Below are positions 1 to 64,000 of a stretch of 64,000 nucleotides of DNA, piece after piece. The translations under genes were made by a program, and so were the position numbers. Within the stretch, counting starts at the first letter, position 1. Each line of letters starts with the position of its first letter. The notes under the pieces were generated by a model. It worked only from the letters and a program-made list of their open reading frames with translations, was not told the origin of the DNA and did no database searches. The stretch comes from Podospora anserina (Eukaryota), in contig CM030336.1 of the NCBI GenBank assembly GCA_017654855.1, positions 2,666,001 through 2,730,000 of the forward strand, written 5' to 3'.

Positions 1-638
1 GTCCCGCCTGACTCTCTCAAACTCAACGGCGTCTTCCACCGAGCCAAGCAATATCTGCCGGGTTTCAACCCTGTCTTATGGACACATTTCGGTGGACCAA
101 AAGGTGCTTACCTGAAGCACTTGACCAGAATATCCCTTCATGATTATGGCCGCTTCATCTTCCAATACGATAGAGATGACATCCCGGAGCAATGCAGTCA
201 ATTTGGTCGGAAAGAGAAGTTGGAGCCGCGCTATTCAACGAGTCTCCATTTTGACATTGACGGCCCTGGAGGTGAGCGGATAATCGCTGTGCAAATCCGC
301 CGTAAATACTCGAAAAATATACCTATGCGTATTGAGGAAATGGATGAAGCAGAGGATGAGGAAATGGATGAAACAGAGGACGAGAGAATTGGATGAAGTA
401 GATAGAATACGGGCAGTTGGCATCTTTCAAAATAACTACCAGCCGTAGAAGGAGTTGCCGCTTTGGCTTCTTCAGGCACGTGCCTAGCAAATGGTATGTT
501 GAGACTTTCAAGGGGTCAAACTTGGTCGTGGAGAAGCCCAAGTTGATCACGGGTTTCTATGGGGAGCAATGGGGCTTGGGGATTGGGGCGCCCGGGGTTA
601 TCACTGAATATGAAGGGGTAGTTAATGCCCTCGATTAA
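1..638 (+). pseudogene. 3' part of a degenerate hypothetical gene (IDGPGGE-motif fungal domain, often downstream of an F-box)
   Basis: ORFs 121-396 (HFDIDGPGGERIIAV) and 417-638 (SFKITTSRRRSC...ITGFYG) read as one domain split by a stop and frameshift; 5' end lies outside the window. Confidence 0.45.
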
Positions 639-1122
639 TCTTCTTCAAGCCTTTCGGCTATCTTTCAAGGCATGTATATTTAACACCCATTTACTATCTT
701 AAAAGGAATCCTAGTTATCTTTTAAGGCATATCAACTATCTTGAAAGCCATGTTGACCACCTATCTTTTCAGGCCTTGATCTTGTGCCGCATTCTCTATT
801 CTTTTGTGTATGGTGTGTCAGGTCATCATTGGATATATCAGCGCTATGTCTGGTCAATCATTCGCTCCCTCTGTTGCTGTGCTCCTTCTTTGCGGCCCAT
901 CAGTGGCTGCCAGCGCTGGGAAGGTGCTTCCTACCTTGTCAGCCCGATTCTCAGCCCGAGTGAGGGGTATGTTACCGAGAGCCTGCTTTCCTTGACATTT
1001 CTTGGTTCATTTCTTTCTGAGCACAATCAGGCTCCCGCAATTCGTGGTTGACTCAGAAACCGTCAACCTCTTCCTCCACGCATCGACCATCGCAAACGAC
1101 ACCCGTCACGTGCAGCGCTAAC

Positions 1123-3779
1123 AAGGACCCTGTTACCTCTATCGGTCTGGTATCGGCCATCCTGTCATTCGTCACGTCTGGTACGAAGCTGGTCAAAGGC
1201 GGCATCGAAATACACTGCGAGGGAAATCTGTCGGAAAATGCCACGCTGGAAGATGTGATCGCCAGGATGGACCCCTTCCAGACACGTTTGTTCTCAGGTG
1301 TCTTCCTAGAGACGAGTCCTTGTCGGACAACGAAAAGGATCTACGCCATATTGCAGAGGACTGTCATCGGATTGCCAGTGACCTTCTACACCTTCTCAGA
1401 ACCATGAGACGACCAGACTCAAAGGGGCTGCAGGCTGCTTGGGGAACGATAGCTGCGTCATGGAGAAGCCTTATCCACGGTAAAGAAAAAGCAGACTTGG
1501 AAGGACGGGCTGGACAAGTGCTATGGTCGTCTCACTACGGTTTTAGTTTGGTCCACCAAGTTCAGAGTCGATAGCATTGCTTCGTCGGCTCGTGGTAATT
1601 CGAGGAAACTACACCAGATTCAGACAAGCATTGACGAGCTGAGACATGCTCAACAGGCTTCGGCAGCGTCGACACTGATGCAAATTATCTTTCATCACGC
1701 TTCCACACAAACGTCATTGGAAAAATGGGCGGGTGAGTGATGCCACCAAAGCCTCGGACATGAGGAGAGCTGATTTCAGGATGGCAGGGCGTCGCACTCT
1801 TGTCAAGGTCAATTTTCTTTTTTTCTACCGTCATCGGCGGTGCCCAACAGAAGCTTGTAGGACTGACGAGAACTCTTCTTCACGATATTCTCAGATGCTG
1901 CCCTGAAATGACGCCGGTCCTTCTCCCTGAAGCCTGGGATGAAGTCAATAGCGTTCCGCAGGAAACGATGCTTTTCAAATTGACGGTGCGACCGCCTTAC
2001 GGGCTCTCAACCAAATCTTTCAGGATGCTCCGCAGAGCACCAATTGCTTTTGCGTGTTCATCGACGGCCTTGATGAATTCCAGGACCCAGATGGGTGGGA
2101 TCAGTCCGACTTGGTCGACCTGCTCTACAAATGGGCACCTGCAGGGCAGTCCAGTGTCAAATTATGTGTCGCAAGTAGAGAGCAGACGGCCTTCTGCAAC
2201 AAATTTGCGCCGGAGCTCACGATTCGTCTACACGATCTTACGCGGTACGATATGGAACGATTTGTGGAGGAAGACTGCAAAAGGTACCGGACGTTGAACT
2301 CAAACAAAAGCTGATTCGGACTATCCCTCAAAAGGCTGAAGTTGTGTTCATCTGGGCCAAGCTCGTTGTCGGAGAGATACGGGAGGATTTGAATATGGGC
2401 GATGCAGTTGATCTCGACTTGAACATACTCGATCGTTTCCCAGCTGGCCTGCAACCGCTTCTCGACAGAACAGTGGCAACCATCCCCGAAAGACACCGTC
2501 GTAACGCGTATCTTGTCTTTGCCATACTTCCGGTGATGGAGTGACTTATAATCCCTTGTTCCGTCGTTGCGCTCTCTTTCCTATACATGAGTATTGCAAA
2601 AACCCCCAGTTTGCATCTACACTTACTCCTCTGAAGTGGCAACTAGAAATAGTGGTAGACGCAGATACGGTCATCGATTCTGATGACGAGCGTGTTGATA
2701 AGGCCAAGACCCAGCTTCGAACCTGGTGCAGGGGGCTGGTGGAGGTGTTGATTGTTCACCCAGGTGCTTCGGCACGGAGCACTTGGGGTCTAGGTACTGG
2801 TATCAGTTACCCGTCACGGATGCTACTGCATCAAACCTATTTTTCACACAGAACAATCTCGGAGTATTTCCAGGAGGCTGTGGTTCAAGATGTTCTGCTC
2901 AAAGGCGGAGTGACGAGGGATACCACTCATGACGCCATTTCGCAGATGCTCCTCGTCGAATTCTGCCACTGCGGCCCTCTCTCCCGTATATGCCACCCTG
3001 GCTGGATGAAACAGCTGCTCCTTCTTCGACACAAACATTCTTTGGACGGTCCGCCGTTTGTGTTCTTGGAACGCCTGCAAAATATCATGACCCGCAGGCA
3101 AGTGGTAATGCGGTTTATCCTTGCCGAACAGAGGGAAAAGCAGCACCTGGAGCTGAATCCCAACAAGGACCACGATTCGTCTCAAACTCGAGGCGAGATA
3201 ATTGACATTGGAACCATCGCAATGAGCGAAATGCCAGGCATGCCGTGGTGGAGTGACAAAGTAAAACTTTGCGGACCGTTTTTCACAGCGATCCGGTGCG
3301 GGAAGTACGAGTATCCCACTTGGAAGCTGCAGACTGACCACAACTTCAATCCCGATCTATTAAGTATCGCCGCAACAGTTTACCTCGCCGTTGGCGCCAG
3401 CCATGTGAGCCCTTCACGCTATGGGAAGGTGACTGGGCTTGATCCAACCGATCAGCAGCATTGCGACTTTTTGGAACAAGTCCTTACGAAATATCGGAAA
3501 CACCTTTTCAACAAGACGACATTTGTGCCCAGGCCCACATACACAAATCCGTGGAAGAGGAAATTTCGAGACGAGCGTTCAACTAATACGGTCACACCCG
3601 AAGAATGCCTGACTATCTGGGAGCATTATATCATGTGGCAGTTCGGTGGAACGATTTCTGACCATGTGTCAACACTATCCGATAAAGACTCTGATTCTTA
3701 TCAGCAAAGAAGGCGCGAGGAAGCTTTCTGTCGCTGTGTAAGTATTGCACGCACAGTTGAAACTTGTACGTCGTCTTAG
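1123..3779 (+). pseudogene. Degenerate fungal NLR-like NACHT (STAND) gene
   Basis: N-terminal helical motif (K)DPVTSIGLVSAILSFVTSGTKLV with AAG where ATG is expected. NACHT segments FFF...LVGLTRTLLHDIL, Walker B FIDGLDEF and FIWAKLVV...LDRFPAGL are spread over several frames. No Walker A seen. Confidence 0.8.
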
Positions 3780-6356
3780 CCGGGCCTGTTAACATGGGAT
3801 CAAGGGGCACTTCTCACAGCTCTGGTTGCTTCCTTTCTCGAAGGAAGGAAGCGGCACTTGAATGACACGAATAGGATCTAAGCTAAGAGATGATAGCTGG
3901 GACTGGGGATAATAAAAGCTGGGATTAGGGCGATGAGAGCTCGGTTTAATGACAATAAGTTTGGATTAACGACAGTACAAGCCTGGGTTAGAATGATATA
4001 AGCTTGGGATACCTAGCCTGGGGATGGTAGCTATCTGGGAAGCCCTTGGTCACACCAAAATCACCATCAACTGAACAAAGTCCTATCTAGATATCACACA
4101 AGCACATAGGATAGGTCCACGAAACTCCAGTACGACAGGAACATGTATCCGATCAATGGGGGGGCCCAACCACCTCACTGGACGCAGGTACAAGGCACGT
4201 GTTGCGGCGTGACATGCACGGAGCGAGGGAGCCGGAGTCGGGAGGATTACAAGGTGTGTGATGGATGGTGGTGTTTGCGTGTCGCGGAACCAGCTGACGT
4301 TCAATGTCCAGAAAGCAGTGGCTGTCATGAAATGTATAGGTTGTTGATAATCCTCGCGTATCGGCGGCTGGGAGGCAGATCGGATGCTACTTTGGGAAGA
4401 GACGCGAAGCGCGGAGGGAGACGTTGAGCAGTTGAGCCGAGGCGCGCGCTTCTTTAATTCTTGACAGCTTGACGCGAAGAAATCCAGACGACAAGAGGCA
4501 TTTGCGATTGACGGCATTATCGGAATTTCATGTCAATGATGAGAAGCTGGAAAAGGGAGAGAGCATTTGGGTTGGTCTGGAAGCATTTGTTTGTGGAGCA
4601 TGTGGAAGAGGGCTGTGCAGCAAACGGCAGGGCTTGCAATTTCGGGTTTATGCAGCCACCCCGGCGTGTTCTTTAATTTTTATTTCTTTGAAATGCCTTG
4701 CCCTCCGTCCCGTTTGTTGTTGTTGATGTCGTTGTTATGCGGGTGGAGACATGTTCGTATTCAGCGGTTCCGTGTCTACAATTTATTTATTTAACCCCAA
4801 ATCGCCTGACAGCCGACAGTAACGGTACGACAAAAACAACCAACCGCCAATGAAGTTGCAGCGCCAGCAGAGAAGCAGAAGTGATCAGCTCAGGTCAAGA
4901 CAGACGGACTCACTCGAGGGTGGAGAGGGAGAGGGGGTGGGAAACTGAATGCACAAAAAATGAAAACGGCTGGCGGCGTGCTTTGGACCGAACCCCCCGT
5001 GTTTCTTGTTTCAAGTTGGACTCCCCGGCCCCGCCGCCACCAGATGCCCAGCGCCCAGCGCCCAGCCTAGAGGCTATCGCCAGTTTGCCGCTGTATTTTT
5101 TCTTTTGTTTGACATTTGGAGCACTATCCCTATTGACTCCATCGACAACAGGGCACGGGGACCGCTATCGTTCAAATTGGCTATCCAGTGTCCAAAAATA
5201 CACCAATTATCCCGGCATGACAGGTATGAGGGCGGAGGAAAACCGTTTGAATGGCCGGCGCCGCCGTGAACACGAATGCAGATGCTGGGAACGTGGCAGG
5301 GTGACACACAGTGTGTGCATAATTTGCCAGGGTTGGTATCGTGGGAGTTGGGACGATGCTCAGATGACAGATGCTGATAGAGCAAAGGCTTGGGAGTCAG
5401 ACGGCAGCAGTAACATGGGATGCGATTCTCCTAACGGCACATCAGGGCCGCGACCTTGCAGTGATCGGCGGAAGAGAGCCGGGCCCCTGAAATTTGTTCT
5501 CCTCTGCCAACGCGCTTCCATTGGCCCACTGGGCCGTGTGGGTGCTCCGTCGCGCTAGGCTCGGTTGGGACGACACCTGGGGGAAGCGACGACTGGCGAG
5601 GAGGGTGCCCCTGCAGGGAAGCACAGAAGCACAGCGACGAGCCCCCAGCATCCCGAGGTCCCAGTGCAATTTCGTTTTCGCTTGCACCCTTCCCCCTGGC
5701 TCTCTCCCTCCCTCGCCCAGTCGCCCAGTTTCTCCATCTGCAACAAAACCACTGTCACTCCTTATCTCGTAATAACCAAAGTCGCTCATTTTCAACCCAT
5801 TCGTGTGTGTAGTGTACCTACCATCTCCTCGATCTTCGATTCTTCATCAAACCATACATCGAACATCGACAACAGCATCGACGACGACGGCGACGACGAC
5901 AACACGCCTACACCCAGTCCGAGACGAAGGCGATGCGCGCTCACCAGTAGTCCGTCCACCGAAACAGGGAGACGAGAACATCCAACGCAACCACCGAACC
6001 ATCTTTGCCCGATCCCACCCGATCGCGACCACTCGTTTACAACACCACTTCGCTTCACCTTTCTGTCCATTTTCATCGCCCTTTGGCATCCCAGCGCCCG
6101 TTTTGAAAAGGTTCTGTGAACCTGTGGCCGATACCCAACACACGCAACAAAAAAGAGAAAGAGAATAAGAAGAAGCGAACTGGCCGACGCCGCCATCGTT
6201 GAAGTGGACCAACCCAGTCACCTGAGCAAGGTAGCAGCCGCCAAAGCAATCGACAGTGCAGAGTACCTAGGGTAGGACCATTCGGGCACCTTGGACATCG
6301 CGAACCGTCGCCGCGACACCTCCATCTTTGACCTCGTCACCTTCCCACAACCCAAG

Positions 6357-7356
6357 ATGAAGTCGATAGCCATCTTCGCCGCGGCGCTGCTCGCTGTCGC
6401 CGAGGCCTTTCCAGAAAAGCAGATGGCGGCCCGCCAGACCACCCCCAAAATTCCTGTTGCAGTACAAAAGCCGATCGAAGACGCCAGACTGAACGCGCAG
6501 ACAAACCAAGGATGCTTCAAATCAGCTGGCAATAACATGACGTTTGTTACAGTCATTCAGTACAACTCAATCGGAGAGTGTGCTTTGAAAACTTGCGTTC
6601 CAAAAGGATTCACGGCCGCTGCCACCACGGGCGGCAACCAGTGCTGGTGTGGCTACAAGTACCCGCCCGAGGATGATTTGGTTGACAACAAGAAATGCGA
6701 CGTTGGCTGCACTGGCTTTGGCGAAGAGGCCTGTAAGTTTGCCGGCTCCGATGTGTTGTGGGAAAGACGACAACATGCTAACACGATGATGCCCAGGCGG
6801 CGGAAAGAATTATTTCTCGGTGTACAACACAGGACTGACATTAGATGTGGATTTTGCCGAAGATAGCGGACCGACGGGAGAGAAACACAAGACAAGCACA
6901 ACTTCGACAACAGCCGCGCCAACCCAGGTGGTCACACTGCCTCCAAGCGTCGTCACGCAAACACAAGCACCAGTCGAAGAGGAGGAGAAGAAGGGCGGCA
7001 AGAACGTGGCCGGCATCGTTGCCGGTGTGGTGGTTGGTGTGATCGCCGCCGTGGGTCTTGCCACGGGCGCGTACCTCTACCTCCGCCGCAAGAGGAACAA
7101 GGAGATTGAAGAGGAGCATCGTCGCAACGCTGCCGTGAGCGCCTTTATTGGCCAACCCCCCGGAAGCAGCCGCGGCAGTGGCATTTCCGGCGCCGACTCC
7201 CGCATGGACCCAGTCATGGCCCAGAGGAGGATGAGTGACGGCAGTATCGCCGACAACGAAGATTACTCCAGGAAGATCCTTCGCGTAGGTTTTGACTCTG
7301 CTCAAGGCCCAAGATGGTACCGCTCACTGACAACTCAACAGGTCACCAATGCATGA
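6357..7356 (+). CDS. WSC-domain cell-wall integrity sensor (Wsc1/Slg1-like); introns 6733-6796 and 7285-7341
   Basis: Signal peptide, WSC cysteines (QGCF...CWCG...CDVGCTG...ACGG), Thr-rich stalk, TM helix VAGIVAGVVVGV and conserved tail DYSRKILRVTNA after splicing. Confidence 0.92.
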
Positions 7357-9473
7357 TCAATTTTCCGGCTATCGACCAAAGTGATGACGACAAACGAACT
7401 CGCCTGTATTTTAACCTTTGAACATCTGCATAATATCGGCGTATCAGGAGGGGATATCTGCCGCAATCTTGTTTACCATTTCGGAACCCACATCGAATAT
7501 CACGCGAGCGAGCAAGCGAGCAAACAGCATGAGCGGGCGTTATCCGACTTGAAGGAATATTTTTGCGTTGTAGGGTTTGAGCAAAAGTGACCGAATCCCG
7601 CAGTTGGGGTATCTCGGTTGCTCCTATCTTTGCTCAACACCATTGCATGAATGCTTGGTCTATCCTCTCCTTTTTCTGCTACTTTTTTGTTTTCTTTTAC
7701 GTCCAGCTCTCCTGCTACACAAAAATCCGGTGGACCCCGGCCTTGTTTCTCTCTCTCTATCTCTCTCTCTGTCTCTCAGACAGGAGGGGGTGGGAAGAAA
7801 GAAACAAAAATTGGGAGGGGGAGTTGATAAAGCTCCGGTCGGTCATTTTTTTTATTTTACTAGCTGTCAATTTTTTTTGCTGTGTTATGGGAATTGGGAT
7901 GGGATATTGAAAGAAGACCCTACCTTTGTTTGGGGGGGGGGTGTGGAGGAAGAGGGAAGGAGTAGGGGGAAAGAGAGAAATATAAAGGAAATATTTTACA
8001 TATCTATCATCTCAGATGACGTACTTACACCTACGTATCCTATCCTATCTACCTTGTCTATCTATACCTGACTATTACTCTGGCTTTTTGCTTTGGTGTT
8101 TGTTGGTTTGGTCGGAGAAGGGGGAAGAGTCATCGTTCTGCATGATTTCTGCTTTTGATGATTGGTTTGAGGAAGATTATTGATGACTGAGTTTGGGTGG
8201 TGGCTTGTGTTTGCGTGCTTTTGTTGATGCTTTTGACAGTTCCATTCTACATGCTCGTATGCCCACTCACTTTGGCGTGTTTAATTTTATATCAAGCTCA
8301 AAACATCATTAGCTTAAGGTACGATGAGTGAGGTTGAGACATTGGCCTCTCAATCTACTCTCCTTTTTTTCTTGGCTTAACCATGGTTAATTTCTGACTA
8401 CTTGCTGTTTTTTTGACAAGAATGACAGAATTATATCTATCCAAAACGCAATATCTGTTTACGCAATCTACAAAAAAAAATCCGACTGCAGAGATGATAC
8501 CCTTAAGCAACAGAGAGGTGAAGTTGAGGTCTAAAATCCCGTGATATGCAGTGTCACGTTATTTGCCAGGTCATCCCTGGGCGAATCAGAAAAGGGGATT
8601 GAGAGCAAAAATAGGGGACCGACCGACCATCATTGAACTTGTTTGGGATGGGATGGAGGGAGGGAGGATGATGTGCTGCTATGTATCCGGGTGTTTGAGG
8701 ATCATTCTGTTTTTCCAGGAAAAAGGCACCAAGACAAAAAAGAGGCAGCCCGGATGTGTGTATGTTGTTTCGAAACGAGACGGGTTGTGAGAGAGAGCGG
8801 GCGGGCGGGAGGGAGGGGGGAGTTGTGGTGATCTTTTGCTTTTTGGGTGTTTGTGAAACGGGGTTGTTTTCAGGGGTTGGAACGAGCGGGAGGGGGAAAG
8901 ACGTGGGAGGCTGAGAAAATTTCATGGCGATTGACTGGCATGTGGTTGAGGGGCTGGATGGGTGGACTAGATACCGAGAGCTTTTGAACTGAGTCAACTG
9001 GTAAAGCATCTTGGTTGTTCCAACAAATAAACGCGAGAAAGCAGTCAAAGATTCGAACCGTTTTGATGTCCGTTTCGAGGGTGGTTGACGCAGCGGAGGA
9101 TGAGTAGCTGTTTACCGAGCCAGAGATGGAGCAATGGAAGCGCACTCCATTGGCATCGGCAACTTCACCACTGTTTACACACCAGCCAGTGATGAGCTAT
9201 TCGAAAGGCCCGAAATCTTCACAAAGCAATAATTCCAACATTGAGACGATACAGTATTCGCCAGTATTGAGGTTCTGCTCTCTTCAAATATTCGCTGCAT
9301 CCTCTTTTCGGTTGTGCCAATCCCACTGCCGACGCTACCCGCCCGCCCAAAACTCGACGTCATTCCCGCGGCCATAGCTCCCCATCTCAACCGCTAGAAA
9401 CTTTCACCTTCTCATCACCACTACCACCACCATCACCACCGGCCAAGCCCAAACCATCATCACAACCACAACA

Positions 9474-10523
9474 ATGGCCCCCCGTCTCACCCCCCTCCGC
9501 CTCCTCCCCCGGCTGGCCCAAAGAGCCTTCTACTCCACAGAAGCGCCCGGCCCCCTCCTCAGAATAACCGACATCCCGGCCCCCTCGACCGGCCACATCC
9601 GCATCCTCGAGCTCAACCGCCCCTCCGCCCGCAACGCCATCTCCCGCGCCCTCCTCGACTCCCTCCGCTCCGAGATCGAGGACGTCCACGAGCAATATGA
9701 CCCCGCGACCGGCGAGGAACTCCCAACCCCTCAATGGAAAAAGAGATTCGGGGGTGTGGCGGGGGAGGACGAGAAAGGTCCCACGCGGGCGTTGGTGATT
9801 GCCAGTGCGGTTGATGCTAGTTTTTGCGCGGGCGCGGATCTAAAGGAGAGGAGGGGGTTTACGCAGGAGGAGTAAGTATTGCGATATGAGGGAGGGGATG
9901 GGAGGGGGGGCTAATATGGAAATAGGACTGCCGCTTTTTTGTCGAATCTCAGGAGTACCCTGACTTCGCTGTCGAATCTGCCTATTCCTACTATTTCGGC
10001 CATCTCGTCGCTGGCGCTTGGGGGAGGGTTGGAGTTGGCTTTGTCGACGCACTTCAGGGTCATGACGTCGAATGCTGTGGTTGGGTTGCCTGAGACGAGG
10101 TTGGGGATTATTCCTGGTGCTGGGGGGACTTACCGTCTTCCTGCTCTGATCGGTATCAACAGGGCGAGGGATTTAATCCTTACTGGGAGGAGGGTTTCCG
10201 CTCCGGAGGCGTATTTCCTTGGGCTGGCGGATAGGTTGGTCGAGGTGCAGCCCGAGAAGGAGTGGGAGGGTTTGCATGAGAAGGAGAGGGATGGGAAGGT
10301 GCTGGACTTGGCGAGAAGGACTGCGTTGAGTGAGGCGGTGAGGTTGGCGACGGAGATTAGCGAGGGGGGGCCGATTGCGATCAGGGCGGGGTTGAAGGCG
10401 GTTGGGGAGCCGATGGAGGCGGTGGAGAATGATATGTATTTGAGGGTGGTGAATACTGAGGATAAGTATGAGGCGTTGAGGGCGTTTGGGGAGAAGAGGA
10501 AGCCTGTGTTTAAGGGGAGGTAA
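9474..10523 (+). CDS. Mitochondrial enoyl-CoA hydratase / methylglutaconyl-CoA hydratase (crotonase family); intron 9872-9925
   Basis: LNRPSARNAIS, FCAGADLKER, ALGGGLELAL and PETRLGIIPGAGGT motifs; Arg/Leu-rich presequence. Confidence 0.93.
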
Positions 10524-11206
10524 GTGTACTAGCTGATGAGTATATAATTTTGGCCGGCAAAGGAAGTAGAGGTTGAGGATGGGATAAAACCGTCATTACA
10601 AGGCCGGCATGTGGTCTGGCCGGAACATCCTGTGATGTTGTGGCGATTGGGTTTGACTTTTGGAACGGCCTCGTCCGGCTGTGGCATGACTAGCTATTTT
10701 CTCCACGATCGACCGTCATCGGTTGACTGGGTGTCTCAAAATCTATCTTGGATACTGAAGCTGCAATTGTTTGTTTCTGTTCCTCGACCACAGTGTTCCA
10801 ATATATGTAATATTAGAGATCTAGACCCTTGAAATGGCCTCAAGCCCAATTGTCCAATCGCAGCCTCCCCCAGCCCAACACAAGCACATGCCATCAGAAT
10901 TTCTCTTTATCTCTAGCCTGCAGCCAAACGGCAAGAGTGACACGGCAGATCGGGGTTGAAACTGCTCCCAAGCTCCCCCACCAAAACGTCATCTGGGAGC
11001 TCTTCCGTGGACCACCAACGAAAGTATGACATCATCACCCGCTTCCAACGCCTGCCTTTATAACAACCACCACCATCACACAGACATGTGTTCATCCTAT
11101 TCTTTTTTTATTCAGTACTGCAAACACACAGACAAACCTCCATTTCTGTCAATATACTCGGCCGAAAACTATCGCAACGACTACAAACACCTAAACAAAA
11201 GTCAAA

Positions 11207-11778
11207 ATGTCCTTCCTCACCGAAGCCACAACCCGTCGCCTGGCCACCCTCTCCACCCAGGCCATCCGCTCCACAACCGTCACCACTACCGCGCCCAGAG
11301 CCGCTTTTTCGAGCAGCGTTACGCTGCAGAAGACGGTTGCTGACACGACGAAGGACACGCTCAAGACGGTGGACAGGACCATGAGCGATAAGTTGGTTGA
11401 TGCCATTGATATTGGGTGTACGTCTCCCACCCATTTTTCCTCCCCCGTTCCCAACTGACATGTGGTTGCCCTACCCTAGCAACCGTCGCCTCCAAAGTAA
11501 AGGAAGTAGCCGAAGACGTCACCGGCCAAAAGAACACCGGCGCTGCTGCCGATCTCAAGGGGCAAGCCGCCGGTATGGCCAAGAATGTGAGCGGTCAAGC
11601 CCAGGGCAAGGCTAATGAGCTGGCGGGCAAAGCTCAGAAGATGGGGGGTCAGGCGCAGGGAAAGGCGCAGGAGTTGAGCGGACAGGCGCAGGGCAAGGCG
11701 AGCGAGGTTGCGGGCAAGGCCAAGGGGGCGGCTTATGAGGCTGAGGGGAAGGCTAAGGGGGCTGCGGGCGAGTTGTAA
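11207..11778 (+). CDS. LEA-like repeat protein with probable mitochondrial presequence; intron 11418-11479
   Basis: 11-mer repeats GQAQGKAQELS/GKAKGAAYEAE; GTACGT...CTGAC...TAG intron joins the two ORFs in frame. Confidence 0.85.
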
Positions 11779-12740
11779 TGAAGAAGTGGTGATACCCGGT
11801 TGAGAAGGGAAGATGGGGGCGGGTGTGTATGATGAGTAACGAGTTTTTTTCTTTTAAAAGTTCTGAGCAAGGGCATGCATCAAATGGAAAGTGGGTTCAT
11901 TCTTCACTTCGGTCAAACATATCGTGATAGCTCCTCACGGCACCAGCCGTGTCACTTCAGGCACATATCAAGAACGGCAACATCGACGCAAAGCAAGTAA
12001 ATGTACCAGCATCTTAAACCCCTTAGTCAGGTAGAGCAGACAACAACCCAGGCAAAAGCCCAGATCATCATCATGCCCAACCAAGGCAGAACACTCTGAA
12101 CGAATGCGTTGTAATAGATGCCAGCGGACCAAAAAACCTCGAGACCCCGAACCTTACTGCCCCTCGCCATCGTGTGGGAAGGATCTAGTAGGCCAGGCAA
12201 ATCCGTCTTTAGCTTCTCGGCCAACAGTTGCTCTACCGCTCGGAATACAGAGCTGGATCAAGGATGGGTCTCGCCTTGTGCTCCACCAAGCCGTGCGGAA
12301 TTTGGGTAGGGGTGGTAACAGACAATAGAAACAGGGGAGGAGAAACACAAAGGGAGAGAAGAAGGAACAATAAAAAAAATAAAAAAAGAGGGCAAACATT
12401 TCATTGTCTTGATGATCAAAATCGATGTTGCCTCGCTGATTGGGTATCCTACATTCTTCTTCTTCCCTCTCTCTCAGTACAATAAAATCGTTTCAAAAGT
12501 CCGTTATCAATATTTGGTTCCCTGGGCAAACGACACCCGACGCCGGCGTTCGCCCCGTCTCACTCCCTCCTCGAGAGACTGCTTCGCAGATCGCTTCGCT
12601 GACAGCAGAAACAAGGGGGACTCGTTGTCTGATTCTTCCGCGCATTGGGCCCTACACACACTTGTTAAATCAAACCATTGTGAACAGAGACAAAAAACAT
12701 ACCACTCCTTCGCCCCCATCCTCCTCATCGAAAAAGGCTT

Positions 12741-15083
12741 CTAACCCTCCTCGAAAAAGACCCTCTTCGTCGACCGCTCCCTCTCATCCTCCATCTGCTC
12801 CAGCTCCCTGTCAATCTCCATAATGTCCATCATCTCCTCCTCAATGTTCCTGTTGATCGCCTCTTGCTCGTCATCGGGCTGATCAGCCGCAAAGTTCAGA
12901 TCGTTAATAAACCGGAGCCCAATCGCCTGGCTCGCACCCTGAGGAGGAACAGCCGGGGCTTCAACCGACGGGAACAAGCTATCGCCCCCTCTTGGTTGAT
13001 CCTGGGAAAATAGCCCACCGGCTGCTGCGGGTCGACGGACAGACCGGAGCAAGGCCGCATTGTCAGCTGCTGGTCGGTGGGCTATGCTGAGGTTGAAAGC
13101 GACGCTGTTGGGCTTCTCAGGCCTGGGATAGGCGAGAATGGCCTTGGCTGGCTCGAGATCTGTGCGGCCGCTAACCTTCTTACGAGCTCCTAGAAGACGG
13201 CTGGCGAAAGAGGGAGCATCCTCGCTTTCGTGAACAAACACTACGCGGCTCTCGCCTTGAATGAGCACCTCAACCGGGAGACTAGCCTCGACCGGGGGGG
13301 TGCCGTTTTCGGACGCGGAAGAGTTGTTGGCAGTGACAGGCTTGGGGATGGCAGCGGCTCCTGTGCAGCGCTCTCCGAGGAGACCAGCACCAAGATCCGT
13401 CAGACGGGCCATGCGTGTGAGCTGGGTGCCACTCCAGAGGTTGCCGCCACCAGCAGCTTTTCGCAGCTGCGAGTCCCAGAATTTGGCAACGTTTGGAACA
13501 ACCGAGACAAGTGGGTCAGAGCCTCCAAGCCAGAGAAGCGCCGTTTCATCGCCTGTTGCTGTTCCCTTGGCGGGTGACAAGTGAGTGACGGTGATGCCTC
13601 CCCGTACACAAACGAGCTTCTCGGGGCCTCCATTGGCGGACGCAAGAGCTTCACGTCGTGTGTGAGGCGTCATGGGAACAAATTCGCGAGATGACCCAGT
13701 GGCGGCTGGTGACTTTTGGGTGGCGGGGTTTTTCAAGGGGCTGGTGCCCTCCAGGTGGCCTGTCACGCTAAAGTTGGTGATGGCAGAACCGCGAAGGCCG
13801 GCGCTGGCTTTGCTGAACAGACCACCCGAACTAGCACTGGTGGCCGTTGGGCTCGCGTCCTCAATATCCCAGATGCCCCATTGCCCATCTGCAAGCAAGG
13901 TCAAAACAGCGCGTCCGTGAGCGATCCACTCGGCAGCTACGATTGGTTTCCGGGAAGTCGACATGGTTGCGCTGCGGGTGAAGGGGGGATAGAGCGAGAG
14001 CAGCCACGAGCCCTGGATCGGGAAGGGACCTTCAGAGGCATCCTCGAGTGGAAGCGCCGGTGTCGAATAGTCGTAGATACGCACGGCATGTGTCGAGGCG
14101 ACGGTCAACAGCTGGGTGAGCTGGGTAGGATTAAAAGAGATGCTGGAAAGTGGTGATGGGAGGTATTCTGTTTGGAACGACTCCAGCCGACTGACGACAC
14201 CAGGCTTGGCATCCAGGGGCACGTTCCAGAAGCGAAGAGTGCCACTTGCTTCTCGGGAGTGGGCTGCGACGATAACGCGAGGAGATTGTCTTGTCTGTGA
14301 CTGTGTTGTCGTGGACTCCACCGATCTGCTTCTCGATGCAGCCGTCGACTTGGCCAATGTCATGGCGACTCCTTCACATGGCCGGCTCTGGCCCCCCAAC
14401 AGCGTCAATGTCTCTCCCCACACGCCCTTTCCTGCATTCTCTGCCAGCAGGCTTTCCCGTAGCTCAGGTCGCGCCTTGCTCTCGTTGGATGGTGGCGTCA
14501 GAGGCAAAGTAATCAGGTAGACCTCGCTCGTGGCGCAAGTCACAGCGAAGATGATCTTTTGTTTGAGAATGTCGGCACCATTCCAGGCTGCCTCGGCGGA
14601 CGTGGTGTTTGGCATTGGCAGAACAGCAATTTTGAGGACTGCGGTGCCAAAGGCGAGATCCAATGTCTGTATGATTTCGGCGAGGGGGGAGGTCGCTGTC
14701 GAGGTCGGGCTGTCTTCGAACTCGGGCTTGTCGACAAAAGGAGGGGGAACATCTTCTTCGTCGGAATCGATAATCATGATGGCATTGGAGGTAGAACCGT
14801 TACTCTTCTCTTTTGATTTGTTCTCTGTCTGGGGTTTGAGCCTTCGACCGCCGCGCCAAACGACGGTGACGCCATTTTCGTGGCCGTAGAGCAGGATTGT
14901 GGCTCCCTGAGGTGACTGGACTGGGTATGTCTTGACATGGTGTATTCTGCGACCTAGTGTATATCTGAGTGCCAGTAGTTAGCATGTAGATCAAGAGAAA
15001 CATGGTGTGAGCTAGCAAGATGGGGAGTCGCACGTGTATTGGGTGTTCTGCGGCGTGCGCCGAGTTCTGGGAGTTGATTGCAT
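12741..15083 (-). CDS. NUP37: Nucleoporin Nup37 (fungal beta-propeller); intron 14965-15033
   Basis: The spliced N-terminus MQSTPRTRRTPQNTQYTYTLGRRIHHVKTYPVQSPQGATILLYGHENGV matches my recollection of Sordariales Nup37 and continues into the 678-aa ORF. Confidence 0.8.
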
Positions 15084-15633
15084 GTCGTCAAGCGACGAGA
15101 GTGGAAACGGGAGGTCGGGAGTCGATGACGGGTCGTGATTTTAGATAGAATCTTGGATGGGTATGCCTAGCTTGGTGAGATTCGGAGACTGATCGATCCT
15201 CTCGTCGTGGACCGTAGTTGGGTTGTTTGTTTGTGTTTTGCTGAACTGCGATGTTGAAGCTCTGGGATAAATTTCGCCGCGCTCCAATGGCTGCCGACGC
15301 GAAGGAGCTTGGACCAGCTCACGGCGCTGAGACCCCATGTAAAGCTCAGACCCCACTTTCAACCACACCCTCTTCGCCCAAAGCCTCTCAACTAACTTTG
15401 AAGGCCTCAACTCACTAACACTCAGCCCGCCATGTATCAAATTCTACGCAGCTTAGCTCAAAGTCAACAGAATGATGGCCGTCTCCCCACGACCTAATCT
15501 TGAAGTGTGACAAACTTACCGTGGTAGGCAAATTATAAAGAACCCAATCTTAAAAATGAAAACTTCTTCTCGCTTCCGATCACCACCTTGAACTCTCTGC
15601 AACAGCCTTGCAACGACGACAAGCATATTCACC

Positions 15634-16552
15634 ATGCCTACCTTCGAGGGCCTCCCCGACAAAGTCCATCAGGCAATCTTGTACACCATCGACTGCCCAA
15701 AATGCCTCAACAACCTGATATCGGCCTCACCAAGTTCTCTACGTGTTCTTCAACTCCACCGCCGCGCGACACTTTGGCGCCTTGCCCAGAGGGCTATACC
15801 CGTTCCTATTCATGCGAAGGTGCAGAAGATCCGCCATCTGGATGTCGACATCCGGTTGATTGAGAAGCTGCTCAAGATCTTTCGACGGTCTCTTGTTGAA
15901 AGCACGCGCCAACTTCGAATCGTAAAGCATCGCCCATCTAACTTGGGACCATCTCTCTTAAGATACTTTGGACCGGCGGAGATCTTTCCAAGACAAGATG
16001 TCATCCGTGGTCATTATTGCAATACTGGGTGCTCCAGAACCTCCTTTGATAGATCAGTGCCCTGTGTGGCGCAGATTGCGCTCGAGGTTATCCTTCCCGA
16101 ACTCTGGCTTCGCCCTAGGTCCACGTCCAGGTTAGGTTGGGATCACATACGTAGCGCCGGCTCAGGTCTGGAATGGACATCCAACATGCCTCGGACCCCA
16201 GTTGAGCAGGCAATGGTCCAGACGTCGATCACTCCCAAGGTAATATCAAAGCCATGGATGCATCATATCGACTGCCCTGTTCATTTAAGTGTTGCGTCTC
16301 GCGTCGTGGACGAGGACTGGAATGGGTACGATGAGTTCTCGCTTTTCTTTGCAACTATACTTCCAAATGAACCAACGGAGACGGTTGAGCAGTAGGTCGG
16401 GGAACAATGGGGTCCATGGTTTAAATGCTTTCTTTCTCAGAACGGGAAGCATCATCGCCCAAGAGGGTTATTGGGCCAGCTTAGATTGGAGCTTTATTCT
16501 CGATGACAAGGAGTTGAGAGACTTAATTAGGCAGACCCGTCCTCTTATCTGA
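15634..16552 (+). pseudogene. Hypothetical protein with F-box-like N-terminus, probably degenerate
   Basis: FEGLPDKVHQAIL...LISASP N-terminus; stop at 16395 with an apparent C-terminal remnant in another frame up to 16552. Confidence 0.4.
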
Positions 16553-17238
16553 TGGTAAATGACGGGAAACAGTTCTCATAAATGGTTTGGGAGAGAATGC
16601 CGGCGGTTGACTAGTCACATTCAAGGACCTTCTCTCAGCTTTGAGAACAACAACGAGGGTCATCATGGAAGACCACTGAAGGTATATAAGGTCCATATGT
16701 AGGTAGCTGTGAAATAAATCTTACTGTCTGCCAGATTGTACTTTACATCGACACTGAAACCGTCACCAAACCAACATGACCCTGTACACTATTCGGGATG
16801 ATCCTTCCCCCGCACCGACGAATTCAGATTATAGCCTTACCGCCCGTCCCATCTCCCCTTATTGGGGTCTTGAGTTGGAAAGCATATCACCTGGCAACAG
16901 CAGCAGCGACGCCCTCTTAAAATCGACTCTGCCATCATCGCCCAGTGGGCCATCTGGCAGGCCCAAAGCCTTCTTCCGCCAGACATGGAGTAAACTCACC
17001 AGCTTTGTCCACCGCATCAGTGTTCCCAGGTCGCAAAGAGAGTGAGCCTTGAGTGCAACTCATGGAAGAGGGAGGTGATGGTGGACGGCAATAATTTGAA
17101 GACAAGACATCAGGGCAGGTCTTATTCGGGGTGGTTCGTTGGGAAAAAGGGAAAAGTTGTTTGAGGTTGTATTTTGGATGCGTCTAGGTATAGGTACATC
17201 AATGACGGAGAATGACAACTCGCATCAACCACAAACCC

Positions 17239-18075
17239 CTACGGCTTCCTCCCAACAAAAACAACCATATTCTTCTCCACCCTGAAAACACCCCCCTCAT
17301 CCAACCTCTCCCCAACAACCCTTTTCACTGTTTCCCTCTTCCCCTCCTCCATGTCCGTCTCCCCAACACTATCCAAATACTCCAACACGGGCTCCACCCC
17401 CGGCAGTCTAAACTCCCCAGGAAACCTCTCCCTCTCCACCCCCTCAAACCCTGCCCCCTCGATCTGCTCGAGTGCATTCTCAGCAGTTATCTTCGCCAAC
17501 CCAGCAATGGTACTCCCCCTCCCTACCATCCCCCCAATCTCAAAAAGTTCCTTGAGATGATCAAGTCCGTTCAACGCCACGACTAGCCGTCCCCCATTTT
17601 TGAGGACACGTTTGAATTCTCGGAGAGCAGCGATCGGGCTGTCGACGTGGTAGAGCATGTGGTTTGCTACGACGGTGTCGAATTCAGAGTCGGGAAAGGG
17701 GAGGGAAGTGGCGTCGCATTGCTGGACTTTGACGTTGGGAAGGATGGATTTAAGGGCGGCGATGTCAGGGTTGGAGTTGAGGGTTGCTACCATGGCGGGG
17801 GAGAAGTCGGTTAGTGTGAGGGAGGTGACTGAGGAGAGTTGGGAGGGGGAGGAGATGGCGGGGGGGGACCAGAGGGCGCCTGTGCCGGCGCCGACTTCAA
17901 GGATGGAGCCGCTTTTGGGGATGAAGGTTTGGGCGAATTGGAACCAGGATTGGGGGTGCGTGTTGTAGTTGTGGATTGAGAGGCGGGCGGCGAGGCGGGA
18001 GGAGGTGGTGGTGTATTGGGATTTGGCGTGGGTGTGGGCTGTGAGGGTTGGGATGGTGGTGGTTGTGGTGGTCAT
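17239..18075 (-). CDS. Class I SAM-dependent methyltransferase
   Basis: ILEVGAGTGALW (motif I), TDFSPAM, DATSLPFPDSEFDTVVANHMLYHV; likely ATG at 18075. Confidence 0.92.
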   Translation of the reverse strand: MTTTTTTIPTLTAHTHAKSQYTTTSSRLAARLSIHNYNTHPQSWFQFAQTFIPKSGSILEVGAGTGALWSPPAISSPSQLSSVTSLTLTDFSPAMVATLNSNPDIAALKSILPNVKVQQCDATSLPFPDSEFDTVVANHMLYHVDSPIAALREFKRVLKNGGRLVVALNGLDHLKELFEIGGMVGRGSTIAGLAKITAENALEQIEGAGFEGVERERFPGEFRLPGVEPVLEYLDSVGETDMEEGKRETVKRVVGERLDEGGVFRVEKNMVVFVGRKP

Positions 18076-18439
18076 TTTGGTGGTGGTGATGGTGGCGATG
18101 ATATTGAGAGTGGTGATGGAGAGGTGTTGGGGGGGAAACTGCTTCACAGCTGATTCTCGTTTCTGAGTCAAGGGCCGAGGTGATCGGATCAGTGATGAGG
18201 TTGAGATTCTGCTGGCCAAGTCAAGGTGTTGTACGTGTGTTGTCGTCACAGTGAACATCACGAGAGAAAATCTGGTATATCAATGGAGTCCATGGTCAAC
18301 ACCTCTGCGGCCAGCCATCAAGGTGCATACCTGCCAGGTGGTATCACGACGGGTACCTGCGAGGTACTTCTAGGAGGGGTGGACTGCAGATCGGACCCCC
18401 CTGTTCGGAGGGTGGGAAGCCAAGCCAGCCCCTCGCTGG

Positions 18440-18471
18440 TGAGCAAGTTACAGGTTGCATGAGCAAGTTAC
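18440..18471 (-). promoter_or_regulatory. Two direct copies of GTAACTTGCTCA (Mac1/CuRE-like) upstream of the methyltransferase
   Basis: TGAGCAAGTTAC at 18440-18451 and 18460-18471 on the + strand. Confidence 0.55.
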
Positions 18472-18719
18472 CGCTGTTCGGGTACGTCGTGTTTCCTTGC
18501 AGTCTGCATCGACCTTTACCGAATATCACTGACGGAGTGCTGGGTCCCGAGAATGTTCAGTGGGGGTTCTAGGCATTGGTCATAGGCTTCATCGTGGTAC
18601 TTGACAGATACCGGAACGGAATTAGGTTGGATAACAGTCGCGATGTGAAGGTGTAGGTATAGAGAGCAGGATGTATTGTGTCGAGAAAGTTCTAGCCATC
18701 TTGAAGCAGAAGTTGAGAA

Positions 18720-20733
18720 CTAGAACTGATTCAACGACGCATCAATCTTGTCATAGCGGCGGAACCGCCACAGGAACGCCACCGCAGACACCCCCATAGC
18801 TCCCGCCAGACACGAGTACACAATCACCATGTTCGGATCCTTAGACGCCGGGCTGATAGCCATCCCCAAAAGACTGGCCACTCCAGCAGTGAGCTGCGTC
18901 AAGGCTTGGACAACAGTCTTCATCTCCCTTGGGGCCTTGCTGTAGGCGTACTCAAATGCAGTGACAAAGCCCAAGATCTCCGCAATGGCAAGCAGGATGT
19001 AGACCGGCAGCTGCACCCACACACTGACATTGTTGGGCTGCCGACCTCCTTCGGACTCGGGGCAGTTATAGGGATGGTCATAGCAGGGCCCGGTAGAATA
19101 GATCAACTTCTGAACTCCAGCAGCGTAAGCCATGGAAGCTCCACAGAAGATGAACGACGTCGTGATGCGAGCAATGGGGCCGAATGGAATCTTGCGGCGA
19201 GCGAGAAACTCGTAGAGGCCTTGCATGATTGGCCCAAAGATGATGCAAGCCACACCAGAGAAGGCTTGGATCATGTCGTTGGGGACACCGGAGAGAAGCA
19301 TCTGGCCGGCTTGGGAGACGAGGTTGTTGTACATTTGGGCGATGCAGAGGTAGAAGATGACGAGGAAGAAGCTGCCTTCGTGTTAACATTTGGATCATGA
19401 GATCAGAGGGTCAAACATACATCACCCTGCAGGCAATCATGCCGCGGCGCATTTCTTCCACAAAGCTATCTGTCCATGGAACCTCTTTGCCGTGGTGGGT
19501 CTTTTGATAGGATGGTTTTGTGTGCTCCAGCTTGAATCCGTTCTTTGAAGCACAGACAAGGACTCTTACAGCCTTGGGCAAGACATTGCCTTGTGGTTTG
19601 ACCTTGACTATCTTTGTTGTCAGCTTATGTCGGTTGTTTCAGGTCAGAGATGAACATACCGAGCTTCTTGGACCACAAAAGAAACAAAGCTATCGATATG
19701 CAAAGTGTAACAGTAGCCAGAAGGTACGCTGACCAAAACTCATGGTGCCACTCGATAAAGGTGACTGGTATGGAACTCAAGGAGGCAATGTTGGTGAACC
19801 TGGGAGAGTCAGATGAAGTGGCAAGGGCAACTGAAGAGTGGCAGAACTAACCAGTAATAAGCGTTGTAGATGAATTGCAGAGTCCGCGGCCCATCCACGA
19901 CCACCAAGTTGGCGTTCTTCTGACGGATCACCTGAGGCTTGGCCTGCATGTACTGATCACCCAGGAAGGGGACATAGGTTGCTTTGACGGAGCCAGCTCC
20001 CAGCCCAGTCAAGATCAGTGCTGCAGCCAACCCTCCAACACCTGCTCCTTGTTCCAGAGCCGAAGGAATCGAAGTGCTAATGAGGACTACACAGCCTGCA
20101 AGATAGCATCTGGGTTCAGGTCAGCAAAGGTGGTTTTTTGTGGCGTCCAATCAAAGAAGCGTCAACATACACTAGACCCAAAAGTAGAGTTTTGTATCTA
20201 CCTAGCCATATGTCGGATATCAACGCAAAGAGCATTGGTGTCAGGAATGAGAACAGAAAAAAAGCATTGGAGATGTTGACGGCTGTTGCTTGACCCAGTC
20301 CAAGAGCTCCCGGGACCGGTTCTTTGCCTTGAGGGTATTGCATGTAGTTTTCTGGGCCTTTGTCAGCTTTGTGTGGTGCGTCTGTGAGACTTTAAAGACT
20401 TACGCCATGGTGCAATGAGACCAAAGTATGTAAAGCGTTCACCGGCTCCAGCAACAATGACAGCCCAGGCGGCAAACGGGATCTTGTCGGTGATTTTGGG
20501 CAGTGTTGCTATCTCGTCTTCAGTGGCATCTCGAGGGAAAATGCTGTCATCCTGCGTTGTGTCCGACTTTGATGTCTCAATGGGATCTTCTGTTGGTGGC
20601 TGTTTCTCCAAGTCATCGGCCTGGAATACTGGCTTTCCAGTCTCCTGAACAGCAATTGGGGGTTGTTTTCTGCCAAGAGTCAGTCAGTGCGTTTCGGTGA
20701 GATGAATAGGGACAACACATACTCCGAATCCAT
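18720..20733 (-). CDS. POT/PTR family di/tripeptide transporter (multi-exon)
   Basis: GERFTYFG (ExxERF-like), ALGLGQATA, LISDIWLGRYKT, EYAYSKAPREMK; start MDSE|KQPP via an intron near 20670-20722. Confidence 0.92.
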
Positions 20734-21027
20734 ATTGAGGTGTGGTTGGTATCAGGTAAGGTATTGATGTTGCTTGCTACACACTGAGATATCAGACAGA
20801 AGCTCCCCTCACCACTGCCAACATTACAGAGGGCGAACCCACAAAGGGCGGTCGGTGTACGTAGGTAGCCATGATGGGCCACCCACTCCAGTAACCCTCA
20901 ACGTGCTAACCCTCAAGGTGTCGACTCCAAGATCGTTGAGCCAATCGAGATCCTGGTAATGCGAGATGCAGCGCGTCCCTGCAACGTGACCAGGCCTGGA
21001 CTCTTGGCATCTTTGGGGGTTCCGGGG

Positions 21028-21135
21028 GTGCTCAGCGAAACTTGCTCAAATACTCGCTGAAGAGATGAGCAGCCGAAGACATGCAGAAGACGAAGGAAGA
21101 ATCACGGCATTTCCATGTCCGTTGATGAGCAAGTT
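21028..21135. promoter_or_regulatory. Cluster of TGCTCA (CuRE-like) motifs upstream of the PTR transporter
   Basis: GTGCTCA 21028, AAACTTGCTCA 21038-21048, TGAGCAG 21066, TGAGCAAGTT 21126-21135. Confidence 0.55.
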
Positions 21136-21446
21136 GAGAAAGTTAGACCCCTGTCGTCGCCCACCAGTTTTCAGCGAGAACAAGTGAAGTTAGAAGTGTA
21201 GGCAGACTGTGGCTAAGCACCCCTCCATCTGCCGCTCTCTCTTGGGCCCCCACAATTCAATTTCAACGTCCAACTTCAACATCGCGATTCCAACAACATC
21301 TCTGCCAAGGGAAAGCACTCTATTCACTGGCACAAGCGAGTTATCGAAAGGAATCGAACAGTCATGTAAACAACATTATGACATTTTTGAAATGCATATA
21401 CAGAAACCACGGAACACGCCCTCCGCAAAGGCCACCATTGCCGAGC

Positions 21447-23585
21447 CTACCAAGAGAACGCGTCCACCTCAAGCTCCCAGACAGTCGGCCCGGTCCGCGC
21501 CTTGGCTGTCACCAACGCCCGAGTGTCGTCGCAAAGTCCCCCGGGCCCACACACGACCACTCCGACTCTGCTCCACCCCGTCCGCTCCTCCTCGGCCAAC
21601 AGCGCCGCCACGTCCAGTCTGCTGCCAACTCTGACGTCCTTCTCAGCCACTCTGGACAACGGACCCTCCAGGTCCCGCACCAAGCCCTCGGCCGAAGCCT
21701 TGACGCTCCAGCAAATCTTGACGTTGGTGTGCCTCGCAATGTACGGCAGCACACCCGTGATTCCGACTCCTCCGGCGATCAGCAGGAGTCTGTCCGATTT
21801 GAGCACCCCATCTGTCGGGTTGTCTGGGTATGGACCGTCCAAGAGTGTGAGGAGGGAGTTGTGGTTGGCAAGCAGCTTGGTCAAACCTTTGGACTTGCGG
21901 ACGTAGAGTGTGATGCCCGTTCCAGGAGCCCCGCCAAGTGCTTGGTCGTCTCTTTGCGGTGCGCTGGTGCTGGTGACGCCGCCTGATTTCTCGACATCAG
22001 CGGTGCTCCGCGTGTCACTGCCCGAAGCAGCTCCGGACAAGGAAGCATCCCGCTTGGACTGGAGAAGAGCCGTGGGCAGGATGGAGAACGGGTGGTTCTC
22101 CCATGGTCTCCATGGGCTCAGGGCTGGAAAGTAGGCATAGGTGTGAAGACCAGGCGCAGCTGTCCACCGGATGCCCTTGACATCAACCCGCACAATATCC
22201 TCAGACACTTCTGTGACAACCGCCCGTCTGGGGCCGTTCTTGAGAACGCGGAAGACCCGGATCATACGGTCAAAGAACCAGACAGCGCAGGCGGCATACA
22301 GCCAAAACTCGTATCCCCACCTGCGCTGGAACAAGAACTCGACGTGGTACCAGCTGCCGACAATCACAAAGACGGCCATGATGATGTGACCAACGAGGAA
22401 CAACTCGTACGACCACCGTCTGAAGAAGAGCGAGCTAAAGACCAACATGGCACAGGCAAAGACTGTGGCCACAATACCCCAGGCCCAGTACTCCGTCTTG
22501 AATTCGGCTTCGTAGGATTCCATGTCGATGTACAAGACCAATTCAGCAACCGAGTGGATGATGACCTGGGCAGCGTAGATCCGGGCCACCCACCGGTGGA
22601 GGACCATAAAGGTCGAGTGAGACCAGTTGGTCGCCCAGAGGAGAATGTTGTTGCGGCCAGAAAGCAGGATGACAAGAGGCGTCAAAGCAAAAGCTAGGAC
22701 ACCGGTTCTGGCGGAAAAGTATCCCATTACTTCCTGCCATTCGTTCGCGAACCAAGCGTTGGGCTGAACAGACTTGTAGCCTGCTGCCGCCATGGCGATG
22801 TTCAGCGCCGCAAACATGATGACGTACAGCGACTGGCCGACTGTTGCAGCGTTTCCGAGGAGGTAGGGCAGGGGCCGTACGTGGTATGTTCCGATGAGCG
22901 AGGGATAGACCAGGTATGGCTTCAGCTTGTCTGACAGGGTGCTCATGTATGGCAGCCTGGTGAACATGGAGATGACCACTGGTGTGCCAAAGCCAACGAT
23001 CAAGAGAATGAGTCTAGAGGCGTCGGTGTCAGTGGCGTGGACGGCATCGCGGCCTGCGGATTTTACCTACCCATATTGAGAGTGGATCGTCTCGGCTTGC
23101 TCAAAGTATTCTCGAGTCAAGGTGTTGGCCTTGACGGTTTCGGGATCCAAGAGCACTGTTCGGGTGAGGTGATGATCATCCTCGCCATACTGGTCTGTGG
23201 GGGGCTCCTTGATTTGCGCCAGAGCTTCGGTGTATGACCACTTCGCCGCAACCGTCTTGCTGCCGGTGGCCTGCTCGGACCAAAATTTCTCCAACTTCCA
23301 TCTTGGGGTCGAGGCATCGCAGGTGGTGTTCATGCAGTATGCCAGTGTCGTCAGGAAATAATCGTCCCCGGCGCGGCATTCTGGTGATGTTGGGCCTCCA
23401 GCACCGTGACTGTGAGCGCCCACCGGTCCATGGTCCATCACCGAGCACTCCAGCATGAAACCCGAGACCGAGTCGTAGCAACCGAAGCCGCAGGAGGGAT
23501 CGTACATGGTGATGCCGTATCCAATAAGGGCTTGTGCTGGGACGGCGAGGGCCGCCAGCCCTGCTGCTGTGAGAAGGCCTCTCAT
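21447..23585 (-). CDS. Ferric/cupric reductase transmembrane component (FRE family); one intron near 23014-23069
   Basis: Signal peptide, Cys-rich ectodomain with MDHGPVGAHSHG, LSGRNN, HRWVAR, FAD motif HPFS, NADPH motif LIAGGVGIT, CGPGGL, C-terminal DAFSW. Confidence 0.93.
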
Positions 23586-23976
23586 TTTGGTACCGTTGCT
23601 GAAGGACCTTGACTCGAATCCGACATGAAAGAGAGATGCGAGCCAGCTGGAAAGGCACAAGGCCAGGGAAAAGGGCGACTTGATCAGACAAAAAGATTAC
23701 GGGCCCAACACGTTCTCCCAGCATGGAAGCACAGGATTCTCGACGTTGTATTAGTATCGGCTTCCGCCCCGAGCACTCGCCAAAGCACAGGGATATGTGA
23801 ACCAACCGGCTTGGGTCGCAGCCCGCGATGCCGGTTTCTGGGGAATTTAGTTGGCACCTCCTCGCTACCCATCTTGGGACTTCTGTCGAGGTCTCGAGTC
23901 AGGAAGATTCAGTCACGGCATGTTGTGGCTTGCTGCTGATGCTTGCGGGGCCCCTTGTTTATTGATATTATACGGC

Positions 23977-24048
23977 AAATTTGCTCAGATGCCGAAACTT
24001 GCTCACTGGTGGCGCATGTAACCCCCGAAACCTGCTCACAACTGCTCG
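23977..24048. promoter_or_regulatory. Tandem CuRE-like motifs upstream of the metalloreductase
   Basis: AAATTTGCTCA 23977-23987, AAACTTGCTCA 23995-24005, AAACCTGCTCA 24028-24038, AACTGCTCG 24040-24048. Confidence 0.6.
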
Positions 24049-24250
24049 CTTCTGACTGGCTGGGTGAGTGTTTTCTTGGCATAACCATCACTGACAGACA
24101 GGGGGGGGGTTGCAGTTCAACGATTGTCCAGATCTTTCTTTTGTGGTTACGATGAAGACGCTATCCACACTACTCAAGAGTTACCTTATCTTTGCCCATG
24201 TTTAGGTTTAGCCTTTCAGCCACACCGACACCTGTCAGGATGAGCGAGTT

Positions 24251-26278
24251 TTAATCATCAAGGGGGTCGAACTCATAGTCAAAGTTCTTTTCAATGAAAG
24301 CCACCCTCTCCAACAAATCCCTGCGCGAAGTCCGAGAGACAACCGAGAAGAAGGCAATCCACCAGAGCGAGGCCGCATCCGGACCCTCGAGGACATCACC
24401 CCCCTTCTTGCGCGTGTAGTAGTCCACCACATTCTCCCGAACATCAAGATGTTTCTCCAGAAACTCTTTGGCAGCGTCAGCTGACCTCATGATGCCTCTG
24501 CGCGTCTGCTGAATGATCATAACCGAGAGGTGGAACTGCGGGCCGTTGCGGAACGGGTGCGACAGCGCGCGGAAGCGAGCCTCCTCTGCATCACCCAGCG
24601 CGAGCAACATGTGGAGCGCATAGTAGTCGACGCCATGCGCCAGCTGCACCGCTACCGACTCGAGGTATCCCGGTGGTCGGGCGTTGACCTCGTGGAGGTA
24701 CACTTCCGGGTCTGTGGCTCCGTCTGTATTATTTTGGTTGTTTGCCGGAACCAAGTCGAGGATCCCGTTTCCAACGTCTTGGTATTTGACGCTCGAATTC
24801 CGCACCCGGGCCTCGCAGTGGAAGACACCGGATTTGAATCCCTGCCTGACAAGCGTTGCTCTGAGTTGGTCTTGGAGAGCCTCCAGTTCGTGTTTGGGGA
24901 GGGCAGAGGGGAGGACATTTTGCGTCTCTTGGAAGTTTTCCCTCAAGCCGGCATTGGCAGAGTCTGCCGGGCTGGGGAAGTCATCGTTGATATCGGCAAA
25001 GACGATCTCCCCGTTGAGCATGACAAAGTTGGCGTCTACTTCTGGCCCGGCGACGTATGGTTCTACCACCACGGCTGTGCTTGGTTTTGGGGAGTCGGCG
25101 TGTCTGTCTGATGCTTTTTTGACTGCAACCCTCAACTCATCCACATTCTTGACCTTGGTCACGCAATCTGAACTCCATCCGATAACGGGCTTGACCACCA
25201 TTGGGAATTTCAGTTCCACGTTTTGGGCCAACACCCCCTCGAGATCATCTTTATGCCTCAAGACAAAACTCTCCTCTGTTCCTACCGTCTCGAGGAGTCT
25301 TGTCCGGCCTTTATCAGCGGCGATTTCATACGCCTCGGGGGACTCAGTCGGCAGACCCAAAATCTCGCACGCCTTGGCTACTCCGGCGAGGCGGACGTCG
25401 CTGATGGTGACGATGCCGTTGATTGGTTTGGGGTATCCCCTCACGGCAACCACAATCCGTTGAGGAAAATCCTCATTGGGAGCGACGTCTGCCTCGATGA
25501 AGTCCTCTCTTAGATGTGCCCACGGCGAAGTCGGATCTTGCAACCAATGACCTTTTTCGTCAATGATGACGAGGGAGATACCTAACGCTTGAGCGGCGTT
25601 TAGAGCTCGCTCGATGCAGTCGATATCTTCGCGGCCTTGGACCCAGGCGATTCTTTTTCGGGTGGGGGGTGAGGGGAGGAGGAAGGGCAATCCCAATCTG
25701 TTGTTTGTCTCTTTGTTGAGGACCGCGGGGCTGTAGTCATTTGACAGTACAAGGGCTCCGAGAGAAGAAGAGAGGATTTGGGGGAGGTTGCTGGGGGTGA
25801 GGGATTGGGGAGTGATGGGTGTGACGTGCTGAAGGGGGGTGAGGAAGGTGTGGGCGGAGAGGAGGCCGGGGAGGCACTCGAAGCGGAGGGGGATGAGGTC
25901 TGAGCGGGTGATGTAGCCGGGGGTGGAGGTGAAGAGGAAGCGGATGGTGAGAAGGGGAGTGGGGGGTGAGAGGGTTTGCTGGAGGAGAGTCTTCCAGGGA
26001 GATGTGGCCTGCTGGAGGTTGATTTGGATGGGGGTTGATGGTTGAGCTGCTGCGGAGCGTGTGAAGGTGAGGTCCAAGGCCCAGGTTTCTGGGATGGTGT
26101 TGTTGGTGGGTTTTTGGTTGGTGGTGAGATTGGTGCAAAGGGAAATCGTTGCTGGACGGGGGAGTAAGCATTGGTACATCGGTAATGAAGGGAGGTTAGA
26201 GGGTGGGTAAGTACCGTGTACTGTTCTTTCTGGGGAGAGGGTGATGGAGGCGTAGCCCCAAGGATTGGCGGACGTCAT
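24251..26278 (-). CDS. ATP-grasp amino-acid ligase (fungal FsqD/AnkG-like; L-amino acid ligase type)
   Basis: ADKGRTR, FPMVVKPVIGWSS, VVEPYVAGPEVDANF, GVFHCEARV, HEVNARPPG; likely ATG at 26278 with a probable in-frame intron near 26090-26214. Confidence 0.88.
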   Translation of the reverse strand: MTSANPWGYASITLSPERTVHGTYPPSNLPSLPMYQCLLPRPATISLCTNLTTNQKPTNNTIPETWALDLTFTRSAAAQPSTPIQINLQQATSPWKTLLQQTLSPPTPLLTIRFLFTSTPGYITRSDLIPLRFECLPGLLSAHTFLTPLQHVTPITPQSLTPSNLPQILSSSLGALVLSNDYSPAVLNKETNNRLGLPFLLPSPPTRKRIAWVQGREDIDCIERALNAAQALGISLVIIDEKGHWLQDPTSPWAHLREDFIEADVAPNEDFPQRIVVAVRGYPKPINGIVTISDVRLAGVAKACEILGLPTESPEAYEIAADKGRTRLLETVGTEESFVLRHKDDLEGVLAQNVELKFPMVVKPVIGWSSDCVTKVKNVDELRVAVKKASDRHADSPKPSTAVVVEPYVAGPEVDANFVMLNGEIVFADINDDFPSPADSANAGLRENFQETQNVLPSALPKHELEALQDQLRATLVRQGFKSGVFHCEARVRNSSVKYQDVGNGILDLVPANNQNNTDGATDPEVYLHEVNARPPGYLESVAVQLAHGVDYYALHMLLALGDAEEARFRALSHPFRNGPQFHLSVMIIQQTRRGIMRSADAAKEFLEKHLDVRENVVDYYTRKKGGDVLEGPDAASLWWIAFFSVVSRTSRRDLLERVAFIEKNFDYEFDPLDD

Positions 26279-26944
26279 GTTGAGCGTAGGAACCTCGGTG
26301 CTAAGGTAGGTGGTAGGCCTGTGTTGATGGTGTTGGTGCCGTGAAACAGGGCAATTCTGCAGGCCGGTTTTAATAGGCCGTGAAAGTCTGGGGAAAATAT
26401 GTCGCACTGCAGACGATGATTCGGAGGAAGTCAGCCGGGCCCGGGAAAGGTATGGTATGGTTGAGTGGTGTGTAGATGAGGGTTGGACAAGACCGAGGAG
26501 AAAGTCTTGTCTTAGGTAAGTCAAATAAAAACGGGAGTGGGTAGGAGAGACGTTCCAGGTAGGCGGGAAAGCGTGGGAGGGTGTAAACGAACTGTGATGG
26601 TTTTATGCAAGTTGTGTCATGCAGAATAATACTGACAGCGGGCTGGATGTGAAATATGGGGGTTTTGTGATGTTGACAGGTGTCCATTTGGGGGTTGGTA
26701 CATGGTAGGTACCTACATGAAAGGGAATTCCCACAGCGAGTGGTAAACACACCTGCGCGGTTGCTGCTCCACGTTTCTCTTTGAATGAGACTGGGGGTGT
26801 GGGTGGCCCCGCTGATCACCTGTGTTTCGGTGACATTGCACTGGGGGAAGGTCGACAAGGTGCGCAGGATGTTCGGCATGCTGTTCAATGGCGACATTAC
26901 ACCGCGGCCGGGGATCGATCATGTTTACCAAGGTGCGCAAGATC

Positions 26945-27260
26945 AGAGCAAGTTTGCGGGAGTAAAATGTTTGATTCCCCGGCAGGGGAATTTAGGGTAG
27001 GTACCTTGCGGGATGGGTGGTAGGAACCTTGGTAGGTAGGACGTGGGTGATCACCTTGCCGAGAGGGAGAGACAAGGGGGTAAGACTTGCCCAGAGGGTG
27101 ATGTTCCGGCGTGATGGGAACCCATGTGTCAAGTGCTGGGAATGGTGTGTGTGGGTAGGAAGTAGACAGGCCATGTTCCGGGTAGCTTGGTGACGGGAGA
27201 GGGAGGGGAAGTTATTTACATCTGTGAGGTGCTCAAAGTTGGGTAGTTCACCTTTGCTCA
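26945..27260. promoter_or_regulatory. CuRE-like motifs in the divergent promoter of the ATP-grasp and cysteine-synthase-like genes
   Basis: AGAGCAAGTTT 26945-26955 (reverse complement AAACTTGCTCT), GTGCTCA 27229-27235, TTTGCTCA 27253-27260. Confidence 0.5.
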
Positions 27261-27336
27261 CCTTGCTTTCCAGACCCTGCACACTATCACTATTGTTTGG
27301 ATTCCATTTTGTACTTTTCCCTAACAAGCCTTCAAC

Positions 27337-29305
27337 ATGGCATACACAAACCCCAACCCCCTAAACGTCTTCTCCGGCCCGGACTCGCTGTCTCATTACT
27401 TCGACCCCGAGCAAAACCCGCCGTTGCCACTGGTCGAGTTACCTGCCGCGTTGAACCCCTTCCGCAAGGATGGCGTGAGGATTTATGCAAAGATGTTGAC
27501 GGCGCTGCCGGCGCAGAATGTCAAGTCTCTTCCTGGTTTGTTCACCCCGTTCTCGCATCCCTGATAGGTAGTATTCCCACTGACGTGTGTTGTTCGGGAC
27601 AGCCCTAGAAATGCTCAAAACCTCACCCAAAGCCCGCACCGCCAAACGGATTGTTGAAGCGAGTTCAGGGAGCACGGTGCTCAGCATGGGGGTTATTGGG
27701 CGGGCGTTGTGGGGTCATGAGGGGGTTGAGGCTTGGGTGACGAATAAGAAGACGAGGGAGAGCTTGAGGGTTTTGAGGTTCTTTGGGGTGGGGATGTAAG
27801 TTTTCCTTCTTGAGGGTGCCCGTGGTGGTTTTGGGGAGGAAACTGACAAGAGGGATAGATCGTTGTATGGAGGGTTGGCACAACAGGAGCCGTCAGACCC
27901 CAAAGGAATCATGGCGAGATTGAGGAGGAAGGCGAGGGAGGAGGAGGAGGTGTGTTATTTGGGGCAGTATGATAATGATGCTGTGAGTCAAGGTCTTTGC
28001 TTTGGTTGAGTTTGGGCAGGACTGACAATGAGACAGAACTGGCAATCGCACTACAACCACACCGCCCCTCAGCTTGCGCTGCAACTCCACTCTTTGTCGG
28101 TGCTCTGCTCTACTATTGGGACAGGGGGTTGCATCACCGGCACAGGGCGATATCTCAAATCTCATTTGTCGTCTGATATCAAAGTTGTTGGTGTTTGCAA
28201 CGTCTTTGGAGATCCAACACCAGGGCCGAGACATTTCCCTGGGTTTGAGTCAAGCCCGTTTCCGTGGAGGGAGACGATTGACGAGTTTGTTAGTGTCAAG
28301 TCGGAAGATTCCTTCAGGATGAGTATGAGGCTGAGTAGATACGGGATTATCTGCGGGCCGTCATCAGGGGAGGCACTTCATGGACTGCTGGAGTGGCTGA
28401 GAGAAAATGGTACCGACGGACTGAAGAGGGATGAAAATGGGGAGGTGAACTGTGTGTTTTTGTGTGCGGATTTGCCGTATCAGTATATGGAGTTGTATTA
28501 TCAGAAGCTAGGGGAGGAGGAGTTTCCGGGGATCAGAAATCAGGTATGTAGCACCCAGAAAAGGGAAGAGGAGTAATGACTGACAAGGGAACAGTGCTTG
28601 TTAGAGGTGGACCAAGACCCCTATGACGAAAGATGGTTCCTTGCGCCAGAGAAGACAGTCGACATGTTGGTTGGGGAGGGTGGTGAGAAGTATGATGGGG
28701 AGGTGCTATGCATGGTGCCCTCTTCTTGCGCCTGCACAACGACGCGAACATCAAGAACATACAGGCAGCAACAGCAACCAATTGAGGGGATATTCGGGGA
28801 CTGTTCACCAGGTGCGGTATCCTATGTCTCGGAGTCTGCCTCGACGATATTCTCGACGGCATCACCATCATCATCGGTGTACAGTGTCGCTACCACGACC
28901 AGTGTTGAGTCACAGTATTCTTCGATGGGGAAGGTCATCGATGTAAGACCGAGAGCGGAGTTTGTCAAATCCCATCTGAGAAATGCGGTGAATATTCCAT
29001 TATCAGTGACAAAGGATGACTTTTATGGGGATCCGCAGGCTGTTTGTGAGAGGTGGAAGGAAATGAATGCCGCGTTCAAAGAGACTGGTGTGTTGAATCA
29101 CCAAGAGGAAGATGATGACAGACAAACACTTGTCGTTTGTTTGGATGGGGACTCTGGAAAGATGGCGGCTTCTATGCTCAGAGGGGCCAGCAAGAAGGTT
29201 GGCAAGAAGAGAGAAGTCTTTTGTGTAGATGGGGGGTGGGGAGTGTTGGAAGCGTGGCTAAGAAGGAGGGGCTATGGTGATGATGTCTGGGATGGGGTAG
29301 ATTAG
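27337..29305 (+). CDS. Cysteine-synthase-like PLP enzyme (fold type II) with C-terminal rhodanese domain; 4 introns
   Basis: PLP lysine in NVKSLP, IVEASSGST, GQYDN, IGTGGCITG, GPSSG; rhodanese VIDVRPRAEFVKSHLRNAVNIP...VVCLDG...DGG. Confidence 0.9.
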
Positions 29306-29637
29306 CGGGGCAGTACATAGGTAATCAGTCCTTGAGTGTAAGATATTTCTTGACGCCCATTAAATAGGTATCCCTTAAGGTCTATCAACTATATTCGAAG
29401 TTCTCAGGGCCTGTTACTCATATTTTAAGGCCTTTCTTTCGCATTTCACTCTCCACTATTCTGTACACGGCGTGGGTGGTGTTTTTGAGCATGAGATCTA
29501 TTTACCCTGAATGCTAACTTCTCTATAACAACAAAAAAAACAAGACATGCTATTCGACAATATCCCCAACACACCAAGCGACCAGCACGGTGGGCTAAGA
29601 AAAGGCTAGGGTTGATGGGGATATTACACTCAAAGTC

Positions 29638-30105
29638 TCAGGTCCCCGTGAGCCACCGGCTGACAATAGGCTGTTTTTCTTCCTCTTCTAACATAGGCTC
29701 ATTAATGATTGTCGATATTGAAAACAGATCAAACCTTCTGCTTGGGGTTCGATGCATTGGGTCATGATAGATGACGTCTAATTTACTTTTGTCGATTATC
29801 AAGCCTTCATAATGACAAAGAACTCGAACACAACCGGGCTTCTTCTTGCGTTCAAAGCCAGGCTTGTCAACTATAAGCGGAAAGCTGCAAAAGGGCTTAT
29901 CAACGGTGAGGTCGGAGATGTTCTCAACCTCATTCTTAAAGTCGTGGGGATAGAAATTCTTGCAGATGGAGGACCAAATACGCGTGTATTTGGTCATCTT
30001 GCCAGGGGCATTGTCGAGCTGCAGTTGAACAATTGAACGCGAGATATATTTCAAGGGATTTTTGGTGCTAAGGCCTTCGCAGTGGTACCATGGCAACGTT
30101 AACAT
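29638..30105 (-). CDS. RNase T1/N1-fold-like protein without signal peptide (paralog 1; 5' end uncertain and possibly damaged)
   Basis: YPHDFKNE...SFP...KPGCVRV...DVIYHD spacing mirrors RNase T1 YPH-x-N-x-E / EWP / PGADR / H; aligns with the gene at 33724. Confidence 0.65.
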   Translation of the reverse strand: MLTLPWYHCEGLSTKNPLKYISRSIVQLQLDNAPGKMTKYTRIWSSICKNFYPHDFKNEVENISDLTVDKPFCSFPLIVDKPGFERKKKPGCVRVLCHYEGLIIDKSKLDVIYHDPMHRTPSRRFDLFSISTIINEPMLEEEEKQPIVSRWLTGT

Positions 30106-31739
30106 GATACCACAAATCAATCCGGCAAAGCGAGAATACCGCACGCCTCTACGGAAATATATGTAGTAATGGCCATATACTTACCACTGGGCCAAGTTGG
30201 GTGGAAGTCGTTGTTTCTGTTGACGTCGAGTCTGGAGTAAGTCTACCGTCCGGAAGATGACTAGCAGATGGATGCAAGGACATGATGTTCTATACAAAGC
30301 GGAGAATGTTAAGCATGCAATGGGATTGCGATGAATGAGCAGATTACTATTGACCCAAAGCAGAACGACAACTGGTTTTCATATATAACGCTCGGTAGGT
30401 CTACTCGTCTTCAAGCTGTATTCTGGTAGCTGTTTCAGAATGAGGCCTTCAACTATATTGCCTCACGCTTTGTTCGTTCAATTTCACGAAGACGCCGTCA
30501 GGTATGTTCCAGCTTCGAATACAAACACAACTGCCCCAGGGCCATCGGCTATGGAGTCTTTGTTGAAGCGACTTGACGTCTTGTGTTCCGTGCCCAATCA
30601 CAGAACACAAGAGCATTGGGTGCTTCAATGTTCTTCGAGTCTCGATTGAGCAAGGCGTATCATTGGGTGTAAATCTCAATGATCGTAGATATAAGCAAAC
30701 TTTCCCAGATATGACGACGATCAAGCTCCGTAACGACCACGGCTTTTACTTCAGAATCGCCCAACTCGCTTCTAAGGGCACCTTTGATTGAACATCAGAC
30801 TTAGGCTCGTCCTGCAACAATTTGTGGCCTGGGAATCATGAAGACAAAGCTGTGGCGATTCTGAGTTGTCACTTTAAGAGAGCGTCAACAATGGATTCAG
30901 GGGTTAAGGGGTATGCACGGGCCAAGGGGGGTTCATGGTTGGTGGGTCTGTTGTTTTTGAACCATTGGTTTTGCTGAAGATAGATCTGTGACGTGCAGGT
31001 ACCACTGGTTTTTTTATGACCAAGGTAAAGACATCAGAAGTGTAAAGCCGGGTGTTGGCAGATTAAGGTCTTGCCTGTCCAGCCCATCTAATTGTAGTTG
31101 AGCTCCTTCCCAAGTACCTATTTCCCCGTCTTTTTGTCCCTCACCCAACAATGTGGTAGAGAGCGGTATCATTATTCTGACAAAATGTCTTTGTGTATTT
31201 GTTGAGAAGCTCTTTGTGACCAAGTCTCGGGTTTCCGCTAAGCCCTACTTTCAGCTTCGGCCTTAACCCTTGAATCAGGTGTGTTGCACCCGTAGAAGTT
31301 GCCTTCGCCTCGGTCCGCGGCGGCCAACAACGGTTTCCTGCTCGAGTATGCTCAATACCACTGAGCTCCTTCCATTGGCTTTTTACAATGATTCCAGCGA
31401 TACGGCCGATACGTGGCTCAGCTTATTTTACGGTTGCCGCTGTTAACCCTAAAAGCTCCACTTCGCAACCTCCTCCCCGCCCGGCCCAGCTTTTGCAGCG
31501 GCCCCCACCATGCTCCCGATCGCTGCATTCCCGCTCCAGACACATAATCGATACAAGAGCCACCGATCAACGTCAGAAAGCACTCAAATACTTTCGATCA
31601 AGGATTTTCTTCTTAGAATTTCCCTTCGAGTACTTCAAGACAGCTTGACAACCCTCCAATTCCACCTCACTGCCTACACTCAGCCGCTGAGGTCATCGCT
31701 CACTCATCGTCAACAAATTCTCACAACCTCACCACAACA

Positions 31740-32675
31740 ATGGGACAGCTCACCGTCCTCATCCTCGGCGCAGGCTGGACATCCACCTTCCTTATCTCCC
31801 TCCTCACCACCTCCTCCATCCCCTTCGCCGCCACCACCACAACCGGCCGAACCGTCTCGGGCGTCCCGACAATCCGCTTCAAGTTCGACCCCGCCAACAC
31901 ACCAGAAGAGGAGCTCCGCTCCGCGATTGCCGCCCTCCCAGCAGCGAAATACGTCCTGATCACTTTCCCCCTCACCGGCAATGGCCCCTCCAAGACATTG
32001 ATCGAGATGTACAATTCCACACATCAATCCCACTCTTCCGCCTCTCAAAAAGCCCGGTTCATCCAGCTTGGCTCAACGGGTATTTGGGGTGCGGGTCGCA
32101 CTACTGCTGCGGCGGATAAGGAGAGGGTGGAGAGGGAGTTGGCGGAGAAGAGGGGAGGTGATCCCTGGGTGAATCGGCATTCCCCTATTAATGAGGCCAA
32201 CCCCAGGGTGATCGCTGAGAAGGAGCTTCTTGAATTGGGAGGGTGCGTGCTCAACTTGAGTGGGCTGTGGGGAGGGGAGAGGAAGCCAGTTAATTGGATT
32301 GGGAGAGTGGCTGCTACCAAGGAGGCGATCAAGTGGAAGACAAGCCTGCATATGATTCATGGGGACGATATTGCCCGGGCGGTGGTCAAGATTGTCACTA
32401 ATGAGGACAAGTGGGAGAATGGAGGGGGTAAGGGGGAGAGGTGGATGTTGACTGATGGCTTTGTTTATGATTGGTGGGCGCTGTTGGCAGGGTGGGCAGA
32501 GGGAGAGGGTGGTGAGGTGAGGGAGCAGGGGAGGTGGGTGAGGGAGTTGATGGAAGAGGAGGGAGTGAGGGCGCTGCCGAGGGGGATGGAAATGCTGGGG
32601 AGGTGTTATGACTCGAGGGAGTTTTGGAGGGTTTGGGGGTTGGTGCCGCTTAGAGCGGGGGTGTTGAATGAGTGA
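31740..32675 (+). CDS. NAD(P)-binding Rossmann-fold protein (atypical/extended SDR)
   Basis: VLILGAGWTS, FIQLGSTGIW, LNLSGLWGG, LHMIHGDDIA. Confidence 0.85.
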   Translation: MGQLTVLILGAGWTSTFLISLLTTSSIPFAATTTTGRTVSGVPTIRFKFDPANTPEEELRSAIAALPAAKYVLITFPLTGNGPSKTLIEMYNSTHQSHSSASQKARFIQLGSTGIWGAGRTTAAADKERVERELAEKRGGDPWVNRHSPINEANPRVIAEKELLELGGCVLNLSGLWGGERKPVNWIGRVAATKEAIKWKTSLHMIHGDDIARAVVKIVTNEDKWENGGGKGERWMLTDGFVYDWWALLAGWAEGEGGEVREQGRWVRELMEEEGVRALPRGMEMLGRCYDSREFWRVWGLVPLRAGVLNE

Positions 32676-33723
32676 GAAGGTTGAAATGAAGGGGTGGGAG
32701 GTATGTTTGGTGTAACGATGAGCATGCGAGGCTGTTGTGGTATCATTGACTATGGGGAAAAGGTAGCGGTTGCGGGTTTTGGTGGTGCGACTTTGTCTTG
32801 GACGACTGTAGCTACCTCATGGCGAATTCTGATGGGCGAATAATAGTTTATTAGCAAGAAAAAAACCAATTATCGCCTGAGAAGAAGGCTATTTTTTGAT
32901 GATCCAGCAAAACGCATGCATCAGCCGTGAATCGAACACGGGGCCCATCGATGGCAACGATGGATTTTACCACTAAACCACTGATGCTGTTTGGATGATT
33001 GGATGCTGGTTAGTTCAGAAATTGACTTCATCACAGGACTGGCGGATGAGATGGGACGAGCATCGTAAATTAACATGAAACTAGATTAGGTTGAAGAGTC
33101 TTAGAAGGACAAAGCAAGTTGGTCCCCTGCCTCTGTTCCATTGTTTTGTCCTTGTGCACGGACCATGACATGCCCCTGAGCCCGACTCTGAGCCTCCTGG
33201 CTACCAGGACCCCCGAACCTATCTACTGTTGAGGGTTGAGAAAGCCGACAGGTCATTCTTCTGGATGTTCTTCGAACTGCAAAGTATTATGCCGCGCCCT
33301 TCTTGGAAGTAGCTCGAGCTCGGTTTCGGATTCGGCATTCAGTTGTATTGCTAGCTTTGCTGCTTGTTGACTGGGGTTTGTGTAGGAACAATGCTTTGTG
33401 TTTTGAGCAGGGAATTCGAGAGAGCGCCTGACACCCAGATGGTTTTGTCTGGAAGACTCTTTCTGAACCATGTGGTTATTGCGCTAGGGGTTTACATGTC
33501 TGGCATGTTGTAGCTCATGTGGAAAAGGCGCCATGACAAGACCATGTGGGTGGAGCTGGCTGAAGGGGAGGAGAGTATATAATGAAGTGAAAAGTTCTTC
33601 TCCAATACTAGTCGTACAAATCAATCTATAGCATATCTAACCTGTACCCCCACCGGGTTTTGCTGCGGCCAGCCGATCCTTATTCAGCTCTATCTCGAGA
33701 CATCTTTAAATATTCTTTACAGG

Positions 33724-34398
33724 ATGGACAACACCAACGACAACCTCGCTGGCGAGGGCCCAACCCCCGTCAATAATTTCCTGGTATCTGACTCAACAAG
33801 AACTTATGCTATCGTTGCCAACAGCTTTGATGAGTATAAGTGGCCAATTGGTTGTATCTGGCTGCATGGGCCTGAGTTAATGCAAAAGACTCAATGGCGT
33901 GAGCTCATTGACATTGGACAAGTGGTAAAAAGTCGCCCACGCAATGCTTTCGACATGCTTTCTAACTCTTCTGTTTAGTACCACTGCTCGCACCTTGCTG
34001 ACCATTCCCTATACTTGCACATCCCGGCCTCGATTGTTCAAGACCAGCTCCGCGTTGCCCCCTCCGAGTCTAACCATATTACAGGGGGATCCCCAGGATA
34101 TATCCCCTATCCCCATCTCTTCAGGAACTTTGAGCACTTTGCCACCTTGCAAACCTCAACTGATCGGCCTAGATATATCCACCCTTTCATTCATCCACTT
34201 GGCTTTTCCAACAGCGGAAGACCGGGTATGGTTCGGCTGCTGTATCATCGTCCCCGTTTTGAAAGACATGTTTGCGATGTGCTTTACCATCCGCCACAAA
34301 CGGTCGTCTTTGCTCAGGCAGACTTGATCAGCGGGGATGTCTTGAATCACAAGGAGCAGTGGGAGCTTGTGAGACGGTGGTCTAATATGCGTAGATGA
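33724..34398 (+). CDS. RNase T1/N1-fold-like protein without signal peptide (paralog 2, about 206 aa); intron 33925-33978
   Basis: GTAAAA...CTAAC...TAG intron joins the ORFs in frame; YPHLFRNFE...HPF...RPGMVRL...DVLYHP. Confidence 0.7.
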
Positions 34399-34833
34399 GT
34401 GTGTATGTAAGCAGTGTTTTGTTGCGTGGCACTGCCTAGGTAATTAGTCTTGTTCTATGTATAGATAATTGGCTTGGGTGTATCCCCGGCCGGAATACGG
34501 CCGCGTGCCTTGTGTTTTCTTGTTGGCTATTCGTGACAATGAGTACGCAAGGTAGATAAAGAGAATCGAAACAGCCATCAACCCACGCATAGACATTAGG
34601 CTCGTTGTGTCACGGTCGGTTGGTTCACTGAGTCAAAGCTAATGTAATATCACACCTGGTTAACTAAAGCTAGGCTAAAGGGGAAAGAAAAGCAAAGAGC
34701 TTTGATTGACCATGTCAGGGGGTTTATATGTGCAGGGCTGACACCATGTAGGGCTCCGCTTTGCTTTCTAGCCGGGCATGGTACACTCACCCACCACTTC
34801 ACCATCACTTGCTCTTTCGGCATGACTGATTTC

Positions 34834-35905
34834 TCACATACTATCCTCAGTAGTATCGGACGCAGAATCCTCATCCCCGATCTGTGCTTCGGAGTCTAGC
34901 TCCCCGGATTCGACTATGGGTCTGATGATCACATCATCACCATGCGGCTCATTGTATTCCTGCATGGTAGGTTTGAGGTCACTATCTTTCATCTTGTAAA
35001 TTTTATGCTCGGCGGGAGGCATCGTTGCAGACTTTTCAAAGTGCTGTTTGAGTAGTCGGTACCTCGCCTGTACAGTGGGAAGATCCGGACGTAGCTCAAG
35101 GCATCTTTCGAAACCTTCCATCGCATCACGCTGCTGATTACACTGGTCGTACTGATCGCAAAGAAACAAGGTCAGCAGAAAAGCTTGTGAACACACTTGG
35201 GGAATTTACGCACCAGAACTCCTAAGTTATGCCAGTTTAACCACAAAGAAGGGTTGCGGTTTACCGACCGTGAAATAGCGTCCAGGGAGTCTCTATATTG
35301 CTCAATATTGTAATATAATATTCCAACAGTTACCCAGATTTCAGGGGCCCGTGGTTTGCGACGAACAGCTTGCTGTAGGCTCTCATAGCTTCCACGGTAA
35401 TCATTCATGGCCATGTGTGCCCTGCCTAACAAGTACCAATAATCAGCAACAGAGGGATCTGCCATAAATAAGACATTAGTGATAATCCTAATGCTCTGGA
35501 CACGGCAAGTTAAGGTATTGGATACCTGAATTGACAACTGTTTGGAGGCAACGTTTCGCTTCACGGGGACCTCCAAGGCGCTCTGGGTCTTCCTCCCATG
35601 CAATAAAATGATGCAGACCGATAAAAGCATTGGCAGCCGCATCGGTGCTATCCGCTGCTAGCCTAGACAGAGCTTCGTCCATGTCGCAGACAGGTTCGGC
35701 CGGTTCAGAGATGTGGACTCGACGAAAGTGCTGCAATTCTTAAGCAAGTTGCATCAGGGGTAGCTGCGGCCCCCCAGGATTTTGGATAGTACCACTGACT
35801 GGTAAACCACCAGGGACCTCGTCAGAATTCTGCGTCCAGCCTATCAACTTGATAGCGCGACTGCCCTCCTTATTTGACGATGCCTGGCGCCTACAGACGG
35901 AGCTG
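34834..35905 (-). pseudogene. Short TPR protein resembling the last TPRs of Ssn6/Cyc8; 5' part has stop codons
   Basis: WYLLGRAHMAMNDYRGSYESLQQAV, WVTVGILYYNIEQYRDSLDAISRS and WHNLGVLYDQCNQ over 2 introns; upstream in-frame TAG/TAA/TGA are consistent with C>T mutations. Confidence 0.7.
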
Positions 35906-35962
35906 AAATAGGACTTGGTTATTATCGCTGATCAAGAGGGGGAGGTAACAGACGACTTACCA

Positions 35963-36130
35963 TGTCCCCACACGGTCACCTATTTGCTTTCAAGGTCGGG
36001 TTTCCTTTTTGTTTACTTTTAGACTGAATAACCAACAACTGATTACTGTATCACCAATTTGTCTACTATTTTGGCCATTTTGGCCTCACTTTCGCAGCCA
36101 GTGACTTGCCTAGGTCACCAGCCTAACACA
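35963..36130 (+). mobile_element. Diverged solo LTR of the copia family seen at 36900
   Basis: 3' part (accaacaact...ttggcc...tttcgcagccagtgact...ctaggtcaccagcc) matches the LTRs at 36900 and 52188; no clear TSD. Confidence 0.75.
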
Positions 36131-36329
36131 AGTAATGTGCGCAGACAGACGCGGATATAGTCAGACCCTGACCACCAATGAGCAGAGAGTATCAGGGTAG
36201 GATGCAGTTCACGCAGATGGATAGGTAATTCAGTCACGGCTAGTCCGTGAAACTATGGACGATGTTGCTACCGAGGTAGCACACTAAATCGCTTTCCACC
36301 TCAAAGCACAGAGTACCAGAACTAGGCAC

Positions 36330-39300
36330 CTAGAAACCCTTGGGTCCGCAGTACTGCTTCTTGCGCCACACCAGGTACAGATAGTCGCCGCCACGACCCT
36401 TGTTGATGTCACCCGTCATGCTGTCCCAGCCATCCGTGGGGCTGTGCTGAGCGTCGCCGGTTCTCCAAAGAGCAACATCGGTAACATAGCTGGTGAAAAA
36501 AGAAAGGAGAGTCGTTAGCTACTATCCAGGAAAACAAGCACGGGCTCCCAGGATTCGAAACAACTCACTGAGTGGCATCCATATTGTTGGACCACGAGAA
36601 GTAGCGGTAGTCGCCGCCGGCACCCTTGGCCAGGTCGTCATTGCGGTTGCCGTCGGCGCTGCCGCGGATGTCGGTCCAGAAATTGTCGACCATCATCTTG
36701 GGCCTAGGCGCGCGCTTGGGGACGAGCCAGACGTACTCGCCTCCAAAGCCCATGTTGATGTCGGCGGATAGGCCGTTAATCTCGTTGATGGAGTTGCCGG
36801 GCTTGTTCTCGCCGTAGTGAGTCTGTTTTTGATCAGGTGTTAGTTCTAGGGGGTTTCTACGGAGGACTGGGTGTGCACCTACCTCAAACCAGGAGAAGAT
36901 GTGGGGCACCAAAGGGCCCAGGTTTTCCCAGACCCACACCGGTTTGCTCTTGGGGCTGGATTTTCTTACTGTTTTACTTTTAAAACAACCAACTACTGTA
37001 ATACCAATTTGCTTACCATTTTTTTGGCCTCATTTTCGCCGCCAGTGACTTTCCTAGGTCGCCAGCCCAACAGGTTATGAGCTCTTTTGACGCTTAAATT
37101 ACTAAGCAAACCGAAGTCGACGCCCTTGTCGACAACCCGACCTCGCAAGGCCGAATACTACACCGGACCTTACGACTTTTCGACCCTTGTTAGGCTAATA
37201 TTACGTAATTGGACCTTTCGACGGCGATTTTGGAGGCGTTGAGAGAGTTAACTAACTTCCTAATTAACGGAAGCCTGGTTTTAACCCTGACCCTTATCTT
37301 AACGAAGAGTTGAAGCGACCGACTACCCTTTACCGATAAGAGTGTAGTTTACGGCGCTAACTTTCTTTTAGCTAAGTTTCCTTGGTTTTACCATTTTTGC
37401 GACCTTTTAACTAAAAAATTACTGTTTTCCGGCAGTAGTCGAGAACTCTATCCTGCCTTATTAGGAGACCGATAGCGGAGTAAGTATCTCGCCCTCTACC
37501 TAAGTTAATTTAACCCACTATTAGCGGCTATAAAGTTAGGTAGCGCCTTTCTTTAAGTTTTTCTTTTAATATTTTTTTTATAATATTTTTTTTACGACTT
37601 TTCTTTAATTAATTTTTCTTTTAAAATAGTTAATACTAACGTTACTATAACCTAACTTTTAAAGCTTATAAAAGCTATAGGGAATACTAATACTACCGTT
37701 ACGGTTAAGTAACGAACCTTTTAAGCTTTACCGGCTTTAAACTTAAAAACCAATCTTTCTGGCTAAAAATTTTAATTAACCTAATCCCTTATGTATTATA
37801 GTTTAAAGGACTATATTAAAGCTAATATATAGTTACTAACGGAAAAAAGGATACTTACTTTCGATTAATAACGTATTAATAATTTAAATATTTAGAACTT
37901 AATAATAATTTCTATTAAAAAGCCCGAAATTTAATAATAAATTTTTAATTTAAGTTAGAAGGCCGACGGTATTAATATTTATAATTTATATTAAAAGATT
38001 ATTTAAGCCCTATAGCGTAGTACTTTCGATATTATTAATATATTTTTAAAGAAATATTTTACTTTTAAGCGTACTAATTTCGTTTTATTTTAAATTTATT
38101 TTAACCGGCTCGAGGTTTTTCGCTATCGTTTTAATATAATAAAAATTAAAATTAATTATATAGCTTACTTTTAAATTACTTTAAACGGTATTAAAATTAT
38201 ATATCCCGATTTATACGACCGGTTAGTAAGGAAAATAAAAAATAGTACTATAATTTAATTATTTTTTTATTAGGAGTATAGCGTTAAAACCGTTACGGAG
38301 GAAATTACGTTAGTTTATTTTAAAATTATTATTAAAATTATTAAAGCTCTAGCCGCGACTATACTTTTACTTACTATATTATTAACTTCGACGAAGAAAT
38401 GCAATTAATATATTAAAAGTTTAAAGAAAAGTAATTAATATTATATAAATTATAATTATTATTACCCGAAGGGTAAAGTTTATTAATAGTATAACTTTAA
38501 TAAAGTTTTAAAGGATTAAGAGTATAAAGAAAAAATATAAACGGATAAATAAAAAAAGTAATAAAATATTAATTCGTTAATAGGGATTCTTTAAGGCTAT
38601 ATTAGTAACGTTATTAATATTAGGTCTTTGAAGGACCGACTTACTTATAATATTTTAATATTATTTAATAACTTTATTAATATATTACTCTTTACTTACT
38701 ATAATAATAATTAATCGGATTTTCGTTTCGGCCTTTAGAGGTAATACTTTCCTTAATAAATATCCTTAAAGTTTAATAAACCGTTAAGGTATTTAAAAAT
38801 TATGTATATTATAATTCCGGATATATAGATTTCGTATTTAATAAATTAAAGTAATTTACCGAACTTTATTTATTATTTAAGGGGAAAGAAAAGAAATTTT
38901 TTTCGTCGTTAAAAAATATTATAAAGTATAGTTATTAGGGTACCGTAGTATTATAATTTACCTTTTTAAATAACTAAGTTATTACTTTAAAGTTTAAAGA
39001 AGCGATATACTACCTATAAACGCCCGTTAATTTAATATTAGCGGGTAAGTTACTTAATAAAAATATTTTTTAGGATTAAGAAAATTATAATTTAATTTTT
39101 AAAAGTATTAAGTAAATAATATATAAATTAATTAAAAATAATAATATATATTAAATAAATATAACGCCCGGCGCCGATTTTAATAAAATATTTTTAACGA
39201 AAATTTTTATTAAAACTATAATAATATTTATTAATTACCGGGTAATATATTACCGCTTAATATATATTAATAAAAATAATATTTATAAAATTTATATATA

Positions 39301-42300
39301 AGTAAGTATTAAATTCGTTAATAATAATTTTTTTTATAAGCCTTATGTAATAATAAAAATAATAAATTAATTAAGTTTATCGACCCCTTCGTAAATTAAT
39401 AACCCGTTCGATTTTATTCGTATCGACGTTATTATTTATAAAAATTTTAAATATTTAAATTATAAATATTTTATTTAATATATAAATATATAGAATAATT
39501 ATAAATAAATTAATTTTATAATAAAAAAAAAGTAAGTATTTAATAAGGTTAAAGATTTTAAGACGAAAATCGTGTATTAAACTAGGTATAAAATTAATAT
39601 TATTGGCCTTAACGGTAGTACGGAATTTATTTAGGGCTTTAGGACCTTTAACGATAACCGTATAACCGTTTAGGCCGACCAGGAAAGTATTATTATTTTT
39701 AAAACTATATTTTATTTACCGTAAATAAATAGAAAGGTAAAGAGGGCCGCGAGGATTATATTTAATTATATTAAAGCTATTATATTAGCCTATAAAGTAT
39801 TAAAAAAATTATTTTTATTTATTATATAGTTTATAATTTATATAAATAATTTATTACTTTCGAGGATTAATAAGGGAGATATTAATATTTATAGGAAGTA
39901 TACTATAAAGTTTAATATACTTAAAGGCGAGTGGAAACTATATATTCGGTACTTACGTTTATATTTTTATAATATATATTATTATATTAAACCGGTTTAC
40001 CGGGTTAATTCGGATAAGTTTATTATTAGGGCGGAAAAAAAAAAGTTTATTAATTATATAAATATATATAATAAAATATATTAAATTTAAAACTTAATTA
40101 TTAATAAAGTTATAAAGGTTAATACCGTAAAGTTTAATAAAAACGATTTTTATAAATTTAATAATAATAAATATAAAAATATTAAATATAAAATAATTTT
40201 TATTAATAATATTATAATTAAAAAAAAATATTATTATTAATAAAACGGTATCCTTAAAAAAGAAAATTATTTTTAATAATAAACCTATTATTATATTAGA
40301 GCCCGATTTATAGTAAAGTATTTTAATAATTAAAATAAGGAAGATTAAGGACCCTAAATAAACTATTTTATTTATTTCGAAAGTTATACCGTTATTAATA
40401 TTATTTTTATTACTTAAAGCTTTAAATATAAAAAACTTTTTTAATATTAAAAAGGTAAAGGATATACGGTCCGAAATATTTATTTTACTAAACTATAATT
40501 AAGCGCTTTATATTACTAACTTTCTTACTATAAAAAAACTTATTTCCCTTATAAAACTAATAAAGGAGGAGGAAAGTAAAGTTATAGGGGAGCTTAATAA
40601 TAATTAAATTAATAATAAGTTATTAAATTTAAATATAGAAAACTTAATTGAAAATTTTAATAACGATTTCGAGTTTAATATAAGTTATATAGAGGAAACG
40701 GTAGTTTTTCCGCCGGTTTAAAAGCGGCTTTATAGAGTAATAATAAAAAATTAGGGACTAAGTTTTTATAAAAAACTATAGTAAAGTAAATACTTTTATT
40801 AAAGTTTTTTTATAATATATTTCGATAACCTATAATTACGTAAAATAATAATTTATACCCTATTTACGGTTAAAATTAATTACTTTTTATAAATTATTAA
40901 TAAGTTTTATATATTTAGGAATTACCGGTAAGCGAAGAAACTTAAAAATTATTATAAATATTAATTATTTATTATAAAGGAGTAGGACGCCGGTTTATTA
41001 GAAAAAAACGTTTACGAATTAATAAATATACCGAAAGGCTATAACGTTTTACCGAATAAATAAATATACGATAAGAAAATAGATTTTTAAATTAATAAAA
41101 TAAAAGTTAAAGCGAGGTAAGTAATATATAATAATTTTAATAGGGATTCCTAAGTTATATAAAACGTTTATATTACTATTATAAATAATATAATAATTAA
41201 ATATTTTTAAATTATTATAGCTATAAATAATTAAAAATATTTTTAATATAATTTTAAAATAATATTTTTTAACGCTAAAATCCTTAATACCGTATAATAT
41301 TATGTATAACTATTAAATAACTTAAGTAAGTTATTAAATAAAGTATACCGGTTTAAAAAAATATTATATAGTTTAAAGAAATTATTTATTTATTAATATA
41401 AAATAATAAAATTTATAATAATTAAATTAGGCTTTAATATTCTTTTATTAAACTTTTATTTATTCCGTTATAAAAAAATAAATACTTTAGTAGTCTTATA
41501 TATAAATAATTTATTTATATTAATATTTATAACGAAAATTATTAAAGATATTATTACCGGGCTAGAGAATAAGTATAGTATTAAGAAATTAAGCGAGTTA
41601 AAAAGGTTTTTAGGTTTTAATATTATAAGGAACTACGGGAAGAGGTAGGTTTATTTATTTTAAATAATTTATATCGATACTTTATTCGAGAAATTTAATT
41701 ATAAAGATATAGCCGGCGTAATTACGTTATAGTTAGTTAAGCTAGAGCTCCCTTTTACATAAAAAAAAATAACCGCAGAAATAAAAGAATATATTTAGAA
41801 AACTGGTATATTAAATTAATTATTTACCGGTACTCGGCCCGATATTATTTTTATTATTAACCGCCTTTACGGGGGTAATTCTAAGCCCTTACTACATTAC
41901 TTAAAATTAATAAAATACTTTTTCCGGTACCTAACTACTATTACGAAACTATATATTATATTAGGAGGCTCCGAATTTTCGGTAAAAAATATAAAGCTTA
42001 TAGAATTCGTAAATACTTTATATATAAATATTTTACTTTAAAAATATTTTACTAGCGGCTATATTATTTTTATAATTAGTAAGTTAGTATTATAAAAGAG
42101 TAAAAAATAAATTTTTATTACCCTAAGTACGACGGAAGTAAAGTTTATTAATTTAATACTTATAAAGTATTTATTATAGTAGGTATTAAAGATATTGGAA
42201 AACTATAATATACTATAGTTAAGGCTATATATATTATATACCGATAGTAAAAACGCCGAAATTATAATTCTAAACCTTTAAAATATCGTTAGGACCCGGT

Positions 42301-42861
42301 ATATTAATATACGGTATAAGTAAGTAAATAAATAAATAAAGGAAAGAAAATTTAGTATTTAATATATTTTTAGGTTAAAGATACCGGCGGATAAATTTAT
42401 AAAGGTACTATAAAGGGAGAAGCACGTAAAGTTTGTATAGCTATTAGGAATATAAGATTTTTCGGTTTGAGATATGTAGGAGAACGTATATTTATATAGG
42501 AAAAAGCTACTAGGGTATTAAGTAAAGGAGTTAAAGGAAGTGGGAAGAATCTGGGCGTATATTAGGCTTCGGAGGATATTAGCGATGGCTTTATTTTGGA
42601 CGGCGGTGTGCTATCTGTGGGGGGGTGTAGGGCACTAAAGGGCCCAGGTTTTCCCAAACCCATACCAGTTTGCTCTTAGGGCTAGATTTTCTTACTATTT
42701 TACTTTTAAAACAACCAACTACTGTAATACTAATTTGCTTACTATTTTTTTGGCCTTATTTTCGCCGCTAGTGACTTTCCTAGGTCGCTAGCCTAATAGA
42801 AGAACTCTCCGTAGTTGCGGGTGGACCCGGGGGGATCGCTGCGGGTAGACTTAGAAGGCAT
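36330..42861 (-). pseudogene. Small beta-prism (MABP-like) repeat protein gene interrupted in exon 1 by a copia element
   Basis: Removing 36900-42803 restores MPSKSTRSDPPGSTRNYGEFFSWFE; three repeats DINMGFGGEYVWL, DLAKGAGGDYRYF and DINKGRGGDYLYL; 2 introns. Confidence 0.8.
36900..42798 (+). mobile_element. Full-length, heavily RIP-mutated Ty1/copia LTR retrotransposon
   Basis: 173-bp LTRs 36900-37072 and 42626-42798, TSD GAAGA, PBS GGTTATGAGC, G-rich PPT. Remnant RT/RNaseH motifs NVLPNK, KAR, GTRPDI, STTE and RTRYINIRY lie at the 3' end. Extreme AT/TpA enrichment. Confidence 0.95.
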
Positions 42862-43734
42862 ATTGACTGACTGTGTTAGAAGTTGATTTTGTGGGTTTGG
42901 AATGGTGTGTCAGGAAGATTTGTGTGAGGGATGATGTTTAGGAGATGCTGGGAATGTTGGAGACACAAGCATCCTTATGTCTTCCATCTCGAACACAACT
43001 GCACTGCCATCTTTAATTCCCGTCACCAGTGTTATTCTCCTTGTGTGGTTCAGTTGTTGGTGTACGTACCCAGGGTGAGAAGGTGTTGATTCTAGACCTG
43101 GTTGCGTTTCTGTCTAGCAGGGCTGGAGAGGGTGGTGATTAGCTTGTAGCCAGCTCAGGCTCTTGTTTTGGGCTAGCCTCGAGGGAGTGGCGTAGCTGAA
43201 GCACAAAGCCCAGACGTCACTGCGGAGTGGCCAATCACATCCACAAACACTACGAGAACAAGGACATAATGCATATTTGTAAGTGGTTGGACATTATTGC
43301 ATTATTCGGATACTTGAAAGGAGCTATTGCAATGTGATATATGCTTTCAGGTGCCTACGGTCGTAATAGCTCATGCAGCCGGTGTGCAGGTGAAGGGTTA
43401 CTTAGTTCTCGCCGCATTAGAATTCCCGAAGGCATTCCCGAATCCCGTCCAAAGGTCAGGAGATGAGCACCAACGCGTTAGAGCTGGACTGTGGATGGCT
43501 GAATGGTGTTCTAGACCGGAGTCTTTCTTGTGGAAAGAACGAAAACTAACTACGTGGCAATGACCTTCCGAAATTGAGAAACTTAATGAAACAAGATATC
43601 AGTAGATTTTCAGCGAATGTGTGAATGTCCAATTCCCATCTTAAATGACGTCTGAATGAATTAAGGCAGTGGATTACGCCCTTATGTTAAAGATTTTGTT
43701 AGATTCTATCTTATGCTTACCTAGGTACTAACTA

Positions 43735-45683
43735 GGTTGGATGACAAGGAAGTGGACCACATATGGATGTGGCCTAGGTAAGTTTGAACTACCCAAGCTA
43801 TCTACCCACATTAAACCCTCCACAACCCTGGACCTCCGAAAGCCCCCCGATATCAACACACACTTTATATTCTACCTATAGAGACCAAAAATAAAGCTTT
43901 TCTTTTACTTTTTTTTACTCCAGGTACCCAACAATGGCCAAATATACCGAGGAGGATATTAAAAATGCCCAGAAAGATATTACCGCTAGTATAAGCTAGC
44001 GAAAAGCGTTTAATAAGTACGGGATTCCACGTTCCACCCTAAAGCACCGCATTAATAATACCTTACTAAAGAACCTTACCTATAAAAACTAATAGCAACT
44101 TTCTTATAATTAAAAAAACCTTATTATTTAATAGATCCTTCGTCAGGAAAGCCTTAACTACGCTCCTACCTATATTAATATAAAGGCTTTAGCGGCTAGT
44201 TTATTAACTAAATAAAGCGATCCTAATCCCCTTAGTAAATATTAAGTATTATATTTTATTAATTATTATTCCGATATTAAAATAAAAATTAAAAAAAAAT
44301 TAATTACGTTAAAATTAATAAAATTATCCCGGAGAATATTAATAAATTTTTTAACCTATATTTTACTATTAATTAAATTAAATTTAGGTATAGGTATAAC
44401 TATAATAAAGTAAGTATAATAAAAAGCTAAAAAAAAATAGTTTAGTTATTAGGTTTTCGAAGTAAAATAAGAAATTTATATACGTTAAATAAAACGGAAG
44501 AAGGACCTAGACTACTATACTTAAATATATTTTATAAGACAGGAGAGTCTTTCTTTCCGGAATTATTTTTAAAAGTAAAGACTTTTAAAAATAATAATTT
44601 AAAGATTAATTAAATAAAAATTAATATATAATTATATTAAAGAATAATTAAATTAATAATAACCTTACCGTTAATTAATTTAAAAAAGTTTTTATATTAA
44701 AAACTAAACTTAAAAATCTATTAAAATCCCGTCTTTTTATTTATAATAATTATAGTTTATATACTACTAATGACTTTATAATCCGGTACTATAGAAATAA
44801 TATTTACCTTCTTTTCCTACCCCCCTATTACTCTTACGTCCTTTAACCCTTTAATATTAATTATTTTTTTAACGTAAAGAAGGCGTATAAAAGGCTTATA
44901 ACTATAAATAACGCTCTTACTAACTATACGCCTAACGGCAAAGTCGATTTAGTCCGGCTATATAACCTTACCCGTAAGTAGGGCTTTAAAAAAATATTAT
45001 TAGCGGCTAGCGTGGGACAGGATTTTAGTTTATACGTAGGCGTAAACCGCTCTTTTTAAGCTAGGTGGTAGTCCCTGTAGTGCCGTTAGATCTCTCTTTA
45101 AAAACACCTACTTTCTATACCGTGGGGGATTCCTAGGTGGCCAAGAAGGTCAGGGACCTACTCAAGAACCATACGCCGGCCGGAAAACGGCTTGCGGTAA
45201 GGACTCTCACCAGTACTATACTCACACTAAGATCTGAGGCATCCATCCACAAAGCTGATGCGGCAAGGCACTAACAGAACGCCCAGAAGGCCCAGGAGGC
45301 AAGAAAAAGGCGCAAGTTGAATAGAGAAGACTCGAATTCCAAGTTTGTGAGGCTCTGTGAACTGGAAGAGGCCCGTATTGAAGGGAGGGTGGTGGAGGAA
45401 GAAGTGGTAGCCAAGGAGGATGTGGAGCAGCCAGAGCCAGCCCAGCCTGTGCGGCGCAGCGCACGTCATCGGGTTCAAACCAGGCGCAAGCGAGAAGCAG
45501 ATGCAATGTCTGACTCTGACAGTGATTGAGCTCCATTTTGGTATAACTCCCATAGAAATTGACCCAGTATTAGTCTTGTTGTGGCCAGTGTGATCATTCA
45601 GGGGTAATCTCAACAAGGTTGTGTGGCTGGTGTGGTGGTGGTGGACCAGATCCACATGTGGTCCATTTCCTGGTCATCCAACC
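43735..45683 (+). mobile_element. Fot1/pogo-type DNA transposon, RIP-mutated (copy 1)
   Basis: TIRs GGTTGGATGAC(A/C)AGGAA...; TA TSDs; transposase start MAKYTEEDIKNAQ; remnant of the LPPxxSHVLQPLD motif. Confidence 0.93.
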
Positions 45684-46017
45684 TATAGCACCCCCGCGCG
45701 GTTGTGACAGCGGTCATGACTGCCTAGGAATCCTCCAATTTGTGAGCCATGACATCACATATCGGGTTTTCGAGAACACCACTAAACCAGTTAGAAAGGG
45801 TATAGTCTTTTCGGAGGAAATAACCTACTGCAGATAGCTTTCCTACACCCCCCTGTGATGGATCCACGACCTTTTCAGACTATACTGACTTGTATCTTGT
45901 GCACTGTGCTGCAAGTTCCTTCATTCAACAGGAAATCGTTAGGACCTCCTCATTTCTAGACTTGCCTAGACTTCCGATGTGATGAATATCGTATCATTTG
46001 ACGATAATTGGAGCCTG

Positions 46018-46605
46018 AAAAGGACATAGGCGCCGGTTCGACCGAAGCTGAACTTCACTTGTCAAGCAGAAATCGTGACGCTGCTATCACTTGCGTTCGA
46101 TAATCACTGACCAGCTACCAATTCGGGCTAGAAATCACAGCTGTGAAGCAGCAATAATGATGACACGATCACTTTCTTTGCCCATTACCAATCCGAAAAG
46201 GACATAGACACTGGTCTGGCCGACGCTGAGGAGTTTCAGCTATGGACTAGCTTGTCATCATGACGCCAACATCACTTCGCATTGAGGATCAAGAACTTGG
46301 AACGGGGATAGGCGTCGGCGTGATCGAAGCTGAGGAAGCTCAGGTGTGAAGGAGACAGCATGATACCAATATCACTCCCATTTGAAGATCAGAGACTCGG
46401 AAAGGGCATAGACGCCGACGTGGTCGAAGCCAAGGACGTTCAGGTGTGAACGAGCAGTCATGATGTCAATATCACCTGTGCTCGACAGTGAGGAATACGG
46501 AAAGGGCATAAGCGGTAGTGTGGCTGAAGCTGAGAAAGTTCAGCTGTGAAGCAAGCAATTGTGATGCCACTATCACCTATGTCTGGTGGTCAGGAATTGT
46601 AAACT
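46018..46605 (+). repeat. Degenerate ~100-bp tandem repeat (5-6 units); three units each carry a 29-codon mini-ORF
   Basis: Anchor G(G/A)AA(A/C)GG(G/A)(C/G)ATA at 46018, 46195, 46299, 46399 and 46499; ATG...TGA ORFs at 46260-46349, 46360-46449 and 46460-46549. Confidence 0.8.
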
Positions 46606-46852
46606 GGAGAGAATGGAGAAACGTGTGCAAGCACCTAACTCTTGCACCTACCTAATCCTGTGATCAGCTGGTAGATCCTATGTAGCTTGGTATCGAATGG
46701 AGAGCGGATTGAAGGCCAAAGTCCAGAAGAACAGATAACAGGTCGATATCGGCATCTCTTTGATCTAGGCACGCCTAGGAAAAACAGAATTCCTTTCTAT
46801 CCCCTCTTCACAGTTCATACAGTCCACATCAACGTCCAACGGTACCGTTACC

Positions 46853-47869
46853 ATGCCTACTCCACCAACTCCGGAGGACATCCAGTCCCGCCTGGGCGTC
46901 AGAGTTGGCGACAATGAGTCCCAGTACGACGAGATTGTGGCCTTCACGGAGCAGATCAACAAGAACTTTGCTCGCCTCTTCGAGTTGTATCCTGCTATGA
47001 GCAAGATCAACTTTGACGACCCTACAGTCGGTAGCATTGAAGCTGTCATCCATCCCTCGCAGATCATTATTCCCAGCGACAACTCCTCCAAGATCAAGGA
47101 TGTCCTGTTCCAGATTCGGTAGGTGTTTTTGTTCTCTGACTCCCAGACCTCTTGTCCTAACAATCGGGCCTCAGGTTCAAAACGGGCCGTTTCCACTCTG
47201 CGAATGGCCCTGTTGAGATTACTATGGACGGTTGGATCTTGACGGTCGATTATCCCATTGGAACTCAGGAGGTGCTTGGTGTTGCCGAAACCGGCCAGCC
47301 AAAGTCGACAGACGTCACCAAACAGGTCTTTGCCGTACCTGGTGACTATACAGCCGAGCGTATTCTTGCGCAGATCTCAAGTATGTACACGCCGTGGAAA
47401 GTTGAGCATGTATGAGCCTGCTGACATGTGACGAAGCTGCGAAATGGGGTAACCCGTTGCCAAAGTATAGCACCTTTGGGATCAATGAGAAGACAAAGAA
47501 TCCAAAGACCTCCAAGGATTGGTGCAATGAGTTCGATCCGACGGGCAATGCCAGTACCACCCTCAACAGCATCCTGTCCGGCTGGGCCCGGAAGTAAGAA
47601 GAGAGAGGACGATCCACCTTGGGAGTTACCTTCTCGCTGAAAGATCCTTCAACCAGTAAGTAATTGCTACCGTGACACATGCCAGGCTAGTCGCTAACTT
47701 TGCAATTTCCAGTCGATCCCCAGAAGCCTCTTTAAAGTACGTTATTCCCCTGACAGCTCGCCATGGCGATCATGTTAGCACATAACTAACATGGATTTCA
47801 CCTTTCAGCCCCTACGTATCTTTTGCAGCAGATTCACCCATGCACATCAAGGAAGAGTGGTTGAATATA
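46853..47869 (+). pseudogene. Multi-exon hypothetical gene (possibly TULIP/P47-like), truncated by a copia insertion
   Basis: Coding-like exons with GT-AG introns (e.g. 47119-47175); YDEIVAFTEQINKNF N-terminus; premature TAA at 47595. Confidence 0.6.
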
Positions 47870-49092
47870 TGTGGGACACTGAAGGGCCTGGGTTTTCCCA
47901 GACCCACACCGGTTTTGCTTTTGGGGCTGGATTTTCTTACTGTTTTCTTTTTAACCAACAACCAACTACTGTAATACTAATTTGTTTACCATTTTTCTGG
48001 CCAATTTTGGCCTTATTTTCGCAGCCAGTGACTTTCCTAGGTCACTAGCCCTACAGGTTATAAGCTCCTTTGACGCTTAAATTACTAAGAAAACCGAAGT
48101 TAATGCCCTTATCGATAACCCGACCTCGCAAGGCCGAATACTACACCGGACCTTACGACTTTTCGACCTTTGTTAGGCTAATATCACGCAATTAGACCTT
48201 TCGACAGCGATTTTGGAGGTATTAAGAGAGTTAACTAACTTCTTAATTAATGGAAGCCTGGTTTTAACCCTGACCCTTATTTTAACGAAAAGTTAAAGCG
48301 ACCGACTACCCCTCACCGATAAGAATATAGTTTACGGCGCTAACCTTCTCCTAGCCAAATTTCCTTAGTTTTACTATTTCTATAACCTTTTAACTAGGAA
48401 ATCACTATTTTCCGGCAGTAGTCGAAAACTCTATCCTGCTTTATTAGGAAACCGATAGCGGAGTAAGTATCTCGCCCTCTACTTAAATTAATTTAATCCA
48501 CTATTAGTGTGACGAACCCCTGTACAGAACCTCTGAAAGGAATACGGGTTGAAGGTAACTTCTGACAATTAATTCGGTGCAGCTAAACAGTGCACAACAA
48601 GATATCTCAATATAAACATAAGATACTATAAATACAATTGTGAATTGCATACTGCGGAACTGTCTATCTACACTAGCCAGTTCCTCCGTATATATAGATC
48701 CTGGGGCCCTGAGGTGCTCGCCCTGCTACGGCCCCGATTACCCATAGCACATTGCATCCTGCAAAGTGCTCGTCGTGCTATGCCTCTGATCACTCGTAGC
48801 ATCTTGTATCCTGCAGAGTGCTCGTGTGTCTTGGCGCCATAGCACTTTCGTCCAGCCCTAATTGGCTGTCTCCTAACTTCTCTAATGATTGGCTAGGGAC
48901 GTCCTGCGCCCCACATATGGCGCGGCCTGCTATTGGGTTAACTGTGATAATTAGCGATTATAAAATAGTTAGTATTAACGTTACTATAGCCTAACTTTTA
49001 AAGTTTATAAAAGCTATAGGGAATATTAATACCGTCGCTACAATTAAGTAACGAAACTTTTAAGCTTTACCGGTTTTAAATTTAAAGACCGA
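47870..49092 (+). mobile_element. 5' fragment of a second copia element (LTR 47870-48055, PBS, start of gag) with a nested solo LTR
   Basis: Colinear with 36900-37750; no 3' LTR. Confidence 0.92.
48508..48949 (-). mobile_element. Solo LTR (crapaud-like: conserved TATA-containing half plus variable half)
   Basis: TG...TA (RIP of CA) ends, TSD ATTAG; shares ~190 bp with 49093, 49633 and 61234. Confidence 0.9.
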
Positions 49093-49490
49093 TGTCACGA
49101 ATATAATGTGGATACCCGTAAAGAACAACCAATAGGGAAGAGGAGGCACGGCAGCCAATAAAGAGAAAGGAAGATAGACTAGTAAGAAGTAAATTATTCG
49201 GGACATAAAGGAATTATAAGCGATTCCCAGGAATCACTTATAATCCTTAAGAGTCAGTTATGATCCGGGGAGAAACAGAATAATCCAGGCTTAGCATTAG
49301 GTCTATATATACGGACGAATTAAATAGCTTGCAGATAGTTCCGCAATATACAATTCACAATTATATTTATAGTATCTTATGTTTATATTAAGATATTTTA
49401 TTATACACTATTTAGCTACACCGAACTAATTATTAGAAGTTACCTTTAACCCGTATCCCTTTTAAAGGTTCTATATAGAGGTTCGGTATA
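49093..49490 (+). mobile_element. Solo LTR, same family, RIP-mutated, with non-matching flanks
   Basis: Conserved half tatatatacgga...gttcg; flanks ACCGA and TAAAT differ. Confidence 0.85.
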
Positions 49491-49632
49491 TAAATCCTTA
49501 TATTTAGCCTTTTAGTAAGTATATTTACGCGTAAAACGTATATAAAACTATAACTAGCGTTTAGCGAAATTATATACTTAAAGCTTACTAATAAGGGGCA
49601 CGTCATATACGTATAGTAATTAGCTAGCTATA

Positions 49633-50026
49633 TGTTACGGATTGACACTTAGTAAGGCGCGGAGCGCACCGCGGACCAATGACACGTGGTGGGGTATAGG
49701 GCGTACTACGGACCAATTAGGACAGGATCAATAGGATCGAGGATCGATCCAGGAGAGTCAACCCCAAAAGGGATAATATCGATAGGATCGAGGGTCGAGT
49801 CTATCGATCCAGGATAGTGCTAGGCTTGGCACAGGGTCTATATATACGGAGGAACTGGCTGGTGTAGATAGACAGTTCCGCAGTATGCAATTCAGCTTGT
49901 ATTTACGGTATCTAGTGTTTACATTGAGATATTTTGTTGTGCACTGTTTAGCTGCACCGAACTAATTGTCAGAAATTACCTTCAACCAGTATCCCTTTCA
50001 GAGGTTCTGTACAGGGGTTCGTCACA
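49633..50026 (+). mobile_element. Solo LTR (crapaud-like)
   Basis: TGTTAC...GTCACA ends, TSD CTATA. Confidence 0.92.
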
Positions 50027-50237
50027 CTATATCTTCCACACCACGCAATTTTAATAGAAAAGCTCGCGTATATAGGTTAATAACGTATTAAACAATAACA
50101 TCCTCTTCGGATTAAGTAAACTTCTTCGATTTGGGCGTAGTATCGCGTTGTACAAGCCGGCCAGCGCGCCGATACCCTAGAGTCTTACGATCGACTCCAT
50201 AGATCTTAGCTGCGGCTCGTTCGCTTAGATTCTTATC

Positions 50238-50746
50238 TGTTACGCCCCAAGCATAATAACCCCGTGAAGGAACCACTGGGTGGTTCCCGAGGTGCTGGGA
50301 CACCTCAGCGAATCATTGGGCCAGGGATGGGAAGACCCACAAAGTCCCCATGTGACTAATCAGGAGGTGCTCAGTCTGATCAGTGGCCAAGACCACTAAG
50401 CACACTGAGCACATCGATCATGAAAGATTGCTCAGTCTGCTCAGCCGCCAAGACCACTGAGCACACTGAGCAAGGTACAAAGATACTTCAGAAACATATG
50501 TAGATAGCTGCACATAAATAGGAGGGAGCGCCCAGCGCTCTCCGTGTCGAGGAATCTGATTCCTCACGCAAGCAATCAAGTTCATTTGTCTACAATCTAC
50601 TCTCAAGTAGTTCTTTGTAGAACGACCTGTTGTTGACAGTGAACCCCTTGTCTGAGACGCTTGTCACAACCTTCGATTATCCTGTCATATTCACCTCTGG
50701 CGTACTGCCTTGCAGTCTGTATCCATTCCCGGTGCAGGTTGTAACA
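50238..50746. mobile_element. Solo LTR of another family (509 bp)
   Basis: TGTTAC...GTAACA inverted ends, TSD TTATC; splits the Fot1 transposase. Confidence 0.9.
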
Positions 50747-50864
50747 TTATCGTTTTAAAGCGCTTAGAGGGCTAAAATTATGTAGGCTTCATTTAAATTA
50801 GAAGGCATCTTGGATGGTTAAGGAAATTGTTGTTGAGTGCAAAGGTGTCATATCACGAAGGAAG

Positions 50865-50949
50865 TGGGTCACTCGCTTATATGGGTCACTCGCTTATATG
50901 GGTCACTCGCTTATATGGGTCACTCGCTTATATGGGTCACTCGCTTATA
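50865..50949. repeat. 5 perfect copies of the 17-bp unit TGGGTCACTCGCTTATA inside the transposon end
   Basis: Direct reading; adjacent to the ACGT terminus. Confidence 0.95.
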
Positions 50950-50957
50950 ATATACGT

Positions 50958-53726
50958 TATCGTGTCTAGATTGCCCACTAACCCGTCTAGAATCACTCGC
51001 CGGTTCATGTTAACGTCTGGTTGATCCCCTCTGATGCTTGCCTTATCTTGTGGCTTCCCTGGTGATGCCTGGTTCTTCTTGCGACTGGTCCCTTTAGGAT
51101 CAACCCAGTTGACAGGATCGTTCCCCGCGTACGCGTAGAGATTAGGGCCATCGATCGTTCCGGCAGGGTCCGCAGACGTCCAACGACCGAGCCAGGGGCA
51201 GTAGTACCGCTTCCCACAGCGATACAGCCCAGTCTCTCTGTCATGCTCGTAGCGGGCAGGTCGGTACTTCCTCGGAGCTTCCACCTCAACGTAGACTGCC
51301 GAGTAGACGACGCTGCCAAAGGGAGAGTATTCCTCATACGATACAAGATTGGCTTCGTCATCAAGCTCGAGGCTGTCTCCGATTCGGAACCGTGCCGGAG
51401 GTTTTTGTTGATTGCTTCCCGTCTCCACCAGCGCCAGAGTGTCGTCGCCTGTGACCTGAGCAATCCAAAGCTCAGTCTCGCCGCTTTTCGCTTGCACCTC
51501 CGCGCCTCCGAGATAGAGCGGGTCCCTCAGCTTGCGTGACTCCCCGCCCTGACCGGCAGCAGACTCAGTCACTTTGCGTATGCGGGTGCCAGCATGATCA
51601 TAGACGTAGTAGGTCCTCTCTGGTGTGCTTTGGTTGACGCGCTGCGTGGAAGAGAACGACAGCATGTTGTACATATTCCAGTCGAGTTCGGCGAACTTGG
51701 GCAAGGTTGTCATGCACCAAGCAAGACCAGCCTCTCCCGCGTAGGCATATCTGCCTTCGTCGTTGTTGCCGATGGTGGTTCTGCTCAGGCGGTTGCTCTT
51801 GACGTTTAGATCGGTGCTGAGCAGGCTCTGTTCCTCGTAGAAGTAGTTTCTCGTCTATCCGCTCACGCTGAGGTTGCTTGGTGCCTCGTGCTTCATCTGC
51901 TGGATGTTGCCTTCGAGGTCATATTGGTATGTCTCGCGGTACTGGTAGAGTAGGTTGCTGTCGGTGACGCCTGGGGATGGGTTGAGACCGTTCAGACAGC
52001 TATGGGGTCGGAGCTGATTCGCGGCGATGAGCGCTGATGAGAGCTGCGCCCTCCCTGTTGCGGCGGACATTCTTCCAGTCACATCGTAGGTGTAGTCCCA
52101 TTCAGGCTTGGCCCAGCTGCCGTGAAAATACTTGGCCTGCTCGGAGCTATCACTCATGAAAACCTTTCGCCCCTCGCAGTCGTAATGTGTGGGACACTGA
52201 AGGGCCTGGGTTTTCCCAGACCCACACCGGTTTGCTCTTGGGGCTGGATTTTCTTACTGTTTTCTTTTTAACCAACAACCAACTACTGTAATACTAATTT
52301 GTTTACCATTTTCTGGCCAATTTTGGCCTCATTTTCGCAGCCAGTGACTTTCCTAGGTCACCAGCCCTACATAATGATACGTCATGTCTTCCAGAACTTC
52401 TCTTCCATTCCGTGATCTGCGTGTGATCTGCTTGGAGATGAGCTACCTCGACTTTTCATCATAAGAGAAGTTTGTCGCGGCACCGTTGCCGTATGTGACG
52501 GTGATGGAAGACCATCGGCCTCAAATGTTGCCTTGGTCAGATACGACGTCCAGAGCCCAGTTTTGGCGGCCATAAACTCCACACGCTTGGCACACCCTCT
52601 CCGGTCATGGGATCTGCGTGTGTGGTTGCCCTGGGCGTCCTTTTCTTCCAGCACTTGGCCGAGGTTGTTGTACACCCAAGTGTGAGAGTAGACCGCACCT
52701 TCCAAAGCATTGGTCGTCCTCCAGTCGACCACTTGCTTGTACTCTTGCGTTGCCTGAAACGTATCCTCAAGACAATATCCGTGGATGTCAAAACGAAGAC
52801 TTTGACGAACACTTGACTGGTCCTCCACCTTGAAGACTTGGCCCTTCAGATTGAGCATCGCGGCGTCGGAAACAGTCTCCCCGTAAGTGAACCTCACAGT
52901 GACTTGGGTGCTTCTGCACTATTCTGCGCCAGCCGTTCAGTTTCTCGGCCCAAGGCATCGTAGTGGGACTTGAAAGAGTATCCGCGGCAGTTCCAAGACA
53001 GGAGGTCCCCGCCTTGAGAATCCTGAAGGGACCATGATTCACCCTCGTCCATCACTGTCTTCTGCAGCAGGTGGCCAAGGTTGTTGTAGACCATCTTTGT
53101 CACAATCCGGTTGTGCGAGTCAATGTCCCGGGTCTTGTTTCCGTTGATATCGTAAACAAAGCGACGCGTGTAAGTCTCCCCGCAGGCTCTGCGTTCCGTT
53201 CGAATGGGCAACCCGCAGCTGCCGATGTGTGTCACTGTCGGGACATCTGCAATATGGCTGACTTTTCCGCGGCTTGTTTCTCTTGGGCCGTCCCCTTTTG
53301 ACGTACGTTGTACCAGCTTGGTTGATATCTGGCCGTCCAAATCCTGGCAAAGAAGCATCCCACGTCGGGATCTTCTTGGGGACGAGACTTGAGAACCAAG
53401 TCGCCGGCAGTGTAATCTGTCTGTGTCCAGGAAGTATACACAATCTTGGTCCAGGTAGAGTAAGCCGATAAGGAGGCAACACAACAACCCATGGCATCGA
53501 AAAATGCAGTTGCAGCACAGGACTTCATGAGGAGGGCAGAAACGGCCGTCGGCAAGCTCGCAAAACAAGGCTGGAAAGTGCGGATGGCATGACCATGGCT
53601 GTCCGGCATGGCAAGGCCAGATATATGCCACTTGTTCTCGAAGGAATCCGGATCATTTAACTGCGCTTCCTGGAACGGAGTCCCACGACCGGTCATGTAG
53701 GAGATACTGACGTGATCTTGGGACAA
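50958..53726 (-). pseudogene. Tc-toxin TcB/TcC-like YD/RHS-repeat gene with RHS core; frameshifted and truncated at both ends
   Basis: YDINGN, YDALGR, LNLKGQ, YTYDVTGR, YQYDLEGNI, YEEYSPFG and ETGLYRCGKRYYCPWLGRWTSADPAGTIDGPNLYAYAGNDPVNWVDPKG. Confidence 0.9.
52188..52371 (+). mobile_element. Copia solo LTR inside the RHS gene
   Basis: TG...CA, TSD TAATG, near-identical to 47870-48055. Confidence 0.95.
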
Positions 53727-54780
53727 TCTGACCTTCGAAACGAGAGATCGCGCCTAATACGAACAGAAACGCCGGTGCGGGAGAGCCGGCATTTGCGGTC
53801 GATACTCGGCCCGTTTTGATCTTGAGAGCGCCTGGTTAAGCCTTCTGTTGTCGTTCTTCCCAAAGAGCAAAGTGGTTGATGCAATGAATTGTCCTGCTCT
53901 CGGCATTGCCAAGAGCACGCCGAGCAGCCTCTCCCGCTGGATCGAGAAGGATCTCGTCAACGTCGGCAGCACTGACGTCTAGCACAGGATCCTGGACCAT
54001 TGGGTACTGCCCCGAAGACTCCGAAAGCAAAAATCGTGCCATTTCGCCCCTGCCAAATCTCGATTCTGAGCCTCCTGCTCTTAACGAGGACCAGAAGCCC
54101 TTTGGGCCACAACTACCGCGTTGTGATCCAGGTATACTTTGGTCAGGGTCGACAGTTCCCCGAGCACTTGACGACGGCGCGGATCCCTTATCCTCTTCCC
54201 CAGCCATCGTTGCCAGTGATTTCACATCAGACGATACAACATCCCGGTGTCAAACAGGATACCTTCGGATAGACGATCTGTCGCAAGTATCACAAGTGCA
54301 ACACTCTCCAACCTTTTACCTGGCCTGAGACGTAACGAGGCGCTGCGGTTAAACTCGACACTCGACTCGCCATTGTCAGAGTACTCCACCAAAATTCAGC
54401 TCCCGGGAACCGAATTGTTGTGGCCTATTCGAAAGAGGCCAGAATTGTACTTCGGCTTACCCAACAAAGTTGTTCCACCTGCTCCCTGCGTCGAGAAATG
54501 GGCCAAGCATGTCAAGCCTAGACTGTGGACCGATATCATTAAGTTCCAGAAGAACATGATCATGAATTCCAAACGACGATGTCGAACACCTGGCATGTTT
54601 ATCGAATTACGAATGTCAGGATATGCATCCAAGCAGAAGGAGTTCATTCAGCTGTTCCCCCGGGTATAGATTCTTTGCGATGATGAACGACGGAAGAAGG
54701 AGATCAAACGGTTTGTTCGGGAGTCTGAATGGCTAGAACATAAAGATTTCGGGAAAGTCGAAGTTCGCCAAGGGAGTCCA

Positions 54781-55142
54781 TGTGACAAGGGCTGTAATAT
54801 CAGGGCTTGGAACTCATGGTTCAATTCAGGCTAATAATCTTCAATGGCCTCGAAGTCTGTGATACTGAAAGTGAAGAAGGAAAATACAGTCTTGATGATC
54901 CTGAACGCGTATTTTATCTTCCCTCGCGTGGCCCGTGCCCTTGTTGGCCTCAGGCCATCGCCAAGTCCTCCAATATCCTTCTGGGCCAGTGGGCTTCCTT
55001 TGATAACCGCCTTGCTTCTGATTGTCTGCCTCACTCTTGACAAGAGGCTCACAACGTGCAGCTTCCCCTCCTTAAGGTGATATTTGGCGTTGTTGTTGGT
55101 CATGGTTGTTGGTGGTTGGTGGTTGGCATTTGCCGTGTGACA
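54781..55142. mobile_element. Solo LTR (362 bp)
   Basis: TGTGACA...TGACA, TSD GTCCA; related copy at 60204. Confidence 0.9.
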
Positions 55143-55863
55143 GTCCAAGGCTTTCGATCAAACTTGCCGCTGCCCCCATCCCAGGTCTAGTTCTGGAGCC
55201 CCAGCACGGTTTCAGCATTAAAGAGGGTCTCTATCCCCACCTCCATGTTGAGGGCGGTCAAAAGGACTGCGATTTTGTCAATGGCCTTTTGTTTTGCGCC
55301 ACAGCATCTTGTATGGGGCAGATCTACGGTCAACGGCTTTCGAGGATAGTTGGCATTTTATCCCTAAATGCCTCTAATGTAGCCGTCACAACTGGCCACG
55401 GCATCTTCGAACTACTCACGGATTTGCTCAAAGGCCAACCATAATCGGAACACCGGAGTTTCTTACCGTTTATAAACACCTCAGATGGTGGCTCTGACAG
55501 CGAAGATTCTTCCCCCGATGACATTTTAGACGATGAGTCGAACTGGGATTCGGATAGTGAGATGCCTGACACTAATTCTGACGACTTCCCTTAGCCCTAC
55601 CCAATTGGCAGCGTAGACCTTGCGACAATCCGAGATTGGATCCCAGTTGAGCTACACCGCCTCACCAGCTTGCTCGGTATGGATGATTTCGATCTTGGTT
55701 AACTTTTACATCGGTTTGCCAGCTGGGTTCCATTTTTTAAGCAACCTGTTGGTCAGATGAAGAGCGAAGACACGGACTTCTCCGTGTGGTCGGTTCAACA
55801 TCTTCATACGCCCAAAAACGTATTTTCGGACAAGAGCTGCCAATCGATGAAGGTCTCAGTTGT

Positions 55864-56043
55864 TGTTGGGCTGGCGACCTAGGAAAGTCACTGGCTGCGA
55901 AAATGAGGCTAAAATGGCCAAAAAATGGTAAGCAAATTGGTATTACAGTAGTTGGTTGTTTTAAAAGTAAACAGTAAGAAAATCCAGCCCCAAGAGCAAA
56001 CCGGTGTGGGTCTGGGAAAACCTGGGCCCTTTGGTGCCCCACA
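55864..56043 (-). mobile_element. Copia solo LTR
   Basis: Reverse complement of the 36900 LTR, TSD GTTGT. Confidence 0.95.
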
Positions 56044-56612
56044 GTTGTCGATTCCCCAAATCTCTCCCAAGACGTGGATGCTGGAGTCATGATTAATCTC
56101 GGACCGAAGGCGACGGTGAACGGTAGTCGTGTGCCCGGCTTATCAGAATTCATGGTACACGGAGTTACCTTCACGACAGAGAAGATACGGACAGAAGCTC
56201 CCCTGGGTTTGTTGGCTTGACTTCTAAGTGTATCATCATCTAACTCGGCTTGTCTATAGCTCTGGGGTGCTCAGGCGCATGGGTGGTCACACCTCATACT
56301 CGCACTTTGGTCGGCATGGTTATTGCTGCGTATGAGAACGAACCGTACGTTCACATCATGACTCGTGAGAAGCTTGTAAAGGACATCAAGGCAGCGCTGC
56401 CTAATGGTTTTGAGGTGAAGCTTGATGCCGGCGATTCCACGGATATATAGTTGACACATGACATGAATGAATTGATCTTTGAACAGAACAGCCTTCCTAG
56501 CCCTGACCCGTCACCAATCAATACTGTGGGTATCACCCGGTTGGAGCGCGACGAACTTCAGAAAAGGCCATCTTTAACACATCACATTATTCCAGGTGTT
56601 CATGTGGTGTAC

Positions 56613-58196
56613 GATGAACGATGAGTGCGCAGGATCGAGGATAGGGGCAACAAAGACTACAGCCAGGTCCACAAACGTAACCTCAGACGCAAGACCATCA
56701 AAGTACAGGAGCAAAACCCCAACATCATTCAACAGGTCAAAGATCTTCTTGACAGGACGGCTTACCATAACAAGGGCTTTCTTGGATCCCATGACCGTGG
56801 AATGAGATTTGTCACTCATGCCCAGTTCGAGGAGATTATCACACCCGAAGTTGTCCTTCAAGTGGTTTCCAGTTTGCAATGCTATGCAACTGCACATGAG
56901 CACATGCGAATCGCCCAAGACATCTACTATGGCACCGAAGATGGACGTTGCCCGCCTTGCCGCCGGCTTCTTGCTTCCATCATTGGGACAGGTCAAGATG
57001 CGGTGAACAGGATCAAAACTCTGATGCAAGAAGGCATGAGTGATGTATGCCTTCCTCTTCTTGTTGAAGGAGAAGACACACTGGCTTGTTGACAAGCTGG
57101 AAATCGCCACCAATAAGTCAACGACATGGATCTCGAATCTCGAGAAAATTTTATTGCCATGTCTCGATGCTTTTCAGTACCCTTCATCACATGGAAAGAT
57201 GGGGGAAAGCACTACCACTATGTGTTGAGGGGCGGTGGTCCTCTTCCTATGAAGGGGCCGCTTCCGATGGAGAAGAACCACAAGATGAATGAAGAAGGGG
57301 ACTTTGGGGAGGTTTTCAAAGTCCAGATTAACCCCGGTGATAGGAACTTTGATCCGGAGGTGAGTAAATTTGTATTTCCGAACGGTTACATGCGCTGACA
57401 TGTTCATGATACCTCAAGAAACAAACCGACTTTTTCACTCTCAAGAGACTCAAGAACATGGTGACTCCAACGCGTCTTCTCGAGCGAATGAGTTTGACCT
57501 GGAAATTAGATCTTTGATTTTTGCAGAGAGTCGTGCCCAAACGGTACTGGGTGCCAACGACAATGGCCAAACAAAAAGGCATTCGATCCAGCCCCTGGCA
57601 ACATTTGAGGTGTACGACACGTACGATCCGGAGTTGACATTTTACTTTCTATTCCCTCTGGCAGATGGCAACCATTTCATACCAAGCTCCCGAATTCGGC
57701 AAGGAGGACATGGTATCTCTCAAGACCGATATTTTCAGTCTCGGATGTGTCTTTCTGGAGCACATTACCTGGCTACTCATGGGTGCTGACTCCCTGGACA
57801 AATTCGCCGATGCCAGGGTCAAGGAAGATGTCTACGGCTTCGAGACTGATACCTTTTACAATGTGTCCCAAACCAGAGACGCCGTCTGGCTAAAGAAAGG
57901 CGTCAAAGACTGGATCAGGAGACTGGAAGATCATGAAGACTGCGTCAAAATTGTCTACGATCTGCTCAAGATCATCGAGAGTGACATGCTCGAGGTCGAC
58001 CACCGGAAAAGACTCGGCTCAGAAAAGTTGGTAATCAAGTTGGAGAAGGTTGGGACTAAATGGAAACGTAAGCACTCTCTTTATGGTGAGCGGCACTGGA
58101 AGGCAAACGTATTTGGATTGGATACGCCCAAGGAGCAGAATTCCGGTGCCATAGCACTTGTTTACTCTCAAGATCTCCTTTGGAAACCAAGGACTA
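56613..58196 (+). pseudogene. Ser/Thr protein kinase pseudogene (internal deletion, frameshifts, 3' end hit by a transposon)
   Basis: EGDFGEVFKVQI, YQAPE and TDIFSLGCVFLEHITW are present; HxD/DFG subdomains are absent near 57670. Confidence 0.85.
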
Positions 58197-60140
58197 GGGT
58201 GGATGACCAGGAAATGGCCCACCCACGGATATGGACCACCACCCCCACACCAGCCACACAACCTTAATGAGATTACCCCTGAATGCTTACACTCCCCACA
58301 ACAAGACCAATATTGGGTCAATTTCTATGGAATTTATACCAAAATGTAGCTCAATCACTGTCAGAGTCAGACATTTCGTCTGCTTCCCTCTTACGCCGGT
58401 TTTGAACCCGATAACGTGTGCTACGCCGCACAGGCTCGGCTGGCTCCGGCTGCTCCACATCCTCCTTAGGCACCACTTCTTCCTCCACCACCCTCCCTTC
58501 AATACGAGCCTCTTCCAGGTCACAAAGCCTTACAAACTTGGAATTCGAATCTTCTCTATTCAACTTACGCCTTTTCTTTGCGTCCTGGGCTTTGTGGGCG
58601 TTTTGTTGGTGCCTTGCCGCATCAGCTTTGTGGATGGATACCTCAGATCTCAGTGTGAGTATAGTACTGGTGAGAGTCCTTGCCGCAAGCCGTTTTCCGG
58701 CCGGCGTATGGTTCTTGAGTAGGTCCTTGACCTTCTTAGCCACCTGGGAATCCCCCACGGTATAGAAAGTAGGTGTTTTTGAAGAGAGATCCAACGGCAC
58801 CACAGGGACTACCACCTGGCTTGAAGAGAGCGGTTTGCGCCTACGTATAGGCCATAATCCTGTCCCACGCCAGCCGCCGGCAATATTCTCTTTCCTGAAG
58901 CCCTGCTTGCGGGCAAAGTCATATAGCCGGACCAAGTCGACCTTACCGTCAGGCGTATAGTTAGTAAGGGCGTCGTTTACAGCCACAAGCCTCTTATACG
59001 CCTTCTTTACACTGGAAAAGCAGCTAATATCAAGGGGTTAAAGGACGTGAGAGCAGTAGGGGGGCAAGAAAAGAAGGTAAATATTACTCCTATAGCACCG
59101 GATTATAAAGTCGTTAGTAATATATGAGCCATGGCCATCACAAATAAAAAAACGTGGTTCTAATGGGTCCTTTAATTAAGTCCTTAGGATAAAGACCTCT
59201 TTAAGCTATCCAACGGCCAGGTCGTTACTGGTCCAACCGTTCGATGATACGGCTATATACCAGTCCTTATCGAATTGGTCCTTAAACCATTGCTTTTAAA
59301 GGTCTTGGCCTTTAAAGATTACCCTGGGGGGGAGGACTCTCCTATCCTAGGAGATACACTCCAGTATAGTAGTCCAAATCCTTTTTCCATTCTATTTAAC
59401 GTATACAGACTTTTTATCCCTCATTAAAGACCCCACAACCAAGCCGTTCTCTCCCTGACCTTCCATTATTCCTACTTTATTATAGTTATACCTATTCTTA
59501 GGCTTAATCCAGTTAACGGTAGAATAAAGGTTAAAGAACTTATTGATATTCTCCGGGGTAACTTCGTTAACTCTAGCGTAATCAATCTTCTTTCCCACCT
59601 TCGTTTTGATACTGGGATGACGGCCAATAAAGCGGGTTACCCAGTGCTTCCCAATGGAGTAGATATCGGCTTGTTTAGCCAGCATACTGGCCGCCAGAGC
59701 TCTTACGTTAGCGTGGGTGGGAGCGTAGCCAAGGCTTTCCTAACGAAGGATCTATTAAACGATGAGGTCTTCCTGGCCCTGAGTAAGCCGCTATTGATTT
59801 TTATAGGCCTGTTTGCAAACTTGGGTTCCTAAGATGCGGTACCTCAGTGTAGAACGTAGAACCCCGTACTTGTCGGACGCTTGGCGCTGGCTTATACCAG
59901 CAAGAATGTCTTGTTCGGCATTTGCGAGATCTTCCTCGGTATATTTGGCCATTGATGGGTACCTGGAGCAAAAAGAAGAAAAAGAAATGGTCCATTTTTG
60001 ACCTCTGGGGGTGGAATATAAAGTTGGGGGGGCTTTCGGAGGTCCAGGGTTGTTGAGGGTTTAATGTGGAAAATGGCACTGGTAAGTTCAAGCCAATGTG
60101 GGCCACCTCTGTGGGTGGGCCATTTCCTGGTCATCCAACC
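58197..60140 (-). mobile_element. Fot1/pogo-type DNA transposon (copy 2, less mutated)
   Basis: Same TIRs and TA TSDs as 43735-45683; transposase remnants MAKYTEEDLANAEQ, CDGHGS and LPPYCSHVL*PLD. Confidence 0.95.
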
Positions 60141-60203
60141 TAATAGCGCATCAAGGCGGAGAATACAAGCCAAACGACAGAGCAAAACTTCCGATACCAC
60201 AAC

Positions 60204-60525
60204 TGTGACAAAGGCTGGTGATCAAGGCTTGGAACAGTAGTTCAATACAGCTAATAATCTTCAGTGGCCTCGAAGTCCTTAGTGAAGAAAGTCTATCGAT
60301 ACAAACACGTCCTGAAGACGCGTATTTATTTGTCCTTTCGTAGCCCGTGCCCTAGTAGCCTCGACCAGCTACCGAGTCTTTCCTTGTACTCTATGGGCAA
60401 TATCATTTCTTTAGTAGCCGCGAGGCATTTGATTGTCCGCCCTACTTCCAACCATTGGTTCTCAATTGTACAGGTAGATAGCGCTTAGGCCGTGATGCGG
60501 CTGGTTGCTTGTTTGCCGTACGACA
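60204..60525. mobile_element. Solo LTR related to 54781-55142, non-matching flanks
   Basis: Shared TGTGACAA...GGCTTGGAAC...GCTAATAATCTTCA..GGCCTCGAAGTC; ends in GACA. Confidence 0.8.
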
Positions 60526-60529
60526 GCCG

Positions 60530-62300
60530 GGTTGAATTCCATGCCGTGAGCTGTAGCTCACTATAGGCAGGTTGACTAAGCCTCCTCGAGCTGCTGGCAG
60601 TTAATGCCGGAATTTTTCCCGAAGGCTAGTATATTCGTATCGTTGGCGAAACTCACCAGGCTTATACCTAGCTATTTATCTTTAAGCTTCTTATATAAGG
60701 AGGCGATATATAAGATAAAGAGGATTACTAAGAAAGGGAAGCCTTATGGAACTCTAGCTTAAATACTAATTTTCTATATCTTTTAGCCGTTAAAGGAAAG
60801 TATAGCTGTTCGGTCTATTAGCCAGTTCCTTACGTAGTATATAAGCTACTATAAGAAACCTTAATCTGGGGGAGTTACGAGTCGTTAAATACAATTTACT
60901 TTATCGAAAGTACTTATCAGATCGAGCAACAGTAATATACCTATAACACGCGATCTCCAGGCCTTTCTAATTTAAGCTATTATTAGTTTTATTACTAGGT
61001 TTATAAACCTATACTCTCTATTACCTATTTATTTCTTTAAAAGTAATTTATATTACTCGGCTATTTCTATTATCCATAATACTCAACCAGTGGGTATACC
61101 GTAAAAGTGTGTGAAAAGGGATGGTTAAAATTAAAAAGAGGCTGGCGAGCAAGCATCCCACTTAAAAAAGTGTGAGACCTACACCCTGGGTTAGGCGGGT
61201 GCCTGGCAGGCCAGTCAGGTGACAAAGTGACTGTGTGACGAACTTCTGTACAGAACCTCTGAAAGGGATACGGGTTGAAGGTAACTTCTGACAATTGGTT
61301 CGGTGCAGCTAAACAGTGCACAACAAGATGTCTCAATGTAAACACAAGATACCGTGAATACAATTGTGAATTGCATACTGCGGAACTATCTACAAGCTAT
61401 CTAGTTCCTCCGTATATATAGACCTGTGGATCACCTGGATCGCGTTCCCTAGCGGTGATCCGGATCACATCCTCCACCTGAGGCTCACTATGATCACCGT
61501 GATCCTGTCGCTCTGCTCACTGGGATCACCATGAGCCTTTCGCTCCTCTTCCGACTGGTCCGTAATGACTGGCCAGGGGCGCCCCGCGCCCCGTGCGTTG
61601 GTCCCCCACCAACGATTGTGACAGACTGGCCTGTGCTTGCTCACAGCAGCTGACCTCCGTCTTTATTTAATCCGTACAGTCTTATCCTTTCCTTCCTTTG
61701 AGTATCAATCCATTTTATGATTACTATCTTAATAATTTTCCTAATAATAGATAATAGCGATATTAGCCTATATCCTCCCGGTGTCTAGTATTTTACTGGG
61801 TTTTTCCTAGGCTTAGGTAAAACTATAGCTATAGCCTCCTTAAACCTCTCGAAGTACTACTTTAATTCGAAATATCTCTGTACTAATACTACTAGAACTT
61901 TATAGAGTAGGTTACTACTGGCCTTTAAAAAGCCGATCGGTAGGTGGTTATGTCCGGGTGCTTTCCATGGCAAGGCTCTATGTAAGGCTAGTTTAATATC
62001 GTCAGGCCCGTATCCTCTGGTCCGTCTAGAAAAGTAACTCCCAAAGCGTAGACAAAGTAGGGTCTTGGATATTTGGTAAGTCGGTTGGTGGGTCTGGAAA
62101 GAATCGATCGGTGAGGGCCGTGGCTTTTTGGTCGTGGGTAGTTAAAAGTGTACCGGTATCACGGCGGTTGCACCGTGATCGTCGTTAATCTAGTAATGGA
62201 GCTTAGCACGTGCAGAGTACGGGCCAATACAATTTAAATAACTTCATATCTCGCTACCGCGAGACCTATTTATAGCTCTTTGAGTTACATCTTGACAATA
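60530..62300. other. RIP-degraded AT-rich repeat-derived sequence, family not identified
   Basis: TpA-rich and CpA-poor; no recognisable ORF. Confidence 0.5.
61234..61623 (-). mobile_element. Solo LTR (crapaud-like)
   Basis: TGTGACG...TGTGACA, TSD GACTG. Confidence 0.93.
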
Positions 62301-62487
62301 GAGCCTGCCCATACCCGACGGAACAAAGCCCAGACCGTAGCTTAGCTGAATATCACTGTCATTAATCTATCAACCTGTCTTGCCCGTGACAGACTGCTTC
62401 GCGGGCAGTAGTTTGATTTGTTGTGTGGATTAATCCACGGCTCTTGGATAGCCAAGAGGTCGAATTTTGCTTCCTCCAGCAGTAATT

Positions 62488-62850
62488 CTAGCTGGCTTGG
62501 TTGAGAGGCTTGATGCGAGGCAAAAGGTAGCTCTCAATGAAGTGCTTGTAGCCAAGAACGAAAGCACCATCGATCTGGCCGTCCGAGTCCGTCAGAGTGG
62601 TTCCACGTGTGACAAAATTGCCATGGTGGCTCAAGGTCAAGTTCTTGGGCTTCTCGTGGTTGTCGACCATCTCACAGTCCAAAAGGCAGTTGAGCGAGGT
62701 GTCTGCTTGGAGTGGGAAACGAGACTCGATCTCACGCATCTTGGCACCGTGGACAGGATCCTTGTAGGGGGGAGTAGTGTGGCAGCTTGTCACCAGATGC
62801 GCGAAGAGCTTGTGTTACTCTTCCCTGTCACAAAACAAGTACCATATGAT
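62488..62850 (-). pseudogene. Internal fragment of a hypothetical gene
   Basis: Coding-like LNCLLDCEMV...HGNF...DGAFVLGYKHFIESYLLPRIKPLNQAS, bounded by stop codons. Confidence 0.45.
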
Positions 62851-62916
62851 GTGGAGAAAATCTCCGTGTTTCTAGCTAGGCCACTGGCTACTACTCTACC
62901 AAGCCCCCAATCTAGC

Positions 62917-63608
62917 CTAAGGCTTTCTCGCCAAAGCAGCTTGAAAACCCGGGCACCCCTTCCTCAAATCATCCTTCGTAACCTTGTGCTTAGCATCTCT
63001 CTTCGCCTGCCTAAGACCACGCCCAGAATTCTTGACAGCACTCTGCTGGAACTCCAACGGCGCGACGGCGAAGTCGGCATCAGACATGCACAAGTGAAGG
63101 TGCATCTCTCCCGTGTTCACACGGCAACTTCTAGCATCGGGGTGGTCATCCTCCTGGTAGACATTCACGCAGATTGCGTTCTTCTTGCACTACAGAATTT
63201 GGCATGTGTTGTAGGCAGGCTCGGAAGAGCCAGGGAAAGTGACTTGGACGTAGACGTTTTGGTCGTTGAAAGGGCTTGCCGTAAAGGCCGGGGCCTTAAG
63301 CTGGTATTTGTCTGGACCTTGTCCCCACGGCGAATCTTGACCGAGACGCCTTTGTCGTTCTTCAGAATGACATAGCCGTGTGCAGAGCCTGCCGCTGCCT
63401 TAAAGGGCTCACCACCCTTGCCGATACAGAGGTCGTTCACGCCCTTGTCACAGGCCTTGGGGTCGTCAGCAGAGGCGCTGTGCCACCAGTACAGGGGGAA
63501 GCTGCAGTGGTTGTGGACTTGAACCAAGTCGGCAGCGGAGGCGGACTGGGTGAGGAGGCCGAATGTATCGGCCAGGCCGGCTAGAAAGAAGTTGGTAAAG
63601 GAATGCAT
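62917..63608 (-). pseudogene. Secreted Bys1/thaumatin-like protein gene with a frameshift and stop
   Basis: Signal peptide, VHNHCSFPLYWW, GVSVKI, then a second frame with CVNVYQEDD...ARSC...GEMHLHLC. Confidence 0.6.
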
Positions 63609-64000
63609 TTTGCTGGCTTTTCGATGTAGGTGAGGATGATGGGGAGAGAAAGAATTCTAGAAAGAAAGTTGACAGATATATATACGTCTTGAAGGCCCCT
63701 CAAGAGCAGAGTGAACGAACTGGCGGAGTGGATCTGTGGAGGTAGCTAAATCTCTGATGGGTAACGAGTTGATGCTCCTGGTTTTGTTGAAAAGTAGCTC
63801 TTGCTGGAAATCTTGATAGACTATGTGGTGATAGCTTGATATCTTACTCATGTGAGAGCAAAGAGCAACCCGTTCCCTGTTACAAGTATCTGCTCTCAGA
63901 TACAGGTGGGTATTAGTTCCTTACAAAACCCAGTTCTACTGGTTCAAAGCCATTATGCTGCTCTTTCAACTTGACATGAAGTATGACTATAACCAGAGGA

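Follow-up and report, generated by a model that had tools for sequence, protein, structure and literature searches.

A conserved five-gene cluster of Podospora anserina with an aspergillomarasmine A synthase-like enzyme: a candidate copper-regulated chelator pathway

What is made by a group of adjacent fungal genes that brings together a PLP enzyme with a rhodanese domain, an ATP-grasp ligase, a methyltransferase, a peptide transporter and a metalloreductase, and does its product serve copper supply? The genes lie in a 64 kb stretch of Podospora anserina DNA, referred to here as the window, of which they span 17.1-29.4 kb (Table 1). An earlier note on this DNA had described five adjacent intact genes with the PLP-rhodanese gene transcribed divergently, and Pfam matches, spliced joints in RNA and open spliced reading frames confirm this description.

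Gene content and conservation of the cluster

All five genes are intact and transcribed. Assembled RNA contigs covered each of them in 4/4 runs from four studies and contained 12 spliced joints with GT..AG ends, while poly(A) ends were located at ~17139 and ~29439. The joints of the six POT introns, the reductase intron and the four PLP-rhodanese introns were present in all four runs, and for the ATP-grasp intron, runs X2 and X6 showed splicing and one X1 contig retained it. Once spliced with the joints seen in RNA, the reading frames of all five genes are open. For the methyltransferase gene, the 3' end corresponds to the poly-T loose end of an RNA contig at 17139, an in-frame ATG upstream at 18258 represents an alternative start, and the closest NCBIfam model was BioC with a score far under its cutoff. 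The reductase gene is PaFre1 (Pa_5_11970), both published qRT-PCR primers for which match exactly at 23177-23195(-) and 22880-22898(+). A Pfam scan of 53 ORF pieces across the 64 kb window, which outside the cluster covered ORFs of 130 aa and more, detected no domain of an NRPS, a PKS or a fungal transcription factor, in line with the earlier note.

Table 1. Genes and predicted Mac1-type promoter sites of the cluster (positions in the window)
Feature	Position	Strand	Details	Pfam matches
SAM methyltransferase gene, class I	17139..18075	-	CDS 18075->17242, stop 17239-17241, 278 aa, no intron	ORF 17239-18279(-): Methyltransf_11/25/23/31
PTR2/POT proton-coupled peptide transporter gene	18720..20733	-	564 aa, 7 exons, 6 introns (19372-19420, 19608-19659, 19800-19851, 20110-20170, 20352-20403, 20670-20722)	ORF pieces 18720-20120(-): PTR2
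Ferric/cupric reductase gene PaFre1 (Pa_5_11970)	21447..23585	-	693 aa, one intron 23014-23070	ORF 21447-23066(-): Ferric_reduct, FAD_binding_8, NAD_binding_6
ATP-grasp ligase gene	24251..26278	-	654 aa, one in-frame intron 26152-26214	ORF 24251-26602(-): ATPgrasp_N, ATP-grasp_4
PLP (fold type II, CysK-like)-rhodanese gene	27337..29439	+	CDS 27337-29305, 577 aa, 4 introns (27536-27602, 27796-27858, 27983-28036, 28544-28594), poly(A) ~29439	PALP 28010-28576, Rhodanese 28580-29305
Methyltransferase promoter, two AACTTGCTCA sites	18440-18449, 18460-18469	-	~365-385 bp upstream of ATG	
POT promoter, four TGCTCA cores	21029+, 21043+, 21066-, 21126-		region 21029..21135	
POT promoter, two AACTTGCTCA among the cores	21039-21048 +, 21126-21135 -			
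FRE promoter sites	23978..24038	+	AATTTGCTCA 23978, AACTTGCTCA 23996, AACCTGCTCA 24029; ~400-450 bp upstream of ATG	
ATP-grasp/PLP divergent promoter	26279..27336		TGCTCA 27230; TTTGCTCA 27253-27260; near-match AACTTGCTCT 26945-26954(-)	

The co-clustering that the earlier note had anticipated recurs in named genomes as well as in metagenome loci. Homologs of the ATP-grasp gene numbered 285, every named one belonging to the Pezizomycotina. According to the homolog listings, the ATP-grasp and PLP genes share one contig in 34 named genomes, and they carry consecutive locus tags in 10. Among the metagenome loci of the ATP-grasp gene, the PLP-rhodanese gene was divergent beside it in eight of the 14 whose sequence extends 3 kb or more in that direction, FRE homologs were present in 9/26, POT homologs adjoined it in 7/26, and one locus (L014) contained all five families. 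Methyltransferase homologs were located on the ATP-grasp contig in 18 named genomes and 2-4 genes off in three lichen-fungus assemblies, and none of the 26 metagenome loci gave a methyltransferase match by tblastn. Gene order and orientation in the metagenome loci differed among lineages, and one lineage (L016-L018) kept ATP-grasp, POT and FRE with other enzymes in place of PLP-rhodanese. Overall, the co-location recurs in at least four classes of Pezizomycotina, while the eight ORFs flanking the cluster in the window were without match in the homologous loci. The five genes form a conserved cluster that lacks both NRPS and PKS, and conserved synteny together with a common promoter motif (see below) makes their grouping more than chance. 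The earlier note knew of no described fungal cluster of this composition, and literature searches found none either, but the family of the PLP enzyme is already known.

Relatives of the enzymes

The closest solved relative of the PLP-rhodanese enzyme was aspergillomarasmine A (AMA) synthase of Aspergillus oryzae (8h4h/8h4q; E 1e-108 versus 4e-18 for the next family), which likewise consists of a CysK-like PLP domain and a C-terminal rhodanese-like domain. Residues 3-573 of the model aligned with 8h4q, spanning both domains, and the fold comparison gave Z 46.8 over 476 residues, followed by O-phosphoserine-dependent CysM/OPSS with Z about 34; the highest value outside AMA synthase was 34.6. The kinship of the two enzymes had been missed by the earlier note. 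Among 31 homologs, the Schiff-base lysine K63 in NVKSLP, which aligns with NVKIMP of 8h4h, and Cys523 of the rhodanese domain were nearly invariant; given this cysteine, the rhodanese domain may carry out sulfur chemistry. Judged by sequence and fold, the window enzyme belongs to the AMA-synthase-like PLP-rhodanese family as a close relative of AMA synthase. The homolog of Aspergillus tamarii scored 460 bits against 8h4q and the Podospora protein 367 bits, and a rough, midpoint-rooted FastTree tree of 116 sequences, in which the PDB sequence was not placed, set the ATP-grasp-linked PLP proteins apart from those of Eurotiales. Since the window enzyme thus stands apart from the Eurotiales clade that best matches AMA synthase, its nucleophile may differ. 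The clade of the window enzyme is linked to ATP-grasp, reductase, POT and methyltransferase genes, whereas such linkage was not seen in the separate clade of Eurotiales sequences closest to AMA synthase.

As described in the available text of PMC8319579, AMA synthase condenses O-phosphoserine first with Asp and next with toxin A, and its product is an aminopolycarboxylate chelator that binds Zn2+ with a Kd of 0.2 nM as well as Ni2+ and Co2+. These three are the metals documented for AMA, and the accessible literature yielded no copper data for it, which we count against a chalkophore reading. Unlike the five genes of the window, the AMA pathway is presented in the available portions of two papers as 'only a single synthase' (PMC8319579) or as a two-gene cluster (PMC12751119), and, again unlike the window cluster, no copper regulation was found reported in the accessible sources. 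A further relative, Fda4 of the Fusarium poae fusadapamide cluster, also has PLP and rhodanese-like domains and is described in the available part of PMC12751119 as performing the same reaction between O-phosphoserine and the amine of Ala; the FAD oxidase Fda3 then cleaves the conjugate into free L-Dap for an NRPS, while the scanned window ORFs contained neither a FAD oxidase nor an NRPS. Because these characterised relatives form C-N bonds between O-phosphoserine and an amino-acid amine, an aminopolycarboxylate pseudopeptide is a likelier product than the sulfur-containing one suggested by the earlier note.

In searches against PDB sequences the ATP-grasp ligase matched the bacterial L-amino-acid ligases BL00235 (3vot, E 2.5e-9) and BacD (YwfE), and Foldseek placed 3vot, BacD and RizA within the top five for its body, with identities of just 13-18%. 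Its domains and closest solved relatives assign it to the L-amino-acid ligase (Lal) branch. In contrast to these bacterial enzymes, it carries an extra conserved N-terminal domain (residues 1-~225), for which a family search returned no match and which may change the substrate. The pairing of an ATP-grasp enzyme with a CysK/SbnA-type enzyme seen in the window is also that of dapdiamide-type pathways. A similar logic is found in the opine-type metallophores (staphylopine Cnt, pseudopaline, nicotianamine), which are NRPS-free, amino-acid-derived ligands with dedicated transporters alongside and are induced by metal starvation. The window cluster, on the other hand, includes a reductase and would form its C-N bond by PLP beta-replacement, and neither nicotianamine-synthase-like nor opine-dehydrogenase domains were found by Pfam in the 53 ORF pieces.

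Promoter motifs and copper control

The four promoters of the cluster (3080 bp) contain 11 of the 62 TGCTCA cores of the 64 kb window where 3.0 were expected (binomial p 1.7e-4), with two in the methyltransferase, four in the POT, three in the FRE and two in the ATP-grasp/PLP promoter. All six exact copies of AACYTGCTCA in the window are located in the methyltransferase, POT and FRE promoters; the ATP-grasp/PLP promoter of the window contains its two TGCTCA cores and no exact copy of the longer motif. In 225 kb of homologous loci AAC[AT]TGCTCA occurred 22 times versus 0.7 in shuffles, all copies being intergenic and adjoining a cluster gene, and the homologous ATP-grasp/PLP divergent promoters of L009, L010 and L011-L014 had 1-3 each. 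The window motif fits the Mac1 ChIP-seq consensus of F. oxysporum, DHNTGCTCANNN, as given in the accessible part of bioRxiv 10.1101/2024.04.23.590778, and the promoter sites are predicted to be of the Mac1 type.

Data on copper regulation concern the reductase only. The PaFre1 transcript reached 26.68 tpm in the wild type versus <0.05 in the grisea (MAC1) mutant (PMC3495915, supplement file 3), and copper given to grisea raised it, the gene being considered 'only partly regulated by GRISEA' by the authors (PMC3495915). The other four cluster genes are absent from 11 supplementary files of PMC3495915, and such a cluster is not named in the available portions of the Mac1 regulon papers on F. oxysporum (bioRxiv 10.1101/2024.04.23.590778) and Histoplasma. 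The copper-starvation control proposed in the earlier note is supported by the promoter sites here and in homologous clusters and by the loss of PaFre1 transcript in grisea, but the documented control is that of one gene, where it is partial.

Other copper-starvation clusters under Mac1 control are the fungal isocyanide clusters xan/crm. The accessible text of bioRxiv 10.1101/2024.04.23.590778 reports TGCTCA sites in the crm promoters of F. oxysporum. The xan/crm isocyanides have been proposed to aid copper sufficiency, and searches of the partly available literature brought up no other copper-binding metabolites of fungi. Their isocyanide synthase chemistry is wholly unlike that of the window cluster, and Pfam found no isocyanide synthase domain among the 53 ORF pieces of the window. 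Yeast-type Mac1 pairs (FRE1/CTR1; F. oxysporum fre/ctr) resemble the window in having clustered TGCTCA sites at a metalloreductase that depends on Mac1, in Podospora partly, but pair it with a Ctr copper transporter, whereas the reductase of the window is accompanied by biosynthetic enzymes and a peptide carrier.

A candidate chelator pathway and its alternatives

We consider it moderately probable that the cluster, under the control of Mac1/GRISEA, encodes an NRPS-independent route to a pseudopeptide chelator resembling the marasmins, which the POT protein carries and the reductase unloads by Cu(II) reduction; its product, metal, enzyme order, transport direction and release mechanism are what we infer. 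The PLP-rhodanese enzyme would swap the phosphate of O-phosphoserine for an amino-acid or peptide amine, as does AMA synthase, yielding an N-(2-amino-2-carboxyethyl) 'marasmin-type' aminopolycarboxylate. The ATP-grasp enzyme would add or pre-form one amide bond and the methyltransferase would methylate the product. The resulting pseudo-di/tripeptide would bind Cu(II) extracellularly, the PTR2/POT carrier would transport the ligand, free or complexed, through the membrane, and PaFre1 would turn ligand-bound Cu(II) into Cu(I), which is poorly held by hard N/O donors, so that the metal would be freed for uptake. The chelator reading is strengthened by the close relationship of its PLP-rhodanese enzyme to the maker of a known chelator. 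Carriers of the POT family normally work as importers, and secretion of the ligand is therefore left unexplained by it.

It is unlikely that the product is instead a toxin or an antimetabolite of the marasmin or dipeptide type, either a phytotoxin or a 'Trojan-horse' peptide entering via the peptide permeases of competitors, with the POT protein serving export or self-handling and a copper link that is regulatory only. Marasmins (AMA, Pyrenophora teres toxins A-D, lycomarasmine and Colletotrichum aspergillomarasmine B) are plant-pathogen products according to the available text of PMC12751119, many holders of the cluster belong to Pleosporales, Colletotrichum and Venturia, and antibiotic dipeptides come from L-amino-acid ligases such as BacD. 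However, a toxin leaves both the conserved metalloreductase (9/26 loci) and the Mac1-type sites kept across lineages unexplained, and saprobes, Podospora among them, and lichen fungi also possess the cluster.

Similarly improbable is a copper-starvation island without a secreted chelator, in which PaFre1 would take part in the usual reductive uptake of Cu/Fe, while the product of the enzymes would stay inside the cell and help it to live at low copper, either as a metal buffer or as an amino acid that is of the Dap type or otherwise modified. The Mac1 sites and the PaFre1/grisea data fit this equally, peptide import is the usual POT role, and in the accessible part of PMC12751119 the relative Fda4 serves the supply of L-Dap as a building block and not that of a chelator. 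Free Dap would nevertheless be unexpected, since a Fda3-like FAD oxidase is absent from the scanned ORFs, and the steady linkage of transporter and cell-surface reductase with both enzymes across lineages is typical of uptake systems.

That the metallophore is directed at zinc or iron instead of copper has a low probability. AMA is a strong Zn2+ binder (PMC8319579, available text), PaFre1 has been discussed within reductive iron assimilation (PMC3495915), and the POT promoter contains a single ZRE-like match, ACCCTCAAGGT, at 20909-20919. Zinc requires no reductase, however, and the ZRE-like pattern with one mismatch allowed was not commoner than in shuffles (21 versus 16). SreA-type sites (consensus ATCWGATAA) numbered 0 in the four promoters, in which GATA/CCAAT sites were below the window average, while the motif that is enriched and conserved is of the Mac1 type. 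That the five genes are unrelated neighbours, as the methyltransferase-negative metagenome loci and the variable gene order and orientation might suggest, is very improbable and already disfavoured by co-location repeated in at least four classes, a common conserved promoter motif and flanks that are not conserved.

If the chelator pathway is real, an aspergillomarasmine-like chelator that is made, carried and unloaded would constitute a new copper-supply route in fungi. More tentatively, and as a possibility rather than an expectation, marasmin-type aminopolycarboxylates may be general fungal copper carriers, with a Mac1-controlled 'reductive chalkophore' system of AMA-synthase-like enzyme, ATP-grasp ligase whose N-terminal domain is new, methyltransferase, peptide-type carrier and cupric reductase widespread in Pezizomycotina. 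The exchange of the PLP enzyme for other amino-acid-modifying enzymes in L016-L018 would then represent siderophore-like ligand diversification, and copper nutrition would yield the classical 'toxins' of wilt and net blotch as by-products.

Gene content, transcripts and conservation of the cluster

The closest protein matches of the window were found in Podospora species (97-99% identity), and the window is fungal. Pfam placed all five gene families listed in an earlier note at 17.1-29.4 kb, as detailed below. That note had described the cluster as lacking an NRPS, a PKS and a cluster transcription factor, and no domain of an NRPS, a PKS or a fungal transcription factor appeared in a Pfam scan that included 43 further ORFs of at least 130 aa from across the window.

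Genes of the cluster, in window coordinates
Gene	Position	Strand	Product and evidence
Class I SAM methyltransferase (MT)	18075->17242	-	278 aa; Pfam, open frame
PTR2/POT carrier (POT)	20733->18720	-	564 aa, six introns; Pfam, open spliced frame
Ferric reductase (FRE), three domains	23585->21447	-	693 aa, one intron; Pfam, open spliced frame
ATP-grasp enzyme (ATPgrasp_N + ATP-grasp_4)	26278->24251	-	654 aa; Pfam, open spliced frame
PLP-rhodanese (PALP, then rhodanese domain)	27337->29305	+	577 aa, four introns; Pfam, open spliced frame

Transcript evidence was obtained by comparing the assembled contigs of four runs from four studies (X1, X2, X6 and X14) with positions 15000-31000. None of these is recorded as RNA; we regard them as spliced transcript assemblies because their contigs contain 12 joints with GT..AG ends and terminate in loose poly(A) and poly(T) tails at 29439 and 17139, respectively. 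Contigs of all four runs covered all five cluster genes, and every reading frame is open once the joints are applied. The ATP-grasp gene has an in-frame intron of 63 bases, which was spliced in X2 and X6, read through by one X1 contig and beyond the reach of X14. Contig cover was next to nil at 15534-16600 and absent at 29952-31000, and three small runs with the same species label (X22-X24) contained next to no window sequence, neither of which is a measure of silence or conditional expression. Contig depth cannot order the cluster genes by expression, and contigs bridging POT, FRE and ATP-grasp do not prove a single transcript. Just 3' of the ATP-grasp stop, contigs of X2, X6 and X14 stop matching at either edge of a 33-base segment (24192-24224) and run into unrelated sequence; this segment is probably a repeat or common to another transcript.

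Chance does not account for the grouping of the five cluster genes. For the ATP-grasp protein, 285 relatives were recovered at E <= 1e-3, and among the 120 listed every named one belongs to the Pezizomycotina (Sordariomycetes, Dothideomycetes, Onygenales, Leotiomycetes and lichen-forming Lecanoromycetes), aligning almost end to end at 43-97% identity. Among these matches, consecutive ATP-grasp/PLP-rhodanese locus tags were present in at least ten named genomes (Myotisia, Venturia effusa, Lobaria, Neonectria punicea, Parahypoxylon, Polytolypa, two Monosporascus, Corynascus and Fulgogasparrea), and by our own count both genes are on a contig of identical length, apparently a shared one, in at least 34. 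Methyltransferase homologs were located on the same contig in at least 18 named genomes; in three assemblies of lichen fungi, two to four genes separate them from ATP-grasp. Cercophora samala and Lojkania enalia have theirs on a different contig.

A contig scan with an alignment of 19 ATP-grasp relatives provided 26 metagenome loci, which were then searched by tblastn with the five window proteins. The PLP-rhodanese gene was divergently upstream of ATP-grasp in L003, L007 and L009-L014, which makes 8 of the 14 loci whose sequence extends 3 kb or more on the relevant side, or about five of nine lineages since L011-L014 look like one lineage. FRE and POT homologs were present in 9 and 7 of the 26 loci, respectively, while the window methyltransferase had no tblastn match in them, even at E 1. 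The gene row of locus L014 consists of PLP-rhodanese, ATP-grasp (46% identical), FRE, a class I methyltransferase, POT and a second methyltransferase, its two class I methyltransferases being of other Pfam types than that of the window. Loci L016-L018 have kept FRE, POT and ATP-grasp, with a HODM_asu-like protein, a beta-eliminating lyase and a 2OG oxygenase replacing PLP-rhodanese. This variant cluster (L016:12488-20739, also in L017 and L018) encodes a lyase of the threonine-aldolase type and a 2OG-Fe(II) oxygenase, and its L016 copy carries three TATCCTGCTCAAA repeats at 14053-14267. Eight window ORFs flanking the cluster had no match in the 26 loci. The earlier note's view of the genes as one cluster is supported by ATP-grasp/PLP-rhodanese adjacency that recurs across Pezizomycotina genomes and metagenome loci, with the flanking ORFs unmatched in the latter.

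A single gene model of Aureobasidium melanogenum (P0206, 778 aa) combines PTR2, PALP and Rhodanese domains. Most likely, neighbouring POT and PLP genes were merged in annotation, which would add to the evidence for linkage. Adjoining the cluster is a 745-aa open frame (12741-14978, minus strand) without a Pfam match or a counterpart in the homologous loci. The gene-rich part of the window is bounded by about 4 kb at 19-20% G+C (38000-42000); such low G+C is typical of RIP-mutated repeats in Sordariales.

Candidate copper-responsive promoter elements

The cluster reductase is PaFre1, as both published qRT-PCR primers for Pa_5_11970 match it exactly. PaFre1 tags amounted to 26.68 tpm in the wild type versus <0.05 in the grisea (MAC1-ortholog) mutant, and the gene was named a 'putative target gene of GRISEA'; the transcript rose when copper was added to grisea, and the authors concluded that GRISEA regulates it only in part (PMC3495915). 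The TGCTCA core occurs 62 times in the window versus 31 in shuffles, and 11 of the 62 fall inside the 3080 bp of the four cluster promoters, where window density predicts 3.0 (p 1.7e-4). All six window copies of the longer AACYTGCTCA are located in the MT, POT and FRE promoters, while the ATP-grasp/PLP promoter contains only TGCTCA and TTTGCTCA. For comparison, the Mac1 consensus reported from ChIP-seq in F. oxysporum is DHNTGCTCANNN (bioRxiv 10.1101/2024.04.23.590778). The full yeast CuRE TTTGCKCR was considered as a cluster signal and rejected, being unenriched in the window (10 vs 8.5); enrichment is confined to the TGCTCA core and AACYTGCTCA. Rival regulator motifs gave 0-1 matches.

In the 26 homologous loci (225 kb), AAC[AT]TGCTCA was found 22 times versus 0.7 in shuffles (maximum 5 of 200). 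All 22 copies are intergenic and beside a cluster gene, none was present in the distant-paralog loci L019-L025, and merging apparent single lineages left 14 copies in 9 lineages. That this element has been retained at protein identities of 44-63% provides good evidence of common regulation. The copper-starvation control suggested in the earlier note is thus supported in part: a Mac1-type motif is present here and in homologous clusters, and tags are lost in grisea for PaFre1, the one gene for which there are published data.

Two further groups of elements were observed outside the cluster. At 50360-50475, six TGCTCA cores lie within about 110 bp as two direct repeats of about 50 bp each with inner inverted symmetry (GCTCAGTCTG..CCAAGACCACT..AGCACACTGAGCA), with a TATA-like cacataaatagg after them at about 50510. 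A clear downstream gene is lacking: on the opposite strand an ORF with RHS repeats has its end at 50937, and to the left there is AT-rich, RIP-like DNA. At 7517-7636, three yeast-type CuRE copies, TTTGCTC(A/G), occur in 120 bp 3' of a WSC-domain gene (6276-7356), with no convincing ORF or Pfam match nearby.

Relationship of the enzymes to known families

A PDB search was performed with P0121, a full-length PLP-rhodanese copy that is 99% identical over the exon searched. It matched 8h4h/8h4q at E 1e-108, and the next families, CysM, CysK and CBS, followed at 1e-18. Similarly, the AlphaFold model of the PLP-rhodanese (pLDDT 82) aligned with 8h4q at Z 46.8 over 476 residues, and its next fold matches were O-phosphoserine-dependent CysM/OPSS at Z about 34. 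The matched entries are titled 'Aspergillomarasmine A biosynthese complex with OPS' and 'apo structure of Aspergillomarasmine A synthetase'. Aspergillomarasmine A (AMA) synthase is described as joining O-phospho-L-serine stepwise to L-Asp, giving toxin A and then AMA, which binds Zn2+ with a Kd of 0.2 nM and likewise Ni2+ and Co2+ (PMC8319579; bioRxiv 10.1101/2025.10.30.685158). The AMA cluster has been called two-gene, and in the L-Dap route of Fusarium poae the related enzyme Fda4 couples O-phosphoserine with Ala, after which an FAD oxidase frees L-Dap (PMC12751119).

The window PLP-rhodanese is probably not a strict ortholog of AMA synthase, because an Aspergillus tamarii homolog outscores the Podospora protein against 8h4q (460 vs 367 bits) and a rough tree of 116 homologs separates ATP-grasp-linked PLP proteins from Eurotiales proteins. 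This tree was built with FastTree from the first 380 residues and midpoint rooted, with four short sequences dropped and linkage labels read from match tables. Bacterial relatives of the PLP enzyme, mostly from candidate-phyla MAGs, were found at 12 loci, none with an ATP-grasp, MT, FRE or POT neighbour, and gave no functional context. NCBIfam was also tried for naming the PLP enzyme, ligase and methyltransferase; every match was far below cutoff, so no name follows.

By sequence and fold (model pLDDT 86), the ATP-grasp protein is closest to the bacterial L-amino-acid ligases BL00235, BacD and RizA. The model shows a well-folded N-terminal part of ~225 residues, in which G100, R104, D106 and R111 are invariant across the alignment of 19 and which has no family match in Pfam and no usable match in the protein atlas; the enzyme brings with it a conserved N-terminal domain without known relative. 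The window methyltransferase, a generic class I enzyme, comes nearest to carboxyl-methylating BioC among NCBIfam models, with a score well under the cutoff. Numerous actinomycete proteins (Micromonospora, Dactylosporangium, Catellatospora and Actinoplanes) are 43-47% identical to it and match it as closely as some fungal relatives do, and inter-kingdom transfer is possible.

Proposed pathway and significance

To the gene identities, clustering, transcription and regulatory signature observed here we add an inferred chemistry and physiology, of which a pathway to an AMA-like chelator is the best reading, held with slightly better than even confidence. Under induction by Mac1/GRISEA, the PLP enzyme would convert O-phosphoserine into an N-(2-amino-2-carboxyethyl) amino-acid conjugate, the ATP-grasp ligase would add or pre-form an amide bond, and the methyltransferase would modify the product. 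The resulting pseudo-di/tripeptide would bind Cu(II), and the ligand or its copper complex would be moved by POT, a type of carrier made for di- and tripeptides. PaFre1 would then reduce the bound Cu(II), upon which the hard N/O ligands would let the copper go. The main points that weigh against this AMA-like pathway are as follows: published regulation data cover one gene, PaFre1; no export function is evident in the cluster; AMA is on record as a ligand of Zn, not of Cu; and the cysteine of the rhodanese domain is conserved.

The enzyme family of the PLP-rhodanese and the marasmin chelators are already known. A literature search, with subscription papers and some supplements out of reach, found no description of this cluster, no link between an AMA-synthase relative and an ATP-grasp ligase, and no copper control of either, in agreement with the earlier note, to which no described fungal cluster of this composition was known. 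Fungal iron carriers are well known; as fungal copper metabolites, the partly accessible sources of this search yielded only the isocyanides of a few clusters. AMA is of medical interest as a metallo-beta-lactamase inhibitor (PMC8319579), and new enzymes extending or methylating its scaffold could therefore be useful biocatalysts. If true, a conserved, copper-regulated cluster around an AMA-synthase relative would give the long-known marasmin chelators a physiological role, provide a reason for a cupric reductase to travel with biosynthetic genes, and offer a directly testable model in Podospora, for which the grisea mutant is already at hand.
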